This document shows, piece after piece, positions 1 through 64,000 of a stretch of 64,000 bases of DNA. The number at the start of each line of letters is the position of its first letter. The stretch's first letter is position 1. A model generated the notes under the pieces. The model was not told the origin of the DNA. It made no database searches and saw only the letters and a list, made by a program, of their open reading frames with translations. The DNA is from a virus (taxonomy: Duplodnaviria > Caudoviricetes), in IMG/VR virus record IMGVR_UViG_3300028628_000004; one strand, 5' to 3'. Both the position numbers and the translations under genes were made by a program.

Positions 1-3000
1 TACTTACTTGTTATCTTATTTATTTCCATGTATGCTGGTTTTATCTTTCTTACTTCGGATTTTATGAACTCGTTAATAGCTTCGGTGTTATCAGTACCAT
101 AAGTAGAATCGTCCCATTCTACATTAAATTTATTACTCTTGTACATCGTCGTGACACCGAATGGAGTGTGTTTGGTTATTTCTACCATGGATCTATTTCC
201 ATTTTCCTCTTCGGTGTACACAAAAGACTCTCCGCTGCTGAAGATCTTTTGAAGTATGTGCCTTCTCTGGTTTATTATTTGAATAGAATCCATCAACCAT
301 ACTGATATGAATTTATCAAATACATTTACTAGTTTATTATCCGATACAATGCTCATATCTGAATAATACATAGTTATTCTCTGACCTGACCACTGTGAGA
401 GCCTGACCCATATTGTTAGTGTGTCTTTATCTACATTAAATGTATCAGCATACCATTCTATTTCCGTGTTTGTTCCCTCTAAAGTAAAAGCAAAGGTTTT
501 ATTGTTTATGTCTATCTTAGAAAAATCAAATACAGATCTTCTTACTTCTTTATTATATGTGTTAGAAATGTTATAGCCAGTTCCTTGGAGGACTATGGGG
601 AATAATATATCTTCGTTAATATTATAGTTTAGATTATTAATGAGGATATTTCTCTTATAGGCAAAATTAGAATACTTTGATGTGCTAATATTAGAAAACT
701 CATTTTCTAATTCTGCCCAGGCGATATTTGAATGAATTCTATATACAGCCTCCGCATACATTTCGGCTTCATTGGGGGAGATATAATCCCTAACTTCCCA
801 GTATGTTAACGACCCACTGAAAGAATTCAAAGGATTGTGTGTGACAACATAAGTGTCGGAAGTGTCTTTAGTATATGATATGCCATTAACTAGCTCTCTG
901 CCATTGACATGTATGGAGTACTGCAAGGTATATTTTTTCGCACACCCAAAATCCAATTTTCGGAAGGTATTAACTGTAATTACATTAACAGTTTTAGTGC
1001 TAAGGTTATTCGTTGTAAACTCAAATGTAATTTTTTCTCCTGCCTCGTCGTTTATTGTTATATTCCACTTTTTTGAATTGAAGTTGTACTTAGCGTTAAC
1101 AGCGTCTTGTTGCATGTTTCCGTTGCAATGAATTCTAAATATTTCAACAAATGTGTCGAGATAATCAGTTTCATCGACTTCACAACCTGCGGGTGTGGTT
1201 AGGGATTTAGCGGAATCGTATATATTTTGCATCGTAATATGTTGATGTAACTGATTAAGTTCATCAAAATAACATGTGGATGCTGAAGTTCCAGTAGTCT
1301 CTACTGTTTCTATGCCTGTCGTTGATGGGGTTGAAGAAACACTGTCAGAATTAACGAAAAACCCCCAACTCGTGGAAAACTGATCTAAATCTTCGCTGAT
1401 GTCGTATGTAACTTTTGAGTATCCATGATTGAATATTTTTTGAGTTGGTGGACCCATATTGATTGTTTCAACACTATTGTCTAAGGTGATTATTTCTCTC
1501 GAAAAATCAAATTTATTTTCATTTGCTAACAGAGGATCAAAAGTTAAATAATTCCTGCTTGTGCATCTGTTCTTTATAACATGAACAGTACTATTGTTTA
1601 CTTTTGGTATGTCACAATCTTGGGGGTTTATATCATTCTTATTAATGTCACCTTCCCACAAATATATCATCTTTGAAACATTGTTGACTATTCGGCAATC
1701 TTCTGGTATATAGCCTATGAGAGTAAACAAGTCGTCTTGCTGTGTTGCTGTGTTGATATAGAAACGATCACGAATAAGAATATCTTGTTGGTCTGGAAGA
1801 TGAACTATTTTTGTGTTAGATATTCCTGAACTGATAAGAGAAAAGAAGTTACTGTTGATAAAGTCAAGGTCTAGATGTAAAACGTATGATGCCCAATAGT
1901 AGTTTTTATATCCGTATTTTTCTATATCGTCGGCGCTTGTATCAGTTAAAAACTTATTATAAAATATATAGAAGTTGTTATTGTTTGGTTTTTGTGAACT
2001 AAAAACATCTGTCATGAAGTTAGTTCCGATGAGCGAATCATAGTTTAGTGTATTGTCGGGATATTCATTTACGGCTGATGGTGGATTTGATGTAATTCCT
2101 ACGATACTAGAATCCGTTCCCGATACAGCATCGCTGTAGCAAACCGAAAAATTGGACAATACATTATCTGGCGCAGCCGTTATATTTGGAAGAATGCTTG
2201 ATATATCAATGTCAATATACTTGTTATTTGTTATTACTTTATCACGCTGAACTACAAGTAATTTAAATTTATTTTCTGAAAAGTAAAATATATTTGTTAA
2301 ATTATTATGTTCTATAACCTTATATATATTTTCGATTTGAAACTCTTGTGGTAAACTCTGTTCAAATTCTATCTCTTTATTGTTTTCCGATATTGTAGCG
2401 GTGAATAATCTAGCTAAAGACATTCTTCCTGACGTTCTACTAATAGGAATGGTTAGATCCTTTATAGTGAGGAAATAATCATAGTTGGTGTATATTTGTA
2501 AAGCCGGATCTTGAATGAAATCTATCTTTATCCATACTTTAAGATACTGACCCGGTGTTAGGAGAGTATTTGATGTTAGAGTGTCGGTCCATGTAGCATC
2601 GCTCAATAAGTTTGTGGAGTCTTCTTCATCATATAGAACTAGAGTGGACGTTGAAGTGAAGGCAGTATATATTCCTTCAGCAAATAGACTTACAGATACA
2701 GTTCCATTTACAGCGGGTAATCCGTTGTGGGAAATTGATGCTGAAATGTTTCCTAATATTTCGTTTTCGTTATATCTTTCGTCTGCGCCAATATACATGC
2801 AGCGGTATATTGTTATGCCATTTAAGAAATTATAGTCAGTTATGTCTTTGTAAAACCATCTTGATGATGAATTTAAGTTTCCATAGGCATAAGAGTAATA
2901 GTTCCCGCTATTGTTTGTATCGTTAGTTTTTATCTTTGGTATTGCCGATCCACCAATAGACTCACCGTACCAAATAGCATCAGACGTAATGCCGACTTTA

Positions 3001-3038
3001 TCAATGTTTCCTTCGGACGGTAAATAGGCAATAGCCAT
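1..3038 (-). CDS. Large virion structural protein (~1010 aa), probably baseplate/tail; runs to the window edge
   Basis: Absent from the ORF track because its stop is not in the window. Hand translation of both ends is in frame: MAIAYLPSEGNIDK... after a GGAG RBS and TATAAATA, and ...EVRKIKPAYMEINKITSK (KPA motif as in baseplate proteins). The middle was not fully translated. Confidence 0.7.
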   Translation of the reverse strand, partial: MAIAYLPSEGNIDKVGITSDAIWYGESIGGSAIPKIKTNDTNNSGNYYSYAYGNLNSSSRWFYKDITDYNFLNGITIYRCMYIGADERYNENEILGNISASISHNGLPAVNGTVSVSLFAEGIYTAFTSTSTLVLYDEEDSTNLLSDATWTDTLTSNTLLTPGQYLKVWIKIDFIQDPALQIYTNYDYFLTIKDLTIPISRTSGRMSLARLFTATISENNKEIEFEQSLPQEFQIENIYKVIEHNNLTNIFYFSENKFKLLVVQRDKVITNNKYIDIDISSILPNITAAPDNVLSNFSVCYSDAVSGTDSSIVGITSNPPSAVNEYPDNTLNYDSLIGTNFMTDVFSSQKPNNNNFYIFYNKFLTDTSADDIEKYGYKNYYWASYVLHLDLDFINSNFFSLISSGISNTKIVHLPDQQDILIRDRFYINTATQQDDLFTLIGYIPEDCRIVNNVSKMIYLWEGDINKNDINPQDCDIPKVNNSTVHVIKNRCTSRNYLTFDPLLANENKFDFSREIITLDNSVETINMGPPTQKIFNHGYSKVTYDISEDLDQFSTSWGFFVNSDSVSSTPSTTGIETVETTGTSASTCYFDELNQLHQHITMQNIYDSAKSLTTPAGCEVDETDYLDTFVEIFRIHCNGNMQQDAVNAKYNFNSKKWNITINDEAGEKITFEFTTNNLSTKTVNVITVNTFRKLDFGCAKKYTLQYSIHVNGRELVNGISYTKDTSDTYVVTHNPLNSFSGSLTYWEVRDYISPNEAEMYAEAVYRIHSNIAWAELENEFSNISTSKYSNFAYKRNILINNLNYNINEDILFPIVLQGTGYNISNTYNKEVRRSVFDFSKIDINNKTFAFTLEGTNTEIEWYADTFNVDKDTLTIWVRLSQWSGQRITMYYSDMSIVSDNKLVNVFDKFISVWLMDSIQIINQRRHILQKIFSSGESFVYTEEENGNRSMVEITKHTPFGVTTMYKSNKFNVEWDDSTYGTDNTEAINEFIKSEVRKIKPAYMEINKITSK

Positions 3039-3126
3039 TATGACTCCATATAATGTTGATTATACTATATTTATACTTTTTATCATTTAACAGTAATGGA
3101 AATGATAAATTGGAATGACTGACACA

Positions 3127-3348
3127 TTATTCGGGATATTGTGGAATAGAACTATCATCTCCTAGTGCAACCCCAAACTCCAAAAGTCGAGACTCCCATT
3201 CGACTTTATTGGTAAAAATCTCTAAGTTGGGTTGACCAGTTGATAATGTTTCTTTCTCGTTGGCTACACCATAATGAAATATATCGTTATTATTGTGTGC
3301 TATCCAGAATAAAGCATCTGCGGTGAAAATATGATTTTTTATACTCAT
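3127..3348 (-). CDS. Small hypothetical protein coupled to the large baseplate gene
   Basis: ATGA overlap with the stop of the upstream gene; MSIKNHIF... Confidence 0.65.
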   Translation of the reverse strand: MSIKNHIFTADALFWIAHNNNDIFHYGVANEKETLSTGQPNLEIFTNKVEWESRLLEFGVALGDDSSIPQYPE

Positions 3349-6300
3349 GGCGCAAGTCCCCCGTCTACTATTGTCCATCCCTTAGTTCCTGTCAAATACG
3401 ATCTAGCCGATGCTGCTGCTGCGCTATATTTTGATGCGGATTTTAATGGTACATTTGATTGGATGCCAGCGGGAGTTAATCCTTGGGCAGCAAAAGATAT
3501 TAAAGTTGCATCATAATTGTCTTGATTGGCTGAGCTATTGGGGTCATTAATATCTACTCCATTTAAAAAGTCACCCATGTGAGTTACATTTGGTATCTGC
3601 CACGCTGAGAAATCGTGTTTAAGGGCAACACATCCCTCAAATGTACCCTGAAAGCTTCTTGCTTTACTAACATCCCACCCAGTCATATCAGCATTAAATG
3701 CATAGTTCGATGTCCCTAGCATGCGGAACATACCTTGCATACCGACGCTTGGGTTAGTGCCTATCTGACTCATATTCCAAGTAAATGGAGCCTTCACTCC
3801 GGGTGGATATCCGTTATTAAACTTTACTGCGTTGCCAAAACAATACGCACATACTTTTAAGAGAGATGTATCCCATCCATTGAGATTTTGGTTGAAGTCG
3901 CTACAACCATAGAACATGTTAAATGGATTCCAAATTTTTGGTGTATTCCACTTTCCTATTGGTTGATTGAATTTTCCGCAACTCCGAAACATAAATGCCG
4001 TTGATCCCATCTTAGTGGTGTCCCAATTACTTATGTCAGCATTGAATATCGAACACCCTTCAAAAAAAAATCTAAAATCGTTTATGTTTCCAGTGGTGGT
4101 CCAGTTTCGTAGCCCATTTCCAATCATTTTTGAGCATGAGCGGAAGAACGATGTACCGTTAGTTATCTCAGAAAGATTTGGTTGATCTTCAGCCGTAAGA
4201 ATAAGATTATTACAACCATAAAAAACACCACTTGCATTTCCCGACTTCCACGGACCCCATTGTAAAATATCAATCAACTTTCTTCTGTCTCCACCGTTGT
4301 TAAATCTCCAACCATCAATAAGTCCAGTTATCGTAACTATATAAACGCCCGGATAAGCATAGGTATGGGTTTTTGCCGATGAGTTCCATTCTGTTATACG
4401 CTCAGATGTACCATCTCCCCAATCTACAGTAAACGAGTATTTTCCAGAGACGAGCGCAGGAACAGATTCGGTCTGTGGTGCCAAAGGCTCGCCAGCATAA
4501 GAATCAATATATGTACCAATTAAAGGTAATGTTATTTGATTTGATGCCGAAGATCCTGGCTGTGTGGTGTCCCAAACAGTAACAAATTCTGGATAATGCT
4601 CGCCAAACTCAACATGTATTCTATTTTCACCTTCCCATACATTTTTTATCTTTCTACTTGTATGCTCAAGGTATCTGTATATATGGTCATTATTGAATGT
4701 TAAGTCTCTAACATAAACAGAGTTATAAGACGTTAGATTTTCATTGCATACTAACATATTTGCAACTTCGTCTTCTACTGTCTTAATAATAACTTTATCT
4801 TCTATGACTATTATCTTATCGACAACAGCATTGTATTTGGCGACAGGACCGCCAACTGTTCTAAAGAATAAGCTATTACCTATCAATACAAGAATATTTC
4901 CATTATTTGTTTTCTTAACACTTCTAACTTCACCGTTCTCCCCATATACTCTTGAAATTTCTTCAAGTATATCAGTAAGATCCTTTGATTGAGTTGTGTC
5001 ACCAAATACAACTTCTCCTTGAATTGTAGAAGTATACTTGGCATTTCCAACATATGTCAACTCGTTATTAAAGAGCATTCCTGTCATTGTTCCTGTTGCT
5101 CTAAAATTCTTTACAAGATCCTCATTGAAGTTTTCTGCGACAAATGAAGCGTTCGTTTTCCCACCAAGAGTACTTGGGTAGGTGATGTCCATCTTCGAAA
5201 GACCAGTCACGAGATAAACAAGTTCTTCAAAGTCACCGTCCAAGTATCTATTGGAATCGGTTTGGGATATTGGATTGGTGAAATAATTTATAACCAATCT
5301 CTCAGGATCGTCTTTCTCGTTAAAAGTTACACGAATATACTCTGACCCGACAATTGTCTTCAATGTGTACCAAGTTCCCAGTTTTATATTTTTGGTGTCA
5401 TAGTCCCCAAATCCTGCTAGGAATGACTTGTCCATTTTTCCAGTTTCAACATTATATCTTGCAATTCCAAGTCCTATATCAAACCCATATACTCCAACAC
5501 CAACAAAGTAATATCCACCCAAAACTACCTTGTTTGTTATTGGGTCGTATATAGTATATGCTTTAACTATATGTTCAAATTTCTTACCAATGAAGTTTTT
5601 GTTCTTTCCTATTTCCTCATCGAAAATAAAATCAGTAGTAAAATCAAATATTGAATTGTTGTCATCAATAATGTATAGCTTATTGACATTTGGCTTCTCG
5701 GTTTTCGTTACATCTATTTCGTTATTGTTCTTAGTGACCTTACCAGTTTTCTTGTAGTCGAGGAAAAGAGAAGTATTGCTATTAATTGACTTAAAGCTAT
5801 TTTTTCCCTTGAAGTTAATTATGTCGTATGTCAAGTCATTTGATTCAAATACCAGAGAGCTACTTGGTTTTCTTAGCGATGCGGTGAATACTGTGTCGTC
5901 TACCGACTCAAATGGCAGCCACTTTAATCTCTCTATATCAGGATTAAAATTATCTTCTTTGACTCTCTTTTGGTTTTCGGCAAAGAATATATCGTAGAAG
6001 AAACTTCCACGAAGCTCTGCTCCAGCAAATATGCTACTATTCTCTGTTTTTGGAATAGTAATTGAAGTGTCCGAAGTCATTGTGTAAGATTCGTTACTAA
6101 TTCTAAAATTATTTAGGGTTATTTTATCAATGCTCTTTACCCAGTTTCTTAGTAAGTTTACATTTTCTGGAATTTCAAAGACACTAGATGAATTTGACTT
6201 TACAAATACTCTTGAGTCATCAAGAACTCTCCAGTCCATCGAATCTTCGTCAGCTATATTACTTGTGACGGTTATATTAGCTCCCGAATTTATAGTCAAT

Positions 6301-9300
6301 CCATCAAGAGTCACTAATTTATTAAAAAGCTTATATTTCGATGTAGGAACTTTTTCGGCAATAAACTCAATATCCATATTAGAAGCGAAAAGCGTGTTCC
6401 AATCTTCTATGTTCCATCCCTTTGTGGCAATTATAATTTGACCAGCAGAATCGGCATAGACATTATTTGGGTCGCTTGCCTGATTTATTAAATATGTCAT
6501 TAATCCATATGGGGTGAATGTTATAGACGCATCTCCAGTGCTTCCATTTATATAGTTAGCCCATTCTAATTCTTTGTTGTTTTTGACCTCATTTGAAGGA
6601 TACCATGAAATAGGAATATAAAATGTGTGGCATGACTTTACGGGGGATTGTTTATAATCATATGCTGGCGGAGAAGTTTCGTTTATTTTTACTTTATTAG
6701 CTTCCGATTCTGTCAATGCATTATCTGGGTTGCTAGTGATGAACGCATCATCGAAATTGAACCCCGAATAATCAAGTCTTACGTTTACTTTAGCATAATA
6801 CATCGTATCTAAAGACACATCACCGTCTAATAATGTAAACTTTAGAGCCGCTGGTTTACTTCCTTCCGAAAGCTTTATATTATAAAAATATTTTTCTATG
6901 GTCGAAAGAGCATTATGGTTTATATTTGATAGAATATCTTTCTGAATCTCTACTGGGTTTTTTGAGACGTCGCGTTTCATCCACACTTGATTTGGTGCCC
7001 ACCAAGAGAAATCTGCATCGTAGTCCAAAGTCGAGTTATTTGTGCAGTCGTTTGTATTTCTGCATGCTTCGGCTACTCCATTTAACAATTTCCTTGAGTT
7101 TGAATCAAGAACATATATGTTGGAAGATCCTGGGTGTGGATATACAGATGCCGCAAGTTTTATGTTGGTACTAAAGTGATATTTGCATAGCAAATCAAGT
7201 CTTGGGTTCTCGTAAGGATTTAAGCAATTATCAGGTAATTTTACTGTCTTTGCTTCCGAGTTAAAAATAACAGATGGGTTTCTTACATATATGCCCAAAA
7301 TACTTATTTTACACATGCCCTGATTGATGGCATCATGTAAGAAGGTAGTAGACAATCCATAGGTTCTACGAGTAGAATCAAGGACTCCAATTGGGAGAAA
7401 TATCTTTACTATATAAGAATTATTACTTCCTTCAGTTAAAGTTGTGTCATCTGGTCTAAACTTGAAGTATGCCTTATCCATCTCCAGAGAATAATGTCCC
7501 CACAAAAGAACGGGTATTTGTCCATCTAATGAATTAACGTCTATTAGCCTCTGAATGTCGTCACAATTCTTAAATCTTACTCCGGTGACTCTCTTCGAAC
7601 TTCCATTATAAACAATTGGACTGAATACTGGATTTTCCCACTTGGTATTATACTTAATAGTCCTTGCTCCGGTTATAGAAGTGAAAATTCCGGAGTCTGG
7701 GCAGACCTCTTGAAATACTCCACGGAGAGGAATTTCAAAGTTTGACAGCATGTATTGCTGCATTCTGTCGCTAAGCGTGAAAGTGAGCGAGGTATCATTT
7801 TCTCTGGTAAGCGAGGAAAATGCATCGTCTGGTTCGGTTTCGTAGTTGTCGAGTGGAACTGACTCGTTGTAGGCGAAAAGACCCGGTATGCGGATCACAT
7901 CTGATCCTGTTGTTGGTGTTGTCTCAACATCAGAAGACCCATAATAGTTCTTGAAAATACTCTTGTCAGTTGCGCGAATATCAGCTAAGAACCAATTTCT
8001 CTGATTTCCAAATGGAATAATAATTTTGCGAGATACTTCGGCAGAGTCCTTAAATCTACTCAACCATTCACTGTCGAAATTAACGATATACCTTGTAGCA
8101 ATATCTTCAGTTACCTTTATATTATTCATATATAAGAAGTTAAGAGATGCGGATCCACCTTCTTCTATGGTATATGTTTCAACTTCTGGATCATACGACT
8201 GACTTATCTGTTTTGTAAATGTTTCGTGATTGTTTATATCGTTATTAAATCTTAAATTAGTTGCTTTAATCCATTCCAGATACTTTGGTTTTATGTCAAG
8301 TTCTTTTTCAGCCGTAGTCCAAAGAGTTTCATCTGGATCAAGAATATTCACCGCTACATCTTTCAATTCCATTATACCATTCTTGCATCCTACGCCATAG
8401 TTACCACCCGTTTCTATTTCGGTGTATTGAATAGTAACTGCTTGGTTTCCCTCTTCATCAACAGTCTGAATCTTGACTGAATCCTTTTGTAATGATACGC
8501 CTTCAAATAATGTTATCCATTCGCCGCAGGCTTGTTGACCGTAAACAGATCCACCCGTTTCATTATTGACGTTATTGGATATTCTTGTTTCCATGTCGTT
8601 GAGGCGAACATATGCTGATACTAAACTACCAGATACTTGTAACTTAAATTCATAATAAGAGTCATCATTAAAGACATATGCTTCGCAGTTATTAACGACT
8701 GGCTTATTGTAGAGTGGCGAATCAGCAGTCCCAAGATTTATTTTTTGTATTATTGCTGTTTCATCAGAAGGATTCTTGACAACTCTTGACAATGACACCC
8801 ACGAATTTCTTGTGTTGATACTAAATCTATAGTATTCTCCAATATTTGCATAAAAATCACTGGAATTTTTTATACCCCTGAAAATAAAGAAAATTTCATT
8901 TTCAGAATATCTGAAGCTTTCTATGGTGTTTGGGTCGTTTATCTTTTTGAATGACCATACAACATTGGCATCAAAGTTCTTAACACTACGATTTGTGTTT
9001 GCTATTACAGATGATATAGTATTTTCTTCAGATAAAGCATATGACAGAGTTATTTTATCTCCATAATCTATCACATCTGGAGATACCTGTAGTATTCCGA
9101 GATTGGATGGGTCTTGCCTTACAGGAATATTCTCATCAAGTGTATATACAAATGGTTCTTGTTGATATGATTCTTCTTCAATTAGTAAGTTTCCATTATT
9201 GTTTCTTACATCGGTAACATATACGGGTTTCTTTTCAATTTCAAACTCGTACCAACCTTCTGTGCTACCGGACATAGTAACAGTAGCTACTTGATCAACA

Positions 9301-10283
9301 TCAAATTCGACCTTTTCTATTTGGTGATAGTTGTCTATTATTATAGAGTTTAGTGTTTTCTTTATCATTCCATTATCATTGGAGTTACCAACAACACGAA
9401 TGTCGTTCCACTTAAACCCGTGTTTGTTGTTCTCCACATCATAGTCAAGGAATAGTTCGTCAATAAGACCAACTGGAGTCTGTCCCCAATTCTTGGTCCA
9501 AAGCTCTATTGCCTTTCCATCTATACTGAAGAAACTTAAGAAAGAACTGATATCTTGATTAGTTCCTTTTTTACGAAATAACTCAGAGCTATGAATGAGG
9601 AATCTTCTAAAATAATTGATTTCCTTATCGGTTGCCTTATTTCTTGAAATTCTATCGTATATATCATATTCTTCGAAATTTCCAGATTCTTCTTCATTTT
9701 TATATCCCACTTTGGACGAATATAGTGAATCATGTCCAAGAGTTAGTGCTAGATATTCGAAGTAAAGAGGATTTATTTCATTAGCATCCCATAAGCTATA
9801 TAATGATTTGGTATCTTTGTAAATTCTTTCGAATAACTTTGCGGCTGATTTGTAAAAATCATCCGTTGCAACATTTTGCGTGTATGACCATGTTGGATTA
9901 AAATCATAGAAAAGCTTAAGAAACTTAGACTGAACGGTAACATCAATATATCCGCGAGTTTTAAAGTAGAAAACTCTCCCGTCTATGGTTAAAAATGGCT
10001 CTGACCATATCGTTAAGTAAACTTGGAATATTCCGCTATCAGAAAATTTGTAGCTAAGCGAATCATCCGAAAATGATTTTCCGTCACTTGTGTCCCATTG
10101 TATTTTGGATATTGATGTTACTATATAGTCTTCTGGGTTTATTTCGCTTTTTTCAACGTTTCCGTCTATTTCGAAATCAGATGGCAAAGACCCAACCGTA
10201 GAATTATTCGATACTATGAATAATTCGTTTGCATATATAAGAAGATTATGTGATATCTCTGGTATTGCTTTAAATGTTGCCAT
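3345..10283 (-). CDS. Baseplate wedge/tail protein (gp7/gpI-like N-terminus) with C-terminal PKD-like domain and BspA/DUF285 repeats
   Basis: YLALTLG...ELFRKKGT motif near N-terminus; VDWGDG..HTYAYPGVY; repeats FNADISNWDT, FNQPIGKWNT, FNQNLNGWDT; next to gp6. Confidence 0.75.
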   Translation of the reverse strand: MATFKAIPEISHNLLIYANELFIVSNNSTVGSLPSDFEIDGNVEKSEINPEDYIVTSISKIQWDTSDGKSFSDDSLSYKFSDSGIFQVYLTIWSEPFLTIDGRVFYFKTRGYIDVTVQSKFLKLFYDFNPTWSYTQNVATDDFYKSAAKLFERIYKDTKSLYSLWDANEINPLYFEYLALTLGHDSLYSSKVGYKNEEESGNFEEYDIYDRISRNKATDKEINYFRRFLIHSSELFRKKGTNQDISSFLSFFSIDGKAIELWTKNWGQTPVGLIDELFLDYDVENNKHGFKWNDIRVVGNSNDNGMIKKTLNSIIIDNYHQIEKVEFDVDQVATVTMSGSTEGWYEFEIEKKPVYVTDVRNNNGNLLIEEESYQQEPFVYTLDENIPVRQDPSNLGILQVSPDVIDYGDKITLSYALSEENTISSVIANTNRSVKNFDANVVWSFKKINDPNTIESFRYSENEIFFIFRGIKNSSDFYANIGEYYRFSINTRNSWVSLSRVVKNPSDETAIIQKINLGTADSPLYNKPVVNNCEAYVFNDDSYYEFKLQVSGSLVSAYVRLNDMETRISNNVNNETGGSVYGQQACGEWITLFEGVSLQKDSVKIQTVDEEGNQAVTIQYTEIETGGNYGVGCKNGIMELKDVAVNILDPDETLWTTAEKELDIKPKYLEWIKATNLRFNNDINNHETFTKQISQSYDPEVETYTIEEGGSASLNFLYMNNIKVTEDIATRYIVNFDSEWLSRFKDSAEVSRKIIIPFGNQRNWFLADIRATDKSIFKNYYGSSDVETTPTTGSDVIRIPGLFAYNESVPLDNYETEPDDAFSSLTRENDTSLTFTLSDRMQQYMLSNFEIPLRGVFQEVCPDSGIFTSITGARTIKYNTKWENPVFSPIVYNGSSKRVTGVRFKNCDDIQRLIDVNSLDGQIPVLLWGHYSLEMDKAYFKFRPDDTTLTEGSNNSYIVKIFLPIGVLDSTRRTYGLSTTFLHDAINQGMCKISILGIYVRNPSVIFNSEAKTVKLPDNCLNPYENPRLDLLCKYHFSTNIKLAASVYPHPGSSNIYVLDSNSRKLLNGVAEACRNTNDCTNNSTLDYDADFSWWAPNQVWMKRDVSKNPVEIQKDILSNINHNALSTIEKYFYNIKLSEGSKPAALKFTLLDGDVSLDTMYYAKVNVRLDYSGFNFDDAFITSNPDNALTESEANKVKINETSPPAYDYKQSPVKSCHTFYIPISWYPSNEVKNNKELEWANYINGSTGDASITFTPYGLMTYLINQASDPNNVYADSAGQIIIATKGWNIEDWNTLFASNMDIEFIAEKVPTSKYKLFNKLVTLDGLTINSGANITVTSNIADEDSMDWRVLDDSRVFVKSNSSSVFEIPENVNLLRNWVKSIDKITLNNFRISNESYTMTSDTSITIPKTENSSIFAGAELRGSFFYDIFFAENQKRVKEDNFNPDIERLKWLPFESVDDTVFTASLRKPSSSLVFESNDLTYDIINFKGKNSFKSINSNTSLFLDYKKTGKVTKNNNEIDVTKTEKPNVNKLYIIDDNNSIFDFTTDFIFDEEIGKNKNFIGKKFEHIVKAYTIYDPITNKVVLGGYYFVGVGVYGFDIGLGIARYNVETGKMDKSFLAGFGDYDTKNIKLGTWYTLKTIVGSEYIRVTFNEKDDPERLVINYFTNPISQTDSNRYLDGDFEELVYLVTGLSKMDITYPSTLGGKTNASFVAENFNEDLVKNFRATGTMTGMLFNNELTYVGNAKYTSTIQGEVVFGDTTQSKDLTDILEEISRVYGENGEVRSVKKTNNGNILVLIGNSLFFRTVGGPVAKYNAVVDKIIVIEDKVIIKTVEDEVANMLVCNENLTSYNSVYVRDLTFNNDHIYRYLEHTSRKIKNVWEGENRIHVEFGEHYPEFVTVWDTTQPGSSASNQITLPLIGTYIDSYAGEPLAPQTESVPALVSGKYSFTVDWGDGTSERITEWNSSAKTHTYAYPGVYIVTITGLIDGWRFNNGGDRRKLIDILQWGPWKSGNASGVFYGCNNLILTAEDQPNLSEITNGTSFFRSCSKMIGNGLRNWTTTGNINDFRFFFEGCSIFNADISNWDTTKMGSTAFMFRSCGKFNQPIGKWNTPKIWNPFNMFYGCSDFNQNLNGWDTSLLKVCAYCFGNAVKFNNGYPPGVKAPFTWNMSQIGTNPSVGMQGMFRMLGTSNYAFNADMTGWDVSKARSFQGTFEGCVALKHDFSAWQIPNVTHMGDFLNGVDINDPNSSANQDNYDATLISFAAQGLTPAGIQSNVPLKSASKYSAAAASARSYLTGTKGWTIVDGGLAP

Positions 10284-10284
10284 A

Positions 10285-13200
10285 TTATTCTTCTCTTTCA
10301 ATTATTACATCACCAAGTTTTGGGAACTCAAATTCAGATAGTTTAATATCTAAGGTGTAGTTCCATTCTCGTGTTCCGTCTATCTTAAGCGTGTCGAATA
10401 GAGGCTGAACAACCTTGACAAGAGACGGATCCTTTGCTATAAGAGACATTATTTTGTTTCTTCTTGCAATGTCAACGTCTACATCAGATTGGCGGAAGTT
10501 TATATCATAATCAGCCGCATTAAATTTATTATCAGGGTCTTTGTTTAACATGATTTCCACAGATTCAACATAATCTATTTGCATAAGGAAGATTATATCA
10601 GATGATCTAATAGTTTCTCCAAGAGTATGATTGTCTGGTGAGAAATAATCTTGGATATTCTTTCTCATTTCTGTTTCTATTTGCTCACCGCTTCCGAATT
10701 TTGACTTTTTGTATCTTATTGATACATCTATAGGTATCCATTTAGCAGCGGTCACTACATGCTCAGCACCTATCATCTTGAAAGTGGAGTTATCTAACTT
10801 TTTTATCATAGCGTCTGAAAGAGACTTTGATATTATGTTACTTCCGTCTTTATTTAACCCCACGACAAATATGTGATTGAACCAGTACTTTGATTGCTCG
10901 CTTTCAGGAATTAGTCCAGCGTCTTTAATTTCCTGATAGGTTAGTACTTTTGAAGTTTGGAGATAGTTACTGAATACTTCTCGAATGTATCTTTCATAAT
11001 CTGCCAACGAGACGTTTCTTTCTTGCGTTACAAAGGTATTTGTAATGTTTTGGCGTATTTCATCAACAGTTTCTATTTCATTTCCACCAAATGCTATCTT
11101 ATTCTGAATGATTGAAATATCACCTGTACGCAACGGCGTTTTTTCAGAATCTATTATCTTGGAAGATGGTGCGTTTCCGCTGAAGTAAAGAGATGACTTT
11201 AGTCCGACTAGGCTTACGAAGTTTTTCTCGAAGTTAATATTGGTATTATCATCACCAATTATGTACTTAGAAAGTACAACATCTTTACTTAAAGCGTTTT
11301 TTGCTATGTTTCCGTCTTTGCCAACCGATACAAGCCCAAATACGAAAATTTCTTTATCAATTACCGTGCTTCCCCATACTTCACCATCACCAAATTCAAT
11401 CATAGTCTTCTTGTCGGGGTTTACCTTCACATAATATACTTCATTACCAGGGGACGGATCGCCATCATATCCCGCCCCTGCCCTATCCCACTCATCCCAT
11501 GTTCCAGCAGTATTTTTGACAAATACCCTAATAGAATTCGTAGAAACAGTATCGTCATTTATAATTAATCTAACGTCATTCTGAAATACTCTTGTTGGAT
11601 CTACGCTCATATTAAGCTTATTGTTGTTATCATCTACAACGGTATTTGCGTTAATATAACTATATGATATTGTTCCCTGCATCAACCCATTTATTTCAAA
11701 TGTTTCGGGAATGTTATTGAAGTAAAGACCCGGTATTTGAAGCTCTGTACTGGTTTGACCACTGAAGTCAATTTCTCCGTGTTTTTGATATGTGTAGTCT
11801 GCGGCATTACTATCGACATACCAATCAATATCAATTGTCTGATCTGTATTTGGTTCTGCCTTTATTGTAAATCCACTACTTGATTTGTTTGAGTAGAATA
11901 CCCTAACGTTCTTATTTGGTACGAGTTGAATAGCATAGTTATTATCGTTAATTGGGACATTTAAATTTACAGGAACTCCGCTTTGTGCCTGGGCAGGAGA
12001 AAGAGTTATTTTTCCTGTTTGTCTATAAGCAGATGCTAATTCCACTGGAACCGAATCTGCGCCATAGTAGTTGAATATACTCCAACTTACCTTTCCAAAA
12101 AAGTCCTTTTCGGTGGCTATGGTAAATCCGTTTTCCGTAATGTTTTCGTACCAAACTTCCACATTATCATTTGGCGTCAATTGAATCATGTAGTTAGAAA
12201 CATCACCATCAACCGATACACCAAGCGGAACTGGGGTGTTAAATGAAACATCAACGCTAGTAGTTTTTAATCTTGATATCTTAGTCGCTGTCCAGCTAAT
12301 GTAACCCTCGAATTGTGTATTTGGCTCAACATATAAGTCAAACGAACGCTCGCTTTTATTCGAGTGCCATGTTCTTACATTTCCCTCTGGCGTAATATTT
12401 ATTGCATAATCGGTTGGAGATTCGCCGGGCTGTAAAACAAATGGCTTATCAAAAATAATACGCTGAAAGCGTGTGTCTCTTTCAAAATATACCCTGCTGC
12501 CCTTTTGTTCTGTTGTTAGTGCGCTATCATTTGCAACAAATTTAAGATCCCCAAACTTGTTGCCGGATGTAGTTTCAAGTGTTTTTGTTCCGGTTGCTCC
12601 GTCCGTATATTTTGTGTTTATTTTAGCTATAGTTACCTGATTACTTATTGGCTCCTGTGAAGTAACTATGAGTTGGGCGTTATAATTTGTTTCTGGGGAG
12701 TTTTCGTCACCTATTGCCAAATTTACATTATATTCTGATATACCAGAGTCCCAATAATTTGATGGTATTTTCTGAGATTGTATTGTTCCACTATTAAAAG
12801 TTAATATTTTTCCATTAACAAGAACCCCAAGAGGCGGCGAGCTTCCGTCTTTATTAATAACTAGCTTTATTCTTTCGACAGAATTTGTCGTTCCGCCAAG
12901 TGTATCATATTCCAATCTGCATGATTCAAGATTTTGAATTCCAGTTACTCCCACCATAAATCTTTGGTACGAATTCATGTCCACAACTTCTAATCTGTAA
13001 AATGTATTAGTATTATCGGTTGGAACTAATCTAAAAGTACATATAACATCGTCAAGCTTATCATTAATAACATTGTCCGACTCAGCGACAGTCATATATG
13101 GCGTCGATGTTGAAATGTCAAAGTTAAATATAAGAGAATAGATGATGTTTGGTAGGAGAGGATTGGCATATTCAAGGGTATTGACAGTTCTTACGAATGG

Positions 13201-13905
13201 CTGCCCTATGCTCTGATTGTCTGCTGGATTTGACTTGGGGTAATTTTCAACGTCAAATGGTCTATAATTATCACTTGAAGTTTTTACTATTATTGATAGT
13301 GGTTTAAGTAGAGATAGAGGCAAAGAAATTTTGGTTGGGTCAATGCCAATGACACTTCCACCAATATCGAAAAAGCTTGCCCTTGCTGTTGTTGGCATGG
13401 AATATCCGGCATATCTAAGATCGCTATCTTCTAGCTGTCTTATACCATAGCCCTTGGTTATGTATACAACTGGCTTTGGGTTGGTAAATGAAAACGATTT
13501 TCCATCTTTTGTTGGTGTATCAGAGGGGAAAATAGAATATGCTGGTATTTCAATATACTTTCCTATTTTTCCAAAAACATATTCTGGATTTAAAGACCCT
13601 ACCACATCTACTTCGGCAGACAGTCTTCCACGAGCGTTATATCTCAATGTGTTGCCGATTTTATTTAAGCTCTTATAAAGTTTAGCAGTTGGCTGAAAAA
13701 TTTCATTTGCGGCGGCGTGGTTGTAGTAGCTATTTTGCGATCCTATGGCAGCTATTTGTTCCAATAAAACACTGATGTTGGATCCTTCTATGTTGAAGTC
13801 CTTGTAGGTGCTTGTCTCTCGCAAGTTATTAGATATCTCATTTATAATTTCTTGGAAATCGAAATTAGTATATGATATAGTCTTCTTTTCTTTGGATTTA
13901 TCCAT
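10285..13905 (-). CDS. Baseplate wedge subunit, T4 gp6-like
   Basis: N-terminal DFQEI...YKDFNIEGS; FGDG; ETVDEIR...QERNVSLADY. Confidence 0.9.
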   Translation of the reverse strand: MDKSKEKKTISYTNFDFQEIINEISNNLRETSTYKDFNIEGSNISVLLEQIAAIGSQNSYYNHAAANEIFQPTAKLYKSLNKIGNTLRYNARGRLSAEVDVVGSLNPEYVFGKIGKYIEIPAYSIFPSDTPTKDGKSFSFTNPKPVVYITKGYGIRQLEDSDLRYAGYSMPTTARASFFDIGGSVIGIDPTKISLPLSLLKPLSIIVKTSSDNYRPFDVENYPKSNPADNQSIGQPFVRTVNTLEYANPLLPNIIYSLIFNFDISTSTPYMTVAESDNVINDKLDDVICTFRLVPTDNTNTFYRLEVVDMNSYQRFMVGVTGIQNLESCRLEYDTLGGTTNSVERIKLVINKDGSSPPLGVLVNGKILTFNSGTIQSQKIPSNYWDSGISEYNVNLAIGDENSPETNYNAQLIVTSQEPISNQVTIAKINTKYTDGATGTKTLETTSGNKFGDLKFVANDSALTTEQKGSRVYFERDTRFQRIIFDKPFVLQPGESPTDYAINITPEGNVRTWHSNKSERSFDLYVEPNTQFEGYISWTATKISRLKTTSVDVSFNTPVPLGVSVDGDVSNYMIQLTPNDNVEVWYENITENGFTIATEKDFFGKVSWSIFNYYGADSVPVELASAYRQTGKITLSPAQAQSGVPVNLNVPINDNNYAIQLVPNKNVRVFYSNKSSSGFTIKAEPNTDQTIDIDWYVDSNAADYTYQKHGEIDFSGQTSTELQIPGLYFNNIPETFEINGLMQGTISYSYINANTVVDDNNNKLNMSVDPTRVFQNDVRLIINDDTVSTNSIRVFVKNTAGTWDEWDRAGAGYDGDPSPGNEVYYVKVNPDKKTMIEFGDGEVWGSTVIDKEIFVFGLVSVGKDGNIAKNALSKDVVLSKYIIGDDNTNINFEKNFVSLVGLKSSLYFSGNAPSSKIIDSEKTPLRTGDISIIQNKIAFGGNEIETVDEIRQNITNTFVTQERNVSLADYERYIREVFSNYLQTSKVLTYQEIKDAGLIPESEQSKYWFNHIFVVGLNKDGSNIISKSLSDAMIKKLDNSTFKMIGAEHVVTAAKWIPIDVSIRYKKSKFGSGEQIETEMRKNIQDYFSPDNHTLGETIRSSDIIFLMQIDYVESVEIMLNKDPDNKFNAADYDINFRQSDVDVDIARRNKIMSLIAKDPSLVKVVQPLFDTLKIDGTREWNYTLDIKLSEFEFPKLGDVIIEREE

Positions 13906-13912
13906 TTGTCAC

Positions 13913-14311
13913 CTATATTTTCTGCAATGTGAAAGTAATCGAATCTCGTTCTTGTAGGTTTAATATTGTATATGTTATGTCTATTTGATAAACTTGAGTA
14001 TCTAAAAACATGTTGACATTTACATTATTAATACTTATTCTCGGTTCCCATCTTGATAGCGAATTACTAATATCGTTTCCTATAGAATTTCCAGTTTCTT
14101 CATCAAATGGCTCAAATAAGTAGCTCTCTATCATACAACCAAAGCTTGGGTTAAGATGACGGGATCCGCGTCTTGTATGTAAGATATTAAACATCGACTG
14201 TCTAATCGAATCCTTAAAATTCGTCACAGGTATGTCACCAGTGGCATCTAACTTCATATTAAATGGTAAATCGGAATATACACCGACTTTATCCTGCGTT
14301 CTTTTTGCCAT
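13913..14311 (-). CDS. Baseplate wedge subunit gp25 (GPW/gp25 family)
   Basis: SIRQSMFNILHTRRGSR..P.FG; RWEPRI. Confidence 0.92.
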   Translation of the reverse strand: MAKRTQDKVGVYSDLPFNMKLDATGDIPVTNFKDSIRQSMFNILHTRRGSRHLNPSFGCMIESYLFEPFDEETGNSIGNDISNSLSRWEPRISINNVNVNMFLDTQVYQIDITYTILNLQERDSITFTLQKI

Positions 14312-14346
14312 TTATTCCTCATTAGTATATTTATACAAATTATATA

Positions 14347-15981
14347 TTATACTTCTCTACCAAGGAATGTATCATTTTTAATAGTTGGTTGCTGCGGTGG
14401 AGGTCGCGATACAGAATTTCCTTGTTTGTCTTCGTAGGCTGGCGGGTTTGGCGGTTCTAGCGTTGTTTCTGTTCCTGCTACAAATTTGACCGGATCCGGA
14501 GGTATAGGCGGCTTAGGAGGTATTGGTGTTCCTGGGTATGGCATTGCAAATCCGGCTATTGGTCCAGGGAAAGCTCCTGGGTGGCGGGCATTTATCGTAT
14601 GTGAGCTACACATCTTGTCACCACCAAATCCAGCTTGATCTATTCTGAATGTGGATCCTGCGTTGACATGGAATCCACTTGGGGTACATGTGACGCTGTA
14701 TTGGGTACACTTGAAAGAAGTGTCGGATGATGAAGATATGTTTAGGGATGCGCCGGATTCGAAGTTTATATCACCAGCAGCTTTAAAGCTTATATTAGAA
14801 GAAGATTCTACGGAAAGATCCGAATTACATTTTATAGAGGTCTTTCCCACTGATTCAACTGTCAATTTACCCTCGACCTTTGCAGTTAAATCCTTTTCGA
14901 CATGAACTTGGGCATTTCCTTTGACGTTTAAATTTGTATTGCCCCCTGTATCTATATTGACATCCCCCGTTTCTACAACAATGTTAACATTGCCGTTTCT
15001 GGAAACAATTCCTATGTTTTTATTGGCATTTAACTGATAGTCGCCCTCTACTTGAATAGATTTACTTTTGTTTACAAATATTTCAAAATCGCCGCCTATA
15101 TGTAATTCATAATTATTGGCTACTAGGTTTTCTAAGTCATTTGCCTTTCCGGCATTGTTACTATCCTTGAATCCATTATTCCCCACCATTATCTTACGTT
15201 GACCGTTATGTTCTATATATTCAATAGTTCCCTTGTGAATTATGTAATGTTTCTCTAGGTTGTCTTTATTCACGATAATATGCGTAACACCACCGGGAGA
15301 TGTATAGCTTGTTATATGATAATTTTCAATATCGTCAATATTGAAAATTTCTATTTTTGGTTTTTCGTTGATTGTCTTTATCTTAGCGTTTTGAGTTGTG
15401 GTGAACTTTCCTTTATGTTCTTCTTTATCAATAAGTGGGTCAATGTTGTCTTGCCAAAACTTAACATTGTCCTTTTTGATTTTTATTTCATTTACGAGCT
15501 TATTTTTCTGTTTCACCCAGTCATCTTTTTTTGGTGCTAAAGACCAGTATTGTGGTCTGGTATGATCATTATTTTCAAAGAATACCCATACTTGTGATCC
15601 CTTACGGGGAGTAGTGTATATTCCACCAGTTCCGTCGCTTTCTTGTATAGGATCTACGAAAGATATAGTTAGATCGTCAGATGTTCGCTGCGGTGGGATA
15701 AAGTTGCTGCCACCACCCGGTTTATATCTATCAGAATCTTTGCCTGTTTTATTGTCAAGGTTCTTACCACCAGAATAATACATCGCTAAGCATGGTTCTG
15801 CCCACGGCAAATGATCGACCGGAGTCTCGTTAACATCAAGAGAGTGAATTCCAGATATTCTTACGCGAACTCTACCAAGCTGAAGAGGATCTTCGTTATC
15901 TTCTACTATGGCTCTGTAGTTGCCAGGAAAGTCGTAGTCTTCTTTCCCGAATGAATTTGCATCTATTTCGCTTGGCGTCAT
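14347..15981 (-). CDS. Baseplate hub/spike protein, gp5/VgrG-like (OB fold plus beta-helix)
   Basis: VEDNEDPLQLGRVRVRI..LPWA; P..GSQVWVFFEN.D..RP; C-terminal beta-helix repeats. Confidence 0.88.
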   Translation of the reverse strand: MTPSEIDANSFGKEDYDFPGNYRAIVEDNEDPLQLGRVRVRISGIHSLDVNETPVDHLPWAEPCLAMYYSGGKNLDNKTGKDSDRYKPGGGSNFIPPQRTSDDLTISFVDPIQESDGTGGIYTTPRKGSQVWVFFENNDHTRPQYWSLAPKKDDWVKQKNKLVNEIKIKKDNVKFWQDNIDPLIDKEEHKGKFTTTQNAKIKTINEKPKIEIFNIDDIENYHITSYTSPGGVTHIIVNKDNLEKHYIIHKGTIEYIEHNGQRKIMVGNNGFKDSNNAGKANDLENLVANNYELHIGGDFEIFVNKSKSIQVEGDYQLNANKNIGIVSRNGNVNIVVETGDVNIDTGGNTNLNVKGNAQVHVEKDLTAKVEGKLTVESVGKTSIKCNSDLSVESSSNISFKAAGDINFESGASLNISSSSDTSFKCTQYSVTCTPSGFHVNAGSTFRIDQAGFGGDKMCSSHTINARHPGAFPGPIAGFAMPYPGTPIPPKPPIPPDPVKFVAGTETTLEPPNPPAYEDKQGNSVSRPPPQQPTIKNDTFLGREV

Positions 15982-15991
15982 TTATTCCCCA

Positions 15992-16402
15992 TTAGTAAAA
16001 ATATACCTTCCATTTTCTTCTTGACTCAGTAACAGTGAATCCATGGAATATCCACTGTTCTTCTCTTGCTCGTCGGATAAGGTTGCGGTAAGCCTCTTTT
16101 GTCGAGGGTATTATTACAACTTCTCCAAACATCTCTCTTTTATTTATATTTAACAGAGATGTCGGATCATCTCCAACGATGAACATTATATCCTGCCAGC
16201 TACTTTGGAGTATATAGAATTCTTTGCTGTCTCTACTATCCCACATATACTTCAGTATGGTATTTTTACAACTACATTTATTATCTGCAATATATGAATC
16301 AACATAACTACTAAGCTGTGGAAAGTGGGCTATTATATCTTGTCTGAACGCTATATTTTCACGAATATAAACTAGTATTTCTGGATTAATTGTCTGTCCC
16401 AT
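15992..16402 (-). CDS. Hypothetical protein
   Basis: ORF track; TGnTATAAT immediately upstream. Confidence 0.7.
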   Translation of the reverse strand: MGQTINPEILVYIRENIAFRQDIIAHFPQLSSYVDSYIADNKCSCKNTILKYMWDSRDSKEFYILQSSWQDIMFIVGDDPTSLLNINKREMFGEVVIIPSTKEAYRNLIRRAREEQWIFHGFTVTESRRKWKVYFY

Positions 16403-16421
16403 CACTATATTATAACAATAA

Positions 16422-16453
16422 ATAAAAACCCACCCAAGTTAAACCTGGGTGGG
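16422..16453 (-). terminator. Intrinsic terminator
   Basis: CCCACCCAGG-TTTAA-CTTGGGTGGG followed by TTTTT. Confidence 0.75.
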
Positions 16454-16480
16454 AACTGTAATTTTAGTTTTTATTTTTAC

Positions 16481-16756
16481 TTATTCAGCGCCGACTACAG
16501 TCTGTATAGTCGCAGATGCCACATTTGGCAATGTGACCTTAACGCAACGGACAACTTCTCCGCCATAACGAAGACGAGCCTTCTGAGCGCGGTCATAAGA
16601 CTGCATTCTGATAGCCTGATTGCGGAATCCCTTTGCCCAGCGATACTTGGGCTGGTTGGCATTGACGCTGCTGCGCCTGCGGGCGAGATAAGCTCCACCG
16701 CTGGTGCGGTCACGCACAATGTAATATTCGCTGACGATAACTTTAGTGTTAGACAT
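16481..16756 (-). CDS. Small basic hypothetical protein
   Basis: AGGAG RBS before MSNTKV; followed by a terminator. Confidence 0.75.
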   Translation of the reverse strand: MSNTKVIVSEYYIVRDRTSGGAYLARRRSSVNANQPKYRWAKGFRNQAIRMQSYDRAQKARLRYGGEVVRCVKVTLPNVASATIQTVVGAE

Positions 16757-16840
16757 ATTTTTCTCCTGTGTTTTTATAATACCGAATGAACCTTTCATTC
16801 ATAACAATATCATACAATATTAATCGTATTAATCAATACC

Positions 16841-17662
16841 CTATTTTCCATCACAGTGACCGGATTTATAGTACTTGCACCAATTGCATAGTCTTTGTGG
16901 TTTTTTGACCCATTTATTCGAATCTTCAAGCTGTATGCCGTTTGTTTTTAATGTTTCTATAGCCCTTTTGACTCTATTTTCGGCGCGTATAATGTCAAAT
17001 TCTTCTAGGTTATAGTATTCCAAAACTTCATCTACGCTCGTTTGGTCTTCGAGACATAAATTAACAATCTCCCCCGTTGCTTCTACAATCTTTTTATCTT
17101 TGGTTGTCTTATTAATAACATAAAGATAAAATCCAAGCTGCTTGCTGTGATCTTTCTTCTTTTTTCCTGTTTTAAAATCTGTTATGAATAGTTTGTTGTT
17201 TATCTCATATATACCATCAACTTTTCCCTGAACATGAATATTCTTTCCATCTACGTTGTCAATATCATATAGATCAAACTGCTCTTCGTGTTTTATTCCC
17301 TTGCACTGTGGGTATCTTTTTGTCAAGTAAAAGTTAGTGTTGTATGCTGCCTTTGCAATCTTAGCTCTATATTCGGGATTTAACTTATTCCAGTATTTTT
17401 CCTTAAGATTTTCATCTTCTTTGAATAATTTTAATAATCCCTTTATTTCCTCGCCAGCACCGCCTTTATAGTTTTCGATTATTATGTGTAACATGCGCCC
17501 AAAAACCAATGCTGTTTGGTCATCTGGTACTTTTATCTTTGCTATATATTGAAGATAGTATTGATAGTGGCATTTTTCCATCGTATCAATAGATGAAGTA
17601 GAAAGAGTTATTCCTTCTTTTTGCTTCTTTCCGAATTTCTCTATTATTTGGTATTTTGACAT
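16841..17662 (-). CDS. PD-(D/E)XK exonuclease, Cas4/AddB-like
   Basis: S.SSI...KC..QY; GKVD...ITDFKTG; QL..Y; C-terminal CNWC....HC. Confidence 0.85.
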   Translation of the reverse strand: MSKYQIIEKFGKKQKEGITLSTSSIDTMEKCHYQYYLQYIAKIKVPDDQTALVFGRMLHIIIENYKGGAGEEIKGLLKLFKEDENLKEKYWNKLNPEYRAKIAKAAYNTNFYLTKRYPQCKGIKHEEQFDLYDIDNVDGKNIHVQGKVDGIYEINNKLFITDFKTGKKKKDHSKQLGFYLYVINKTTKDKKIVEATGEIVNLCLEDQTSVDEVLEYYNLEEFDIIRAENRVKRAIETLKTNGIQLEDSNKWVKKPQRLCNWCKYYKSGHCDGK

Positions 17663-17663
17663 T

Positions 17664-17924
17664 TTAAAATACTACATATACAGCTATTTTTTTGGGAGAA
17701 AGAGAGGACACGATATCGGAAAAAGCTTCTAACTGGCTCCATTCTATGATGATGGTGTCGTGTGAGAATGAAGATTCTTCGAAATCTGAATATTGGTCTG
17801 ATTCACATTCTACAAGATCCATTTCAACTATCTTTCCAAGAACTCTTGCAATATTATCTTCATCTCTATCAACACTGTGAACCCCAACAACAAAATCTTC
17901 ATCTTCATTGCAATAATATATCAT
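17664..17924 (-). CDS. Acidic hypothetical protein
   Basis: ORF track; tightly packed with neighbours. Confidence 0.7.
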   Translation of the reverse strand: MIYYCNEDEDFVVGVHSVDRDEDNIARVLGKIVEMDLVECESDQYSDFEESSFSHDTIIIEWSQLEAFSDIVSSLSPKKIAVYVVF

Positions 17925-18256
17925 TCATTATCTCCGTTTAGTGAATTTTGTATTTCTTTATTTTTCGGTCTTAGGCAGTCTCTACTGATAATCTCCACGA
18001 TGAAATCAACAGTTGAACTCATGATTGATTTCGTATAAATCAATTCTTCGTAATCAGTATAGTCCTTTTTAACCATTAATGGCTCGTAGGATACAACCAT
18101 GGTCTTCATATCTGGATAGTATTCTAAGACGCAATCTATCTGATCAAGTATTGCTAATTTTGGATGTAAGTAATGACGTGCCCCAGCTTTAAATATTCTA
18201 GGAACATTAGATGGGGGAATCCCATAATGATTTCTGGCGCGAAATGGTTTTGACAT
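17921..18256 (-). CDS. Hypothetical protein
   Basis: ORF track; start re-chosen at MSKPFRA. Confidence 0.65.
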   Translation of the reverse strand: MSKPFRARNHYGIPPSNVPRIFKAGARHYLHPKLAILDQIDCVLEYYPDMKTMVVSYEPLMVKKDYTDYEELIYTKSIMSSTVDFIVEIISRDCLRPKNKEIQNSLNGDNE

Positions 18257-18280
18257 AATGTTATTATATCGACATTTATA

Positions 18281-18316
18281 AAAAAACAAAGGCTACTTTG
18301 TAGTAGCCTTTGTTTT
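18281..18316. terminator. Bidirectional intrinsic terminator
   Basis: AAAACAAAGGCTAC...GTAGCCTTTGTTTT inverted repeat. Confidence 0.7.
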
Positions 18317-18954
18317 CACCAGAGGGATATTCCGTTTTCTTCGAGACACTTTATCCAGACATTCTTTTCTCTGGACTTAAATCCCTTCAAAGCTGCCATG
18401 ATCTTTTCCTCTTCGGTGAGGGCGCGAGGCTTGTTGGCAAGCTTGAATCCAAACTTCTCTTCGAATTCACGGAGAGAAAGGTTGTCCTTCGCGCTGTTGC
18501 AACGACGGCAGGCAGCAACAACGTTTTCTATAACGTCATTTCCACCCTTGCTTCGTGGTATAACATGGTCACGAGTTCCGGATCGCATTCCAATCTTGGC
18601 ACCACAGTATTGACAGGTGAAATTGTCCCTTATCAAGACATTTCGAAGCGAAGGAGCGTTTAGGCGGTTAGCCGAGTTCTTCTTCGTCTTTGTCCAGTAG
18701 GTTAGGCGCATGACGGCAGGAATACGATGTGTCCCACTGAACGAGCGGACATTTTCCGACTCGTCAAACCATGCCAGTACTTCCATCTTTGGAAGTCTCT
18801 TCATTTCCTTGGCATACTGTGGGAGAGAAGCATCGTTTGCAATGCTTTCGGGAATGTAGGTCTTGTTCAAAAGATTTAGAGCCTTGCGCCACTTGCGGAC
18901 GCAAAGAAACTCGTTTGATGCGTTAAGTATAAGGCAGCTTGGTATGTGTGCCAT
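18316..18954 (-). CDS. HNH endonuclease (McrA/HNH_5 type)
   Basis: LILNAS; RDNFTCQYCG...DHVIPRSKGG..ENVVAACRRCN..K. Confidence 0.9.
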   Translation of the reverse strand: MAHIPSCLILNASNEFLCVRKWRKALNLLNKTYIPESIANDASLPQYAKEMKRLPKMEVLAWFDESENVRSFSGTHRIPAVMRLTYWTKTKKNSANRLNAPSLRNVLIRDNFTCQYCGAKIGMRSGTRDHVIPRSKGGNDVIENVVAACRRCNSAKDNLSLREFEEKFGFKLANKPRALTEEEKIMAALKGFKSREKNVWIKCLEENGISLW

Positions 18955-19044
18955 GACTATATTCCTCTTCTGTATTTTTCAACTATACAGTTTATTTATA
19001 TTAAATCAAGAGTTATTTTTCCGTTAAAAACAGTGTATCACACA

Positions 19045-19551
19045 CTATCTTTTAAAGGATATTTTATGGGCTTTGTGAGCATTGGCATACTCAAGTCTCT
19101 CTTTTTCATCGTAAGAAAGCTGCACTTTTTTTATGTTCTCTGTTTTCTTATTAAATATATCAATATTAGGATGTGTATAGTTTTCAAAGTCCCACTTAAA
19201 AGTAAAATTTATATTTTCTGGTTCCAAAATATTTGACATTATCTTGGACCATGTATCAGATGTTAGATCTTGAATTACTCTCACGAATATTGCCGTTGGA
19301 CTCTTCCAGTCTCTTGGGAGTTTTTCGGCAAACCCTCTTACTGAATCAGTGCCATATTTTCCAGTATGGTCAAATATGATAACTGGAGTATATTTCGATA
19401 ATTTTGCCTTCACATCATCGACCGAATTACACCATAAAGTTTTTGCGTAAAATGTCTTATCAAGATAAGGAATCGACAAAACTGGAATAGAGATGAATTT
19501 AATCCCAGCATCGGCAAGTTCTTTTTTCCCAAATGCCCGAATATCAACCAT
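19045..19551 (-). CDS. Hypothetical protein
   Basis: ORF track. Confidence 0.7.
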   Translation of the reverse strand: MVDIRAFGKKELADAGIKFISIPVLSIPYLDKTFYAKTLWCNSVDDVKAKLSKYTPVIIFDHTGKYGTDSVRGFAEKLPRDWKSPTAIFVRVIQDLTSDTWSKIMSNILEPENINFTFKWDFENYTHPNIDIFNKKTENIKKVQLSYDEKERLEYANAHKAHKISFKR

Positions 19552-19832
19552 TATCCACCCCTAGCAACTGGACCAAGATTAGCAGTTATTTTAGGATGTA
19601 CTTCGACAAATGATTCTACTACGCACCACTGCCCCATAGTCATTTTTAAAGATGCACCAACTGCATTAGTAGTTTCTGTTATAGTTACGACGTCTTTTCC
19701 ATATCCAGTGATTTTTCCATCTGGAATGTTAAGTTGCTTAATAACATCCGATAAGTTCCAACCAGATATTTTTTCTTTAATCTCTGGTTTAAGATCCTCA
19801 CGCACATAGATGACAAAATTAGTTTTTGACAT
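19551..19832 (-). CDS. Hypothetical protein
   Basis: GAGG RBS before MSKTNF. Confidence 0.7.
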   Translation of the reverse strand: MSKTNFVIYVREDLKPEIKEKISGWNLSDVIKQLNIPDGKITGYGKDVVTITETTNAVGASLKMTMGQWCVVESFVEVHPKITANLGPVARGG

Positions 19833-19874
19833 ATTAATACCTCGTTGTTGAATATTATAACATAACAAATTATA

Positions 19875-20225
19875 TTATTTTATATCTTCCTTATATTTAA
19901 TCTTCTCTTCAATCCATATATCTATTGTCTTAATAGAATCTGAATATACATTTTCATTTACTTTAATTGTATGTTGTTTGTAATTCTTTTCGTGTGTTAT
20001 TTTATTATATAATATATGTAAACATGTTATATAAAATTTTCCATAGTGGCTAAAATAATAATTATCGTTCATTTCTTTGAATTTTGGCGATTTCCAAACT
20101 ATATTCTTGGCAGTTCTATACCAATTTTTATAGGCATATTTGCATTTTCTTTTTATTATAGAAAACTTCTTTAGTTCTTCTTTAATAAAGATTATTTTTT
20201 GTTTTCTTAAAGTATTGGAATCCAT
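19875..20225 (-). CDS. Basic hypothetical protein, probable paralog of 31927..32313
   Basis: F..E.K and TC.HI.Y pattern shared with that ORF. Confidence 0.6.
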   Translation of the reverse strand: MDSNTLRKQKIIFIKEELKKFSIIKRKCKYAYKNWYRTAKNIVWKSPKFKEMNDNYYFSHYGKFYITCLHILYNKITHEKNYKQHTIKVNENVYSDSIKTIDIWIEEKIKYKEDIK

Positions 20226-20381
20226 TTATATATTATGTATGTTTTTTATTATTTGTCAATCATTTATTAAAAAGTGTATGATACACTATGAAGAAACTAT
20301 TTGTTTATAGCTTGCGAGCTTTTATATTGCATTTGGAAATCGTGACAAAATTAGGAGTGGATATACACTCCATGATGTTAC

Positions 20382-21749
20382 TTAGATCTTAGCGATAGAT
20401 AACATCTTTTTCAAGATAGAATCTGCTGGTATTCCACCATTATCGCTATGAACTTGGTTCGCAAACCCTTTGAATATAGCTTCTCCCTGAGATGATGTTA
20501 TCTTTCCTGCTCTAACTGCTTCACCGACTTGGTTTGCTAGAGCATTGAATGGTTTGCTCATTTCCTCGACATTTCCGCTCATAGCTGCTTTTTGAATAGT
20601 CGTCTGGAGTGCCTCTGCTTTCGATGCTCCATAATTAGTGAACTTATTAAGGTCAGGAGCGGCTGCTACCTGGGCTTCTGGTGCCTTTGGTGCCTCTGGA
20701 GATTCCGGAGCTACTTCTGGAGCCACTTCTGGTTTTGCTTCAGGAGACACTCCTTGGACCGGAGTATCACCAGAGCGTGCAAGATTCAAATCAACGCTGC
20801 CTTCGGGATTATACATCTTCATGGCGTCCATTACGGCAATATCATTCATAATCCCACTTACTGCACTTGACGCTCCCCATGCCCCGAGAGCAACTTGGGA
20901 AACTGCTAATATGAGACGAGCAGCATTCTTTGGGTCTTTGGATTTCTTAATCCATTCGCCAACGCCAGCAATTCCCTTCTTGCCTTGTGCGAAATCTGCT
21001 GTCTTGATGAGTTCCTTAGATCCCTTATAGATTGAGAACAAACCAAGCAATCCCTTGATGGCACCAAATCCAACAGCAACCCAGCCGCCGATTGCAGCGG
21101 CTACAACGCCCAAAATAACCATAACAGCGCCAATAGCAAGAACCTTATAGGTTGCCTTTGTGGTTGCAACCTTCTTGACAATCTCACCAGTCTTCTTTAG
21201 GAATTCCTTTACCTTGGTCAAGAATCCTTTTTTCTTTTCTTCCTTTGACTTTATTTCACCGGGTTTAGCCCTTGATTGTGCCTTAGCATCGCCGCCGAAG
21301 TCACCCTTGCCACCAATACGAGCGTTGGGATCAAATTGGTCTGCGCCAGATGTGAAGTCCATTCCGCCACCCAAAGTCTTGTTGGGGTCGAATTCACCCT
21401 CAAGCTCAAGGATTACCTTGCAAGACTCGTTCAGCTTATTATTAAAAGTTTCCGGGTCTGTTTCAACGCGGGCGAAATGCTCTGCGATGGCGAAAGCGTC
21501 ATATGATTTCTTGAGGTTTCTAGCTGCTGCAAAGCTAATATGTAGAGTATTCATGATGTCTCTAGTAGAGACACTCATTGTGCGTATATTATCAATAACT
21601 GGCTTATTTTCTAAGAGGTAGCTTTCAGTAAGATGAGAGTATCTCTTTTTGGCTTCTGTCAAGTATCTCTTGTTAGATTCGGTTAGAGTAGTTGACCCAT
21701 TGATAGCAGCATACTTTGCTTTAAGATTCTCAAGAACAATATCACGCAT
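20382..21749 (-). CDS. Probable head-packaged/ejected membrane protein
   Basis: Several L-x-E motifs in the N-terminus, hydrophobic helices, TATAAATA promoter. Confidence 0.7.
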   Translation of the reverse strand: MRDIVLENLKAKYAAINGSTTLTESNKRYLTEAKKRYSHLTESYLLENKPVIDNIRTMSVSTRDIMNTLHISFAAARNLKKSYDAFAIAEHFARVETDPETFNNKLNESCKVILELEGEFDPNKTLGGGMDFTSGADQFDPNARIGGKGDFGGDAKAQSRAKPGEIKSKEEKKKGFLTKVKEFLKKTGEIVKKVATTKATYKVLAIGAVMVILGVVAAAIGGWVAVGFGAIKGLLGLFSIYKGSKELIKTADFAQGKKGIAGVGEWIKKSKDPKNAARLILAVSQVALGAWGASSAVSGIMNDIAVMDAMKMYNPEGSVDLNLARSGDTPVQGVSPEAKPEVAPEVAPESPEAPKAPEAQVAAAPDLNKFTNYGASKAEALQTTIQKAAMSGNVEEMSKPFNALANQVGEAVRAGKITSSQGEAIFKGFANQVHSDNGGIPADSILKKMLSIAKI

Positions 21750-21804
21750 ATTAAATACCCCTGATAGTGTTATTTATAGGAGTATGTGAGCGTAGTTTGA
21801 TTTT

Positions 21805-22005
21805 AAGATACTTGGGTTGGCTTCTTTCCTCTTTCAGAGGGAGGCGAGTTTTTGTTGTCGCTAAATTGAGTTCTCGAAGACAACACGGGGTTCAGTACGA
21901 AGACATAAGGTGTCAAATACACCCAGCCCATGTAAAGCTGCTACTGACGCACAATCATATAATGTGTCCCTGTTTCCCAATTCCACGACATCCCAAGAGT
22001 GTTTC
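21805..22005. ncRNA. Candidate structured RNA at the distal end of the array
   Basis: Intergenic, closed by CTTGGG/CCCAAG, several internal hairpins. Confidence 0.3.
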
Positions 22006-22039
22006 AATTGTTACATAAGAGGTTATAAATAATGATGTT

Positions 22040-22353
22040 ATGACTGATTCATCGCGAAAGTACGGGACCGATGAATATACAGCCACTCCGTCGCATTTAT
22101 TGCCAGCTATTAGTAAGAAAAGTAGCGGTTATATATGCCAAGTTTGCGGTCACTTAGAGCCATCTTTGGAAAAAATCCATTTGATGATCTATGCCCAAGG
22201 TGTGTTATTAGTGCCCTAAGAAAGATTGATGTTCCCCATATGGTCAAAATTTCTGAGTATTTAAGTGAGCGAGATGAGGCACTCGAACCAACCGTTAGAG
22301 TCGATAATAGACCAAATAGCGAGAAAACAACAGTCATCATTAAAAAGAAATAG
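22040..22353 (+). pseudogene. Zn-ribbon gene split by a -1 frameshift
   Basis: Frame 0 gives YICQVCGH, the -1 frame gives DDLCPRC; A6 run at 22170-22175; TATAAATA upstream. Confidence 0.55.
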
Positions 22354-22440
22354 TGGGGTATACGACGGGATTCGAACCCGCATTGCGCTCAAGGCGCTCA
22401 GAGTCACAATCTGATGTCCTGCCGTTGGACCTCGTACACC
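22354..22440 (-). tRNA. tRNA-His(GTG) with long variable arm
   Basis: TCAGA-TT-GTG-AC-TCTGA, G-1, CCA. Confidence 0.85.
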
Positions 22441-22445
22441 ATGAA

Positions 22446-22521
22446 TGGGGTGGATAGCGATACTTGCAATCGCTTATGGAGATTCACAGTCTCCCAGTTT
22501 ACTATATAACCTATACCCACC
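22446..22521 (-). tRNA. tRNA-His(GTG), variant elbow
   Basis: GGAGA-CT-GTG-AA-TCTCC, CCA. Confidence 0.8.
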
Positions 22522-22531
22522 GTGCTTAGAA

Positions 22532-22906
22532 TGGTGGAGATGTGCGGTGCTGCCCCGCAGTCCAAAATCACTTTCATATTCCGTCTACAAGTTTAGAAGT
22601 TTAGACTTAAACTCCAAAGATGCTTCTTGTTGATCGTCCTGGCACGGGACTAGGATAATAACGCATATCCGCAACTCACAGTTGTCTTAATCTTGGGTAA
22701 CTGTCAGTTACATTGCCAAGAAGCAACCCCTATGTTACAGAGTTTCCAAGTCGAGATATCCTTGGGACTCTGGCAAGGAGCGATTAAGCTGCCATTGCGT
22801 ATTCAACTGAGTCATCAGTTATTTTTTTACATGTTTTTTAAGTGACCACATGTTCCACTACTTGCAAGAGATACTTCCACGATCCTGTCGAATCTGTGTC
22901 ATCCCC
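22532..22906 (-). ncRNA. ssrA: tmRNA, tag (A)DDSVEYAMAA*
   Basis: 5' GGGGATGA..GATTCGAC, 3' TCTCCACCA with G3.U; ATAACT then tag ORF at 22816..22784. Confidence 0.93.
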
Positions 22907-22912
22907 ATAAAA

Positions 22913-22990
22913 TGGTGTGCATGAGAGGATTCGAACCTCCAACACTTACGCCCTCAACGTAATACCTCGTGCCAATTGGGTTACACGCAC
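22913..22990 (-). tRNA. tRNA-Leu(GAG), short variable loop
   Basis: TTACG-TT-GAG-GG-CGTAA, CCA. Confidence 0.85.
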
Positions 22991-23820
22991 ATATTTTTTT
23001 CTAGCCAATAACCTCTAGGGAATTTTGGAATATCAATCCCTAGTTTTTTGCATCTTTTGCGTATTGCATTATCACTAACACCGAACATTTTAGCTACGCT
23101 GGTTAACGGCATTTCGTTTATATACTTCGTCAAATCACATGAAGAAACATCAAACTTTTTATTATTTTCACTAATTATAAATTCACCGCATTTTCTATTT
23201 TCATTGTAGCATTTTGCACAAACTCCTTTACTTTTTTTCGACACCACACACCCGCACATTTTACACTTTTTTTCGAAGCGTAACTTCTGGTCGTTTTCCT
23301 TTAATAAATTTTTTTGTTTAGTATTCTGAAGTTTTCCTTTATTACCCCATGTCAATGTTTGTGAATGACAGTTTGGGCATAGAAATCTAAGGTTGTTTAT
23401 TCTATTATCATTATGAATGCCGTTAATGTGGTCTACTTGCAATGTTATCTTTTCGCCCATCCACGTGTCGCCGTTATTGCATTTTTCGCATTTATATTCT
23501 CTTCCATTTTCCAATAGACGCTTACTAATCATATAACCACTTGCGGGGGTTGAATTTTCGCAGAAAAAATCTTCGTCTGATTTTCTTACTCTTATAGCCT
23601 GCATTTTTATTCTCATATCAGTCAAGGAGGTTTTCCCGCGTGACCAAGCAGACCCAGTAAAATGAGATATATCTATATTGAAGTATCTAATTAAACTCTT
23701 TATATGATTATGATTTCCACCACTATATGCCAAACCCAGATTTGCTAAAACATTTGATATTGAGGTTGATTTTTTCACAACTTCTTCTAGTATTTCCTTG
23801 GTGTACTTTCGATGTCTCAT
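22981..23820 (-). CDS. HNH homing endonuclease
   Basis: CEKC..LQVDHING..NDNR..NLRFLCPNCHSQT; stop lies inside tRNA-Leu. Confidence 0.9.
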   Translation of the reverse strand: MRHRKYTKEILEEVVKKSTSISNVLANLGLAYSGGNHNHIKSLIRYFNIDISHFTGSAWSRGKTSLTDMRIKMQAIRVRKSDEDFFCENSTPASGYMISKRLLENGREYKCEKCNNGDTWMGEKITLQVDHINGIHNDNRINNLRFLCPNCHSQTLTWGNKGKLQNTKQKNLLKENDQKLRFEKKCKMCGCVVSKKSKGVCAKCYNENRKCGEFIISENNKKFDVSSCDLTKYINEMPLTSVAKMFGVSDNAIRKRCKKLGIDIPKFPRGYWLEKNMCV

Positions 23821-23864
23821 ACTGGCATCCTCCCTATATGTATTTATACACGAGGATGCCAGTA
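23820..23864 (-). promoter_or_regulatory. RBS-sequestering hairpin with a late promoter in its loop
   Basis: TACTGGCATCCTC-GTG-TATAAATA...-GAGGATGCCAGTA-TG. Confidence 0.8.
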
Positions 23865-23883
23865 ATACAAATAAAATATTAAC

Positions 23884-24330
23884 TTAAACAACTTGAGCGT
23901 TGACTGCTCTGATATCTGTTCCAGCTACTTCGGCTACTTCGGCAATCTTCTTGAGAGCCTGTAGTATATTCATAGCATTGTCAACTTTTGTCACCTTAGC
24001 ATAGATGCTTGCCATGTCACCACCGTCAGATAATGACTGTGACTCGACATTGGATACGAGCGATTCTATGCTGGACAATATGGTGGCAGGAGGCATTTTT
24101 CCACCATAGTCACCCAAGCCAAGCAAACTCTGAATCTTGCGGAATTTGCTCGTCTCAACAACAAACTTATAAGGCGAAGATCCGTTCATATTCCAATCTT
24201 CGAACATAACAACCATCATGCCAGTTGTTCTAATATCACTCTTTGGTGCCTTGGGAAACTCAAGAGGAATCTCTTCCTGTTTCTCCATAGCAATGTAAGT
24301 TTCTTTTAGCGACTCTAAGATGGTGTCCAT
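23884..24330 (-). CDS. Hypothetical late protein
   Basis: TATAAATA, AAGGA RBS, N-terminal ILES. Confidence 0.75.
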   Translation of the reverse strand: MDTILESLKETYIAMEKQEEIPLEFPKAPKSDIRTTGMMVVMFEDWNMNGSSPYKFVVETSKFRKIQSLLGLGDYGGKMPPATILSSIESLVSNVESQSLSDGGDMASIYAKVTKVDNAMNILQALKKIAEVAEVAGTDIRAVNAQVV

Positions 24331-24364
24331 ATGTATTCCTTATTATACCGAGTTATTTATAGAA

Positions 24365-24450
24365 TGGTAGGGGCGACAGGAATTGCACCTGCACGGGATT
24401 TCTCCCACAACGTTCTAAGCGTTGCATGGCTGCTGTTACATCACACCCCC
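24365..24450 (-). tRNA. tRNA-Leu(TAG)
   Basis: CAACG-CT-TAG-AA-CGTTG, long variable arm. Confidence 0.88.
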
Positions 24451-24460
24451 ATGATTTATT

Positions 24461-24550
24461 TGGCGGAAGATGAGGGATTCGAACCCCCGGTACCCGTTAA
24501 GGTACTTCAAGTTAGTAACTTGCTGCTATAGACCACTCAGCCAATCTTCC
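24461..24550 (-). tRNA. tRNA-Ser(ACT), rare A34 anticodon
   Basis: CAAG-TT-ACT-AA-CTTG in a canonical Ser body with G73. Confidence 0.85.
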
Positions 24551-24648
24551 GGATGGTCCCACTGCTATATCGTCTTATGCTGCGAATCGCTGCGATATTG
24601 CTTAATGTCCAGTTCGCTCGTACACAGTTGGGATGATACGCTGGACGC

Positions 24649-24732
24649 TGGTAGGCAAGGTGGGACTCGAACCCACAAAACGACCGTGTTTGAGACGGCA
24701 AACTGTGCCATTCGTTATAACGTCACTTGCCC
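24649..24732 (-). tRNA. tRNA-Leu(CAA), enlarged D arm and short variable loop
   Basis: GCCGT-CT-CAA-AC-ACGGT. Confidence 0.8.
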
Positions 24733-24788
24733 ATGATCAATTTCGTTACTTTAGCGCAACGGAGTAAGAAATTGTAAGAAAGCCGTTT

Positions 24789-24922
24789 TGGTGTTGAGAG
24801 AAGGAGTTGCACCTTCACAATACAGATTTTCTGTTTCCGTATTTCCTTTTATTCATAGGAAGTCTACTACAGATGTTACCTCTTCATAGGCAATCATTCG
24901 TTTCATTTAGTCACTACTCAAC
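24789..24922 (-). ncRNA. tRNA-derived RNA with bulged acceptor stem
   Basis: GTTGAG(T)AG/CTCTCAAC-ACCA, T arm, D-loop insertion. Confidence 0.6.
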
Positions 24923-24928
24923 ATGAGA

Positions 24929-25036
24929 TGGTGCCCCGCCGCTGACACGCTCAGCTATTACGGAAGGTCTTTTACCTTTCTAACCCCTCAAATCCTTTCG
25001 GATGCTGGAGAGAAGTCTGCTGTCCCCTACGAGGAC
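24929..25036 (-). ncRNA. Degenerate tRNA-like RNA
   Basis: ACCA end, imperfect acceptor, hairpin within the anticodon arm. Confidence 0.4.
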
Positions 25037-25078
25037 AGGTGAAGGTTGGCGGGGCGAGTTGTTTATCCAGCTTTGATT

Positions 25079-25196
25079 TGGTGTTGAGGGTAGGACTTGC
25101 ACCTACATACTTGGATGCATGCTGGTCCAAGTTCCCTCTAAAACGAGGGTGCGTCTACTACGGGAATTGAACCCGCTCTTTCCGCCACTACTCAAC
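25079..25196 (-). ncRNA. Leu-like tRNA-derived RNA with a second T arm in the D loop
   Basis: GTTGAG(T)AGTGGCGGAA..GCGGGTTCAATTCCCGT..GTAGACGCA; ACCA end. Confidence 0.65.
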
Positions 25197-25197
25197 G

Positions 25198-25339
25198 TGG
25201 TGTCGATGGTAGGATTCGCACCTACACGCTCAAGCGTCCATGAGTTGTTTCCTTCTCATTTTTGCTAAGCCCCAGGTTTGGACCATGCTTTCGTTTAGGT
25301 CTTCAGCCCAGTCCGTCTGCTCGTTGCGGCACATACGAC
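25198..25339 (-). ncRNA. tRNA-derived RNA with bulged acceptor and large insertions
   Basis: GTCG(T)ATG/CATCGAC-ACCA; T arm GTAGG-TGCGAAT-CCTAC. Confidence 0.55.
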
Positions 25340-25348
25340 AAGAAAACA

Positions 25349-25465
25349 TAAGTATGCTCGGGAGTCGAACCCGACATCATTGGGGTGCATGCAGCCCCTC
25401 CACCGTGGATATGCATCTCTGCATACGGTAGGATTCGAACCTACTAGCGACCATCGACATACTTA
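25349..25465 (-). ncRNA. RNA with two T arms and a 9-bp closing stem, no CCA
   Basis: TAAGTATGT/GCATACTTA; GTAGG-TTCGAAT-CCTAC and TCGGG-TTCGACT-CCCGA. Confidence 0.6.
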
Positions 25466-25468
25466 CTT

Positions 25469-25542
25469 TGGCACATGGGGAGAGAATCGAACTCCCATCT
25501 TTGGGTTTGGAATCCAAGGTACTACCATTGTACGACCCATGT
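25469..25542 (-). tRNA. tRNA-Trp(CCA)
   Basis: TTGGA-TT-CCA-AA-CCCAA, G73. Confidence 0.88.
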
Positions 25543-25550
25543 ATAAAATC

Positions 25551-25940
25551 TTTGTTGACCCATCCGGTGTGCTGTTACGCTAAAACGGTGGTTTGCTTTA
25601 CTATCTATTATACACCCACAATCACACATAATCCACTCGTGTGGACTTTGACGAGCAATAGATTGCTCTGCGTATGAAAGAGAGGCGGATTTCTTACGAA
25701 ACCAATCTTACTCGCCTCACTCGGTGGGAACCCCATACTTGGAGTTGATGTGACAAGTTACTCATACGCTGGCTACAAGTGGTTCTCGGTCTTCCTTTTT
25801 ATCGGCTGTCTTTATAGCTTGCTCTAAGGCTTGCTTTCAAGACTCCTTGTAGTAGTCGTATGCTTGCTCATTTCTATACAGCGCCCGTACTCTTTAAATG
25901 ATGGCTGCTTCTAAGCCGACATTTCGGTTCGGTCAACAAA
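25551..25940 (-). ncRNA. 390-nt RNA containing a split 23S rRNA H43/H44 (uL11-binding) mimic
   Basis: ATGTCGGCTTAGAAGCAGCCATCATTTAAAGAGT ... GCGTAACAGCACACCGG, closed by a 10-bp terminal stem. Confidence 0.75.
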
Positions 25941-26013
25941 ACTTGAGGTTTCTTAAAGTCGCTTATCCTCTTGCGACATGACAGTTTCAACTCCAACTCT
26001 GTCAAAGGGAAAA

Positions 26014-26112
26014 TGGTGCGGGCGACAGGATTTGAACCTGCGATTTCTTGCTCCCTGGCAGTTACTATTAGGTAACTAAAGCAAGCGGAATACCAGACTT
26101 TCCTACACCCAC
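26014..26112 (-). tRNA. tRNA-Pro(TGG)-like with a 22-nt GCCA-ended hairpin insert (26056..26077)
   Basis: CTTGC-TT-T[insert]GG-GA-GCAAG. Confidence 0.75.
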
Positions 26113-26144
26113 ATCAGAAACTATTATATCACATAAAAAGAAAA

Positions 26145-26219
26145 TGGTCTGGGCGGTTGGAGTCGCACCAACTTCTTCTCCCTTCCAAAAGGAGCCGTCT
26201 ACTGTTGACCTACGCCCAG
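26145..26219 (-). tRNA. tRNA-Pro(TGG)
   Basis: CTCCT-TT-TGG-AA-GGGAG, C1-G72. Confidence 0.85.
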
Positions 26220-26220
26220 G

Positions 26221-26931
26221 TTATATTTCAATTCCAAGAATTTTACATCTTTTTCTTATTGCATTATCAGACACCCCGTATTTTACACCTATTTTAGTCA
26301 TAGGCATTTTGCTAACATCATCCATTAACTGCTCTTTACTAACTTCAAATTTACGGCGTTTCTTACAAGAACATTTTAGACATTTATTGTTTTTATTTTT
26401 TGTTGTTACACACCCACATTCGTCACAGTTATGTCTTTTTGCGTGATATTGTTTATTTTTACCAGAAAAAGTAGAAGTTTGAGAGTGGCAGTTTGGGCAT
26501 AAGAAACATAGATTTTCTATTCTGTTATCATTATGTATTCCATTCTTATGTTCTAATTGAAGAGTTATTATCTTACCCAACCATACTCCATTGTTCCCAC
26601 AGCAACTACACTCGTATTTTAGTAATCCTTCATTGACCAATCTTTTTTTAAGATAATGTCTAGCGTATGATGAATTCTGGGTTAATACCTGTGATAATGG
26701 TTTCTTCTTGGCGTTAAATTTTCTACCTTTATTGGAACCTACGCCGAGTGCTATATGTGAAATATCTACTTTTTCTTCGATGCATCTATTTTTAATTGTC
26801 TTGTAATTTCCTCCTTTATTTTCCATTCCGACATATTTTAGTATTTCGCTTATAGTGTTAGATGATGCTACTAATCTAGCGAATTCTTCTTTTGGTATTT
26901 TCCAAATTATGCTTCTCTTTTTTCTTGTCAT
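26221..26931 (-). CDS. HNH homing endonuclease, paralog of 22981..23820
   Basis: LQLEHKNG..NDNRIENLCFLCPNCHSQT; shared GVSDNAIRKRCK tail. Confidence 0.9.
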   Translation of the reverse strand: MTRKKRSIIWKIPKEEFARLVASSNTISEILKYVGMENKGGNYKTIKNRCIEEKVDISHIALGVGSNKGRKFNAKKKPLSQVLTQNSSYARHYLKKRLVNEGLLKYECSCCGNNGVWLGKIITLQLEHKNGIHNDNRIENLCFLCPNCHSQTSTFSGKNKQYHAKRHNCDECGCVTTKNKNNKCLKCSCKKRRKFEVSKEQLMDDVSKMPMTKIGVKYGVSDNAIRKRCKILGIEI

Positions 26932-26940
26932 ATATTCTCC

Positions 26941-26986
26941 TTATCGGTAGTATATTATACCATGTATTTATATATCCTACCGATAA
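26941..26986 (-). promoter_or_regulatory. Hairpin abutting the RBS, with TATAAATA in its loop
   Basis: TTATCGGTAG...CTACCGATAA-GGAG. Confidence 0.7.
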
Positions 26987-26990
26987 AAAC

Positions 26991-27064
26991 TGGTTGGCTC
27001 ACTAGGTTCTGCCCCTAGACTAAAACGTTCAAAGCGTTGTATGCTGCTGTTACATCATGAGCCA
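26991..27064 (-). tRNA. tRNA-Gln(TTG), variant elbow
   Basis: AACG-CT-TTG-AA-CGTT, U1-A72. Confidence 0.82.
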
Positions 27065-27068
27065 ATGA

Positions 27069-27188
27069 TAGTTGGGAGTGAGGGATTCGAACCCCCACAG
27101 AGAGATCCTGGCGACTGTTTATGGACTTGAACCACATTGTTTCCTATAACAATCAAAGTCTCTCGTCCTACCATTAGACGAACCCCCA
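27069..27188 (-). tRNA. tRNA-Gln(TTG) with a 46-nt mini-tRNA insert (27109..27154)
   Basis: AGAGA-CT-TT[insert]G-GA-TCTCT; host tRNA ends in CTA rather than CCA. Confidence 0.8.
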
Positions 27189-27194
27189 ATGAAA

Positions 27195-27269
27195 TGGTTG
27201 GCACGGTAGGTGCTGCCCCTACTACGTCGGGTGTCAGAAACCCGCATTCTGCTGTTGAATTACGTGCCA
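27195..27269 (-). tRNA. tRNA-Gln(CTG)
   Basis: CGGGT-TT-CTG-AC-ACCCG. Confidence 0.85.
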
Positions 27270-27274
27270 GTAAC

Positions 27275-27712
27275 TTACTTCTTAATCGACTTAATCAACT
27301 TAGCAAACTTCCCAGGATTTACTGTGCATGCTTTTATGCCACCGAAGTAATCGGCAACATGGAAAGCAGCTACACATATCTCTGAGCATATCCACTTACT
27401 AGGATCTTCCTTTCTGAAGGGAAGAATCATGGAAAAGAAAATAGCTTTCCAGTCATATTTCTTATCTACTTGTGTCCAACAGAAAGCTTTAATCAACAAT
27501 TCTTTTTCTGGTGGAACATCAACTTCAACTATATCCCAATGCTGATGGAAGTACATCTTATATGTAAATTGTGTCTTAAAGGGAGAAGTGAGAGAAGTCC
27601 CAAATGAGGAACCGTCAGAAAATATAAGCTCGCAATGGGAATACTTTGAGAATGTCCAGAACTGGATGAGTCTGTCAAGTATTCCCGTTCCCTTTAAGAA
27701 TGCAACTTTCAT
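27275..27712 (-). CDS. Permuted papain-like (NlpC/P60, YiiX/YebB-like) enzyme
   Basis: YSHCEL...KYDW...WICSE. Confidence 0.8.
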   Translation of the reverse strand: MKVAFLKGTGILDRLIQFWTFSKYSHCELIFSDGSSFGTSLTSPFKTQFTYKMYFHQHWDIVEVDVPPEKELLIKAFCWTQVDKKYDWKAIFFSMILPFRKEDPSKWICSEICVAAFHVADYFGGIKACTVNPGKFAKLIKSIKK

Positions 27713-27749
27713 AGAGCCTCCATAAGTATTTATCCTACGGAGTAAAAAA

Positions 27750-27824
27750 TGGTGCCTGCCCCCGGTAACGCTCCGGGTTTGTCCGCTCTTCAGGCGGGTG
27801 CTTTACTATTTAAGCTAGACAGGC
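27750..27824 (-). tRNA. tRNA-Phe(GAA)
   Basis: CCGC-CT-GAA-GA-GCGG. Confidence 0.82.
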
Positions 27825-27827
27825 ATA

Positions 27828-27898
27828 TGCAGGATAGAGGAATCGAACCTCTGACTCCGGCTTAACTGCCGGTGTGATAACCACTTCACCAATCCCGC
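27828..27898 (-). tRNA. tRNA-like with a 6-nt anticodon loop, identity undetermined
   Basis: CCGGC-AGTTAA-GCCGG; intact D and T arms; no CCA. Confidence 0.55.
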
Positions 27899-27913
27899 TA
27901 GGTTTTTGCAGAA

Positions 27914-28066
27914 CCTTAACTGACTTTCTATCATTATAGTGGCGAAGATCATCCACTTTTAAGTAGCTTGGGGTACTACTTGTGTAGCATTCCGTAGCTA
28001 ACGGAGATGCCCTTTACCAACCCTCTATAATTATTGTGGCGGGGATCGTCCACAGTAAAGCAGCTT
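27914..28066 (-). repeat. Two diverged copies of a ~56-nt pseudoknot motif
   Basis: AAGCT.CTT.A..GTGGA.GATC..CGCCAC.ATAAT.ATAGA..GT..GT.AAGG at 27914-27969 and 28011-28066. Confidence 0.7.
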
Positions 28067-28089
28067 TGAGCGTCCTCATTGCCCTATCA

Positions 28090-28160
28090 AGTATCATTAC
28101 GGAATCGAACCGTTCCTCCCGCGTCATAAGCGGGTATGCATCCGTTACACCAAAGATACT
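28090..28160 (-). tRNA. tRNA-His(ATG), rare A34 anticodon, no CCA
   Basis: CCCGC-TT-ATG-AC-GCGGG. Confidence 0.7.
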
Positions 28161-28174
28161 CTTAGCTTCAAACT

Positions 28175-28251
28175 TGGCGACTCCAGTGGGGTTTGAACCC
28201 ACGACCTATTGCGTGACAAGCAATTGCTCTCCCAGGCTGAGCTATGGAGCC
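28175..28251 (-). tRNA. tRNA-Asp(GTC)
   Basis: ATTGC-TT-GTC-AC-GCAAT. Confidence 0.9.
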
Positions 28252-28255
28252 ATAA

Positions 28256-28330
28256 TGGCGGGTCTAGGGAGACTTGCGCTCCCCTTTTCGGATCGACAAT
28301 CCGATATGTCGCTATCTACATTTTAGACCC
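28256..28330 (-). tRNA. tRNA-Asp(GTC), variant elbow
   Basis: TCGGA-TT-GTC-GA-TCCGA. Confidence 0.82.
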
Positions 28331-28447
28331 AAAAGACCACACCGTTTCTGCATTGTTAAGAGGCTGGTATGGTGCTACTGAACGACCACTCATGGTTGAG
28401 CATCTTAGAGAGGCTTGAGTGGGGCGGAGCCGTTTCATGCTCCTTAT

Positions 28448-28526
28448 TGGTGGGCAAGGTGGGAATCGAACCCGACCTCAACAACTTTATCAGAGTTGCA
28501 CTAGCATACCAGCTAGACTCTTGCCC
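28448..28526 (-). tRNA. tRNA-Ile(GAT)
   Basis: CAACT-CT-GAT-AA-AGTTG. Confidence 0.82.
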
Positions 28527-28739
28527 AAAAATGTACCAACTTCACGCATCGGTCCATGAGCATTCAAATAAGGTTCTTCCATTGAAGGAAATGAATGATC
28601 TTATAGGAGACAGGGTGCTACCCTGGCTGAACAGCGGCGTTAAGGATCCCCTTCCGGGTCCAAGTGGATTTATTCTCCCCTCGACATGGAGATTTTGGTG
28701 GTGGATATATTTTAAGACCGCTACCGCCACACGGTCTGC

Positions 28740-28814
28740 TGGCACCCCAGGAAGGACTCGCACCTTTCATCTTCGGTTTCGTAGACCGACGTTCTTCTGT
28801 TATACTACCGGGGT
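28740..28814 (-). tRNA. tRNA-Arg(ACG)
   Basis: TCGGT-CT-ACG-AA-ACCGA. Confidence 0.85.
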
Positions 28815-28821
28815 ATGAGAA

Positions 28822-28892
28822 TGGCAGGCAATCGTGGTGCTTACCCACGCTGATCTTCGTTCGAAGCGATGATTGCTCTCGGAGCATTGCCC
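28822..28892 (-). tRNA. tRNA-Arg(TCG), reduced D arm
   Basis: TCG-CT-TCG-AA-CGA; GCCA end. Confidence 0.65.
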
Positions 28893-28904
28893 ATGAAAAA
28901 GATT

Positions 28905-29041
28905 GTAGCAAGACGGCTACATAAGCCGCATTCATCATCAAGATAACTACCCGTCCTGGGAACTTAATCGTGGGACTTCAACCCCCGTAGTTAGGCTCTT
29001 TATTTCCCCTTGATGTGTCTTTATGTTTAGACGATTGCTAC
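28905..29041 (-). ncRNA. tRNA-derived RNA with expanded anticodon arm
   Basis: GTAGCAA/TTGCTAC; D-like arm; CATCAAG/CTTGATG enclosing about 70 nt. Confidence 0.5.
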
Positions 29042-29042
29042 T

Positions 29043-29230
29043 TGGTGGGGGAGGTTGGATTCGAACCAACATGCCTCATCGGAACTTATCAGTTAAGTCC
29101 CACGCCTTACGCTCGTTGGGTAATTACTCCGTATGAGCATCGTGGGTTGAATTCTCTATTGTGAGTAACGTTATCTCTCACAGAAAATTCGTTTGTTCAA
29201 CGAGTCGCTTTGCCATTAGCGTACTCCCCC
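29043..29230 (-). ncRNA. Tyr-like tRNA body with ~110-nt structured insertion replacing the anticodon
   Basis: GGGGGAG/CTCCCCC-ACCA, canonical D and T arms. Confidence 0.65.
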
Positions 29231-29281
29231 AAAAGATGAAGGTTGCTTGCGTTAGTGGAAGCGAGCCTACAAACCTACGCA

Positions 29282-29355
29282 TGGTGGGCAATAAGGGAAT
29301 CAAACCCCTGTATTCTGAACGTCAATCAGATGTTCTATCATTGAACTAATCGCCC
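29282..29355 (-). tRNA. tRNA-Val(GAC)
   Basis: TCTGA-TT-GAC-GT-TCAGA. Confidence 0.87.
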
Positions 29356-29357
29356 AT

Positions 29358-29388
29358 AAATCAAACTACGCTATAGAGTTGTTAAACG
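29358..29388 (-). promoter_or_regulatory. boxA-like plus CGTAGTTTG leader motif (1 of 5 copies; others at 30810, 37357, 38257, 38751)
   Basis: GTTTAACAACTCTATAGCGTAGTTTGAT directly 5' of a tRNA. Confidence 0.65.
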
Positions 29389-29484
29389 AAGCATTCGCTT
29401 CGTGGCTCTACTATAAGAGGTCTTCTGTGTAATACAATAGGAGCGACACACATACATCAGGAGTGTATCACACAGAAGCTTTGC

Positions 29485-29573
29485 TGGCGGAATCACACTG
29501 AATCGAACAGTCCAGACCTTCAAGCCTGGGGACGGCTTTCGAAACCGATTGAACACCTTGTTCCCGTGACTCC
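29485..29573 (-). tRNA. tRNA-Ser(CGA), 8/4 fold
   Basis: CGGT-TT-CGA-AA-GCCG; 8-bp acceptor, 4-bp T stem. Confidence 0.8.
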
Positions 29574-29580
29574 AAAACTT

Positions 29581-29673
29581 TGGCGGATAGAGAGGGATTC
29601 GAACCCCCGGTGCCCGTTAAAAGGCACTTCGGTTTTCAAAACCGACGCAATCGACCTACTCTGCCATCTATCC
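29581..29673 (-). tRNA. tRNA-Ser(TGA)
   Basis: TCGGT-TT-TGA-AA-ACCGA. Confidence 0.92.
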
Positions 29674-29677
29674 ATGC

Positions 29678-30064
29678 CTACATCCATAATCTACCTAATC
29701 TTTTTTCAAATAGCTTTTGAGCCTTTAAAAACATCTTTGCGTCCTCCGCACATAAAGATGGATATACTTGAGGTTTCTCTTTACTAGGAAGACGAGTAAC
29801 AGTGGAGAAGCCATCTATCATTGCCTTCAAGTCCCTGACAAGTTTCTTGTCTTGCTTATCATCTGGATGCATCTTATGAAGATACATCTTGAGACGAGGA
29901 ACTATCCAGCTACAAAAGGCAACATCCAAGTTTATTATTTCTTCGGCTCGGATTGCTTTGTTGCTCACGATATCATCAGCGAGTTTGAGAAGGCTCTCAT
30001 TTTTTTCTCTGAGCTTCTCGTTTTCTTCTTCGAGTTGCTTGATGTATATCTTTTCCTGTGTCAT
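29678..30064 (-). CDS. Hypothetical protein (coiled-coil N-terminus; NLD..F..WI.PRL..Y phage-type motif)
   Basis: ORF track; TTGATA-N17-TATAAT promoter. Confidence 0.75.
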   Translation of the reverse strand: MTQEKIYIKQLEEENEKLREKNESLLKLADDIVSNKAIRAEEIINLDVAFCSWIVPRLKMYLHKMHPDDKQDKKLVRDLKAMIDGFSTVTRLPSKEKPQVYPSLCAEDAKMFLKAQKLFEKRLGRLWM

Positions 30065-30098
30065 ACACCTATTATAACTATGGTATATGATATATCAA

Positions 30099-30188
30099 TG
30101 GTGGAGTAAGGAGTAATCGAAACTCTGCCCCCTTGCGGCGACCTTTCGCTTTCCAGGCGAACGCATCTCCCCGATGCTTCTCTACTCC
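30099..30188 (-). tRNA. tRNA-Ser(GGA), 8/4 fold with bulged A
   Basis: TTCGC-CT-GGA-AA-GCGAA. Confidence 0.78.
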
Positions 30189-30194
30189 ATGAAA

Positions 30195-30476
30195 TTAACC
30201 GCCAAGTATCTTATCAAAATCAAACTTATCTTTGATAAACTTATGAAAAAACTGACCTTTACTTGGTGAAAATTTAAATTTATCTTTTAAGAATCTTGAT
30301 ATGTTGTTATAAGCATATACTACAGAAGGGTCGCCTTCAAACCTAATATACAATATTTTTTTCTTACGTGAATATCCAGATTGGATAATAGCAGTCGAAT
30401 CAACATTTGTTGGTGTTAAATTGGCTTCTTCAAGTTTCTTCCAAGTTTCTTGGAGATGTTTATGAATATTATCCAT
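30195..30476 (-). CDS. KTSC domain protein
   Basis: VDSTAI..SGY....ILYIRF....VYAY..I......SKGQFFHKFIK. Confidence 0.85.
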   Translation of the reverse strand: MDNIHKHLQETWKKLEEANLTPTNVDSTAIIQSGYSRKKKILYIRFEGDPSVVYAYNNISRFLKDKFKFSPSKGQFFHKFIKDKFDFDKILGG

Positions 30477-30495
30477 GTATTCATATTTATAAAAT

Positions 30496-30569
30496 TGGTG
30501 CTGCTCCAAGGAATCGAACCTTGTTTCCCTACATACCAAGCAGGTGTAATACCAGTATACTAGAGCAGC
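30496..30569 (-). tRNA. tRNA-Thr(GGT)
   Basis: CCTGC-TT-GGT-AT-GTAGG. Confidence 0.9.
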
Positions 30570-30574
30570 ATAAG

Positions 30575-30714
30575 ACCAGAGAAGAGATTGGGAGCAACAG
30601 TGTTTTTGCCGCTCTGCCGTTGAGCTACCTCACCGTTTGTGGTGAGGGTAGGATTCGAACCTACATCCTGCTCCTTATAATGGAAGTAACCGTCACAATG
30701 ACTACTTCTCTGGT
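30575..30714 (-). ncRNA. YrlA-type Y RNA
   Basis: Long closing stem; T arm, then closed acceptor-like hairpin, then D arm (permuted tRNA domain). Confidence 0.75.
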
Positions 30715-30716
30715 TT

Positions 30717-30807
30717 TGGTGGAAGGTGGGAGAATCGAACTCCATTCCCATTAAAGGGAACAATTTCTTTAGCAAAGAATTCCAGTACCACACTGGTTCT
30801 ACCTTCC
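30717..30807 (-). tRNA. tRNA-Ser(GCT), 8/4 fold with bulged A
   Basis: TTCT-TT-GCT-AA-AGAA. Confidence 0.8.
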
Positions 30808-30834
30808 ATAATCAAACTACGCTTATAATGTTGT

Positions 30835-30870
30835 AAAAAGAAAAACCCCGACTTTTTGAGTCAGGGTTTT
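30835..30870 (-). terminator. Attenuator A terminator
   Basis: AAAACCCTGACT-CAAAA-AGTCGGGGTTTTTCTTTTT. Confidence 0.85.
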
Positions 30871-30899
30871 CAGAGGGTGCCTATTTTTAGGTCTTTCTC

Positions 30900-31004
30900 T
30901 TACTTACCTGACTCCTGAGTAATAAAATCAGAGAGACGGCGACTCGACAACCATGATGGTTGGAGTTGCTGGACTGGCTGATGGGTGGGTAGGAGGTTAA
31001 TCAT
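30900..31004 (-). CDS. Leader peptide A, MINLLPTHQPVQQLQPSWLSSRRLSDFITQESGK*
   Basis: 34-codon ORF between TATAAATA (31018-31025) and the terminator; contains antiterminator GAGTCAGG. Confidence 0.75.
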   Translation of the reverse strand: MINLLPTHQPVQQLQPSWLSSRRLSDFITQESGK

Positions 31005-31106
31005 AATGTTCTATCTTTATTTATATGCGTATTCTAACATGTCCTGAGAAAAATACAATAAGTATTTTTACCATTGCGTAGTTTGTAATGTTTATAAGGA
31101 CTTACA

Positions 31107-31382
31107 TCAACTTTCCGAAAGGTCATCTTGAACTTCTTTACGAATAACTTCTTCGAGAAGACCATGCTCATCCTTCCACTTGGAAGCACAGCCAGGAATC
31201 TTATGCCCGTGGCATAACCCGCAGTCAGTACGACCACAGTCACAGGGATGCTTGACGGCAAGCCTATTTTTTTCATTTTCAAAATACTTAACTCGTTTCT
31301 TATCCGTTTCCTTCAAAAACTTTAAACGGTTGTCTGCAACTCGTTTCGTCTGTGATCTGCGCCATACTCGACTGCGTTTCAT
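31107..31382 (-). CDS. Small basic Cys-rich hypothetical protein
   Basis: AAGGAG RBS; CDC...CGLC. Confidence 0.7.
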   Translation of the reverse strand: MKRSRVWRRSQTKRVADNRLKFLKETDKKRVKYFENEKNRLAVKHPCDCGRTDCGLCHGHKIPGCASKWKDEHGLLEEVIRKEVQDDLSES

Positions 31383-31406
31383 GTAATTCTCCTTGTTAAT
31401 AAAGCT

Positions 31407-31481
31407 TGGTGCTACTTGAGAGATTTGAACTCCCGACCTTCTGTTTACAAAACAGATACACTACCACTGTGTTAAAGTAGC
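31407..31481 (-). tRNA. tRNA-Thr(TGT)
   Basis: TCTGT-TT-TGT-AA-ACAGA. Confidence 0.9.
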
Positions 31482-31485
31482 ATAA

Positions 31486-31560
31486 TGGTGCCCCCACCAC
31501 GACTCTCACATGGCTTTCCGGAGTACAAAACCGGTGTGTCGATATCTACACTTTAGGGGC
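31486..31560 (-). tRNA. tRNA-Thr(TGT), variant elbow
   Basis: CCGGT-TT-TGT-AC-TCCGG. Confidence 0.75.
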
Positions 31561-31592
31561 ATATGCCTCCCACTGAAGGGAGGTCTTGTAAT

Positions 31593-31922
31593 TTACTTCA
31601 AAAGCGACAGCTTACCGAAAATAGCTTTGGACACTTCGTTGTCGATGGGTTCAAAAGCAGTTGCGGTTTCTGCGTTAGACATATCGGGTTCTATGAAGGT
31701 GGTGTATGATAACTCCATTCTGTCATAGAGTGCCTTTATGCTTGCAATTTCGTTATCCGTTGCGGAGAGAAGAATCATTGTCTTGTGGTTGTTCACCCAA
31801 TCAATGACTTTGGGCTTCTGTCCGTGTTGTGCCATAAACTCGGCAGCCGCGTGGCTACTCTGTACAGCACAATGAGTTAACGGAAGTATATCTCGTCTGA
31901 TGAGGATGAACATCTTAAGCAT
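31593..31922 (-). CDS. Peptidyl-tRNA hydrolase, Pth2-like
   Basis: KMFILIRRD....CAVQSSHAAAE...W...KTMILL...FIEPD...ETATAFEP; GGAGG RBS. Confidence 0.8.
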   Translation of the reverse strand: MLKMFILIRRDILPLTHCAVQSSHAAAEFMAQHGQKPKVIDWVNNHKTMILLSATDNEIASIKALYDRMELSYTTFIEPDMSNAETATAFEPIDNEVSKAIFGKLSLLK

Positions 31923-31926
31923 TTTG

Positions 31927-32313
31927 CTATATACCTCCGGTGCCACAGGCACACTCGGGTATGAGAGCATCTTGTTTCTCCTTGACGTAATCTTCCATTC
32001 TCTTACGAATGATTTCAGAAGACTGAACATATTCTTTTTCTCTCTCTTCGTTTAAGTGGCACTTACCACGAACCTGTCCATACGCTATATGCATACAAGT
32101 AGTCCGGTACTTATCGTTGCGGATTGCGTTCTCTGCACACCACCAGTATTTTTCACCTGATGTATCGTAGGGGTAGGCATTGCCTGGAAGTCCAGTTGAT
32201 GCACTACGCTGGTTGCGGCGTAAAGCCTGTTTGTTGTGAGCAAGTCTCTCAGCGAGAGTCTTGATTTCGCTGCGGAAAAATTCCATTGCGAGTTTATGTT
32301 GGGTTATATCCAT
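31927..32313 (-). CDS. Hypothetical protein co-transcribed with Pth2
   Basis: AAGGA RBS; HIAYGQVRGK. Confidence 0.75.
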   Translation of the reverse strand: MDITQHKLAMEFFRSEIKTLAERLAHNKQALRRNQRSASTGLPGNAYPYDTSGEKYWWCAENAIRNDKYRTTCMHIAYGQVRGKCHLNEEREKEYVQSSEIIRKRMEDYVKEKQDALIPECACGTGGI

Positions 32314-32365
32314 GATTTTATTCCTTAAGGTTGATTGTTGAGTTTACGAACTACAGACAATCAGC

Positions 32366-32413
32366 TTATGGAGGACCACGAATCAGCTACCCATACTCTT
32401 TGTTCTAACGCAT
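32366..32413 (-). promoter_or_regulatory. Amber-interrupted leader M-R-*-N-K-E-Y-G-*-L-I-R-G-P-P-stop
   Basis: AAAGGA RBS, then ATG CGT TAG AAC AAA GAG TAT GGG TAG CTG ATT CGT GGT CCT CCA TAA. Confidence 0.7.
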
Positions 32414-32445
32414 AGCTATCCTTTCTTGTTGAGGTTAATACGACA

Positions 32446-32521
32446 TGGTGCTTCCGGTGGGATTTTAACCCACAACCAAGCGGTTTAGAATCGCTTGCTC
32501 TTTCATTTGAGCTACGGAGGC
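32446..32521 (-). tRNA. Amber suppressor tRNA (CTA)
   Basis: AGCGA-TT-CTA-AA-CCGCT, full cloverleaf, ACCA. Confidence 0.8.
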
Positions 32522-32526
32522 ATGAA

Positions 32527-32601
32527 TGGTGCCCATCTCTGGTAACGCTCCAGATTCTCTACGATACGAATGTAGTGCATCGCTTTTAATGCTTGATGGG
32601 C
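32527..32601 (-). tRNA. tRNA-Thr(CGT)
   Basis: CTACA-TT-CGT-AT-CGTAG. Confidence 0.8.
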
Positions 32602-32605
32602 AAAA

Positions 32606-32680
32606 TGGTCGTGGTGGTGGGAATCGAACCCACTAGGAGCGGCTTATGAAACCGCCGTCCATCCATTGAACTTCACCACG
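32606..32680 (-). tRNA. tRNA-Met/Ile2(CAT)
   Basis: GCGGT-TT-CAT-AA-GCCGC. Confidence 0.82.
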
Positions 32681-32966
32681 AGACGGGGTATGTTATTTCT
32701 TACATCTGCATACACCCCATGATATGCGGACTTCGATGTTACCTATAATAGATCCCTGACTTTGGCTTAGGGGGAGTAACATTTCCTCTAAGCCCACTGG
32801 CTTTTTGATAGGGTCAACCAGATGGGTAATAATTAGTAGGACAGTCACATGGCATGAGTAATGGGCAACCTAACTTGCCACCATGAATTACACTGAACTC
32901 TTTTTACGGGAAAGATAACCCATCATGTAAGTGTTACATCAACCCTACATTTGCCTTGCGGCTATA

Positions 32967-33041
32967 TGGCACCCAAACTAGGACTTGCACCTAGAAGAAT
33001 TCTTTAGGAAAGAATCAGTTTTCTATTTAGCTTATTCGGGC
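32967..33041 (-). tRNA. tRNA-Arg(CCT)
   Basis: ATTCT-TT-CCT-AA-AGAAT. Confidence 0.82.
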
Positions 33042-33349
33042 ATGATGAGGAAGCTTCGGGTGTATTCTATAGAATAGAAAACTTGTCCGAAGCGTCTATG
33101 CGGTTAGAAGAGTCCTCTTTCTCTACTAACTGTTCGCGATCCTAAACTCGTATCTCGGTCGTTACTCTCGGAGCCGCATATAAAGTGTCATTTAGGACAC
33201 GAGTCCACTTTACAGGAAGTTCCGTGAGTTGTTCATAGGAACTTCAGCTAATAACCCGTTTCAGTATGACCACATGGTGGTTCAAACCATATTTCTATGG
33301 CTACTTAACGAGCCAACCATATCAACTCATTCCGGTTGGGTTTGAGAAA

Positions 33350-33412
33350 GAGCCGAGATTAATCGCAACGGTGTGTTTTTCCAAAGAAGTAACCGTTACA
33401 TGACTGCGGTTC
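33350..33412 (-). ncRNA. Short Y-RNA-family stem RNA
   Basis: Shares AGTCA..GTAACGGTTACTTC...ACACCGT..AATCTC with 30575..30714. Confidence 0.6.
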
Positions 33413-33566
33413 AGGTGGTAATAGTATTCACTACAAGATTCGTTGGGCATTCCTATGCCTATCTTAGAACCTTCCACTCTCTCTGTGGCAATACTATTGG
33501 TAAGATGACAGGAGCTTCATATACTCTACTGTCTTTAAAAGTGTCTGTCCGACACTTATATGAAGG

Positions 33567-33652
33567 TGGAATCGCACGGGGGAGTCGAACCCCGGACCTT
33601 AACAGTTTTGCAGACTGCTCCCAGAAACCCTCTGAGATGAAGGGCATGCGAT
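33567..33652 (-). tRNA. tRNA-Cys(GCA), atypical D arm
   Basis: GCAGT-CT-GCA-AA-ACTGT, U73. Confidence 0.78.
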
Positions 33653-33950
33653 TATGCTGTGATACTTTCAAGAAAGCTATATCCTTGCCCACCAACACTG
33701 TTGGCTACTCAGACCTCTCTTGTTGCTTGTCACCCCTTAGTATCATAGAGGCTCGCTTAACGTTTGGGACCGTTTTCCAGATGAAAGACTGGTATGTACT
33801 TGCAGCGATTTCGCAATCCTTTGCGGTTTCACTTGCTCCAGATAAAGACCGCCTTTCACCTTCTAGTGGCGCGGCAATAATCTTCAAGTATTGCAAGAAT
33901 CCCCTTCAATCCTTGTACAGTCACAAGTAGTCCTTTTTCAAGGGACGAGT

Positions 33951-34026
33951 TGGTGCAGGTTGTCGGAATCGAACCGACGCCTTCTGATTGGAAGTCAGGC
34001 ATGCTACCACTGGACACCAAACCTGC
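33951..34026 (-). tRNA. tRNA-Gly(TCC)
   Basis: CTGA-CT-TCC-AA-TCAG. Confidence 0.88.
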
Positions 34027-34031
34027 ATAAA

Positions 34032-34143
34032 TGGTGCGCCGGGATGGAATTTAACCACCTTCCCCCTTAACTTACAGGCAACTCGCTACGCGCAGCTTGC
34101 TGCTAGTTTTTTGTAAGGCGCTCTAACGATGAGCTACCAACGC
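34032..34143 (-). ncRNA. tRNA-derived RNA with elongated anticodon hairpin
   Basis: GCGTTGG/CCGGCGC-ACCA; D and T arms; long hairpin in place of the loop. Confidence 0.6.
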
Positions 34144-34324
34144 ATATTTTTCTGTGTGTCTTCCATCCTTTTCTTTTAAGTGTTCTGACCAAACTTCGTC
34201 TCACACACCTTCCTGTTTCAAGGCACTCAATGACATAAGTATAGCCAAGTTAAGAGGAATGGACTTAGGGTTACGGATTGTCATATCTCAAACCAGAAGT
34301 AATGGGACATTCGTCACAGAAAAT

Positions 34325-34399
34325 TGGAGCAGTGTAAGGGAATTGAACCCTTGTATCCAGCTTGGAAGGCTGGCACATAAGCCTCTCTGTCAACACTGC
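34325..34399 (-). tRNA. tRNA-Gly(TCC)
   Basis: CCAGC-CT-TCC-AA-GCTGG. Confidence 0.88.
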
Positions 34400-34606
34400 A
34401 TAGGATCTACTATACGCGAGCTAGTAGATGTTTTATTTCTTTCTTTGAATACCACTCATCGTCCCTCGCATCGTAATGGGTGATATGAAATTTAGGCTAC
34501 TTGGGAATCTTGTTCGCAAAGGAACCACCCGATGCTACTAGAGACTCCTGTTCACACAGGGTACTTACTCGCCGCAACTGGTTAGGAATTAGCTTTCAAT
34601 ACCGTT

Positions 34607-34726
34607 TGGCTGGAAAGAAGGGATTCGAACCCCTGACCTAGTGATTATGGTGATGAGCGTAAGAGTTGAACTTACTGATTCCTTTGCCCATTACAGTCAC
34701 TTGCACTACCGCTGTGCTACTTTCCA
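34607..34726 (-). tRNA. tRNA-Asn(GTT) with a 45-nt mini-tRNA insert (34648..34692)
   Basis: AGTGA-CT-GT[insert]T-AA-TCACT. Confidence 0.8.
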
Positions 34727-34732
34727 ATGATT

Positions 34733-34830
34733 TGGCGTTCCCGGTAGGATTTGAACCTACGACCATTGGATTATGGCAGTGATTTGTTAATCACCGAAAT
34801 CCAAAGCTCTTCCAACTGAGCTACGAGAAC
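34733..34830 (-). tRNA. tRNA-Arg(TCT) with a 22-nt GCCA-ended hairpin insert (34774..34795)
   Basis: TTGGA-TT-TC[insert]T-AA-TCCAA. Confidence 0.82.
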
Positions 34831-34833
34831 ATG

Positions 34834-34912
34834 TGGCACCCATGGTAGGAGTTGAACCTACATGTATCCAGTTAGCTTTCTCCTGCTTAGAAGGCAGGCG
34901 GCATACATGGGC
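34834..34912 (-). tRNA. tRNA-Arg(TCT), D-arm-less with expanded variable region
   Basis: CCTGC-CT-TCT-AA-GCAGG. Confidence 0.75.
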
Positions 34913-34923
34913 ATGAAGAAATC

Positions 34924-34987
34924 GGGGAGATTAGGAGTTACGGTGTTTTGTTTCATAAGGTGAAGTAACCGTAACAATGACTGCCCC
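34924..34987 (-). ncRNA. Short Y-RNA-family stem RNA
   Basis: GGGGCAGTCATTGTTACGGTTACTTC...ACACCGTAAC..AATCTCCCC. Confidence 0.6.
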
Positions 34988-34995
34988 AAAGGATT

Positions 34996-35113
34996 GTGTT
35001 AGCATAGGGGGATTCGAACCCAGGCAACATAAGTCGCCTGTTTTACCCGCATGACATTTTAGTGACCGCTATTTGCAGTCTGTCGGATCTACCGCTGAGC
35101 TACACGCTAACAC
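34996..35113 (-). ncRNA. tRNA-like RNA with an 11-bp closing stem, no CCA
   Basis: GTGTTAGCGTG/TATGCTAACAC; TAGCTCAGCGGTAGA; GGGTTCGAATCCC. Confidence 0.5.
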
Positions 35114-35302
35114 GAAAAGGTGAGTCTCTAGTAGGCTGGCGAGAGGCTACGATGGTTAGTCGTATAAGCGACCTGAAAAAGTCGCTCCACGTTCACTACT
35201 AGGCACCCGAATTAAATTGGTGGACAGAATTACCTTTTACGATTAGCTGCCCGATCCTAATCAACCATTGTTAGATGGGGAAATGGTATCGAATAACCCC
35301 TT

Positions 35303-35378
35303 TGGTGGACACAAAGGGAGTCGAACCCTTCACAGATGCATTGCAAGTGCGTCTCGCCCCCACGGAACATGTGTGCCC
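35303..35378 (-). tRNA. tRNA-Ala(TGC)
   Basis: GCA-CT-TGC-AA-TGC, G3.U70. Confidence 0.82.
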
Positions 35379-35442
35379 AAAAATGGTGAAGCTGGTTTCT
35401 TTTTATGAGTGAAACACTTTGCCTCTAACAAAAGTTCTCGTA

Positions 35443-35518
35443 TGGTGGAATGATCCGGCTACGCTCCGGACGCCTCCTGCGTGCAAGGCAGGCGCTCTAC
35501 TGAATGAGCTATCACCCC
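35443..35518 (-). tRNA. tRNA-Ala(TGC), variant elbow
   Basis: CCTGC-CT-TGC-AC-GCAGG, G3.U70. Confidence 0.85.
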
Positions 35519-35599
35519 ATGGAAAGCTATATGTTTCTTTTTGTTGACAGGGAAAGAAACTTGTAGAGTCGCTTAGCTTCTACTAGAAAGAACCCACGA

Positions 35600-35675
35600 T
35601 GGATGCGGTGGGCTGGACTTGCACCAGCGATTCCCGCCTTATGAGGGCGGTGAGATGCTACTTCTCTACCCCGCA
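35600..35675 (-). tRNA. tRNA-Met(CAT), initiator-like body
   Basis: CCGCC-CT-CAT-AA-GGCGG. Confidence 0.8.
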
Positions 35676-35707
35676 ATGCTGAAGGTTATTAGATACCTAC
35701 AAACTTT

Positions 35708-35781
35708 TGGAAGCGCAGAAAGGAGTCGCACCTTTATCTATTGGTTATGAGCCAATTATGCTACTGTTACACCACCGCGCA
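35708..35781 (-). tRNA. tRNA-Met(CAT), 1:72 mismatch
   Basis: ATTGG-CT-CAT-AA-CCAAT. Confidence 0.8.
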
Positions 35782-36530
35782 GTGTTAATACGAATTCTAC
35801 CCTTTACAAATCCCATTTCTATATATTTGTTTATGTCATTTTTATTTATTCTAAAACATTCACCAGTTTGAAGATTCTTCACCCATATGAGTTGAGAATA
35901 TATTTTACCATATCTCTCTTTCATAGTGTTTGATAAGTTTTCTCTTGTTTCTTTCGATGACATTCTTTCTTTCATTTTTTGTGAAAGTAATGTCTTAGTT
36001 TCGTTACTTCCACATTCACTCTCTTTTTTGTATCTTTCTTTTACTGATAATGAGATTTTGTTTCTTACCTCATCATTTATATATCTTTTCTTTGCTCTAT
36101 CTGACATTTTCTTTCTCGTTTCATCTGATATAATTCTTGTCTTATTAGTATCTATCATTTTTTGTTTTGATTCTTTCGAGTAGGTTTTTGGTTTCTGACT
36201 TATTATGGAGAGCTTTCTTTTTGTCTCATCAGTGTGATTCTTTCCTCTAAACTTTGGTCCACCTTCGCCACCAACTGATATGTTATAAACATCTTTTCTT
36301 TTTATAAAATCTTCATTCACAATAAGTATTTCCATTTTATCCATTTGCTCTTCGTTGTCAAAAACATGGAGTATTTCTTTTGTAAAGTTACTTCTCCCAT
36401 ATTTCTTAACGGCAGCCTTTATATGATGTCCGGAACCTAAGTAATCATCGTTGATATTTTCGGTTTGGTGCTTCCCAATGTAAATCTTACCGTTTATCTT
36501 ATTAGTTATCTTGTATATGGTATAAAACAT
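35745..36530 (-). CDS. GIY-YIG homing endonuclease (Seg-like) with NUMOD3-type repeats
   Basis: TIYKITNKINGKIYIG; YNISVGGEG; HTDETKRKLS; GGAG RBS. Confidence 0.9.
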   Translation of the reverse strand: MFYTIYKITNKINGKIYIGKHQTENINDDYLGSGHHIKAAVKKYGRSNFTKEILHVFDNEEQMDKMEILIVNEDFIKRKDVYNISVGGEGGPKFRGKNHTDETKRKLSIISQKPKTYSKESKQKMIDTNKTRIISDETRKKMSDRAKKRYINDEVRNKISLSVKERYKKESECGSNETKTLLSQKMKERMSSKETRENLSNTMKERYGKIYSQLIWVKNLQTGECFRINKNDINKYIEMGFVKGRIRINTARWCNSSIIGS

Positions 36531-36667
36531 AATACTCCTATTATACCAGTATTTATATTTCATAACCAAACGATTTACTGCTTCTCTATCAAAAATGGGA
36601 GCCAACCTAACGCAAGCTAGGGACACTTTTTACGGCTATCACAACTTACATACGACACAGATGAATC

Positions 36668-36738
36668 AGGGAGATTATTAGCTACGGTGTTTTTTTTTCG
36701 TTTTATGTAAATGAAGTAACCGTAACAGTGACTGCCCT
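36668..36738 (-). ncRNA. Short Y-RNA-family stem RNA
   Basis: AGGGCAGTCACTGTTACGGTTACTTC...ACACCGTAGC..AATCTCCCT. Confidence 0.6.
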
Positions 36739-36741
36739 AAA

Positions 36742-36817
36742 TGGTACACCCACAGGGAATCGAACCCTGATTAAGAGAATGAAAGTCTCCTGTACTGAGC
36801 CATTATACTATGGGTGC
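36742..36817 (-). tRNA. tRNA-Glu(TTC)
   Basis: GGAGA-CT-TTC-AT-TCTCT. Confidence 0.88.
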
Positions 36818-36973
36818 ATGTGAGTTACAGAGCCAAATGTAACTCTTATTATATTTACATGGTCGGGTTGGTCCTCCATGGGTCGCTGACAACAGAATTG
36901 CTGTGCGAGCCAACTCTCCCTCTTGCGAGTTCTATGAGTTGCGCTATCTATTGCTTTGACCGTTCTATACAAC

Positions 36974-37049
36974 TGGTACTCCTTGAGAGACTTGCACTCT
37001 ACTTTATACGCTTGAAAGGCGTGTTTCTTACTACATAGAAGAAAGGAGC
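36974..37049 (-). tRNA. tRNA-Glu(TTC), variant elbow
   Basis: ACGC-CT-TTC-AA-GCGT. Confidence 0.8.
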
Positions 37050-37100
37050 ATGAACAGAGTTTTTCTTCCGCCAGGAAAAGGAAACTCCAAAACTTTGAGA

Positions 37101-37180
37101 TGGTCCGCGAGGCTGGATTCGAACCAGCTTGTATCCGTATAACCTTTCAACGATTTATAAGACCGAGGGTGTACTCGCGG
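37101..37180 (-). tRNA. tRNA-Ile(TAT), D-arm-less with expanded variable region
   Basis: CGGT-CT-TAT-AA-ATCG. Confidence 0.75.
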
Positions 37181-37276
37181 GTAACTTTTCCTCGCATTTC
37201 TGCGTTAGGGTCTAATAGGTTATCAATACAAAGAGATGTAGCAGCGTTTATAGTGAGTTATGCTGCGATCACATTC

Positions 37277-37351
37277 TGGTGGGTCGCCACGGGGTCGATC
37301 CGTGTTCCATGGTTTAAAAGACCATTGCATCAGCCCTAATGCTTGCAACCC
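37277..37351 (-). tRNA. tRNA-Lys(TTT)
   Basis: ATGGT-CT-TTT-AA-ACCAT. Confidence 0.85.
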
Positions 37352-37448
37352 ATAATACAAACTACGCTATACACTTGTGAAGTCGCTGGCATTGCTGCCG
37401 TTGATGATACCATCATACAGCCCCTTTCAGGAATGCAAGAGGTAATTT

Positions 37449-37534
37449 TGGTAGGGGTAGTCGGACTTGAACCGACACTCCGGTAAAGGAAGCGGATTTT
37501 AAATCCGATGCGGCTGCCATTACGCCATACCCCC
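37449..37534 (-). tRNA. tRNA-Leu(TAA)
   Basis: CGGA-TT-TAA-AA-TCCG, long variable arm. Confidence 0.88.
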
Positions 37535-37552
37535 ATTTTGTCAACAAGAAAT

Positions 37553-37629
37553 TGGTGGGTCCACTCGGTACTGCCCCGAGTCCCTCTGGTTAAGAGCCAG
37601 ATGCTTACCACTTTTAGAGCTTTGGACCC
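37553..37629 (-). tRNA. tRNA-Lys(CTT)
   Basis: TCTGG-CT-CTT-AA-CCAGA. Confidence 0.85.
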
Positions 37630-37700
37630 ATGCCTCCTGTTTATTCCCACTCCTTCGAGTGGACTCACAATGATGTGAGAGGATCAAGAGATTCCTTTGA

Positions 37701-37830
37701 TGGTGTCGTGTGTAAGATTTTCACTTACCTTGATATCTTAATTGGATATCGTATTTGACTGCTTTTTCTCCTTTTCGTCCTTGGGGGGATCCTTCACCAC
37801 CCCAGGTCAGAGAAATAATACGAACACGAC
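37701..37830 (-). ncRNA. tRNA-derived RNA with a large D-loop insertion
   Basis: GTCGTGT/ACACGAC-ACCA; GATATC-CAATTAA-GATATC; T arm. Confidence 0.55.
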
Positions 37831-37831
37831 T

Positions 37832-37906
37832 TGGTAGGCGAGGTAGGTGCTGCCCCTACTACTTCCTGCATGTAAAGCAGGCACTCTGCTGTTGAGTTAC
37901 GCGCCC
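37832..37906 (-). tRNA. tRNA-Val(TAC)
   Basis: CCTGC-TT-TAC-AT-GCAGG. Confidence 0.85.
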
Positions 37907-37963
37907 ATGTGTTGGGTTTTTCACTCTTGTGGAGTATAGAAAAACCGTAACAAAACTATTTTT

Positions 37964-38037
37964 TGGCTGCCCCAAAGGGAATCGAACCCCTATGATCTGA
38001 TTAACAGTCAGACATAATACCATTATATGACAGGGCA
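37964..38037 (-). tRNA. tRNA-Asn(GTT)
   Basis: TCTGA-CT-GTT-AA-TCAGA. Confidence 0.88.
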
Positions 38038-38041
38038 ATGC

Positions 38042-38161
38042 TGGTGGAGTTGATGGGATTCAAACCCATATTTGTCAAATGCCATTTAAGGCGTAAAGAT
38101 GACTGTCTTTGTCCTGTTATGTGATGTTGCAACATCCATAAACATTAGACGACTTAACCCC
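38042..38161 (-). ncRNA. tRNA-derived RNA with bulged acceptor and D/anticodon insertions
   Basis: GGGGTT(AA)G/CAACTCC-ACCA; ATGGG-TTTGAAT-CCCAT. Confidence 0.55.
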
Positions 38162-38165
38162 ATAT

Positions 38166-38253
38166 TGGTGGGACCGGTAGGAGTCTCACCTACGGAGCCA
38201 ATTAAGGCATCGGTTTTACAGACCGCGCTCGCCATCTACGAGCATACGTTCCC
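38166..38253 (-). tRNA. tRNA-Tyr(GTA)
   Basis: CGGT-CT-GTA-AA-ACCG, long variable arm. Confidence 0.82.
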
Positions 38254-38428
38254 ATGAATCAAACTACGTTTATATACTTGTAAAGTCATCAGTCAATCCT
38301 ATGAGAGTTTTAATGTCGCCTGCCGTGTCTTTAGCACGGAGTCTTATGGCTTGCTCTCAGCGGCTTGATGGGTATATCCTAACAGGTATTTTAGGAATGC
38401 AAGAAGTATTTTTTTGAATTCCTGTAAG

Positions 38429-38503
38429 TGGTACTCGTACAGAGACTTGCACTCTGTTTATCCGATTGAGAATCGGGGTTCTTACTACATAGAAGATACG
38501 AGC
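38429..38503 (-). tRNA. tRNA-Glu(CTC)
   Basis: CCGA-TT-CTC-AA-TCGG. Confidence 0.83.
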
Positions 38504-38505
38504 AT

Positions 38506-38586
38506 TAGAGCCTCTGACGGGGATTAGGCACCCCGCTTCCTCCGGTTTACAGTCCGGTGCTTTAAACTAATATAAGCTACAGAAGC
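38506..38586 (-). tRNA. Thr-like tRNA with irregular anticodon and T loops, identity undetermined
   Basis: CCGG-ACTGTAAA-CCGG; ends in CTA. Confidence 0.5.
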
Positions 38587-38667
38587 ATGGCTCCGAATTT
38601 GTTATTACGCTGAGTCTATCGGAATACTCTCAGATGCCGCTGTGTTAGAGAGGGGCGGCTCCCCTTA

Positions 38668-38745
38668 TGGTGCGGTAAACAGGACTTGAACCTGCAACAT
38701 CCACTATGGCAAAGTGGCGCTCTAATCCAATTGAGCTATTACCGC
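38668..38745 (-). tRNA. tRNA-Gly(GCC)
   Basis: CCACT-TT-GCC-AT-AGTGG. Confidence 0.9.
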
Positions 38746-38789
38746 ATACTACAAACTACGCTATAGAATTGTGAAAGACATCCGAAACG

Positions 38790-38818
38790 AAAAAAGCCTC
38801 TGGTTTGACCAGAGGCTT
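38790..38818 (-). terminator. Attenuator B terminator
   Basis: AAGCCTCTGGT-CAA-ACCAGAGGC-TTTTTT. Confidence 0.88.
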
Positions 38819-38846
38819 GTGTATCTCATGAAGAGATAGACAGCCT

Positions 38847-38912
38847 CTAGGAACCCACGCCTTCTGCGTTGGCTCTTTTATATCCTATCTTATTTGTTAA
38901 GCAAGTGGTCAT
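38847..38912 (-). CDS. Leader peptide B, MTTCLTNKIGYKRANAEGVGS*
   Basis: 21 codons, all different; AGGA upstream; TATAAATA at 38956-38963; stop overlaps antiterminator TAGAGGCT. Confidence 0.78.
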   Translation of the reverse strand: MTTCLTNKIGYKRANAEGVGS

Positions 38913-38947
38913 TGAAGGCGTGTTCCTAAGTGTGTGATACAGGGTTG

Positions 38948-39682
38948 CTATAAAGTATTTATATGGGATATTGTATCACACTTTAAATTTTTTCCTAAAC
39001 ATATTTTAAAGTAGCTTTCCGATACCTCATAGCCAACATACTCTCTGCCAAGTTTCTCACAGGATTCTGCGACTGTTCCTATGCCCATGAAAGGATCTAG
39101 GACAGTATCACCAGCATCAGTTGATAATTTAATACAGATTTCTGGTAACAATGGATGGAAGGGTGCTGGATGGTCCTTCTGCTTCTTCGGAGGCATGACC
39201 CAAACCTCTGACCGAAATTCTTTGGGTAGTCTGCTTTTGTATACCTTTGGCTTGCCCTTAGCTAACCAGAATATATATTCAGTGGTTGGAGTCAAAACAT
39301 CATTCCGTATATTAGGAGAGTTTCTTCTGTCAATAATTATAAGCTGATAGAGATTCCACTTTGTCTTGCTCACGATATCGTAGGGGTTGTAGCACTTGTT
39401 GCTCTTTCGACGCATCTTGTGGTTGTAAAACAAAGATCCATCGTCTTTAGTTTTTTCAAATATCTTATCAAGAATCTTTACTTGCCACTCTTGGTATTCA
39501 CTCTCTGGCATGTCATCGCCATATACATCATAGTCGATGTTGTGCTTTGACCATATCTGGTTTCCAGTTTTTACCTTCCCCAGCAATCCCTTCTTGTTAT
39601 AGGGCGGGGAGGTAATTGTAGTCTGGATGCTATTGTCTGATAGGCTTGAAATACCTTCAAGACAATCCATGTTATAAATCAT
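38948..39682 (-). CDS. DNA methyltransferase, beta class (SPPY, probably N4-C)
   Basis: TSPPY; HPAPF; VLDPFMGIGT. Confidence 0.9.
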   Translation of the reverse strand: MIYNMDCLEGISSLSDNSIQTTITSPPYNKKGLLGKVKTGNQIWSKHNIDYDVYGDDMPESEYQEWQVKILDKIFEKTKDDGSLFYNHKMRRKSNKCYNPYDIVSKTKWNLYQLIIIDRRNSPNIRNDVLTPTTEYIFWLAKGKPKVYKSRLPKEFRSEVWVMPPKKQKDHPAPFHPLLPEICIKLSTDAGDTVLDPFMGIGTVAESCEKLGREYVGYEVSESYFKICLGKNLKCDTISHINTL

Positions 39683-39718
39683 TAATGTATTCTATGACTT
39701 ATTTTTTGGAAGTCAACA

Positions 39719-42199
39719 TTAGCATTTTGAGTAGCCACATGCCTTACAAGTCTGACATCCTTCCATACGGATGATGTCCTTGCTACCGCAGCTTGGACAT
39801 GTTTCTCCGCTTACCTTTACTCCATTTTTAATATACTTCTTCAGGACTCGGCACATGACCTTGGTGAAGGATGCTATATTGTCGGTACGGACCTTTTCAA
39901 GTTGATGAACAAGATGCTCAAGAGGCGTTCCATGTCTCAACGAAATAGATACAAGACGGGTTACAAGCTCTTCTTCCTCTGTCTGGTCCTTCATGATGTT
40001 CTTGATAGTGAACCCATCATCAAATTCAACGTCATAGTGACCTTTTGCTTTCTTGACAAGCTTTCCATTGACATACTTCTTGTCAATGGTTCCGTTTTCG
40101 AAAACGAATAGTTCGTATGGCTCTCCACCTTCGAACAGACCAACGACCGCACAGTATTCTATTGAGCGAACCTTGTCAAGTTTCTTGCTGAGCTTCACAT
40201 GGTGTACTTCGCACTTGAGAGAAGTGGGACGCTTTGGGGCTGTTGTTTTAGTGATGGTAATAGCGTCTCTTCCGGATTTTTCCTTTGTTTCCTTTGGTTT
40301 ATCGTCAACGAGAACACCAGTACGACAGCCATCACGATAGATGGTAAAGCCCTTGCAGCCGCTTTCCCATGCCTTCATGTAAATCTCGGATACAAGTTCC
40401 TTGGTAGCAGAGTTTGGTAGGTTACAGGTCTTGCTGATAGAGTGACTTACCCACTTCTGTGCTGCTGCCTGAAGATCCACGGAAGCGACCCAATCAATCT
40501 CGTTTGAGGTTGCTTTGAAGTATGGGGAGTCTTCTATTTTTTCTTTTCCGGTTACTTCCATCCACTTGCGGAAGCCGTGGTGATAAACAGGAAACTCTTG
40601 CCACTTGTCACCCATGTCATCAACAAAATCAACTTTAGCAGATTTATCGTTTGGATTTATTTTCTTACGACGAGTGTACTTAAGAAGGAACGAAGGTTCG
40701 ATTCCAGAGGTAGTCTGTGTCATGGTAGAAACAGATCCAACTGGAGCCGTGGTAGTGGTCGATATGTTTCTACGACCATGCTTCTTGTAAAGGGTCTTGA
40801 GTTCGGGGTCAGATTCCAATAGCCTCTCTATAAATGGATGACCCCTCTCAAGCTTAGCGTCGAATATCGGGAATGTTCCACGATCACGCGCCATCATACA
40901 CGATGCCTTCTCGGAGTTGATGGCAAGTGCCTTGTATATTTCTTCAGTTTTCTTGATGGATTCTTTGGAGCCATAGCGAATATTTAAGGCGGCGAGGGCG
41001 TCACCAAGGGCAGTGATGCCAAGCCCTGTTCTACGACCATTGATGCATGCATTCTTGATGTTATTCCAGAGGTCAATTTCTATCTTCTTAACATTCTCTG
41101 GCTCAATATCGGCATGTATCTTCTTTAGAATCTTATCTATCTGCTCAAGCTCAATATCAATCATATCGTCCATAAGCCGCTGGGCTACTTGAGTAACTTC
41201 CGCGAACTTGACGAAATCAAACTCTGCTTTGTCAGTAAACGCATCATTGACAAACGAATTCAGATTGACAACCATAAGTCTGCAACTGTCGTATGGAGAA
41301 AGAGTTATCTCACCACATGGATTTGTTGAAGTGGATTTATATGATTCGTATATATCTGCTGGACCGTTATTTACGACATTATCCCAGAAAAGGATTCCAG
41401 GCTCAGCGGATTCCCAAGCAGCCTGAATAATCTCGCTCCAGATTTCTCTTGCATTTACCATTTCACTAATAGATGGCGTCTTGCTATCTACAGGAAAGCG
41501 CAACTCAACTTGTTTGTCCTGCTTGACTGCCTTCATGAACTCGTCAGTCATACGGATTGAAATGTTAGCACCAGTTACCTTCTTTTTGTCGCGCTTGATG
41601 TTGATGAAAGTTCTTATCTCGGGATGGTGACATGATATAGATAACATTAGAGCGCCTCTGCGCCCGTTCTGTGCAACTTCGCGACATGTATTCGAAAATC
41701 TTTCCATGAACACGCCGATACCGTCAGTGGTACGAGCAGCGTTCTTGGTTGATAGTCCCTTTGGACGAATATTGGATATATCGAATCCAACTCCACCACG
41801 ACGCTTCATAACTTGAGCCTGCTCTTGGTCTGTATGTAATATACCACCATACGAGTCAAGCGGCGAAGGAATCACGAAGCAGTTTGATGCAGACTGAATC
41901 TGATACGGATTTCCTATGGCTGACATAGGAGAACCCTGTGGAACTATATACTTGAAATTCTTGAAGTAAGAATATATCTCATCTTCTGACAATGGGTTTG
42001 GATACTTCTTTTCAATTCTGGCAAATTCTTTTGCTATTCTTCTGTGGGCTTGGTCGGGGGAACTTTCGAGTAGTTCATGTTTTTCGTTTCTGAGCGCATA
42101 CTTTCCTACGAATACTGAGGCTGCTAGTTCGTCACCATTGAAATATTCTACTGACTCCTTAGTTGCTTCTTCGTGGGTGTAAATTCTCTTATTTGTCAT
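39719..42199 (-). CDS. nrdJ: Class II adenosylcobalamin-dependent ribonucleotide reductase
   Basis: SNCFV; RRGA; TNPCGE; SISKTCN; C-terminal Zn ribbon ...CGYSKC. Confidence 0.9.
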   Translation of the reverse strand: MTNKRIYTHEEATKESVEYFNGDELAASVFVGKYALRNEKHELLESSPDQAHRRIAKEFARIEKKYPNPLSEDEIYSYFKNFKYIVPQGSPMSAIGNPYQIQSASNCFVIPSPLDSYGGILHTDQEQAQVMKRRGGVGFDISNIRPKGLSTKNAARTTDGIGVFMERFSNTCREVAQNGRRGALMLSISCHHPEIRTFINIKRDKKKVTGANISIRMTDEFMKAVKQDKQVELRFPVDSKTPSISEMVNAREIWSEIIQAAWESAEPGILFWDNVVNNGPADIYESYKSTSTNPCGEITLSPYDSCRLMVVNLNSFVNDAFTDKAEFDFVKFAEVTQVAQRLMDDMIDIELEQIDKILKKIHADIEPENVKKIEIDLWNNIKNACINGRRTGLGITALGDALAALNIRYGSKESIKKTEEIYKALAINSEKASCMMARDRGTFPIFDAKLERGHPFIERLLESDPELKTLYKKHGRRNISTTTTAPVGSVSTMTQTTSGIEPSFLLKYTRRKKINPNDKSAKVDFVDDMGDKWQEFPVYHHGFRKWMEVTGKEKIEDSPYFKATSNEIDWVASVDLQAAAQKWVSHSISKTCNLPNSATKELVSEIYMKAWESGCKGFTIYRDGCRTGVLVDDKPKETKEKSGRDAITITKTTAPKRPTSLKCEVHHVKLSKKLDKVRSIEYCAVVGLFEGGEPYELFVFENGTIDKKYVNGKLVKKAKGHYDVEFDDGFTIKNIMKDQTEEEELVTRLVSISLRHGTPLEHLVHQLEKVRTDNIASFTKVMCRVLKKYIKNGVKVSGETCPSCGSKDIIRMEGCQTCKACGYSKC

Positions 42200-42281
42200 C
42201 GTTGTCTCCAGATTTTATTTTAGTGGGTTATTGTATTTATCAATACCCAATCATGTCATTTTTGATAAAAATATTATACTC

Positions 42282-42878
42282 TTACACAGATAAATAATCA
42301 TTCTTTTTTTGAAACACTAAGAAATATGAATGATATTTTCTTGCGTGTTTTTGTTTAGTTGTATTATGTGTAGTCATTCTGTGTTTTGCAGTTAAGATAA
42401 ATAGATCAACGTTCTCAAATCCATATTTCTCAGCCATGTTACAAATAAAAACATGTGACAAATGATTGCGACCACCTGAGACTATATCCTGACACTTGAC
42501 GATTAAATGTCCTTTCTTACTGATGACGCGATTGAATTCTTTAAGCGAGTCATCATAGAACTGCCATAGTTCTTTCATCGTCTTGTATGACGAGAAACGA
42601 TTACCTATAACAGACTCCTTACCGTGTGCAACAATGAATGGTGGGTCATACATCATCGACTTTACAATACCATTAGTTATCGGAAGTTTCCTGCAATCGG
42701 CTTGAATAACATCGGGTCTATTGGTTGGTGGACAGATGTCGAACTTTAGGGTTGGCTCATCCAATCCCTTCCAAAACGCGCCCTTCGAGAATGTAACATC
42801 ACACTGGATGTTGCCAGTATAGAGGGTTTGTATATTCTTGATAATTTCAAGCTGAGAGTCTGATATTGACTTAATCAT
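42282..42878 (-). CDS. Small DNA adenine methyltransferase
   Basis: DVTFSKG; ADCRKLP; YDPPF; KCQD. Confidence 0.8.
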   Translation of the reverse strand: MIKSISDSQLEIIKNIQTLYTGNIQCDVTFSKGAFWKGLDEPTLKFDICPPTNRPDVIQADCRKLPITNGIVKSMMYDPPFIVAHGKESVIGNRFSSYKTMKELWQFYDDSLKEFNRVISKKGHLIVKCQDIVSGGRNHLSHVFICNMAEKYGFENVDLFILTAKHRMTTHNTTKQKHARKYHSYFLVFQKKNDYLSV

Positions 42879-42960
42879 TATTTTTCCTAGTTTATATGGA
42901 CTTGTTGGGTGCTTCTTGGTTTTATCTTACTGTCATCTCTATATGAATCAATATTTTATA

Positions 42961-44136
42961 CTATTCAATATATATTGGAAAAAGGTTTAGAAGCTCTGTT
43001 TTTGATAATTGAGTATTCCCCGTGATATGCTTGATTGCTTTTAAATTTTTTGGCGATGATAATTGCTTTAGAAGCCACTGAAGTGATAAACGACACTTAT
43101 CACCGCATGTTATTACATTAACATGATTTTCAGTAACGTATTTAATATCGCTCACCAGACAACATCGTAATTTTGCATTCTTCCCGCAGCCAGTTATTCT
43201 ATTAACCACTATACAAGGCGAAGTATTAAAGGAATTAACTTTTATGTATTGTTTTCTTTTAGTATTATTGTTTAAAGTTAACTTATCTTGTATATTGTGT
43301 GCCCAAATTAAGGTTACATCGGAAGCGTCGTCGGACAGAATATTCTTATTTTGATTCCACACCACATTTCCGGTAGCAACTTCAAACCCAGCATCTTTTA
43401 ACGATATTGCACCTTCATATAATTTTTCAATTTCTTTTACATCTTCAGTGAAGATGGTTATGCCATTGCGCTTGAACACATATCTTCCACTGTTAGTCGT
43501 CTTTTTGAGTATTAGTATTTGTACTGTTTGTGATGCGTCGTCAAATTCATTTGGATTTAAGACTTTAAGAAAGACAATATCACACGTCTTTACAATATAT
43601 TCCCTCAATTTCCTAAAGTAAGACCCATTGTTCATCGAAGGAGGAACTACAAGGGCAATATATCCTTCCTTTTTTGTTACATCAATTGATTTTTTTATGA
43701 AAAGGGAATATATATTCACTCTTCCGCATATGACATCTTTGAATTTTTCTCTGGTGGTTTTATCTGGAGTGAATTCAAAATATGGGGGATTTCCTATAGT
43801 ATAGTCAAAATATTCTTTCTTGTCCAACAAAAGAGAATTGATACATTCGCTTTCTTTTATGTTTTTATATGTTTCTTTACATATATTAACCATGTTATTA
43901 TCAGTGTCATAAGCGTATATTTCGGGGGTGTTGAACGCAGTTTGAAATGATAATATAAATTCTCCCGTTCCGCAATTTAACTCACATACTTTGTAGTTAA
44001 TATGTGTTTTATCTATGGGGAGGTTATCGAATAATATATCTCTTACGTATTTCTTGGTGAAATATTGTCCCATCTTTTTTCTATAGGCAATATCAACTGA
44101 TTTCAAATACTCAGATGTTTCTTTGGTATAATCCAT
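42961..44136 (-). CDS. N6-adenine DNA methyltransferase, gamma class (Eco57I/TaqI-like)
   Basis: GQYFT; CGTGEF; GNPPY; C-terminal TRD. Confidence 0.88.
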   Translation of the reverse strand: MDYTKETSEYLKSVDIAYRKKMGQYFTKKYVRDILFDNLPIDKTHINYKVCELNCGTGEFILSFQTAFNTPEIYAYDTDNNMVNICKETYKNIKESECINSLLLDKKEYFDYTIGNPPYFEFTPDKTTREKFKDVICGRVNIYSLFIKKSIDVTKKEGYIALVVPPSMNNGSYFRKLREYIVKTCDIVFLKVLNPNEFDDASQTVQILILKKTTNSGRYVFKRNGITIFTEDVKEIEKLYEGAISLKDAGFEVATGNVVWNQNKNILSDDASDVTLIWAHNIQDKLTLNNNTKRKQYIKVNSFNTSPCIVVNRITGCGKNAKLRCCLVSDIKYVTENHVNVITCGDKCRLSLQWLLKQLSSPKNLKAIKHITGNTQLSKTELLNLFPIYIE

Positions 44137-44173
44137 GATGTTATTATATGACATGGATTGTATAAAACAACCA

Positions 44174-45301
44174 TTAATTAAATATATCGGCATTTCCTAT
44201 TATATTTAACTTCGGTGTCCCTGCTTTAGAGCTTGTGACTCCCCAGCCGCCTCTTATTGGTATGTCTATTTTTGATCCAAGCTTATTTACTATGATGATT
44301 GAAAATCCAGATTCTTTTTCTTTATGCTCTGCCGAAATATATACTCCCTCTCTTATTTTATTTAAAAGTTCTTTAAAATTCTCGCTACTGTTGGAACTAT
44401 ATAATTTGACATTATTTGCTTTACCAACGGCTACATATATATTTTCTGTTTTGTCAAAATTAAATCCACAAACATCAAGGAAATTTTTTATAAAAGTTTG
44501 ATCTTTTCCGTGCTTATTTATTATATTTGCCATTAAGTTAGATATTGCTTGTCGATATGTGTCTATATCATTTTCGTTGTTTTGTTTCTTAGCTTCTGCT
44601 GCTAATTTTAAATATTTAAGTAGATCTAAAAAAAATGGATCATCTCCCATTTTTTGTTTAACTAACTCTAGCCATTCTCTCCGATTTTTCCCTTTATAAT
44701 CAACAAATAGCTTTAAAAATGCCGTGCCCGTGGAGCTATAAGGTGTAAATGTTTTTGATGCCATAGATTTAAGAGAGTACTCTAATGTTTTTATAACATC
44801 CTCTCTATATTTTTTCTTAACACTTATAGTTATGTCTGCTCTAACTCCGGGTTTTCCTGTTCTCTGAACTTCAATATGTGATATAAAAAGAAAATCTTCT
44901 ATTTTTCTCATTTCATCGAATATAGCCTCTGCTATTAGAGATGCGGATTCTTCTCCGCGTATAATATCTGTTTCGGATATTCCTTTGTTTTTTACTTTTT
45001 GAATGACAGAATCGTTTACGTTTGTTGTTACATTAATATGATTAATTTTTCCGTCTATAAATTTATTGACTATCTTAAATACCGAGAGGACTTCAACATA
45101 TTCTCCGTATGTATATGAGTCCCCATGTCCCTCAGTTAGAGTTTTTGGTATATGTATTACTATTTTCTTATTCCACCCAAATGGAATATTTTTTAAATTT
45201 TTGGTAAATTTTCTGAAGTATTCTTTTATTTTATCAATATTACGATCTATATGGAGTTCCCCCAATAAAATCGCTTCCATTATCCTTCTAACTTCATTCA
45301 T
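44174..45301 (-). CDS. Possible PD-(D/E)XK nuclease
   Basis: E...RADITI...EYSLK. Confidence 0.5.
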   Translation of the reverse strand: MNEVRRIMEAILLGELHIDRNIDKIKEYFRKFTKNLKNIPFGWNKKIVIHIPKTLTEGHGDSYTYGEYVEVLSVFKIVNKFIDGKINHINVTTNVNDSVIQKVKNKGISETDIIRGEESASLIAEAIFDEMRKIEDFLFISHIEVQRTGKPGVRADITISVKKKYREDVIKTLEYSLKSMASKTFTPYSSTGTAFLKLFVDYKGKNRREWLELVKQKMGDDPFFLDLLKYLKLAAEAKKQNNENDIDTYRQAISNLMANIINKHGKDQTFIKNFLDVCGFNFDKTENIYVAVGKANNVKLYSSNSSENFKELLNKIREGVYISAEHKEKESGFSIIIVNKLGSKIDIPIRGGWGVTSSKAGTPKLNIIGNADIFN

Positions 45302-46569
45302 GCTAAATCCCCTATATCAATCGTAAGTAACTGGGTCTTTCTTTGCGTCTTAATATTATACTCAAGTCGAGGAACAACTCTAAAGATAAGCTTCTTGGAG
45401 CCATCAATATTTATGCCGATAAAGTTTACAATGCCGTTTGGTTCTGATTCTACCTTTACAACATACTCATACTTCATATTCTCAATGTCAGCCTTCTTAA
45501 TCTCTTTTATGTCGCTGTCGGTTACGTGTATATATTCTGCTATATCGGTTCCGAATATCTCTCGCTGAATAAAGTCAAAAGTCTTAGACGCAAAAAGACG
45601 AGCATGTGGATCTGTTGTAAACACATCGCTATCAATGCCTTTGATATCACGGGTGAAGGCTACTATAAATTTCTTAAGAAGTGTCTTCAGGTGTGTAAGC
45701 TCAGCCGTCATTTGCTGAACTCTTCTTTCTGACCCACCACCTTCAAACTCATCGTCTTTCTTACTTAGGAACGAATCCTGAATAAGTAGATACTTTCTTA
45801 GGTACGATATAAAGTGTTCTTCATCTGCCCACTTGTCAGGATGCTCGTAGACAAGCTTTTGAGTATCTTTATACTTTCCTGTAAACTCAGTGTCTTTATT
45901 GATGTCGCTTACGAAATCAAGGTCGTAATGCTGTCCCATCTTTAGTATTCCACCGAAGATACTAAGGTTGCTTACGGTCTTGGTATCTGTGCCGGTTTTC
46001 AGAGAAAACGATAGAGTCCCTTTTATTTCCTGTGGAATGCTCGTCTTGGTTCTTGCGTGGATGTCAAGTTTTACATCACCCTTGATCAAGCCGCCTTTGG
46101 TTGCAGATGCTTCGCTACCATCAGCGATTACAACGAACTCTATATCATCTGGCTTGTTGTTGGTCAATATATCAACAATGAAGCTTTGGATTTTCTTTAT
46201 GGTTGATAGATTGGGAACTTTGTTTACGACTGACGCAACCAATGCATCCACTTTTGTATTTGGCTCCAAGTCATCGCCAAACATGCCACCGACATTCTTG
46301 GGGCGTAGGTTTATTTCGACGCTGACTGTAATCTTGTCTTCGGGATCTGCCTGTATGCCAATCAAGTTTGCGTTGTTGGCTGTATTAGACTGAATCGAAA
46401 CTTTCCCTTTGCCACCTTTGAAGTTGGGTGAGGATCTTATGCTGTTAATAGTGTCTGTATCCAACTTACCGTTGGCTATATATGCCCCAACCGCTATAGC
46501 AAATATTCCCTCCATGGTTTCGCCCATGTTGAGTGCTTCATTGAGGACACAGAATGACGAAAAACTCAT
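45298..46569 (-). CDS. Possible PD-(D/E)XK-like protein
   Basis: GETMEGIFA; KGDVKL...SFSLK; N-terminal F..F..LNEA. Confidence 0.5.
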   Translation of the reverse strand: MSFSSFCVLNEALNMGETMEGIFAIAVGAYIANGKLDTDTINSIRSSPNFKGGKGKVSIQSNTANNANLIGIQADPEDKITVSVEINLRPKNVGGMFGDDLEPNTKVDALVASVVNKVPNLSTIKKIQSFIVDILTNNKPDDIEFVVIADGSEASATKGGLIKGDVKLDIHARTKTSIPQEIKGTLSFSLKTGTDTKTVSNLSIFGGILKMGQHYDLDFVSDINKDTEFTGKYKDTQKLVYEHPDKWADEEHFISYLRKYLLIQDSFLSKKDDEFEGGGSERRVQQMTAELTHLKTLLKKFIVAFTRDIKGIDSDVFTTDPHARLFASKTFDFIQREIFGTDIAEYIHVTDSDIKEIKKADIENMKYEYVVKVESEPNGIVNFIGINIDGSKKLIFRVVPRLEYNIKTQRKTQLLTIDIGDLA

Positions 46570-46746
46570 TTATTTCCTTCCGCAGCCGCAGCCGCCTTTT
46601 TTCTTAGCTGGGGTGTTTGGTTTTGGTAATGGGACTGGTGGTGTATTGTTTGGTTTCGCTACTTGCTTTTTAGCAGGCGTTGCTTCTTTGGGTTTGTTAT
46701 CAGATGTAGGTAACGGGCGTCCGTTAATATATCTTTTTATAATCAT
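46570..46746 (-). CDS. 58-aa Pro/Lys-rich protein ending GGCGCGRK
   Basis: Below the ORF-track cutoff; fills the gap exactly (ATGA overlap upstream, TAA-ATG downstream). Confidence 0.7.
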   Translation of the reverse strand: MIIKRYINGRPLPTSDNKPKEATPAKKQVAKPNNTPPVPLPKPNTPAKKKGGCGCGRK

Positions 46747-49700
46747 TGGGCTTGTTGATTTCCTATGGCTTTTATTATTTTATCATCGTATGGATTATCT
46801 TTAACACGATTAATCCAATTGTTTATCGTTCTTGCAGATAGCTTGGTTTTGTCCTTTATTTCTTTTATGTCTATCTTCTTCTTTACAGTTAGGTAGAGGC
46901 GCGATAAACTGTCTAAAGCATCGTTGATGGTTTCTTCAGCTAAGAAATAAGAATCCATTTCTCCTGTTGCAGTTATTTCCTTGAGCTTCGTGACTCTATC
47001 TGCTGGCATATGGAGGGGCGAAGCAATATTACCCTTTAGTTCTATGAGGTTATTCTTTATTACTTCGTCTTGATCGCCACTATCAACCATTTCACTTAAA
47101 TATGGATATGTTGTCTCCCCCGAACCTAAGAGATATTTCTTTATTGCGGTAACGATATTTTTCTCGCTTTCGGCATACTTTGGGTCTTTGGAATTTGTTG
47201 CCGACTGAATAAGCGTATCATAGTTTGGTATTGTCTTTTTCAACTCGGCAATAAACTTCGAATCTATTCTTCCGGTAGACTTTTTCCACTTATCCAACGC
47301 CTGTTTCAGTTGCTTAGCGTCAGAGTTCTTCTTGAGGTCTTCAATATTTCTCTTTTCACGAGCGGCTTTTATTAGATCATCTGGGTTCTTACCAGCAGCC
47401 TTTGCTTTGTTGACTATTTCATTGTATGTTCTTTCCATAGTCTTTTCACTTTGCTGTAACTTACGGAAAGAAGACTTCAACTCTTTATTCATCTCATCGG
47501 CGTTAGATTGTCCCTTTTTAACTAAATCATTAATCTTATCCAACCCTCTCGCAATACCACCATTAAAGGCAGATAATACGCTTCCTGCTTTTTCATTTTC
47601 TTTTGAAACTACCCACGCTACCATTGATAATGCGGTTTTGAAAATAGTGCTAAGGTCAGATATTACATCGGGATTACCCATCATAGAAGCATATGGTTCT
47701 GGTTTCTTATTTTCCGGAAGTTCCTCTGTGGGATTAATTTCTTTTGTCTCAACATCAACTGGTTTATCTTTATCAGGCAATTTTGTTGCTTCTGATTTCA
47801 AATACTTTAGGGCTTCAATGACATCCTTCTTCTTACTGGGATCCTTCTTTATCATATCATCAATGCTTTGGATTATCTTTTGTAGTTCTATATCACTTGC
47901 TTGAAGTTCATTAATAACTTTGAATACTTTTTCATTGAAGGTTTTTCTCATCAAAGTGTTATATTTTTTGGAGTTAAATTCTGCTTGCGAAGCAGAAACA
48001 GAAGTTATCTCGTCTTTTGCTTGGTCAAGAATATGCTGTATAGCCCCATCAGTATCGGGGGTATGCTTAAATTGATTATTTTCCGCTTCTATATCTTGCT
48101 GAATACTCTTTAAATCCAGGGGTTCCTTATTCTGTGCTTTCTTAAGAATTATTTTCTTAATCATATCAGCGGTCCCACCATCAATATTTGTAACTTTAAT
48201 AGAATTGAGTTTATCTTCTAGCTTCTTATTTTGTTCCTGTTTATTCTTCTCAGGATCAACCGCATCCCCAGCGGTTCCTTGGGGAACAGGAGTGTCATTT
48301 TTATCGGACTGCGGCGAATCGCTGCCAAGTTTCTTAATAATATCATCTATGTTTTCAGGAGATAACTTTCTTTCTTTATCTATGGCGTCTGCTAAGGCAA
48401 TAACTTCGGGAGTAAATTCCTGCTTTGGTTCTTCTTGTTTTGGATTTTCTGGCTTAGGTGGCTCTGCTGGTTTATTGGTGTCTGCTGGTGGATTAGCTGG
48501 AGCAGGTTCGGCTTCTACAAGTTTACATGAAAACTTGGATCTTACCAGCGACTCAACAGCTTCTTTCTTGTCGATATTGAGCTTATTATAGATGTCATTA
48601 TACATTTCTATTACCTCATTGTCTTTAAGAGCATGTGGAGGACATACATTTGCCACCCATGTTTGGAAATCTGTTGTCTTAGCCGATTCTCTGGCGGCGG
48701 TTCCGCTCATAACTCTTGGAGTCTGGATGAACGCAACTGCCGAAGTTCCTCTGTCATTTACTTTGAGTGGCAAAGAAGCATGGTCCTGAACCCATAGGTT
48801 GGCATTGAATCTAGCTACATCTTTCTTATAGTCTTCTATTCTGTCTTCACCGGCGAGCCAGCCCGCGACATACATCTTGAGAGGCTCTATTCTTGCCCAT
48901 ATGGCTGATGATGTTGAGGTTGGCAACGGAACTGGAGCCACTGATACGGCTGGATCATTCTTATATATTGCCTGAATAAGTTGCTTCTGTTCTGCTTCAT
49001 TGAGTGGGTTGTCTTCTTTATTCTTGGATGTCTCTCCGCCCTTGACGATGAAGATAAGAACCTTTTCAGCGCCAACTTCTTTGAGTTTGTCCTTAGCAAG
49101 TTGAATCATAGCGTCATGACCACGGTGCCAAGGCTGCGCTCTACCATTCCAGAGTATTACTGGTGTCTGACCTTCGTAATACTTACTGAAGTCGGTTGTT
49201 GGTTTGTTCATGTGAGCAGCGGCGTAAGTGTTCAAGCGTCTTTCCAAGAAGAACTTGAGAATGTAAATCTGGAATATTTCTGGTGGTATGTCTGTTTGAA
49301 TAGCTTCTTCAATCTTTTGGAACTTGTCAATGACAATTTCAATAGCTTTGGTTGTCTTACGGCGGGTGTCTGGATCCAGTGACTTTGCATTTGCTTTGAA
49401 AGCATCTATAATCTTTGTAAGTTCTTCCGTGGCACTCTCAAATACAGCATTTACTTTCTGCTTGGTTTCCTCTGGAGAAGACATTGCCCCAGCGTCTTTG
49501 AGTGACTCGTATAACTTGAAGAGAAACTGAAGTTCCTTCTTCTCAGCGTCTTTTTCGTCACTGGTGAACGACTGAGCGAGCTTCTTAATAGCATTATTCA
49601 GAGCGGCTGGCTGGGCTGTACTCAGCCCAAGAGCATCCTTCAAGAATCTTCCATCGGTTACTTCTTCTAACGACCCAAGATCCATACGAGTTGCCCAAGT

Positions 49701-50633
49701 CTGCTTCTTGAGTTCATCAAATGCCTTGGAGGTTCCTTTGACTTCGAAGATGCTGCCATCAGCTTGCTTGAGACGAAGAACAACGCCTTCTATGGGTGAC
49801 TTTTCGCCAGCCTTGGAGAATATAGATGAAGTCTTCTCCGCATAGGCATCAAGAACACTCTGTAGTTTATCTTTGGCGTCACGAATGGCGTTCTTCAAGT
49901 GAGCCTTCATGGTGGTATTGCCACGGGACTTGAGAACTGTGAGAGCCTCGTCAATTCCTTCTTCAGTTGACAGCATCTCATCAAGGTTATCAATCTTGAA
50001 TTCTATATTTCCAGATAGCTTCGCGTGCTTTTCGTTGGTGTAAATTCTCCAATCAGCGGAATCTGCTGTTTCTATGGCAGCTATAAGCTTATGGTTGGTC
50101 TTTGGATCTGGGCGCTTCCATTGAGCGTTTTCGTCTTTTATCCATGACTTGAATACAACGAACGCTCCGTTCTTACCAAATTTGTTCTTGTCGTAGCGAG
50201 TAGCTACAAAGGTTATATAACCAGTATCGTCGCCAGTGTGGGTCAATACAGGGAATATTTCGGCATCGTAACGGATGGGACCAAACTTGGCTGATATCTT
50301 CTTGAGGGCATTCTGAAGTATAGTGTTCCCAAGGAGAGACTCAAAGCTTGCCTTAAAGTCCCCGAAGAAGTACTCATTGGAAAACTTCTGTCTGTAATTA
50401 TCTACAGTGACTTCTCCCGAGTTCGATGTCTCTATGAAAAATGTCCCATGGTCGTTTATTCCGAAATGACAGAACGCAGAATCCATCTTCTCAACGACAT
50501 CAATGTTCTTGACTTTACTGAGGTCTATCTTTCCCGCCTTTACATAAGGTAATAGTTCTTTGAAAATTTCAAGGAACTCAACATCAGAGTATTCACTCTT
50601 TCCTGAAAATCTGCCTATTCCCTCACGTGGCAT
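46743..50633 (-). CDS. Fusion of RNA-ligase-like domain, cytidyltransferase-like domain and helical C-terminus
   Basis: EKMDS, DAEIF, EGVVLR, EVK; GRAQPWHRGH, NPL, GEDR, MSGT. Confidence 0.7.
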   Translation of the reverse strand: MPREGIGRFSGKSEYSDVEFLEIFKELLPYVKAGKIDLSKVKNIDVVEKMDSAFCHFGINDHGTFFIETSNSGEVTVDNYRQKFSNEYFFGDFKASFESLLGNTILQNALKKISAKFGPIRYDAEIFPVLTHTGDDTGYITFVATRYDKNKFGKNGAFVVFKSWIKDENAQWKRPDPKTNHKLIAAIETADSADWRIYTNEKHAKLSGNIEFKIDNLDEMLSTEEGIDEALTVLKSRGNTTMKAHLKNAIRDAKDKLQSVLDAYAEKTSSIFSKAGEKSPIEGVVLRLKQADGSIFEVKGTSKAFDELKKQTWATRMDLGSLEEVTDGRFLKDALGLSTAQPAALNNAIKKLAQSFTSDEKDAEKKELQFLFKLYESLKDAGAMSSPEETKQKVNAVFESATEELTKIIDAFKANAKSLDPDTRRKTTKAIEIVIDKFQKIEEAIQTDIPPEIFQIYILKFFLERRLNTYAAAHMNKPTTDFSKYYEGQTPVILWNGRAQPWHRGHDAMIQLAKDKLKEVGAEKVLIFIVKGGETSKNKEDNPLNEAEQKQLIQAIYKNDPAVSVAPVPLPTSTSSAIWARIEPLKMYVAGWLAGEDRIEDYKKDVARFNANLWVQDHASLPLKVNDRGTSAVAFIQTPRVMSGTAARESAKTTDFQTWVANVCPPHALKDNEVIEMYNDIYNKLNIDKKEAVESLVRSKFSCKLVEAEPAPANPPADTNKPAEPPKPENPKQEEPKQEFTPEVIALADAIDKERKLSPENIDDIIKKLGSDSPQSDKNDTPVPQGTAGDAVDPEKNKQEQNKKLEDKLNSIKVTNIDGGTADMIKKIILKKAQNKEPLDLKSIQQDIEAENNQFKHTPDTDGAIQHILDQAKDEITSVSASQAEFNSKKYNTLMRKTFNEKVFKVINELQASDIELQKIIQSIDDMIKKDPSKKKDVIEALKYLKSEATKLPDKDKPVDVETKEINPTEELPENKKPEPYASMMGNPDVISDLSTIFKTALSMVAWVVSKENEKAGSVLSAFNGGIARGLDKINDLVKKGQSNADEMNKELKSSFRKLQQSEKTMERTYNEIVNKAKAAGKNPDDLIKAAREKRNIEDLKKNSDAKQLKQALDKWKKSTGRIDSKFIAELKKTIPNYDTLIQSATNSKDPKYAESEKNIVTAIKKYLLGSGETTYPYLSEMVDSGDQDEVIKNNLIELKGNIASPLHMPADRVTKLKEITATGEMDSYFLAEETINDALDSLSRLYLTVKKKIDIKEIKDKTKLSARTINNWINRVKDNPYDDKIIKAIGNQQAQ

Positions 50634-50634
50634 A

Positions 50635-52095
50635 TTATTCTCCCTTCCATTCTACGCCAAGTATTTCAGAGATTGTCTTCATGCCAGTGTTGTAGTCTTC
50701 AATATCAATAGTTCCCTTCTGCTGATCCATCATACGACTGAAGCTTTCCCATATTGCGGGAATCTTGTCGGGCATGGTTTCTTTTACTTTCTCTGCAATC
50801 TTTACTGCCGATGTAAGTTCGTCTTCAGTTGCGCCGGGAATGATAAATGACGCGAGCTTATTGATGTCTGAGAAATCGACAAGGGGCTTCTCATTCAGTT
50901 TTATGGTCTTGCGGGTCTTGACGCCTTCCTTGAACAAATCAATGACTACATATACCCCACCCTTGCCCAACTGGAATCTTCCCGGCTCAAGCGATGTATC
51001 ACCATGTCTGCCAGGAACCCATCCCTTCTTAGCCAGAGTCAGATACTCTTCGTTCTTCTTAAGAGCATCTTTGACCATCTTCTTTTCATTCTCGGTCAGT
51101 TCTCTTTCCCCCAACACCGCACGCATAAGCCACTTCTGAAGTGCCCCCTTGACGCCACGAGAAAGGTCAACAAACGAGCTTGACTGCATAAAGCTTACTT
51201 CACCCGCGTCCGCACCGCCGCCTTTTACGAGGTCAATCTGAATGGTCTTTCCATCTTCCCATACATAAGCCATGAGAATCTCTTCGGCTGATATCTTCGA
51301 CTTGCGATATGCTACCTTGGTTGGATACTTCTGCGAGAGGTATTCACCAATTTGTCGAAGCTCAACGCCTTCCTTGGGAACTATATCAATGTCCAAGTCG
51401 CCATATGACTTCTTTGCTTGTGTGGCTTTTGCCATTATTTGTGGATCTTCTGACTTAAGAAGCTTTACTTCTCTACCAGAGACATATGCGGCGAGACGAG
51501 TTGAACCAAGCCCGAAAGTTGTCTTGTATGATGGATCTAAGAACGGAGATATCTCTTTGAGAAGAGGTTCAACAATTTCATTGAAGACGGCTTTTATTTG
51601 ATCAGAAGGTATTCTGATGTAATGAACATTGGTTGCTCCAGCGGCTTCGAGCTTCTGGATAAGCTCATTCTTCACTGCATTGCCACCTTCTAATAAAACA
51701 GATTCCTTAAGCTTTTTATGAGAGTCAAGATTTTTAATTGCTCTCTTCCATGTTATGTTTCCATTTTTATGAAGGAATCTACTTGTCTTAACAAGTTTCT
51801 TAGTCTTAAGATTGACGGGTAGCAGTTCCTCGTTCGCCCCCCTAAAAAGACCATAGCGAGCGCCATTTTTTCCATGAAGAATATATGTTGGTCCAAACTT
51901 ACCGGATTCCTTGACCTTTTCGTAATGATACTTTCTCTTACCAACTTGGACGCACTTCATTCCTTCACGTGCTGGTTTTCTCCAACGCTCAACGAGAGCT
52001 TCTGGTTGAGAAAGCCATACTTGTATGTCTGACTCAAGTCTGCTCTCAAGAAGCTGTTCTGTTGTTTTAGTGATATTAAAAAATCTCATGGTCAT
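50635..52095 (-). CDS. Pol-beta superfamily nucleotidyltransferase
   Basis: LLEGGNA; LGS; GDLDID; QIDL. Confidence 0.7.
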   Translation of the reverse strand: MTMRFFNITKTTEQLLESRLESDIQVWLSQPEALVERWRKPAREGMKCVQVGKRKYHYEKVKESGKFGPTYILHGKNGARYGLFRGANEELLPVNLKTKKLVKTSRFLHKNGNITWKRAIKNLDSHKKLKESVLLEGGNAVKNELIQKLEAAGATNVHYIRIPSDQIKAVFNEIVEPLLKEISPFLDPSYKTTFGLGSTRLAAYVSGREVKLLKSEDPQIMAKATQAKKSYGDLDIDIVPKEGVELRQIGEYLSQKYPTKVAYRKSKISAEEILMAYVWEDGKTIQIDLVKGGGADAGEVSFMQSSSFVDLSRGVKGALQKWLMRAVLGERELTENEKKMVKDALKKNEEYLTLAKKGWVPGRHGDTSLEPGRFQLGKGGVYVVIDLFKEGVKTRKTIKLNEKPLVDFSDINKLASFIIPGATEDELTSAVKIAEKVKETMPDKIPAIWESFSRMMDQQKGTIDIEDYNTGMKTISEILGVEWKGE

Positions 52096-52156
52096 AGCAT
52101 AGCTCCATAAACTATGCCTTTATTTATATTAATATCTATTTCTGTCCGTGTAATAG

Positions 52157-52828
52157 CTAATTGTTTATATTTCCGTATTTTCTAACTTTATTTAGGTAGT
52201 TTCTGGCATTGGAATCCAGCGATCCCCAAGGACCAGCATTATACATCATCACGGTCGTGTTCCAATTTTTATTACCTCTTCCGTTGTATATATACACAAG
52301 ATACATACAAGCTACTTCTTCATTAAGCTTTGTATCATTTTGCATTTCTTCGTATCTGCGACCACGTAGAGAATCTGGGTATTTTTGCTTCATGTGATTG
52401 AAGGCTATTCGCAAAATTTGAAAAGGACCAATAGCACCCTTTTTGTTATTATTGCCTCCCCTTTTTTTACTAACATACTTTATAGAACCGTCTTCGTTAT
52501 ATGAAGATGAGGATTCTGTCATAAGCTGCCCACGTCTAATCCACAGAGGAACTTTATCTTTAAAGCTATCGTTGTGTTGTTCTATGGCTGCCTGTTTTAC
52601 CCATTGCGGCGTATTTGGGTTGTCTATTTGCAGAATATCGTAATAAAAATCGGGGACATCTAAGTTGTTTCGTATCCTGAAATTATAAGCGTCTTTGATG
52701 AAATCGCTATATGAGTGTTCTAATACCACATAAGTATAACTATCAGTATTCTTAATTCCGTTGTTTGTAAATGACGCTACCATCAAGAGTAATGGAAGAA
52801 TTGCTATGTTAAAAAACAGTTTTTTCAT
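52157..52828 (-). CDS. Secreted SLT-like lytic transglycosylase
   Basis: Signal peptide; TESS; AIGPFQI; YNAGP. Confidence 0.78.
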   Translation of the reverse strand: MKKLFFNIAILPLLLMVASFTNNGIKNTDSYTYVVLEHSYSDFIKDAYNFRIRNNLDVPDFYYDILQIDNPNTPQWVKQAAIEQHNDSFKDKVPLWIRRGQLMTESSSSYNEDGSIKYVSKKRGGNNNKKGAIGPFQILRIAFNHMKQKYPDSLRGRRYEEMQNDTKLNEEVACMYLVYIYNGRGNKNWNTTVMMYNAGPWGSLDSNARNYLNKVRKYGNINN

Positions 52829-52949
52829 ATTTAGGTTTCTATATTGAATTAAGTTATATTTTATGTTATAATAAAGTTTATGACAATGTTATGTATCGTG
52901 AATAGGTATTTATCATATATGTTGGTAAAATAAAGTCAAGGGGTAAATT

Positions 52950-53678
52950 ATGAAGATAGGAATAGGGATTATTTCATACAAAAGACCCGAAGAATGTCTA
53001 TCTGTTTGTCAAGGGGTTTTGAGTACAATTGATAAATCTGTACATAACTATAAGCTAATATGCAGTATTGATCAGGAAGATATCTCAGAATACAAGGAAG
53101 TGTTGAAGATTTTCCCTGTTGTAAATGGTAAGAACGGCGGAGTTGCAGTAAATAAAAATAGAGCATTGTGGAATTTGAGGGATTGTGATGTTATATTTTT
53201 ACTTGAAGATGATTTTAAACCAATATATACTGGATGGGTTGAGTTATACTTAACAGCGTTGAAAGAATCTGGTATGAGACATCTTAATCATATTAGATTG
53301 GACCATAGGGATTTATTGTATAAGGTTATTAGATTGCCATCTGTTACTTTAGGTATATACCAAAGAAACACAGCGCAACTTATGGTGATGACAAAAGAAG
53401 TTATTGAGAAGATAGGAGCTTTTGATATTAGCTATGGAAAGTTTGGATATGAGCATAGTGACTACACAAGAAGGTGTAAGTTGGCTGGACTTTGCTCACC
53501 GGCAAATCACGATGCCCATCCATTTGTGATTGAATCCGACATATACTTTAAAGACCTTGGAACTGCGCCATGTTTCAGTGAAGAAGAAAGAAAGAAATAT
53601 TCCGAAGAAGCTAATAAAATATATATGAAATTTGATCCCAATAAAATATACATACCATTCACAAAGGAGATATTATGA
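52950..53678 (+). CDS. Glycosyltransferase family 2
   Basis: IISYKR; LLEDD; FGYEHSDY. Confidence 0.85.
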   Translation: MKIGIGIISYKRPEECLSVCQGVLSTIDKSVHNYKLICSIDQEDISEYKEVLKIFPVVNGKNGGVAVNKNRALWNLRDCDVIFLLEDDFKPIYTGWVELYLTALKESGMRHLNHIRLDHRDLLYKVIRLPSVTLGIYQRNTAQLMVMTKEVIEKIGAFDISYGKFGYEHSDYTRRCKLAGLCSPANHDAHPFVIESDIYFKDLGTAPCFSEEERKKYSEEANKIYMKFDPNKIYIPFTKEIL

Positions 53679-53866
53679 AGATTATCAATAGACCACAAGC
53701 AGTCGTGACCTTAGAAGATGCTCAGAAGTTACTAACTAAGTTTCTCGAAAAAAAGACGGGAAAAAAGGTAGTTTCTATTGATGTGCCAGAAGCAGCGAGG
53801 GGAATATCATTCACGATTAACTTCGAAGAAGAAATAAGCGATTTCGAGGAATCTAAGAATGCCTAA
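53675..53866 (+). CDS. Small hypothetical protein
   Basis: Overlaps both neighbouring genes. Confidence 0.7.
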   Translation: MKIINRPQAVVTLEDAQKLLTKFLEKKTGKKVVSIDVPEAARGISFTINFEEEISDFEESKNA

Positions 53867-54605
53867 GCCACTTATTGGTATCGGGCTTATAACTTACAAT
53901 AGATCAGCAGCGGCTACGGATGTAGCTGAGTCGATTGTAAACACTCTCGACCGTGACCGTTATGATTACAAGCTTGTTTGTTCGCTGGACCAAACCGACA
54001 CAACCGGATACGAAAAGGTATCACAGTTGATGAATCTAATTCCACATCGCAATTTGGGAATATCTATTAATAAAAGTATTGCCATGATGCATCTTCAAGA
54101 ATGCGATCATCTATTTTTGTTTGAGGATGACTTCAAACCTACGAGAGTTGGATGGGACACTCTATACTTAAATGTCCACCGTGAAACTGGTGTTGGTTTG
54201 TTTAACTACTGTCCAAAGTGGGTTTCAGATAACGAGAAGCGACCAAAGAAGATTATCAAGGTTCCATCTGGGACTGTGATATTCGAACATACACACGTCG
54301 CACAGATAATGTCAATCACAAAGCAGACATTGAGCAAGGTTGGTGCTTTAGATCCCGATTACATAGGGTATGGATTTGAACATTGTGATTATACTCGCAG
54401 ATGTATTTTAGCGGGTGAATTCCCTCGACATGGGTTTCCGTTTATCAAGGAGACATGGGATTACACACAGATGCTTGATGTCCCAAATACAACAAGCGAC
54501 GAGGACAGAAAGCCGCAGATTGACCATAACGGCAGGGTGTATGGGAGAGGCGTCGGGAGAATTTTGATACCATTTACAGAAATAGAAAATAGATTAAGGG
54601 GCTAA
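53859..54605 (+). CDS. Glycosyltransferase family 2, paralog of 52950..53678
   Basis: ITYNR; LFEDD; YGFEHCDY. Confidence 0.85.
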   Translation: MPKPLIGIGLITYNRSAAATDVAESIVNTLDRDRYDYKLVCSLDQTDTTGYEKVSQLMNLIPHRNLGISINKSIAMMHLQECDHLFLFEDDFKPTRVGWDTLYLNVHRETGVGLFNYCPKWVSDNEKRPKKIIKVPSGTVIFEHTHVAQIMSITKQTLSKVGALDPDYIGYGFEHCDYTRRCILAGEFPRHGFPFIKETWDYTQMLDVPNTTSDEDRKPQIDHNGRVYGRGVGRILIPFTEIENRLRG

Positions 54606-54607
54606 TA

Positions 54608-55390
54608 ATGTCAAAGTATGATTTAAGAGACACTACATTTATCATGCCTGTTAGAGTCGAATCACAAGATAGAGCCAATAATATCTTAACAAGTGTTTCG
54701 TATCTTTTACATCATCTTGATACTAATATTATAATCCTTGAAGATGATAAGGTTTCCAAGGTTCCCACGATACTGGGAAGTAAGATAAATCAGGTAAAAT
54801 ACATATTCAATAAAAACGAAGAATACTTGTTTTGGAAAACTAAGCATTTAAATACGATGGCTCGTCAAGTTACCACTCCTATAATGGTCATGTATGATTG
54901 TGATATCATCATGGAACCAGATGGGTATGAAAAGACAAGAAATATGATAACGAAGGATGGATTTGAGTATATAGTTGGGTTTGGTGATTTGATGAGAGTT
55001 AATCAGAATCAACATTATGTTCTTAGGGGATCAATGAATCCTTTGCTTTTTGCAGATAATGGAAAGATGGCGGCTGCTGTTGGTTCTCCTGCCTGGGTGC
55101 TGACTAACAAATACATGGAAGCTGGAATGGAAAACGAGTTCTTCAAGTCGTGGGGATTTGAGGATAATGAAAGGCACTGGAGATTTATCAGAATGGGACT
55201 TAAACATCGTTACGGCGAAGGAAAATTGTGGCATCTTGAACATTGCAGAGTCTCTAATAACTTTAACTCCAATCCCCATTTAGATGCAAACGCAAAGTTG
55301 TTTCATGCCGTGGAATGTGAGTCGCCTGAACAAACAAGAGAAAGAGTTAAGACATTTCCGTGGCTTAGGGAATATGGAATAATAAAATGA
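54608..55390 (+). CDS. GT2/GT7-like galactosyltransferase
   Basis: YDCD; GMENE.F.SWGFED.ER. Confidence 0.85.
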   Translation: MSKYDLRDTTFIMPVRVESQDRANNILTSVSYLLHHLDTNIIILEDDKVSKVPTILGSKINQVKYIFNKNEEYLFWKTKHLNTMARQVTTPIMVMYDCDIIMEPDGYEKTRNMITKDGFEYIVGFGDLMRVNQNQHYVLRGSMNPLLFADNGKMAAAVGSPAWVLTNKYMEAGMENEFFKSWGFEDNERHWRFIRMGLKHRYGEGKLWHLEHCRVSNNFNSNPHLDANAKLFHAVECESPEQTRERVKTFPWLREYGIIK

Positions 55391-56013
55391 TACCTAAGAT
55401 AATACATCAAATATGGGTTGGTGATCAAAATAAGAAACCATTTAAGATGATGGAAACTTGGAAGAACATGAATCCAAGTTGGGAATATATGCTGTGGACA
55501 GATGCAAATCTTCCACCAATGATTAATCGCCGTCACTTTGACGCATACTCACCATTTCACGGAAAAGCTGATATATTGCGTTACGAAATACTCAAGCAGT
55601 ACGGTGGGTTCTATATTGATGCTGATTCTGATTGCATTAAACCATTGGAAGATTTTTTAGTTGATAATGACTCGTTTGCGTGTTTTGAAAGCGAGCAGCA
55701 TAGACCGGGGCTAATAGCTAATGGATACTTAGCCGGTGTTAAGAATTGCCAGTTATTTGACATATTGATACAGAAGATATCCAGAATGAACCCGCAGCAT
55801 ATGAACGGGATGGCTCCCCCATGGATTTTAACAGGTCCGACTCTTTTGACCAATAGTATCAGAGAACACAACTATACAAAGATTAAAGTATATCCTTCAC
55901 ATTATTTTATTCCTAATCATTTTTGTGGTGGTTCTTACACGGGATCTGATCACGTGTTTTGTCGGCAATATTGGGGATCAACACACGATAGTTACGGGAA
56001 CCTGGGAAGATGA
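55387..56013 (+). CDS. Glycosyltransferase family 32 (DXD)
   Basis: IPKIIHQIW; ADILRY; YGGFYIDAD; TGP. Confidence 0.9.
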   Translation: MIPKIIHQIWVGDQNKKPFKMMETWKNMNPSWEYMLWTDANLPPMINRRHFDAYSPFHGKADILRYEILKQYGGFYIDADSDCIKPLEDFLVDNDSFACFESEQHRPGLIANGYLAGVKNCQLFDILIQKISRMNPQHMNGMAPPWILTGPTLLTNSIREHNYTKIKVYPSHYFIPNHFCGGSYTGSDHVFCRQYWGSTHDSYGNLGR

Positions 56014-56765
56014 AACACAACTTAAAAAATATAACATTTAATATGCCAATGTTAGTCGATTCCAACGACAGAGTTGAAAATATAGACTTATGTATTGATT
56101 ATATTTTGCATCACTTTGATACAAATATATCAGTTTGTGAAATGGGAACCGAAAGTAAATATAAGAATCCTTTTGGTGTTGAGTATGAGTTTATAAAAAC
56201 AGACAGTGATAAAAATCATAAGACAAAAATTCTAAATATTTTAGCAAGAAAATGCAAAACTGAGTTTCATTCCACTTATGACGTAGATGTATTGTTACCA
56301 GTTAAAGCCTACATAGATGGGTATAATATGCTATCAAGCGGTAATTACGATATGGTATTTCCGTTTGACGGTAGATTTTTTGGAGTCGGTAGAAACCACT
56401 ATGGTATTTTAAGACAGAATAAAAATACAGATGTATTAATTTCTGGTATGTTTTATCCTATTGTTTCGGATTCTGTTGGTGGCTGTGTATTTTGGAACAC
56501 AAAATCATTTATATCATCGGGAATGGAAAATGAAAATTTCTCTGGGTGGGGCTACGAAGACACAGAAAGATATCATAGAAGTGTAAAACTTGGATTACGC
56601 ATAGGTAGGACTTCATATCCAATATTTCACGTAGACCATTTCAGGGGACCAAATAGCAGTCACGGAGAAATGTATTGGAGAAATAAGTCTATATACGATT
56701 CAATTACGAGAATGAATGCTGATGAGTTAAGAAGACATATATCAGAATGGAAATGGTCTAAATAG
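56010..56765 (+). CDS. GT2/GT7-like galactosyltransferase
   Basis: YDVD; SVGG; GMENENFSGWGYED. Confidence 0.85.
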   Translation: MKHNLKNITFNMPMLVDSNDRVENIDLCIDYILHHFDTNISVCEMGTESKYKNPFGVEYEFIKTDSDKNHKTKILNILARKCKTEFHSTYDVDVLLPVKAYIDGYNMLSSGNYDMVFPFDGRFFGVGRNHYGILRQNKNTDVLISGMFYPIVSDSVGGCVFWNTKSFISSGMENENFSGWGYEDTERYHRSVKLGLRIGRTSYPIFHVDHFRGPNSSHGEMYWRNKSIYDSITRMNADELRRHISEWKWSK

Positions 56766-57569
56766 TTATCTTAATATTATTGGCATCTCAAAGTGTGGTG
56801 ATATAAAATTAGTATTTTCTATGTTGGCGTTTATATACATTCTCTTACCATTTAGATATTCATTTAATATGTAATCTTCCGAAATATTGGAATGCGGAGT
56901 ATCGTTGTTATTATGAACTCTGTTTATTGGATTGTTAAATAGTCTAGACTTCTTATAACATAACATATACGGTTGGTTAAGATAATTTATACTTAAATTA
57001 TATTCAAATAGAGTTGGATTATTAAAAGGTATTCTTTCTATTATGGGAAGAATGTCAGAAGTCCTAAATATATGACCATCAACCGACATTGGGTATCCCC
57101 AATCTCCCTCACACCCATGCCATCTCCATGTTCCATTTTCTAGTTTAGGTATATTTCTGTATTTTATTCTAGCCGGATGACAATAACTCATTCCCTCATT
57201 CATTCTAAGTGAAACACATAGTATTTCTTTATTAGTCACCAGGGATTTAATTTCGTTATCGTCTTCTGAGAAGTTTTCTTTAATAACTATATCGTCCACA
57301 AGAAAAAAAGTATGATTTTTTTGTCTGTCAATAGTAGATAGTGTCAGTTCTTTAAAGTTTTTGCTGGTGTTATTTTCACATATGAAATTTATTTCACTGT
57401 GTTCATTTATGAGTTTTTCGTAGCCAATCTTATGGTTGTTATTTTTAAATTTATAAATGACATTTATTTTGTTATCTTTATAATTGGTGAAATGCGCCTT
57501 TAGTGTTCTTAAAAGTTGATCTAACTGACATGCTCTGTCTTTACTGAAAATAGTTATATTAAAACTCAT
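56766..57569 (-). CDS. GT-A fold glycosyltransferase-like protein
   Basis: IFSKDRACQL; FLVDD. Confidence 0.7.
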   Translation of the reverse strand: MSFNITIFSKDRACQLDQLLRTLKAHFTNYKDNKINVIYKFKNNNHKIGYEKLINEHSEINFICENNTSKNFKELTLSTIDRQKNHTFFLVDDIVIKENFSEDDNEIKSLVTNKEILCVSLRMNEGMSYCHPARIKYRNIPKLENGTWRWHGCEGDWGYPMSVDGHIFRTSDILPIIERIPFNNPTLFEYNLSINYLNQPYMLCYKKSRLFNNPINRVHNNNDTPHSNISEDYILNEYLNGKRMYINANIENTNFISPHFEMPIILR

Positions 57570-57571
57570 GG

Positions 57572-58360
57572 TTATTTCTTGACCCCAAATAGATAATTTT
57601 GGTTTCCAATATGCTCAATCGGTATGTTATACCATTTTATTTCTGATATGCTGCTGCTCATATAGTTGAAGAATTCGTTATTATTGACCCCCTCAAAAGA
57701 CCCCTGATACGCTATGAGAAAATTAGATGCCTTTATACCACCTAAGAAATCCTCTCTAATATTACGGGGCGCTTCGCTTAATGACCAAGTAGCTACCAAT
57801 AGATCATATTGTCTATTTTCTAAAGTTTGTATAGTATTACAAAACTTCGTATCGGATATATTGTTTTCGTTTAAATAATATCTTTGCAAGAGATTAAATT
57901 CCTCAAAGTCAAATATAGTATAATCTATTTCATTGTTTTGGTTTTTTATAACTTTGCACATGTTACCAAATCCGCCGCCAAATTCAATTACTGATTTAAA
58001 TGACTTTAAATTTACTCCGGTAACATCGGTGAATCTTTGTATATGATATAACATATGAATAGTATTGGAACATACTCCGTTATACAATGTTTCGTGTTTT
58101 AGTTTGTTTTTAGAAGTGTTTTTAAGATATTCTTTGTCTTTTATATAATCATATTCATTCTTAACATAGCCATGTATATTTGATACATACATTGTTTTAT
58201 TAATCTCGTCCCAAGAAGCAAAATCGCTAATATCATCATTGACTATTTTTCTTAGAACTGCTGACCTTATAGAGTCCCAAAAACAACTACTATAGGAGTT
58301 TCTGCTTGATACTATCCTGGCTTCATCTTTTATTTGTGTTTTTAACATTATATTTTCCAA
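57572..58360 (-). CDS. Putative sugar O-methyltransferase
   Basis: IEFGGGFG; ATWSLSE. Confidence 0.75.
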   Translation of the reverse strand: MENIMLKTQIKDEARIVSSRNSYSSCFWDSIRSAVLRKIVNDDISDFASWDEINKTMYVSNIHGYVKNEYDYIKDKEYLKNTSKNKLKHETLYNGVCSNTIHMLYHIQRFTDVTGVNLKSFKSVIEFGGGFGNMCKVIKNQNNEIDYTIFDFEEFNLLQRYYLNENNISDTKFCNTIQTLENRQYDLLVATWSLSEAPRNIREDFLGGIKASNFLIAYQGSFEGVNNNEFFNYMSSSISEIKWYNIPIEHIGNQNYLFGVKK

Positions 58361-58367
58361 TTAGTTA

Positions 58368-59216
58368 TTATTGTATCATATATTTTTGTAGTATGTGAGG
58401 GGGAATTACTTTTTGCAATGCTATTAATATACTATTTTCACATACCTGAAATTCCTTACATCTTATAAAGTTTTCTTCTATGGCTGACATTCTTCCATAA
58501 TAATCCGACTCCCCTACTGTATCTAATATTTCCTCCAAATCTTCTGTTTTTTCAAATACAATCATGCCCCTCGTATCGAATAGATTATATACTGATTCAC
58601 ATCCCCAGTATATTGGGACTGTTCCTGTGCTAAAACAATCAATTAATTTTTCACTGAAATAATTATTTATTCTAAAATTTTCAATAACCAAAGAATAGCG
58701 AAAATCCCTCAATGCATAAATTTTGTTGGGTATCTCGGAATACCCTCTGCCACATATTAAATCAATTTTGTGTTTAAATTTTTTTATTATTTCATGTCGC
58801 AACTTATGCCCCGAATGTTCGTTTTTGCTACTACTTATTATTGATGTATTTTTAGACTTGCTATGTATTTTTATATCTGGCGGATTTATCCAGCATCCCC
58901 CTAAATAATATTTAATTACGTTGTCGCCTATATCTAATAATCTTTGATCAAATGTCATTATATAATTGAATTTCTTTCTGTTATTAATGTCAAAAAAATA
59001 TTGATATAAGTTTGGTGTGACAATGGGAGATTCTATTAATAACGCTATTCTTATTTTTCCACAATTAGCACTATCAAAATTATTAGTGTAAAAAACTAAA
59101 TCATCATTCGATTCTACTTCTCTATCCCATATTATATTTTGATCTAAGTATGATAGAGTACTTGCCGAGTGGTTATGAGAAAAAAACGAATCTATTATTT
59201 TTAGTTTATATTTCAT
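58368..59216 (-). CDS. Glycosyltransferase family 10 (fucosyltransferase-like)
   Basis: YSLVIEN....YFSEKLID....TVPIYWG. Confidence 0.85.
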   Translation of the reverse strand: MKYKLKIIDSFFSHNHSASTLSYLDQNIIWDREVESNDDLVFYTNNFDSANCGKIRIALLIESPIVTPNLYQYFFDINNRKKFNYIMTFDQRLLDIGDNVIKYYLGGCWINPPDIKIHSKSKNTSIISSSKNEHSGHKLRHEIIKKFKHKIDLICGRGYSEIPNKIYALRDFRYSLVIENFRINNYFSEKLIDCFSTGTVPIYWGCESVYNLFDTRGMIVFEKTEDLEEILDTVGESDYYGRMSAIEENFIRCKEFQVCENSILIALQKVIPPHILQKYMIQ

Positions 59217-59271
59217 AGAATGTCTTAATTAATACAGATAGATATGATAGTAGAAATATATTTTATATTCA

Positions 59272-60084
59272 TTACGCCCTCCTGATTATATCATCTACAA
59301 GACCTTCCTTATTTTTATTGAAATGAGTCACACATCCAGCGAAATTAACACTTTCATCGTGGAATAGTGGATGACCTATCATTCTCGGGTGGTTTTCTAT
59401 TATGAATACCTTGCAGTTGCTATGGCAGCACAGTTGCGAAACCATTGATCCACCTGACATTGAACCCATGAAGAATCTACAATTCTTGTTGTTTAACAAT
59501 GTGGCATAGTCACGAAGACCAACACCAAAGACATTTCTATTGTTAATTAACGGATCGGTATTCTCGCCAAAAATATAGCATTTCATCTTGAAGTGATTGG
59601 TTAGTTTATTAACCGAATTTACCCAAAAGTCAAGGGGGAAGTTTCTTTCGGGACACCAGTTCCTATATCTAGCATGCATTACAAAGAAGGGTTCGGTTTC
59701 TTGTATGCTTGAGTAGTTAATATTATGTATTAAATGTTTGTCTTCGTTATAGAATCTATACTTACCATTGTAGTATCCCTGATCGGCAGTTACTTTTAAG
59801 TAGTCACTGCAAGATTTTGTCAGGTCAATAAAATTGTCTGGTCTTGGTTGCTTGACGAAATCCTTATAGTGTATGGTCTTGCACACATTCTCATACAAGA
59901 AAGCTCGGTCTGTACTAACAACCAAAAAGTCTTCACTTGGATTTATTTGGTTTGTCGATATCATTCTTTTCGCCTGAAGGTGTGTTATGGATAACTCCCA
60001 CCCCAACTCGAAAAATCTTGAAGTGTCCCAATCTAGCGACACGCAAGACTTTTCCATATCACAACTAACTTTTATGTATTTCAT
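59272..60084 (-). CDS. Hypothetical, possibly GT-B glycosyltransferase
   Basis: RNFP..FW; FMGSMSG; cluster context. Confidence 0.55.
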   Translation of the reverse strand: MKYIKVSCDMEKSCVSLDWDTSRFFELGWELSITHLQAKRMISTNQINPSEDFLVVSTDRAFLYENVCKTIHYKDFVKQPRPDNFIDLTKSCSDYLKVTADQGYYNGKYRFYNEDKHLIHNINYSSIQETEPFFVMHARYRNWCPERNFPLDFWVNSVNKLTNHFKMKCYIFGENTDPLINNRNVFGVGLRDYATLLNNKNCRFFMGSMSGGSMVSQLCCHSNCKVFIIENHPRMIGHPLFHDESVNFAGCVTHFNKNKEGLVDDIIRRA

Positions 60085-61046
60085 ATGAATCCTTTCAGTG
60101 AGCTTAACCAAACGTTTAAAATGTCTAATTCTTCTTTCTTAACTATATTGTTGTTAGCAAGTTCTGTGTATACTTTTATTAAGTTACTTTGCTTTGAAGA
60201 CGTAAACCGTATCTTATCAAGAATGTTTATTGTCTTCAATACATTAGTGTAGAGAGGAATCTCATCAACAAAGTCTCTCATATAGTCTGTACGGAATCTG
60301 TCTTGGAATACTATAGACTTTCTAAACCCAAGTTTGAACCCATCCTGCCATAGCAATCTTTGAGTGATGTAGGATCTTAGTATATCTGAGAATCTCCAAG
60401 ACACCGTTGAAGGGAAATACATATAAATGAAGCATTCTTTGTTCCAGAAGGTGCTTTGTGAGTTGAATGGGGCATAGACCCCCTCAGTCAATGCAAACGA
60501 TTCCCTCACATCGAAATTGATAGGCTTATTGATCGTTAATCTGTATATAGCATCAACATCTGGGTCATGGTCTATAAGCGTCTGCCACACACCAACAGAA
60601 GCCAAACGGGATTCTATCTTATGATCTATTGGCTTATTAATATATTCAAGAGGAAATCCACGCGCCCATATCTTCTCTCCCGATAGGTATGAGTATATAT
60701 TGGCAAACTTTTCACTACTATTCAAAACCTTAGACACTTCAAAATTTTCAAAATCCCAGAAGGCATATGGTATGTTGTCATCATCTGTCTCATATATTAT
60801 ATTGGCACCAGACTTTATAGCGTCAATATACCCTATATTCTTTCTGCAATATGAATTAACAGGCAGTACCTTAGATATATCGTATTTTCCATCTTGCTCG
60901 GGATATGGGATGAAGTTGATTTTATCATCTTTATAGTTTGGCGTTTTCTTGTCACCAACTAGGGTCAGGGTCCACCCGTCTATATCTTTAAACTTTCTGA
61001 CGGCTTCGGTTTCTGGGTTTATTGTAGTAATGATTATTTTATTCAT
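60081..61046 (-). CDS. STELLO/DUF288-like glycosyltransferase
   Basis: VGDKKTP; RKNIGY; ETDDDN; DPDVDAIYRL. Confidence 0.82.
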   Translation of the reverse strand: MNKIIITTINPETEAVRKFKDIDGWTLTLVGDKKTPNYKDDKINFIPYPEQDGKYDISKVLPVNSYCRKNIGYIDAIKSGANIIYETDDDNIPYAFWDFENFEVSKVLNSSEKFANIYSYLSGEKIWARGFPLEYINKPIDHKIESRLASVGVWQTLIDHDPDVDAIYRLTINKPINFDVRESFALTEGVYAPFNSQSTFWNKECFIYMYFPSTVSWRFSDILRSYITQRLLWQDGFKLGFRKSIVFQDRFRTDYMRDFVDEIPLYTNVLKTINILDKIRFTSSKQSNLIKVYTELANNNIVKKEELDILNVWLSSLKGFI

Positions 61047-61984
61047 TTTCTGAAGTTATCCTGATTTTTGAGGAACCATTCGTAAGTTATTTGGACGCCT
61101 TCCTCGAAGGTGTGCTTGGCTTTCCACCCAAGATTGTTTATCTTTGACACATCCAAAAGCTTCCGTATAGTTCCATCTGGCTTGCTTGTATCAAACGAGA
61201 AGGTTCCGCTATATCCTATAACCTTACTGACTATTTCATAAATCTCTACTATTGAATAGTCGTTTCCAGTTCCAATGTTTATTGGGGTTGTGCCGTTGTA
61301 GTTATCCATCAGAAACACACATGCTTCTGCTAAGTCATCTGAAAATAGTACCTCTCTTCTAGCCTTACCTGTTCCCCAAATCTTAAGTTCATTTGTTCCA
61401 TTCATCTTCGCCTCATGAATTCTTCGAATCAATGCGGGTATGAGATGGCTATTTTCGAAATGGAAATTATCATTTAAACCATATAAGTTACAAGGCATAG
61501 CAGATATAAAGCTATCATTGTATTGCTTGCAATACGACTCACACATCTTGACCCCGAGAATTTTTGCAAGGGCGTAGATTTCGTTTGTCTTTTCGAGTTC
61601 ACATGATAATAGATATTCTTCTTTTATAGGCTGTGGGCATTCTTTTGGGTATATACAGTTGGATCCAAGGAATAAAAGCTTCTTAACTCCATTGACATGT
61701 GCCGCATTAAGAACATTTAATTGAATCATACCGTTTATATAACCAAATTCAACAGGGAATGTGGAATTGGCATGGATTCCACCCACCTTAGCGGCAGACA
61801 GTAGAACATACTCTGGCTTTTCTACTGCGAAAAAAGCATCGACTTGTTCTTGTTTGGTTAGGTCTAGCTCTTTTTTCGATTTAACTATTATGTTACTATA
61901 ACCATTCGCCATCAAGTATCTATGAAGAGCATTGCCAACCAGACCATTATGACCAGCCACGAATATTTTTGAGTCTTTGTTCAT
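61043..61984 (-). CDS. fcl: GDP-L-fucose synthase
   Basis: AGHNGLVG; AAKVGGI; YALAK; WGTG. Confidence 0.93.
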   Translation of the reverse strand: MNKDSKIFVAGHNGLVGNALHRYLMANGYSNIIVKSKKELDLTKQEQVDAFFAVEKPEYVLLSAAKVGGIHANSTFPVEFGYINGMIQLNVLNAAHVNGVKKLLFLGSNCIYPKECPQPIKEEYLLSCELEKTNEIYALAKILGVKMCESYCKQYNDSFISAMPCNLYGLNDNFHFENSHLIPALIRRIHEAKMNGTNELKIWGTGKARREVLFSDDLAEACVFLMDNYNGTTPINIGTGNDYSIVEIYEIVSKVIGYSGTFSFDTSKPDGTIRKLLDVSKINNLGWKAKHTFEEGVQITYEWFLKNQDNFRK

Positions 61985-62328
61985 TGATCCTCGCTTTTGT
62001 ATATTTTTACATTATCTTCGACAAGAGACTTTCCTTCAACAACAGACTTTTCTATTAGCTTATTTATTGCTTCGATAAGCTTTGGTCTTTTCTGTTTGAA
62101 GCAGATATCTAGCTTTCTCTTGACGGTTGCTAGGTCAGCATCGCTGATATTCTTATGAATAGTATCCTCAAGCATCCAGGCTCTTATATGGACAATTATG
62201 AGCTTATCCAAAACTTCTCCGATATTGTCTGTTTCAATAAACGAAATATCTTCGGGTATTGCTTTCTTTTCGCATACTTCCTTGACATATTCTTTTATAT
62301 GGGCATCTATCAGTTCGTTTATTTTCAT
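61981..62328 (-). CDS. Hypothetical helical protein (DUF4254-like)
   Basis: GEVLDKL.I.HIR.W.LED. Confidence 0.6.
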   Translation of the reverse strand: MKINELIDAHIKEYVKEVCEKKAIPEDISFIETDNIGEVLDKLIIVHIRAWMLEDTIHKNISDADLATVKRKLDICFKQKRPKLIEAINKLIEKSVVEGKSLVEDNVKIYKSEDQ

Positions 62329-62340
62329 ATGAATTCCTTA

Positions 62341-63417
62341 CTATGGGTTGAGCATATCTTTAACAAGACGATGGAAATCAAACTTTGGTTTCCATCCAAG
62401 TTCCTTCTGTGCTTTGGTGGCATCGCCAAGTAGCACTTCAACTTCTGAGGGTCTGAAATATTTGGGATTGACAACTACTAGAGGTAATCCATCGACGGGG
62501 GTTCCGAATGTATTCCAAACGAGCTTCTCGTTAAGTCCATCACCTTCCCAATGCATGTGCTGTGAATCGCCCCCCATCCACTCAAGCTGGGTAAAGCACT
62601 CGTTGATGAATTCCTTTACGGAATAAGTCTTGTTGGTTGCTATAACATAATCCTTCGGTTCTGACTGTTGTAGCATGAGCCACATTGCCTCTACATAGTC
62701 CTTAGCATGTCCCCAATCCCTTTTTGCATTAAGATTGCCAAGTTCCAACGGCGGCAGTTCCCAACAACTTGACCTAAAACTCTGACTTACAAACTTCTGC
62801 ATCCAGTTTGTTATTTTCTTAGTTACAAATGTATCGCCTCTACGGGGACTCTCGTGGTTGAACAATATTCCGTTACATGCAAACATTCCATATGCTTCTC
62901 TATAGTTCTTCACAATCCATAACCCATACATCTTGGCGCATCCATAAGGCGACCGTGGGTGCATGGGAGATTCTTCTGTATAGCCTGTTTCTGGCATGTT
63001 ATATCCCATCCCACCATAAAGCTCACTCGTAGATGCCTGATAAAACCTTGCCTTTGGGCAGTGGTTCCGTATTGCCTCAATCATATTGAGGGTTCCAATA
63101 GCATCTGTTTGGGCAGTATAGTAAGGCAACTCGAAAGATACCTTTACATGAGACTGAGCCGCAAGATTGTAAACCTCATCTGGCTGTATAGATGTTACAA
63201 GTTGATTAATATTGACCGGATCTGTAACATCCCCATAGTGTATAAAGAGTGTTTTGTTATAGATATTAATATCTGTCATAAGGTGGTCAATCCTACCTGT
63301 ATTAAATACAGATGACCTTCTTATGACGCCATGAACTTCATATCCCTTCTCAAGTAAAAATTCGAGTAGATACGATCCGTCTTGACCGTTCGCGCCAGTG
63401 ACTAATGCTTTTTTCAT
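62341..63417 (-). CDS. gmd: GDP-mannose 4,6-dehydratase
   Basis: TGANGQDGSYL; AAQSHV; NHESPRRG. Confidence 0.95.
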   Translation of the reverse strand: MKKALVTGANGQDGSYLLEFLLEKGYEVHGVIRRSSVFNTGRIDHLMTDINIYNKTLFIHYGDVTDPVNINQLVTSIQPDEVYNLAAQSHVKVSFELPYYTAQTDAIGTLNMIEAIRNHCPKARFYQASTSELYGGMGYNMPETGYTEESPMHPRSPYGCAKMYGLWIVKNYREAYGMFACNGILFNHESPRRGDTFVTKKITNWMQKFVSQSFRSSCWELPPLELGNLNAKRDWGHAKDYVEAMWLMLQQSEPKDYVIATNKTYSVKEFINECFTQLEWMGGDSQHMHWEGDGLNEKLVWNTFGTPVDGLPLVVVNPKYFRPSEVEVLLGDATKAQKELGWKPKFDFHRLVKDMLNP

Positions 63418-63430
63418 GCAACATATTATA

Positions 63431-64000
63431 TCACAGTAACTTCAATTTTGTGTAGCCCAATTTCCCGTGATATGTATTCTCATTAATGAAACTTTCTGGT
63501 ATCTCATCGACATTTAGATGTGAAAGTAGGTCATTAGTGTCTTTACATGGAGTTCCTTTGGGGAATACGAAGCAACTTTCTCCCATATGAAGTAGCTTCT
63601 CAGTCATTTCTCTTCCTGTTTTATCGGTCCAATAGTTATCGAATGACCAAATAACATCTTTAAATTTCTTGTGTACACCTGATATATAAAACTTACTGAT
63701 TCTTGCGCCACCAGTGCCAAGTCCCTGTTTTCCAAATGCAAGGGCACTTAGAGTTCCTTCCGACATGAATACTGGTTTTTCCGGATCTGCCCGCCATAAT
63801 CCGAATATTGGCTTGGCAAGATTTTCAATTCCTGCTGCGGTATCTTTAAGAAAAAGATATTTCTCTTGGTCTTCTTGGGTCTTTGATTTGAATAGTATTC
63901 TTCCCTGTATATGAAGTAAATTCATTTTCTTTGCGTCCCACATAGGTATACCAATATAGCCACGCAATTGACCTTCGAAAATAAAGAAAAACTCTGACCA
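63431..64000 (-). CDS. DNA primase (gp61-like), C-terminal Toprim part, truncated by the window
   Basis: QGR; FMSEG; FDN..DKTG; KDTND; frame open to the window end. Confidence 0.75.
   Translation of the reverse strand, partial: WSEFFFIFEGQLRGYIGIPMWDAKKMNLLHIQGRILFKSKTQEDQEKYLFLKDTAAGIENLAKPIFGLWRADPEKPVFMSEGTLSALAFGKQGLGTGGARISKFYISGVHKKFKDVIWSFDNYWTDKTGREMTEKLLHMGESCFVFPKGTPCKDTNDLLSHLNVDEIPESFINENTYHGKLGYTKLKLL

What the first reader, a model, noticed from the sequence alone, without database searches (positions are those of the whole stretch)
31593..32521. Amber suppressor tRNA, amber-interrupted RGPP leader, unknown ORF and Pth2: a candidate stop-codon read-through sensor
Seen: tRNA(CUA) ends 32 nt upstream of a leader with an AAAGGA RBS: M R * N K E Y G * L I R G P P stop, with both internal stops TAG. 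The leader end (TCCATAAGCTGATTGT) can pair with ACAATCAACCTTAAGGA, which holds the RBS of the next gene. Established: RAPP/RGPP-like motifs stall ribosomes, and Pth recycles peptidyl-tRNA. Inference: only ribosomes passing both ambers (RF1 shortage or active suppressor) reach RGPP, open the hairpin and induce the ORF plus Pth2. The unknown ORF may be a termination or rescue factor.
Basis: partly seen in the sequence, partly recalled or inferred. Interest (0 to 1): 0.88.

Follow-up and report, generated by a model that had tools for sequence, protein, structure and literature searches.

The report
Amber-gated arrest leader controlling phage Pth2
Right after its amber-suppressor tRNA, a giant phage carries a tiny conserved leader gene with two in-frame TAG stops and a ribosome-stalling RGPP end whose codons mask the start of the next genes, so a peptidyl-tRNA hydrolase operon should be made only when TAG is read through; I found no earlier description of such a natural sensor of genetic-code state.

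Summary
On the minus strand lie tRNA-CUA (32521-32446), an AAAGGA ribosome-binding site, the leader M-R-TAG-N-K-E-Y-G-TAG-L-I-R-G-P-P-TAA (32413-32366), a hairpin, a 128-aa unknown gene X, and Pth2.

It is not chance. I found 18 distinct versions of this leader in related phage contigs. Eleven of them were reached only through homology of protein X or Pth2. All 18 keep both TAG codons, RGPP, and whole-codon length differences.

In the 17 folded, the R(G) codons pair with X's start codon and the Pro-Pro(-stop) codons pair with its Shine-Dalgarno sequence. The inner stem co-varies: 92% of cells are paired, and 7 pairs carry compensatory changes.

These phages use the standard code. Capsid and baseplate genes have no in-frame TAG, and TAG ends 7-23% of ORFs. 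The leader TAGs are therefore real stops that need the neighbouring suppressor tRNA.

The best reading is a double-amber gate plus an RGPP arrest that unmasks X and Pth2 translation. X is a three-helix protein with no match to any known fold, and its role is unknown.

No experiment has been done. The mechanism rests on comparative inference and published RGPP data. I rate it a new variant of arrest-peptide regulation, of high interest.

The parts
32446..32521 (-). Amber suppressor tRNA (anticodon CUA, discriminator A73, 'type a')
   Evidence: ARAGORN; Rfam tRNA 56.9 bits. A tRNA-CUA lies upstream of the leader in every locus with enough flank.
32419..32424 (-). Shine-Dalgarno AAAGGA of the leader
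   Evidence: Sequence. Conserved, mostly as (A)GAAAGGA, 5-9 nt before the leader ATG in relatives.
32366..32413 (-). Leader ORF M-R-TAG-N-K-E-Y-G-TAG-L-I-R-G-P-P-TAA. TAG1 at 32405-32407, TAG2 at 32387-32389, RGPP at 32369-32380.
   Evidence: 18 distinct homologous leaders keep both TAGs and RGPP, and all their length differences are whole codons.
32308..32383 (-). Three-tier hairpin. Outer stem: AUUCGUGGU (Ile-Arg-Gly codons) pairs with AUCAUGGAU (start codon of X). Middle stem: CCUCCAUAAG (Pro-Pro-stop) pairs with CUUAAGGA (SD of X). Inner stem: GAUUGU/ACAAUC.
   Evidence: MFE -20.5 kcal/mol, z -2.9. Same architecture in all 17 distinct leaders folded. Covariation.
32321..32326 (-). Shine-Dalgarno AAGGAA of gene X, sequestered in the middle stem
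31927..32313 (-). Gene X: 128-aa three-helix protein of unknown function. Ends in TAG, and its last codons carry the GGAGG SD of Pth2.
   Evidence: No Pfam or PHROG family. 20 homologues and 14 representative clusters. AF2 pLDDT 84. No fold match. Junction.
31593..31922 (-). Pth2-type peptidyl-tRNA hydrolase, 109 aa, starting 4 nt after the stop of X
   Evidence: PF01981 E 8.7e-9, whole length; phrog_1866 and phrog_3668. Follows X in every locus long enough to show it.

Best explanation
This is a translational switch that reports whether UAG is being read through.

**OFF state.** The leader mRNA, probably co-transcribed with the suppressor tRNA, has a good ribosome-binding site. With normal RF1 termination, ribosomes stop at TAG1 (codon 3) or TAG2 (codon 9). 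The downstream three-tier hairpin stays closed and hides both the Shine-Dalgarno sequence and the AUG of gene X.

**ON state.** When the phage tRNA-CUA is matured, charged and out-competes RF1, a fraction of about s squared of ribosomes passes both ambers. These ribosomes reach Ile-Arg-Gly-Pro-Pro. RGPP is the strongest known core of RAPP-type arrest peptides. The ribosome stalls with its footprint over the Arg-Gly-Pro-Pro-stop codons, which are the 5' arms of the outer and middle stems. X's SD and AUG are then free for repeated initiation. Pth2 is translated by coupling: its SD lies in the last codons of X and its ATG is 4 nt after X's stop.

**Shown here.** The anatomy, its conservation, the covariation, the standard code of the phage, and the linkage to tRNA-CUA and Pth2.

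**Inferred.** That suppression is the input, that RGPP stalls in this 13-15-residue context, and that the output is more X and Pth2.

**Likely purpose (inference).** To switch on peptidyl-tRNA recycling, and whatever X does, only when amber suppression is active. In that state ribosomes run past UAG stops and drop-off or non-stop events should rise. The same tRNA arrays also carry a phage tmRNA.
For: 1. The leader occurs in 18 distinct versions. Eleven were ascertained through protein X or Pth2, not through the motif: L001, L002, L004-L007; L016, L018-L020; L126.
2. TAG1 and TAG2 are invariant in 18 of 18, while neighbouring codons vary (R/C/L at codon 2; N/H/K; GAG/GAA; TAT/TAC; GGG/GGA; the stop is TAA or TGA).
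3. All length differences are whole codons: 1-2, 4-8 and 2-5 codons in the three leader segments (L126 instead has a 43-codon ORF before TAG1).
4. RGPP is kept at the peptide level even where the codons change. L126 uses AGA GGG, and L019/L020 have Ser instead of Ile before Arg.
5. The hairpin has the same three tiers in all 17 distinct leaders folded (L023 was not folded on its own). The inner stems are unrelated in sequence. 92.3% of cells are paired against 27-45% in slid controls. Seven pairs have compensatory changes, reached by 0 of 500 shuffles. The second base of the stop codon (A/G) co-varies with U/C next to the SD.
6. Constraint folding: a ribosome at TAG1 leaves the hairpin intact, one at TAG2 opens only the AUG stem, and one at RGPP frees SD and AUG.
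7. TAG is a real stop here. Baseplate genes in the window and the Gp23 capsid gene of the 214-kb relative have no in-frame TAG. Reading TAG as sense gives no gain in ORF tiling. TAG ends 11 of 48 ORFs in the window and 17 of 248 in G001.
8. A tRNA-CUA lies upstream in every locus with enough flank, 30-35 nt upstream in several. In L126 it lies just downstream.
9. RGPP-coding DNA written with CGN Arg codons occurs once in the 64-kb window and once in the 214-kb relative, in each case the leader.
10. Literature: RGPP gives the most robust arrest, is refractory to EF-P, and works with different N-terminal contexts (PMC12992588).
Against: - There is no experimental datum on this element. Stalling of so short a peptide with this N-terminal context is untested.
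- The RGPP codons also serve as anti-SD and anti-AUG sequence. RNA pairing alone explains part of their conservation, so peptide and RNA constraints cannot be fully separated.
- In five variants (L009, L019, L020, L023, L126) the leader continues past RGPP to a stop that overlaps X's ATG. There, simple translational coupling could open the hairpin without arrest.
- It is unknown how an arrested ribosome would be released, since there is no signal peptide to supply a pulling force.
- The amino acid carried by the tRNA-CUA, and its efficiency, are unknown.
- Seven of the 18 leaders were found with a DNA pattern that presupposes the motif.
- One Pth2 homologue (L124) has no leader; a TnpB-like gene sits in its place.
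Confidence: 0.65

Rival explanations
1. Amber gate without arrest. Ribosomes that pass both TAGs open the hairpin simply by translating into it and terminating inside it, or at a stop overlapping X's ATG, followed by reinitiation. RGPP is conserved only because CGU-GGN-CCU-CCN is the complement of the AUG and SD regions.
For: Five variants continue 17-24 codons past RGPP to a stop that overlaps X's ATG. The R and P-P codons pair with the AUG and SD in every fold.
Against: RGPP survives codon replacement (AGA GGG in L126). It also survives different spacing to the stems, although SD-to-AUG spacing does not force four contiguous in-frame codons. RGPP is the strongest published arrest core (PMC12992588). 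CGN-written RGPP is otherwise absent from 214 kb of the phage.
Confidence: 0.15
2. TAG is an ordinary sense codon for these phages (code-15-like recoding). The leader is then a plain RGPP arrest leader that responds to some other signal.
For: Phages with tRNA-CUA are often TAG-recoded (Borges et al. preprint). One distant Pth2-bearing phage, G002, really is recoded.
Against: The window, G001 and G003 tile best with code 11. Capsid and baseplate genes have no in-frame TAG, and TAG ends many ORFs, including X itself. A sense TAG would be expected to interchange with CAA/CAG or other codons, yet both TAGs are invariant in 18 of 18.
Confidence: 0.08
3. RNA-only element. The hairpin is a processing or stability signal of the tRNA array, and the small ORF is fortuitous.
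For: It lies inside a tRNA array, directly after a tRNA. The hairpin is stable and co-varies.
Against: - The SD-ATG pair is conserved.
- Indels are whole-codon only.
- Changes are of the synonymous type.
- The stop comes directly after PP in 13 of 18 leaders.
- The hairpin arms are exactly the SD and AUG of the next gene.
Confidence: 0.05
4. A bar-like minigene. The two-codon ORF ATG-NNN-TAG causes peptidyl-tRNA drop-off and so senses or titrates Pth capacity. The rest of the frame is irrelevant.
For: A strong SD plus M-x-stop resembles lambda bar minigenes (recalled from memory, not checked here). The regulated gene is a peptidyl-tRNA hydrolase.
Against: Codon 2 is variable (Arg, Cys, Leu, Ile), and some leaders have two codons before TAG1. 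The frame downstream of TAG1 is conserved as a frame through TAG2 to RGPP.
Confidence: 0.04

Closest known systems
RAPP/RGPP-type arrest peptides (ApcA, ApdA, ApdP, CruR, Streptomyces uORFs; PMC12992588, PMC10987492)
   Same: A small uORF ending in R-G-P-P next to its stop, upstream of a gene whose SD sits in a hairpin that a stalled ribosome would open.
   Different: - Known members are 50-300-aa secretory or membrane peptides, and their arrest is relieved by translocation force. This leader is 14-19 codons in most variants, with no signal sequence.
- Its input would be read-through of two in-frame UAG codons.
- It is phage-encoded and controls Pth2, not sec, yidC or metal-homeostasis genes.
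prfB (RF2) autoregulatory frameshift site (recalled from memory)
   Same: An in-frame stop codon early in a reading frame is used to measure termination efficiency at one specific stop codon and to set expression accordingly.
   Different: prfB uses a +1 frameshift at UGA within the regulated gene itself. Here there is no frameshift site. The element uses two UAGs, a separate leader, suppressor-tRNA read-through, and arrest plus a hairpin.
Stop-codon recoding in phages as a regulator of late genes (Borges et al. preprint 10.1101/2021.08.26.457843; PMC9523058)
   Same: A phage suppressor tRNA-CUA gates translation of genes that contain in-frame TAG.
   Different: In those phages many structural and lysis genes carry TAG as a sense codon. 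Here the genome is standard-code, and the only conserved in-frame TAGs found are in a regulatory leader that acts through an RNA switch.
Engineered UAG switches: multiplexed UAG and UAG inserted in trp/tna-type leader peptides (review PMC6412442)
   Same: Two UAGs to cut leak, and a leader peptide whose read-through controls downstream genes.
   Different: Those are synthetic, use unnatural amino acids, and act on transcription (rut masking). This element is natural and acts on translation initiation.
AMD1 stop-codon read-through followed by C-tail arrest (PMC13025110, abstract seen)
   Same: Ribosomes that read through a stop codon are then caught by an arrest sequence, with regulatory consequences.
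   Different: AMD1 is eukaryotic, has a single read-through of the main ORF's stop, and the arrest represses the gene by queuing. Here the arrest would activate a downstream cistron.

Membership tests
RAPP/RGPP-type regulatory arrest peptides | R-[AG]-P-P motif at or near the C-terminus of a small uORF | tested here: met
   RGPP is followed directly by a stop in the window and in 12 other leaders, and is internal in 5.
RAPP/RGPP-type regulatory arrest peptides | The downstream gene's SD is sequestered in a structure overlapped by the arrest site | tested here: met
   Folds and covariation. Constraint folding.
RAPP/RGPP-type regulatory arrest peptides | Demonstrated ribosome stalling (toeprint, peptidyl-tRNA accumulation) | not testable with these tools
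   Supported only by published data on RGPP in other contexts (PMC12992588).
RAPP/RGPP-type regulatory arrest peptides | N-terminal signal peptide or TM segment that provides force-dependent release | tested here: not met
   The leader is 15 residues with no hydrophobic segment. The input must therefore differ.
Pth2 peptidyl-tRNA hydrolase (PF01981) | Whole-length match above Pfam's gathering score | tested here: met
   36 bits against a cut-off of 23, profile positions 1-115. No solved relative by sequence. Catalytic residues were not checked.
Amber suppressor tRNA | Cloverleaf tRNA with anticodon CUA | tested here: met
   ARAGORN; Rfam 56.9 bits. Two conserved types across relatives. Amino-acid identity undetermined.
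TAG-recoded (code 15) phage | Many genes need in-frame TAG read as sense, and coding density rises when TAG is read as sense | tested here: not met
   Window, G001 and G003. By contrast it is met in the unrelated G002.
prfB-type stop-codon autoregulation | Programmed +1 frameshift site (SD-like element plus slippery codon before the stop) | tested here: not met
   The frame is continuous through both TAGs, and no frame change is needed.

The most novel reading that the evidence does not exclude
The element is the core of a code-state switch. The double-amber gate measures the balance between suppressor tRNA and RF1. Its product X antagonises RF1 (or boosts the suppressor), which gives positive feedback and flips the infected cell into an amber-suppressing state. 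Pth2 and the phage tmRNA clear the resulting stalled and dropped-off complexes. On this reading, standard-code phages with this module are a functional stepping stone toward full TAG recoding.
Probability: 0.12. Interest if true: 0.95.

Novelty: new variant of a known kind. Interest (0 to 1): 0.85.

Why it matters
If this reading is right, it would be the first natural regulatory leader whose input is stop-codon read-through.
- It would show that phages monitor the activity of their own suppressor tRNA, or host RF1, and couple ribosome-recycling functions to it.
- It would give a function to amber suppressor tRNAs in standard-code jumbo phages, which is an open puzzle.
- It would suggest how stop-codon recoding could begin as regulation.
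- It would extend RGPP arrest peptides to a force-independent, very short format.
- It would hand synthetic biology a compact natural part of about 130 nt that converts amber suppression into gene activation with a squared, low-leak response.
- It makes the question directly testable with simple reporters.

Tried and rejected
- Complex prediction of X with Pth2 gave no verdict. This is neither support for nor evidence against binding.
- Foldseek of the X model against PDB and BFVD gave no match at E <= 0.001. Pfam and PHROG searches of X gave nothing credible.
- The search for related loci with X in viral contigs found nothing. No close DNA relative exists among GenBank phages.
- No whole genome is held for the window.
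- The genome contigs pattern scan gave 85 hits, all chance and none leader-like.
- I tried to identify the amino acid of the tRNA-CUA from its similarity to other tRNAs. The nearest non-CUA tRNAs are 64-69% identical and of mixed identity, so this is uninformative.
- A TAG-rich in-frame extension upstream of ORF 16841-17662 looks non-coding and was dropped.
- A search for long window or G001 ORFs that need an internal TAG gave only a few weak candidates.
- phmmer of Pth2 against PDB sequences found nothing.
- The earlier scan notes near this place concerned other features of the tRNA array and did not bear on this finding.
- Literature searches found no description of an amber-containing natural leader.

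Full report
**Observation.**
- A tRNA with anticodon CUA sits at 32521-32446 (ARAGORN; Rfam tRNA, 56.9 bits).
- The ribosome-binding site AAAGGA is at 32424-32419, and an ATG follows at 32413.
- The frame reads M-R-TAG-N-K-E-Y-G-TAG-L-I-R-G-P-P-TAA and ends at 32366.
- Next come a hairpin, a 128-aa ORF (X, 32313-31927), and 4 nt later a 109-aa Pth2 gene (31922-31593; PF01981 over its whole length, 36 bits against a cut-off of 23).
- X has no Pfam or PHROG family.
- The RGPP-coding pattern alone is not beyond chance: 1 match against 0.23 expected. Everything therefore depends on comparative evidence.

**Context.**
- The window is part of a large T4-like phage genome.
- It holds about 40 tRNA genes and a tmRNA in a 17-kb array, homing endonucleases, baseplate wedge and hub genes, and ribonucleotide reductase.
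- No whole genome is held for it, and no close relative exists in GenBank phages.

**The leader is conserved.**
- X has 20 homologues among 5.8 billion proteins and only 14 representative clusters in a profile search of 1.84 billion.
- I fetched contigs for ten of them. In all of these loci X is followed by Pth2.
- Every one of them carries the same leader upstream.
- A DNA pattern search added seven more distinct loci. A search that started from Pth2 added one very divergent locus, L126.
- Eighteen distinct leaders result. Examples, with # standing for TAG:
  - MR#HEYG#NIRGPP*
  - MCA#NTEYG#NIRGPP*
  - ML#KQEYG#LIRGPP*
  - MR#NEYKTEYG#NDNSSRGPP...
  - MIA#KKLEYG#VGCRGPP...
  - In L126, a 43-codon ORF, then #VKRPDT#VNVRGPP...
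- Both TAGs are invariant in 18 of 18, whereas the neighbouring codons change.
  - Synonymous changes occur (TAT/TAC, GAG/GAA, GGG/GGA, CGT/CGG/CGC, CCA/CCT/CCC, and TAA/TGA as the stop).
  - All length differences are whole codons (1-2, 4-8 and 2-5 codons in the three segments).
  - In L126 RGPP is written AGA GGG CCT CCT instead of CGT GGT CCT CCN.
- These are the marks of a translated frame that runs through both ambers, and of selection on TAG as TAG.
- Caveat: seven loci were found with a pattern that presupposes part of the motif. The other eleven were not.

**The RNA switch.**
- Minimum-free-energy folds of the 17 distinct leaders folded give the same three-tier hairpin (L023 was not folded on its own but aligns to the structure model).
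  - In the outer stem, the (Ile/Ser-)Arg-Gly codons pair with the start-codon region of X. CGU lies opposite AUG.
  - In the middle stem, the Pro-Pro(-stop) codons pair with X's Shine-Dalgarno sequence. CCUCC is itself anti-SD-like.
  - The inner stem has unrelated sequences in different lineages: GAUUGU/ACAAUC, a 10-bp A/U stem in L013 and L018, GGUUG/CCAAC in L009, and 12 bp in L126.
- The window's hairpin is -20.5 kcal/mol with z = -2.9. L126's is -42.9 kcal/mol with z = -6.6.
- RNAalifold shows that the second base of the leader's stop codon (A or G) co-varies with U or C beside the SD (AU:5, GC:4).
- In L019 and L020, AGUC replaces AUUC together with a change of X's second codon to ACU.
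- I built a covariance model and aligned 16 sequences to it.
  - 92.3% of cells are paired, against 27-45% when the partners are slid.
  - Seven pairs carry compensatory changes, a value reached by 0 of 500 shuffles.
  - That alignment is fitted to the model, which favours the structure. The slid controls and the independent per-sequence folds agree with it.
- Constraint folding mimics ribosome footprints.
  - A ribosome at TAG1 leaves the hairpin intact.
  - A ribosome at TAG2 opens only the AUG stem.
  - A ribosome with Pro1 in the P site frees both the SD and the AUG.

**TAG is a real stop in these phages.**
- In the window, TAG ends 11 of 48 ORFs of at least 100 aa. Large late genes, including a 2318-aa protein and the baseplate wedge and hub, have no in-frame TAG.
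- A 214-kb relative that carries the module (G001, the record that holds L023, about 90% complete) has a Gp23 capsid gene with no internal stop.
  - Code 11 tiles 95% of it, with no gain when TAG is read as sense.
  - TAG ends 17 of its 248 ORFs.
  - RGPP-coding DNA written with CGN Arg codons occurs in it only once, in the leader.
- G003, which holds L126, is likewise essentially standard-code.
- X itself ends in TAG in the window and the seven closest relatives checked.
- The leader's ambers therefore have to be suppressed.
- The means is next door. A tRNA-CUA, often two of distinct types, lies upstream in every locus with enough flank, and 30-35 nt upstream in several. ARAGORN missed one in L012, which Rfam found. 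In L126 it lies just downstream.

**Mechanism proposed.**
- *OFF.* RF1 terminates at TAG1 or TAG2, and the hairpin stays closed.
- *ON.* Charged suppressor tRNA out-competes RF1 at both ambers. Two gates give a roughly squared response with low leak, a logic that engineers also use (PMC6412442). The ribosome reaches RGPP and stalls.
- Published work shows that RGPP is the most robust RAPP-type arrest core, is refractory to EF-P, and works with different N-terminal contexts (PMC12992588).
- The stalled ribosome covers the 5' arms of the outer and middle stems. X's SD and AUG become available, and Pth2 follows by coupling (GGAGG inside X's last codons, ATG 4 nt after X's stop).
- TAG1 is followed by A in 16 of 18 leaders. 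From memory (Bossi 1983; Miller and Albertini 1983), this is a favourable context for amber suppression.
- The codons E-Y-G always directly precede TAG2 except in L126, and they move with it when the spacing to RGPP changes. They may tune termination or suppression at TAG2. This is an inference.
- Nothing here shows stalling, the inserted amino acid, or how the arrest is released.

**Rivals.**
- *Gate without arrest.* In five variants the leader runs on to a stop that overlaps X's ATG, so coupling alone could act. The RGPP codons double as anti-SD and anti-AUG. I give this 0.15. It keeps the amber gate.
- *TAG as a sense codon.* The code analyses and the invariance of TAG speak against it.
- *RNA-only element.* The codon-wise evolution of the frame speaks against it.
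- *bar-like minigene.* The variable second codon and the conserved frame beyond TAG1 speak against it.

**Gene X.**
- AlphaFold2 with 21 sequences gives a confident three-helix protein (pLDDT 84, pTM 0.73). It has no match in PDB or BFVD.
- A conserved H-I-x-Y...R-G-K-x-H block is shared with the distant members.
- The middle gene in L126 is not detectably homologous. The constant partners are therefore the leader, the tRNA-CUA and Pth2.

**Wider pattern.**
- In an unrelated, genuinely TAG-recoded phage (G002), the only tRNA is a tRNA-CUA. It lies 260 nt upstream of a Pth2-like gene that itself carries TAG as codon 3.
- One Pth2 homologue (L124) has a TnpB-like gene in place of the leader and X.
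- The link between Pth2 and amber suppression thus recurs in different implementations. This fits the idea that peptidyl-tRNA recycling is needed when UAG termination is overridden. These arrays also encode a tmRNA.

**Novelty.**
- Full-text searches found RGPP arrest peptides, phage stop-codon recoding, engineered UAG leaders, and the eukaryotic AMD1 case of read-through plus arrest. They found no natural leader that uses in-frame stop codons as its sensing element.
- I file it as a new variant of arrest-peptide/SD-masking regulation with a new kind of input. It fails one family trait of known RAPP peptides, force-dependent release through a signal sequence.

**Verdict.** Confidence in the full mechanism is 0.65, and in an amber gate of some kind about 0.8. 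Interest is 0.85.

Noticed in passing
window 31927-31929 (-) and L001-L007 junctions: Gene X ends in TAG in the window and in the seven closest relatives checked, 4 nt before the Pth2 ATG. Read-through would add 4 codons and end at a TAA inside ATGCTTAAG. More distant members (L013, L009) use TAA. Amber suppression might therefore also alter the coupling between X and Pth2.
   Followed up: partly
L128 1167-1520 (record G002, 115 kb): This is a genuinely TAG-recoded phage: 43 of 83 ORFs of at least 150 aa need TAG read as sense. Its only tRNA is a tRNA-CUA, 260 nt upstream of a Pth2-like gene that begins AGGAGG-N5-ATG ACG TAG. This is a second, independent linkage of Pth2 with amber suppression.
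   Followed up: partly
L126 970-1214 (record G003, 248 kb): A divergent leader: a 43-codon ORF, then TAG, 6 codons, TAG, VNV, RGPP written AGA GGG CCT CCT, then 24 codons to a TGA overlapping the next ATG. The hairpin is -42.9 kcal/mol (z -6.6). G003 also has several long ORFs with a single in-frame TAG (e.g. 193790-196684, 168852-171374), which I did not examine.
   Followed up: partly
L124 367-1824 (record G004, 198 kb): A Pth2 homologue with a 365-aa TnpB-like (zinc-ribbon) gene directly upstream. There is no leader, no X and no tRNA-CUA nearby. A mobile element may have replaced the module.
   Followed up: no
L001-L007, L011, L016: Most relatives carry two different tRNA-CUA genes upstream of the leader: type a with A73, like the window's, and type b with G73 and a different D arm. 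Two suppressors might insert different amino acids. The window has only type a.
   Followed up: partly
window 22532-22906 (-): A phage-encoded tmRNA (Rfam 108.7 bits) in the same tRNA array. Relatives have it too, with tag peptides ending in ALAA or similar.
   Followed up: no
window 28385-28422 (-); L012 1099-1135: Rfam abiF RNA motif (RF03085) hits above the gathering score inside the tRNA arrays, directly before a tRNA.
   Followed up: no
window 27072-27188 and 34610-34726 (-): tRNA matches of 117 nt (Rfam), meaning tRNAs with inserts of about 45 nt. ARAGORN also reports odd anticodon loops (27828-27898, 38508-38586).
   Followed up: no
window 31489-31560 (-): A further tRNA, found by Rfam only. 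I read its anticodon loop as GUA (Tyr). It starts about 30 nt after the Pth2 stop, so the leader-X-Pth2 unit is flanked by tRNAs on both sides and is probably part of one array transcript.
   Followed up: no

Follow-up and report, generated by a model that had tools for sequence, protein, structure and literature searches.

Two adjoining tRNA genes of a T4-like phage from sewage sludge were each found to be split within the anticodon by a small insert, which in both cases starts with the first base of a 6–7 bp helix and ends in RCCA. We put at about 45 % the probability that these inserts are true tRNA introns, enzyme-dependent rather than self-splicing, whose signal lies wholly inside the intron and which would be removed by RNase P, an endonuclease cutting after the CCA and an ATP-dependent ligase. 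The observation itself is confirmed and selection on the structure of the inserts is firmly supported; the splicing mechanism, every step of which we infer, is plausible.

Both genes lie in the window (the whole 64 000 nt stretch of DNA that was analysed), as part of a minus-strand array of some 40 tRNA genes (22.3–38.8 kb), accompanied by a tmRNA. The tRNA's own 3′ CCA is encoded in 32 of the 38 tRNA matches in this array. Using the Rfam tRNA model, we obtained end-to-end matches with a skipped block in the anticodon loop for four genes (Asn, Arg, Pro and Gln; Table 1). The Asn gene matched at 34610–34726 (minus strand, 57.3 bits, model positions 1–71 of 71) with a 46-position gap in the anticodon loop, and the Arg gene at 34736–34830 (minus strand, 59.0 bits, again 1–71 of 71) with a 25-position gap, so that each is a complete tRNA once the insert is set aside. 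The loops that remain are TTTCTAA for Arg-UCU and CTGTTAA for Asn-GUU, a normal 7-nt anticodon loop both times; these loops agree with a preliminary description of this DNA, which had read them as TT-TCT-AA and CT-GTT-AA, and the insert sequences and layouts given there are identical to the letters of the minus strand.

Table 1. Interrupted tRNA genes, their inserts and related features; coordinates are those of the window
Feature	Coordinates	Strand	Details
tRNA-Arg(UCU), encoded CCA	34733–34830	minus	5′ exon 34796–34830, intron 34774–34795, 3′ exon 34733–34773
tRNA-Asn(GUU), encoded CCA	34607–34726	minus	5′ exon 34693–34726, intron 34648–34692, 3′ exon 34607–34647
Arg insert, short type, 22 nt	34774–34795	minus	between positions 35 and 36
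Asn insert, long type, 45 nt	34648–34692	minus	between positions 35 and 36
tRNA-Pro(UGG), sister case	26014–26112 (Rfam match 26017–26112)	minus	22-nt short-type intron 26056–26077, between 34 and 35
tRNA-Gln(UUG), sister case	27072–27188	minus	46-nt long-type intron 27109–27154; gene without encoded CCA
Arg–Asn cassette	34490–34832	minus	Arg + intron, 6-nt spacer, Asn + intron, ~120 nt non-coding
G002 Arg-UCU intron			48 nt, tail TCCA
G002 Gly intron			35 nt, tail ACCA
G002 probable Thr intron			45 nt, tail AA

The two inserts differ in build. That of the Arg gene forms a 7-bp helix with a 4-nt loop (alternatively 6 bp with a 6-nt loop), followed by GCCA. The Asn insert consists of a 7-position acceptor-like stem, a 10-nt linker containing AGGAA, a 5-bp T stem closed by the 7-nt loop TTCAACT and a terminal ACCA, with the T stem directly abutting the 3′ strand of the acceptor-like stem. 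It has the position, the start at an acceptor stem, the discriminator with 3-nt tail and the 7-nt loop of what we term the long type. A T arm with G53–C61 and a TTCRANY loop, abutting the 3′ acceptor strand, together with an AGGAA linker, is present in the Asn insert and absent from that of Arg, which is made up of helix, loop and GCCA only and was therefore filed as a separate short type. In minimum free energy folds of the whole precursors, both genes form a cloverleaf from whose anticodon loop the insert projects as a hairpin (z = −3.7 for Arg, with none of 200 shuffles as good; z = −1.5 for Asn).

As alternative cuts would yield different anticodons for the interrupted genes, the identity of each tRNA was judged from its body and surroundings. 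Standard calls were misleading: ARAGORN reported the Arg gene as Pro(cgg), the Pro gene as Thr or Leu(tag) and, when run with the -i option, the Asn gene as Tyr(gta). The Arg gene has A20 in the D loop and C35, whilst the Asn gene has U1–A72, G73 and a short variable loop, which rule out a tRNA-Tyr. In two relatives (L019 and L027) an uninterrupted Arg(TCT) gene is followed 8–12 nt on by an uninterrupted Asn(GTT) gene, in the same order as in the window, and the tRNA bodies together with this synteny settle the Arg-UCU and Asn-GUU identities. The preliminary description had further stated that all four interrupted genes have an uninterrupted twin with the same anticodon elsewhere in the array. 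Such twins exist for Asn (37964–38037) and Pro (26145–26219), whereas for Gln none was found by ARAGORN and Rfam over the window and for Arg the case is doubtful, the sole Arg-UCU candidate in the window being an atypical tRNA-like gene without a D arm (34837–34912).

Insert boundaries could be placed by means of intron-less homologues. A tRNA-Pro in L015/L016 shares the D arm and anticodon stem of the window Pro gene and has the loop TTTGGGA, which is exactly the remainder after removal of 26056–26077 and allows no sliding; both Pro boundaries are thus uniquely fixed. The window itself carries a Gly gene (34325–34399, loop CTTCCAA) that is the uninterrupted counterpart of an interrupted Gly gene in L001/L017 and in the phage G002, where the insert measures 35 nt and ends in ACCA. 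The boundaries of the putative Pro and Gly introns are therefore exactly defined by their intron-less homologues. An intron-less tRNA-Gln, with the loop CTTTGGA, was found in L014. In every case reached without presupposing such a rule, exactly 7 loop nucleotides are left and the anticodon fits the tRNA body or the synteny.

The short type was defined as a 22-nt element with a 6-bp stem whose two strands enclose a 6-nt loop, followed by NCCA, a form shown by four variants: window Arg, L001/L017 Arg, window Pro and L027/L055 Pro. The L001/L017 Arg variant carries one change, from U–A to U·G, by which the pair is kept. The L027 Pro insert has the 6-nt loop of the window Pro insert and a stem almost like that of the window Arg insert, with two pairs changed on both sides; its site is 33/34, one bond further 5′. 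Judging from these resemblances, the short type is a small family whose members have moved from one tRNA gene to another. When IMG/VR was scanned with a short-type pattern we recovered 86 chance matches and no member beyond this phage lineage.

For the long type, we searched IMG/VR with a pattern that combined the AGGAA linker, the T loop and the CCA of the Asn and Gln inserts; it gave 70 matches, approximately the number expected by chance, from which true cases were extracted by a stem-pairing filter. These were the same tRNA-Gln as in the window, with a different intron, in L027/L055, a tRNA-Gln in phage G002 (332 kb) and a class II tRNA in phage G001 (164 kb); L119 and L132 were picked up with a second pattern. 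When the whole sequences of G001 and G002 were read, three more introns came to light, all in G002 (Table 1). Matches to a broad T-arm pattern were mostly ordinary tRNA 3′ halves.

As MAFFT placed gaps wrongly in members of unequal length, pairs were counted on a hand-made register and on the six members of 45 nt. Of the 84 stem cells in the hand register, which covers seven long-type introns, 82 were paired, compared with 47.8 ± 3.9 after shuffling, and none of 5000 shuffles was as good. The gap-free alignment of the six 45-nt members, which include the Asn insert, had 97.2 % of its cells paired, with 11 of 12 pairs changed on both sides; none of 500 shuffles reached any of these measures, and slid partners paired in ≤ 44 % of cells. 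Taken over all stems there were 149 Watson–Crick, 15 G·U and 2 A·C pairs, an excess of G·U over A·C that indicates selection of the structure in sense-strand RNA rather than in DNA. The last pair of the T stem is always G–C (G53–C61) and the loop always TTCRANY, as in real tRNAs. The linker likeness between the Asn and Gln inserts, already remarked in the preliminary description, extends to every long-type member in the form of an invariant AGGAA, including two G002 introns that were found without that motif. The GG of this linker may replace G18/G19 of the D loop and so make a tRNA elbow with the T loop. As a whole, the long-type insert is an imitation of the top half of a tRNA, with acceptor stem, GG linker, T arm and NCCA.

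In the wider family the insert is found at any of four bonds (33/34 to 36/37), and no fewer than six kinds of tRNA are interrupted (Arg, Asn, Gln, Pro, Gly and UAU). The common position noticed at the outset, 35/36, thus applies to Arg and Asn and not to the family at large. Since both site and kind of tRNA vary and the shared features are all inside the insert, the recognition signal would appear to lie within the insert, and the variable site argues against a mechanism that measures from the tRNA body. Selection on structure over sequence, which had been suggested in the preliminary description, is strongly upheld by the covariation, by the wobble asymmetry and by intron-less homologues with identical spliced loops. 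The NCCA end offered as a further mark of that selection is frequent in the wider family without being universal: one predicted G002 intron ends in AA, which shows that a CCA is not strictly needed.

We also examined how readily such inserts might arise by chance or by assembly error. A generic motif of a 6-bp hairpin followed by RCCA occurs at 79 sites in the window, compared with 52.5 ± 8 in shuffles, and as this loose motif is common it proves nothing by itself. The probability that the first 6 nt of a given insert pair with the 6 nt before a terminal NCCA is, however, about (6/16)^6 × 1/64, or ~4 × 10−5 per insert, and such pairing is seen in all four window inserts and in every further case found. 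A chance origin of the inserts is not plausible. The stretch is present at 100 % in 14 activated-sludge runs, an independent aquatic contig spans 34342–35388 with nine substitutions and no gap, and both interrupted genes also occur in the IMG/VR contig L001 and the ENA contig L017, so that the inserts are not the assembly artefact that the preliminary description had named as a refutation. All read-level evidence comes from assembled contigs. Contigs from RNA libraries (34463–34677, 34532–34686 and 34665–34814) are colinear with the DNA across intron–exon borders, and no exon–exon joint was seen amongst them, which at the low depth of these assemblies is not evidence of absence. Two metatranscriptome contigs, from a single study and at a depth of 2–3, stop 6–15 nt inside the Asn intron; nothing is drawn from them. 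In one DNA run an apparent skip of 27108–27159, considered as a spliced form, proved to be a distinct uninterrupted tRNA-Gln(CTG) from another organism.

Exact-protein look-ups of the flanks identified a T4-like genome (gp32, gp43, gp41, UvsX, gp46/47, RegA, portal, gp23 and terminase) of about 165 kb, i.e. not that of a jumbo phage, with no close relative amongst GenBank phages. The Arg–Asn cassette is 97.7 % identical to that of the L001/L017 lineage, compared with 77–93 % for the neighbouring array; its edges are sharp, its upstream neighbours differ between the window and L001/L017, and the intron positions show one change in 67. The conserved segment after the Asn gene has no stable fold (z = +0.98) and no Rfam match, and its variation is too low for covariation analysis. 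Window and L027 have almost the same Gln exons, whilst the introns within them differ at 7/7 acceptor pairs, all of which still pair; the exons are constrained and the intron stems free to change. Intron subtypes, as given by linker and T loop, do not track the host tRNA.

The set of interrupted genes differs by lineage, with Arg, Asn, Pro and Gln in the window, Arg, Asn and Gly in L001/L017, and only Pro and Gln in L027; in L019 and L014 no introns were found within the parts seen. Genes for HNH and GIY-YIG endonucleases are interspersed amongst the tRNA genes of the array. This patchy presence, together with the shuffling of subtypes and the endonuclease genes, fits what might be expected of mobile introns whose structure is constrained. 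Exon-anchored patterns for intron-less Arg and Gln genes returned only L001 or nothing, and a PTH2-based search for the locus in IMG/VR returned nothing. Interrupted tRNAs of different kinds, lacking NCCA, are present in the 595-kb phage LR756511.1 (L003).

In the splicing route that we propose, the intron would mimic the acceptor end of a tRNA, the 22-nt form as a bare helix with RCCA and the 45-nt form with an added linker and canonical T arm. RNase P would take the intron for a small pre-tRNA and cut at base 1 of the helix, leaving the 5′ exon with a 3′-OH, and an endonuclease of the RNase Z/BN or RNase E kind would cut right after the encoded CCA, freeing the 3′ exon with a 5′-phosphate. 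With the two halves still joined through their acceptor and anticodon stems, the nick in the anticodon loop would be sealed by an Rnl2- or DraRnl-type RNA ligase that depends on ATP, to give tRNA-Arg(UCU) and tRNA-Asn(GUU). With the exons playing no part in recognition, introns of this kind might occupy any bond of the anticodon loop and move between tRNA genes.

A number of features agree with this route. At −1, directly 5′ of the insert, there is a U or C in all five cases from the window and the L001/L017 lineage, and each of the four window inserts has a purine as its discriminator. The inserts thus carry the predicted features of an RNase P substrate, namely a helix, a 3′ RCCA and a pyrimidine at −1; bacterial RNase P cleaves hairpin and pseudoknot substrates in a manner dependent on the 3′ RCCA, to which a −1 base of U or C contributes (PMC12710915, PMC3874170). 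For some RNase Z enzymes the cut falls just past an encoded CCA, and all that they require is a matured 5′ end and an acceptor stem, although the enzyme of B. subtilis is strongly inhibited by CCA, which counts against this step (PMC7479834). RNase E of E. coli cuts immediately past the CCA of proline tRNAs (PMC5291269). As to the ligase, the two near-complete intron-bearing genomes each encode a candidate, of the Rnl2 type in G002 (RNA_ligase with T4_Rnl2_C) and with an OB fold and RNA_ligase nucleotidyltransferase domain in G001, and two relatives of the window phage have a DraRnl-type ligase ~7 kb from the tRNA array. One of the relatives, L014, has a ligase beside its array and 22 uninterrupted tRNAs in the part seen, which we count against the proposed route. 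No gene for an RNA ligase, RNase P or RNase Z was present in the ~130 kb of the window phage inspected, its genome being incomplete; a tblastn search with the L014 ligase against all the loci examined matched only L014 itself, and the search for ligase homologues yielded none attributable to the window phage. To our knowledge, RNase P-dependent splicing has been shown in no organism.

Other explanations were weighed against this route. It is conceivable, if rather unlikely, that the useful product is the freed mini-tRNA with its CCA end, acting as a primer or as a decoy or competitor for acceptor-end factors, and that the tRNA gene is its vehicle, with the tRNA maybe spliced; snoRNAs and tricRNAs are likewise products that come from introns. 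Such a role would account for a free-standing 45-nt copy with ACCA that lies outside any tRNA on a Clostridium MAG contig (L306:5058–5102), between two terminator-like hairpins and beside a holin-like gene in a prophage-like region; it forms 12 of 12 pairs and agrees with the covariation alignment. The linker and the T loop, moreover, show conservation far beyond the apparent needs of excision, and the G002 tRNAs have no encoded CCA, yet three of the four G002 introns have one. Set against this, there is one free-standing copy among the matches listed, the 22-nt form has neither linker nor T arm and thus little beyond a helix and CCA, and no partner protein was identified. Distinctly unlikely is a route in which the introns are spliced by a phage or host endonuclease that reads the hairpin and its tail and leaves 2′,3′-cyclic phosphate and 5′-OH ends, to be joined by RtcB or by enzymes of the PNK/Rnl1 type. 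T4-type phages do heal and seal anticodon-loop breaks with Pnk and Rnl1, no ATP-dependent ligase was seen in ~130 kb of phage, many ORFs of the array have no family assignment, and non-CCA tails exist. Neither Pfam nor PHROGs, however, identified a candidate nuclease, PNK or RtcB in the window or its flanks, and the T loop, G53–C61 and RCCA copy the substrates of RNase P and of tRNA 3′-end enzymes, a resemblance that an unrelated nuclease would not need.

It might also be argued that the interrupted genes are never spliced, being disabled tRNAs, decoys for anticodon nucleases or sources of tRNA halves, with the inserts as scars of selfish mobile elements. The patchiness amongst close relatives, the wealth of HNH and GIY-YIG genes in the array, the normal Asn and Pro genes elsewhere in it and the RNA libraries, in which only unspliced sequence appeared, are in keeping with this. 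We nevertheless consider it very unlikely: the exons retain full tRNA scores and identity elements, the flanks always combine into a 7-nt loop whose anticodon fits, the Gln exons hardly vary whilst their intron stems turn over, the array yielded no uninterrupted tRNA-Gln, and the Arg–Asn cassette is the best conserved part of the region. Least credible of all is an error of assembly or an element that works as DNA, whether as a MITE-like repeat or as a site for a recombinase or homing endonuclease. Hairpin-forming inserts beside endonuclease genes can be recognition sites for proteins, but the wobble asymmetry (15 G·U versus 2 A·C) is specific to sense-strand RNA, the T-loop motif and NCCA are RNA features, and the same sequence was assembled independently in many samples.

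Amongst known systems, the introns reported as 'enigmatic' from tRNA genes of Lak megaphages, for which no mechanism was offered, come closest (Devoto et al., 2019, Nat Microbiol, PMC6784885, Table S6). Like those described here, they are short, non-self-splicing elements in the anticodon loop of phage tRNAs, with a tRNA-like acceptor and T-arm element whose 3′ end is also that of the intron; they are patchy amongst close relatives, and the genome was noted to contain a phage RNA ligase (PMC6784885). They differ in being 79–114 nt long rather than 22–48 nt, in opening with a separate A-rich hairpin and spacer where the present introns begin exactly at the helix, and in ending at the discriminator (+0 or +1) without CCA where ours end in NCCA (PMC6784885). 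Furthermore, the 22-nt form, unlike the Lak introns, is without any tRNA-like body.

The bulge–helix–bulge (BHB) introns of archaea and eukaryotes are likewise small, spliced by proteins and placed in the anticodon loop, with a ligase joining the exons, and archaea also have non-canonical positions and mobile tRNA introns (PMC4090602). A BHB-type intron could be rejected here, as neither the sequence nor the precursor folds allow a 4-bp exon–intron helix with 3-nt bulges. Instead, the insert helix has the 5′ site at its base, and the 3′ site follows 4 nt after its end. BHB introns sit at 37/38, which the present ones do not, and the setting here is bacterial (a T4-like phage with a tmRNA); the ends to be expected are a 3′-OH and a 5′-phosphate, whereas the BHB route gives a cyclic phosphate and a 5′-OH. 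No Pfam match to an EndA/Sen splicing endonuclease was found amongst the ORFs of the window and ~65 kb of flanks of this incomplete genome. Group I introns also interrupt bacterial-type anticodon loops at varying bonds, as in tRNA-Leu(UAA) and Azoarcus tRNA-Ile (PMC13168695). They are, however, ~200 nt or longer, with a catalytic core (P3–P9) and P1/P10 pairing to the exons, whilst the inserts of this family measure 22–48 nt and have no core. For the two genes at hand, with inserts of 22 and 45 nt, a group I intron was ruled out, and no Rfam intron family reached its gathering threshold in 20000–41000.

The 22-nt insert has the same form as the minimal RNase P substrate known from model hairpins and external guide sequences, which consists of a helix, a 3′ RCCA and a pyrimidine at −1 (PMC12710915, PMC3874170, PMC11143913). 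Those substrates are laboratory constructs or natural 5′ leaders, unlike the present inserts. We know of no natural RNase P cut that serves as a 5′ splice site. With T4 Pnk/Rnl1 repair and nick sealing of the Rnl2/DraRnl type the proposed route would share its last step, on a nick in the anticodon loop of a folded tRNA (PMC3400036). T4 repair, however, follows attack by a host nuclease and needs healing of the ends, whereas the break here would be programmed and its ends already ligatable.

We found no paper that explains or names these introns, and a 2026 review of jumbo phages is silent on tRNA introns; within the literature searched, the published precedent is limited to the Lak megaphages. 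The bare 22-nt microhelix form appears to be new, and the present work adds the occurrence in a T4-like phage of ~165 kb, a conserved two-intron cassette, the proofs of boundaries and the free-standing 45-nt copy, which may leave room for a function of the excised mini-tRNA. Our tentative proposal, which we advance at somewhat less than even odds, is that these introns represent a third, unrecognised way of tRNA splicing in bacteria and phages, in which a mini-acceptor intron would be cut 5′ by RNase P and 3′ by a CCA-reading endonuclease and the exons joined by an Rnl2/DraRnl-type ligase. The 22-nt Arg and Pro introns, helix plus NCCA, would be its minimal form, and the freed minihelix may act in its own right, for example by soaking up tRNA 3′-end factors.

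If the proposed route is true, these introns would form a new class and RNase P would gain a new role in the cell, and the 22-nt form would be the smallest natural tRNA splicing signal known. The 22-nt form lends itself to easy testing in vitro with a transcript, RNase P, a 3′ endonuclease and a ligase, the enzymes being commercially available, and a cassette of helix plus NCCA would be a useful tool if it can be cleanly excised from any RNA. As standard tRNA finders miscall such genes, phage tRNA repertoires and codon-usage arguments that rest on such calls are wrong. For the phages themselves, tRNAs gated by an intron could serve to time or protect the tRNA supply, for example against anticodon nucleases.

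Besides its tRNA genes, the array was found to hold several other RNAs and protein-coding genes (see table), among them three homing-endonuclease-like genes, one of which separates the interrupted tRNA-Pro gene from the interrupted tRNA-Gln gene. The abiF motif is also present in L017, the contig of a relative that carries both the interrupted Arg and Asn genes. Despite the amber-reading tRNA in the array, long ORFs are read normally by the standard code.

Features of the tRNA array and related loci in other contigs
Feature	Location	Strand	Score (bits)
Phage tmRNA	window 22532-22906	-	108.7
abiF RNA motif	window 28385-28422	-	41.6
PTH2-type peptidyl-tRNA hydrolase	window 31593-32030	-	
tRNA, anticodon CUA (amber-reading)	window 32446-32521	-	
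HNH and GIY-YIG/NUMOD3 homing-endonuclease-like genes, between tRNA genes	window 26221-26931, 22981-23820, 35745-36626	-	
tRNA-like gene	window 34837-34912	-	39.6 (Rfam)
Non-coding segment, ~120 nt	window 34465-34606	-	
tRNA with odd anticodon loop	window 27828-27898	-	55 (Rfam)
Similar oddity	window 38509-38586		
Two tRNAs with inserts (LR756511.1)	L003:39115-39241, 36937-37062	-	
DraRnl-type RNA ligase	L014:16206-17249		
Free-standing mini-tRNA, 45 nt	L306:5058-5102	-	
Long-type intron with AA tail	L109:17825-17869 (G002, 197.8 kb)		

Directly upstream of the interrupted tRNA-Arg(UCU) gene lies a tRNA-like gene whose anticodon loop reads CTTCTAA (UCU). Its acceptor and T arms are normal and its CCA is encoded, but only ~4 nt occupy the place of the D arm and the variable region measures ~17 nt; L017 has no counterpart of it at the corresponding place. 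The non-coding segment that follows tRNA-Asn travels with both interrupted genes, being near-identical in L017, ~89 % identical in a second relative (L019) and missing from a third (L027). This segment neither folds stably nor matches any Rfam family, and it is covered by RNA-library contigs. Elsewhere in the array, one tRNA has an anticodon loop of seemingly 6 (AGTTAA) or 8 nt, to which ARAGORN assigns a 2-base anticodon.

Inserts of another kind were observed in two tRNAs of the 595-kb phage LR756511.1. These are ~55 nt each, share the motif GCATACAAACA, have no NCCA end and apparently sit within or near the D region.

In relatives of the window phage (L014 and the contig of P0007) we identified a DraRnl-type RNA ligase (OB fold plus RNA_ligase), named TIGR02306 by JGI, which is located ~7 kb from the PTH2 gene at the array's edge, with an NAPRTase gene coming next. 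All 22 tRNAs seen in L014 are uninterrupted.

Members of the long-type intron family were also found in other settings. In a contig of a Clostridium sp. CAG:452 MAG, a mini-tRNA sits outside any tRNA and comprises a stem of 7 bp, a linker shared with the Asn intron, a T arm and ACCA; it is flanked by two terminator-like hairpins, and its neighbours are two tRNAs and a holin-like ORF. In phage G002, whose own tRNAs lack an encoded CCA, one intron ends in AA rather than NCCA and retains the complete stem, linker and T-arm design, whilst CCA is present in the other three introns.

Follow-up and report, generated by a model that had tools for sequence, protein, structure and literature searches.

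The window, by which we mean the whole stretch of 64,000 nucleotides that was analyzed, is part of the genome of a large uncultured giant phage. About 45 tRNA genes and one tmRNA gene were identified within 38745..22354 using ARAGORN and Rfam combined. All of these are encoded on the minus strand, as are two short leaders whose codons match the tRNA genes. Protein genes are scattered among the tRNA genes and include two homing endonuclease genes, one of the GIY-YIG type and one of the HNH type. The window also encodes a B12-dependent ribonucleotide reductase, the nearest kin of which were found in metagenomic phages of 460-635 kb (46-48% identity). When GenBank phages were searched for DNA similarity with the window, matches were detected at the tRNA level only. 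The gene that precedes the tRNA array encodes a DNA methylase, and its homologues elsewhere (approximately 63% identity) are not syntenic and do not have tRNA genes nearby.

The element between the methylase gene and the first tRNA gene is designated leader B (Table 1). A first-pass annotation had described here a leader with an ORF of 21 different codons, a TAG stop and a terminator, and all of these features were confirmed on the minus strand. It had further claimed a 1:2/2:3/3:4 layout of alternative pairings. This claim held as well, in that the pairings exist; the overlap of the long 1:2 stem with the antiterminator strand is just 3 nt. In the minimum-free-energy fold of 38965..38770, the long stem comprises 15 bp with a 2-nt bulge and surrounds nearly the whole ORF, and the fold of this 196-nt stretch is more stable than that of shuffled sequence (z = -3.97). 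The terminator is the strongest of the region. An Rfam search of 38746..38965 detected no family at E values up to 1, including the T-box and known leader families.

A sister element of the same design, leader A, splits the tRNA array into block 1 and block 2. The array thus contains a built-in reciprocal control, in which the tRNA genes behind one leader can be set against the codons of the other.

Table 1. Coordinates of the leaders, the tRNA blocks and the neighboring features in the window.
Feature	Coordinates	Strand	Remarks
DNA methylase gene	39682..38948	(-)	Pfam N6_N4_Mtase; stop codon TAG
Leader B, TATAAATA promoter motif	38963..38956	(-)	within the final codons of the methylase gene
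Leader B, region 1 (5' arm of long stem)	38928..38914	(-)	pairs with 38864..38848 in minimum-free-energy and centroid folds
Leader B, ORF	38912..38847	(-)	ATG start; 21 sense codons, no codon repeated; stop codon TAG
Leader B, region 2 (3' arm of long stem)	38864..38848	(-)	codons 17-21 and part of the stop codon
Leader B, antiterminator 5' strand	38850..38842	(-)	spans the stop codon; shares three bases with region 2
Leader B, hairpin 2	38838..38822	(-)	6-bp stem; enclosed by the antiterminator
Leader B, intrinsic terminator	38818..38790	(-)	11-bp GC-rich stem (38818..38794), 3-nt loop, then a run of six T
Leader B, conserved 26-nt motif	38777..38752	(-)	between terminator and tRNA; exact 10-mer core at 38761..38752
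First tRNA of block 1 (tRNA-Gly)	starts at 38745	(-)	downstream of the leader B terminator
tRNA block 1	38745..31407	(-)	about 23 tRNA genes over about 7 kb, with homing-endonuclease genes interspersed; Gly-GCC, Gly-TCC, Tyr, Asn, Val-TAC, Lys-CTT, Lys-TTT, Leu-TAA, Glu-TTC, three CAT, Ala-TGC, Arg-TCT, Arg-CCT, amber suppressor CTA, Thr-TGT
Leader A, whole element	31025..30833	(-)	same design as leader B; heads block 2
Leader A, TATAAATA motif	31025..31018	(-)	
Leader A, ORF	31004..30900	(-)	34 codons
Leader A, antiterminator strand	30914..30907	(-)	pairs with 30865..30858
Leader A, terminator	30871..30841	(-)	followed by a T run
First tRNA of block 2	30807	(-)	downstream of the leader A terminator
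tRNA block 2	30807..22354	(-)	control set for leader B; includes the tmRNA; Ser, Thr-GGT, Val-GAC, Arg-ACG, Ile-GAT, Asp, His, Phe, Gln, Pro, Leu-TAG, Leu-CAA, Leu-GAG, Trp

Codons of the leaders and anticodons of the tRNA blocks

The first-pass annotation had stated that 20 of the 21 sense codons of leader B are served by block 1, the exception being the last codon, TCC, and that the block encodes Cys and Ile-TAT tRNAs as well as an amber suppressor. The suppressor (anticodon CTA) is among the tRNAs of block 1, and TCC is indeed without a confirmed cognate tRNA there. However, neither a confident Cys tRNA nor an Ile-TAT tRNA was found in block 1 using ARAGORN and Rfam, and the candidate for the former at 35376..35303 was called Ala-TGC. 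Three codons of leader B (TGC, ATA and TCC) are thus without a confirmed cognate tRNA in block 1, and the claim held only in part, with a firm count of about 18 of the 21. ATA can be read within block 1 only by a CAT tRNA carrying the lysidine modification; this remains possible, as three CAT tRNAs are present. Block 1 serves Tyr through an odd tRNA (38586..38508) and probably also through a Tyr-GTA gene with an insert, at about 38246..38040.

We scored the codons of both leaders against both blocks under strict wobble rules, excluding the start and stop codons. In leader B, block 1 alone reads 14 codons and block 2 alone reads 2, whereas in leader A the respective numbers are 4 and 26 (Fisher p = 1.2e-6). 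The observed contrast was reached in none of 100,000 shuffles of the leaders and in none of 100,000 window pairs drawn in frame from the long genes of the phage. The split between the blocks was absent from the other five frames (two sense and three antisense) of both leader stretches, indicating that base composition is not the cause of the codon match. A composition artefact was rejected as its source on this ground.

The leaders cover their own blocks almost completely. Of the 14 sense anticodon kinds of block 1, 13 have a cognate codon in leader B, and all 15 anticodon kinds of block 2 have one in leader A. Among 200,000 random in-frame gene windows, the best coverage was 12 for block 1 and 14 for block 2, and none equaled the leaders. 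Further, the choices within split codon boxes agree with the respective blocks, leader B using TTA, AGA and GTG, and leader A using CTN or TTG, CGY and GTC. Only 0.19% of 21-codon gene windows consist of codons that are all different. When the 595 small ORFs that begin with ATG in the window were compared, no other ORF of comparable length showed such coverage; purity alone, as distinct from coverage, was equaled by a few of them.

The first-pass annotation had proposed a permutation of leader codons against block anticodons as a check of its reading. By this measure the match exceeds all controls, is specific to the frame and holds only for a leader's own block. We concluded that the codon match between the leaders and their own blocks is far beyond chance, and that the observation is firmer than it would be from leader B alone, because the sister leader A supplies a clean reciprocal control.

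Conservation of the leaders and similar leaders in another giant phage

Conservation was compared between two lineages only: that of the window (contigs L012-L014), in which leader B is identical to that of the window, and a diverged type (L001, L015, L017 and L023), which is 81-85% identical to the window overall. An IMG/VR search with the terminator and the downstream motif detected no further contig beyond these two known lineages. The nucleotide identity of the ORF to that of the diverged relative is 95.5% for leader B and 98.1% for leader A, compared with 78% for the methylase gene and 74% for the 91-codon gene that precedes leader A. Third positions differ in 3 of 55 leader codons versus 155 of 335 codons of the two adjacent genes (p = 5e-10), and the synonymous sites of the leaders are thus under selection. 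In leader B, codons 1-16 are mostly unpaired and yet did not change at all between the lineages, indicating that structure alone does not explain the constraint. It is likely that codon identity itself is under selection in the leaders, although this is an inference from sequence alone.

The tRNA genes change faster than the leaders; for example, tRNA-Gly-GCC is only 67% identical between the lineages, with its anticodon kept. In the diverged relative, the TATAAATA motif of leader B is retained, the antiterminator pairing is retained by means of a G-U pair, and hairpin 2 retains its stem, with altered loop and flanks. Covariation of the leaders with tRNA content, which the first-pass annotation had also put forward as a check, could be followed in these two lineages only, and the result was divided. 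In leader A, a change from Asn to Thr removes a mismatch with the tRNA content, whereas a change of Val from GTC to GTA creates one, Val-GAC being still present in that lineage. A further candidate, the change from AGG to GAG in the codon after the TAG of leader B, appeared to track the gain of Glu-CTC and the loss of Arg-CCT; it was dropped because an Arg-CCT-like gene persists in the relative.

Leaders of similar design precede tRNA arrays in GenBank LR745206.1, a 635-kb uncultured phage, in which each of four tRNA arrays is preceded by a small ORF and a terminator. The core of one ORF contains His, Lys, Phe, Trp and Ser codons, which correspond to the tRNAs of its own array. The cores before the other arrays contain codons for Tyr, Glu, Gly, Ala and Ile (ATA) in the second, for Asn, Thr, Met, Leu, Val, Ile and Arg in the third, and for Pro, Gln and Asp in the fourth. 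Compared with random gene windows, the match of the four ORFs to their own arrays gave P = 0.015, 0.068, below 1e-5 and 0.028. The terminators lie only 20-25 nt before the first tRNA, which leaves scant room for an additional promoter. These leaders thus resemble those of the window in having a promoter, a small ORF enriched in the codons of the array, a terminator and then the tRNA array. They differ in that their sequence is unrelated and their ORFs have generic ends around a matched core, whereas the ORFs of the window are matched nearly throughout and cover their blocks almost completely. Since the design recurs in another giant phage with unrelated sequence, it may be widespread.

These observations bear on the view that leader B is a structured non-coding RNA, either a small RNA or an element in the 3' UTR of the methylase operon, in which the ORF is incidental. 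In favor of this view are the stability of the fold, the conservation at the nucleotide level and the absence of a good ribosome-binding site. Against it, the codon signal is confined to one frame in both leaders, the mostly unpaired codons 1-16 of leader B are nevertheless invariant, the same codon logic appears in unrelated leader sequences of the window and LR745206.1, and there is no Rfam match. We consider this explanation very unlikely.

Alternative pairings and signals around the leaders

The antiterminator strand of leader B (38850..38842) pairs with the 5' arm of the terminator (38817..38809) over 9 bp at -16 kcal/mol (P = 0.0046 versus shuffles). The equivalent pairing in leader A comprises 8 bp and lies at codons 31-33 (P = 0.0058). 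When the RNA of leader B was cut before the 3' arm of the terminator, the antiterminator pairing and hairpin 2 together gave a hairpin of -23.8 kcal/mol.

We then have to consider whether leader B is merely a chance ORF beside the ordinary terminator of an operon of ribonucleotide reductase and methylase. The position of the terminator, 130 nt past the methylase stop codon, is compatible with this view; further, a 21-codon ORF is not rare, and its purity is equaled by few ORFs rather than by none. The coverage, the cross-match, the conservation of synonymous sites, the statistics of the antiterminator and the sister element each oppose it, and we regard it as all but excluded.

The effect of a ribosome on these pairings was modelled by folding the RNA with a ribosome footprint placed at successive P-site codons. 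In leader B, the antiterminator was predicted to persist with the P site at codons 1 to approximately 16; from codon 17 to the stop codon, it was lost and the predicted probability of the terminator exceeded 0.9. Leader A behaved in the same manner, with the switch at about codon 27. In both leaders, 54-55 nt separate the stop codon from the T run. The last four or so codons of leader B (18-21) are outside the modelled sensing window. In the truncated RNA of leader B, the antiterminator formed even without a ribosome; given this and the overlap of only 3 nt, the 1:2 stem protects weakly. Further, equilibrium favors the terminator in most states, and the switch must therefore be kinetic. With these reservations, the model predicts the logic expected of an attenuator.

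The TATAAATA motif occurs in 13 copies on the coding strand and 1 on the other, nearly all of them 13-45 nt upstream of the start of an ORF. By this strand bias and position it behaves as the promoter motif of the phage, and it is identical to the T4 late-promoter consensus. The ordinary genes of the phage have strong Shine-Dalgarno sequences, whereas neither leader has a good one. The sole sequence of this kind in leader B, AGGA, is located 11 nt before the ATG, inside region 1 of the long stem. The ORF of leader A begins 13 nt after its TATAAATA motif, and its mRNA may be nearly leaderless. Support for translation of the leaders is accordingly only indirect, being inferred from the conservation of synonymous sites and from a codon signal that is confined to one frame.

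The conserved 26-nt motif between the terminator and the tRNA is present in five copies. Two of these precede the first tRNAs of the two blocks, and the other three precede RNA genes within the blocks; in every case, 5-6 nt separate the end of the motif from the 5' end of the RNA gene. A promoter scan flagged three of the five copies. The exact 10-mer core is also present twice, in inverted orientation, beside TATAAATA motifs, which suggests a DNA-binding site. The upstream half of the motif resembles the rrn boxA, although it might just as well be a -35-like box. The motif may accordingly be a separate promoter, a boxA-like antitermination element or a processing element, and the sequence does not allow us to decide among these possibilities. 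If it were a dedicated promoter, read-through into the tRNA genes would be dispensable; if it were a boxA-like element acting in RNA transcribed from upstream, it would be consistent with an attenuator. We rejected the interpretation of the motif as a sigma-70 promoter, since the spacing given by the scan would place the transcription start inside the tRNA; conservation in the motif falls on the spacer and not on the -10 hexamer.

The strongest alternative to an attenuator follows from the first of these possibilities. It holds that the terminator merely closes the upstream unit and that transcription of each tRNA block starts from a separate promoter within the 26-nt motif. The codon-matched ORF would then be translated and selected for another purpose, such as tuning only the contribution of the late promoter or reporting decoding capacity to RNA stability or processing. 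This view is supported by the five copies of the motif immediately before RNA genes, some of which are inside blocks and without a leader, by the three copies flagged in the scan, and by the inverted 10-mers beside TATAAATA with their suggestion of a DNA-binding site. It is opposed by the sigma-70 spacing and by the conservation of the spacer in place of the -10 hexamer. Further, the boxA-like upstream half would act in RNA arriving from upstream, the arrays of LR745206.1 begin just 20-25 nt after their terminators, and the matched antiterminator at the end of the ORF is left unexplained. On balance, we consider it unlikely.

A proposed attenuator of tRNA genes and its known counterparts

We propose that leader B attenuates transcription in a ribosome-mediated manner, sensing the decoding capacity for the codons of block 1, and we assign to this reading a probability of approximately 0.65. 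The anatomy of the leaders, their codon-anticodon match, the selection on their synonymous sites and their alternative pairings are shown, and it is translation, its coupling to transcription and regulated read-through that are inferred. Transcription would start at the TATAAATA motif, and a ribosome would translate the 21-codon ORF as RNA polymerase nears the terminator. If decoding is fast throughout, the ribosome would reach the TAG stop codon and cover the antiterminator strand, which could then not pair with the 5' arm of the terminator; the terminator would form and transcription would end. If a tRNA is scarce, the ribosome would stall at any of roughly the first 14-17 codons and leave the antiterminator strand free. 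Together with hairpin 2, the free strand would form the antiterminator, and the polymerase would continue into the tRNA genes. Since almost all tRNA kinds of the block are represented by a codon in the ORF, we propose that the switch responds to whichever of them is in shortest supply. Leader A would act likewise for block 2. The earlier claim that leader B senses the loss of any tRNA of the block is supported where it can be examined in the sequence, apart from the two unconfirmed tRNA identities and with only weak protection by the 1:2 stem, and the sensing itself remains an inference.

A bolder reading is that both leaders constitute a complete, self-tuning inventory sensor of the phage tRNA supply and, at the same time, a counter-defence alarm. 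In this case, the cleavage or depletion of any tRNA kind by host anticodon nucleases or by host tRNA breakdown would cause the ribosome to stall, and expression of the replacement block would follow. The amber suppressor might also be monitored, as the TAG stop codon of leader B would be read by the CTA tRNA of its own block. The codon after this TAG is AGG, which corresponds to the sole anticodon kind that the ORF leaves uncovered. Read-through of TAG would end at a TGA inside hairpin 2, near enough to disturb the 5' arm of the terminator. This reading rests on sequence alone, and we consider it unlikely. In particular, host anticodon nucleases as the trigger, which the first-pass annotation had suggested, are pure inference and remain speculation.

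These leaders bear on an open question, namely what giant phages gain from dozens of tRNA genes and in what way the genes are used. If leader B and leader A are attenuators as proposed, the phage would gauge decoding speed codon by codon and adjust each tRNA set to need. This would be a new use of textbook attenuation, the first with tRNA genes as the regulated output. It would further provide a direct experimental handle on the conflict between phage and host over tRNA, whether through mismatched codon usage, decay of host tRNA or anticodon nucleases, and a source of compact natural sensors for the levels of individual tRNAs. The first-pass annotation had stated that no description of such a system was known to it. 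Likewise, we found no paper on the control of tRNA genes by a leader peptide in the full-text literature that was searched, from which most subscription journals are absent.

Leader B possesses several of the features by which attenuators are recognized, namely an ORF between a promoter and the regulated genes, enrichment of the codons proposed to be sensed, a terminator and an antiterminator that, in the footprint model, a ribosome at the end of the leader would mask. It departs from the usual pattern in that the downstream genes are tRNA genes, not genes of amino-acid biosynthesis or related protein genes. The closest counterparts are the ilvGMEDA and thr attenuators. The ilvGMEDA leader has Ile, Leu and Val codons, and the thr leader has Thr and Ile codons. 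As in leader B, a short ORF precedes an intrinsic terminator, the regulatory codons specify more than one amino acid, 1:2, 2:3 and 3:4 pairings are available, and the antiterminator is blocked once a ribosome reaches the end of the leader, which for leader B is a prediction of the footprint model. However, these attenuators regulate biosynthetic enzymes, whereas leader B precedes tRNA genes that are encoded by a phage. Further, their leaders contain runs of a few amino acids, in contrast to the all-different codons of leader B, which represent 13 of 14 tRNA kinds. Also unlike ilvGMEDA and thr, the leaders of the window discriminate between synonymous codons (TTA, AGA and GTG in leader B versus CTN, CGN and GTC in leader A).

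The trp and his attenuators (trpL and hisL) share the layout and the proposed mechanism, and the spacing between their stop codon and T run is of similar magnitude to that found here. They differ in having tandem runs of one amino acid and a 1:2 stem that fully sequesters region 2, for which leader B has only the short overlap with its antiterminator strand. As is proposed for leader B, T-box riboswitches sense the state of a specific tRNA, and their response is a choice between terminator and antiterminator. In contrast to leader B, in which many in-frame codons are presented and no T-box match was found, the T-box binds uncharged tRNA directly via one specifier codon and without translation. 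The mechanism we propose is thus a classical one; tRNA genes as its output and an inventory of one codon per tRNA are probably new, as far as the literature found allows us to judge.

Short motifs ahead of ORFs and RNA genes

Over its whole length, the window contains 13 minus-strand (coding-strand) copies of the 8-bp motif TATAAATA, which is found upstream of the proposed attenuator leaders, and a single plus-strand copy. In nearly all copies in the window, the motif lies 13-45 nt upstream of an ORF start, and a TATAAT-like box is often found 3 nt downstream of it. We infer, from sequence alone, that TATAAATA is a T4-late-like promoter motif.

A second conserved motif of approximately 26 nt, the core of which is an exact 10-mer, was detected in the window. 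Each of its five copies stops 5-6 nt upstream of the 5' end of a tRNA gene or other RNA gene, and the core is also present in inverted orientation (Table). This motif might function as a promoter, as a boxA-like element or as a site of processing, and the choice among these remains undecided.

Unusual tRNA genes and other RNAs

Several tRNA genes of the window have extra sequence (inserts of 22-115 nt) within or close to the anticodon loop. Because of these inserts, anticodon calls are ambiguous (for example, Tyr-GTA or Asn-GTT; Pro-CGG or Arg-TCT). Further, ARAGORN assigned the two-base anticodons 'gt' and 'tt' to two tRNA-like genes. A structured RNA of approximately 200 nt resembles, in its 5' part, a tRNA whose anticodon loop is that of Tyr-GTA. 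A T arm and CCA are present at the 3' end of this RNA. At the matching place, the diverged relative (contig L015) possesses a compact Tyr-GTA gene. This RNA is likely a tRNA-Tyr that carries a large insert.

The tRNA blocks include an amber-suppressor-type tRNA. The long ORFs of the window are intact under the standard code, and TAG is therefore apparently not generally recoded. Three matches to other RNAs, among them a phage-encoded tmRNA, are listed in the Table.

Coordinates of the features described in this part (window positions unless a contig or stretch is named; L018, L019 and L020 are stretches of GenBank LR745206.1)
Feature	Position	Strand	Remarks
~26-nt motif	38777..38752, 38285..38260, 37383..37358, 30837..30813, 29387..29362	minus	conserved
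10-mer core, inverted	21790..21799, 31076..31085	plus	both adjoin TATAAATA motifs
tRNA genes with inserts	34607..34726, 34733..34830, 34035..34143, 27071..27188, 26014..26112, 29043..29230		
tRNA-like genes	38508..38586, 27828..27898	minus	ARAGORN; non-standard anticodon loops; 'gt' and 'tt'
Structured RNA	about 38040..38246	minus	downstream of a ~26-nt motif copy
Compact Tyr-GTA gene	L015 7830..7914		
Amber-suppressor-type tRNA	32446..32521	minus	anticodon CTA; block 1
tmRNA	22532..22906	minus	full-length; Rfam RF00023, 108.7 bits; end of tRNA block 2
abiF RNA match	28385..28422	minus	Rfam, 41.6 bits (gathering score 37 bits); between two tRNA genes
Bacterial 23S rRNA match (positions 1098-1143)	25881..25922	minus	weak, 23 bits
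GIY-YIG/NUMOD3 homing-endonuclease gene	36521..35745	minus	within tRNA array
HNH homing-endonuclease gene	23820..22981	minus	within tRNA array
Ribonucleotide reductase gene	42199..39719		826 codons
Ribonucleotide reductase gene	L015 2184..5600		1138 codons
Codon-matched ORFs with terminators	L018 20030..20115, L018 42703..42819, L019 about 888..983, L020 about 718..813		

Mobile elements

Both homing-endonuclease genes possess their own TATAAATA motif. The ribonucleotide reductase gene of the diverged lineage contains an intein with an HNH domain, and that of the window is without an intein.

Codon-matched ORFs in an unrelated phage

In LR745206.1, a 635-kb uncultured phage unrelated to that of the window, four tRNA arrays are each preceded by a codon-matched small ORF and a terminator. 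A promoter-like motif is common to all four ORFs and ends 8-10 nt upstream of the ATG.
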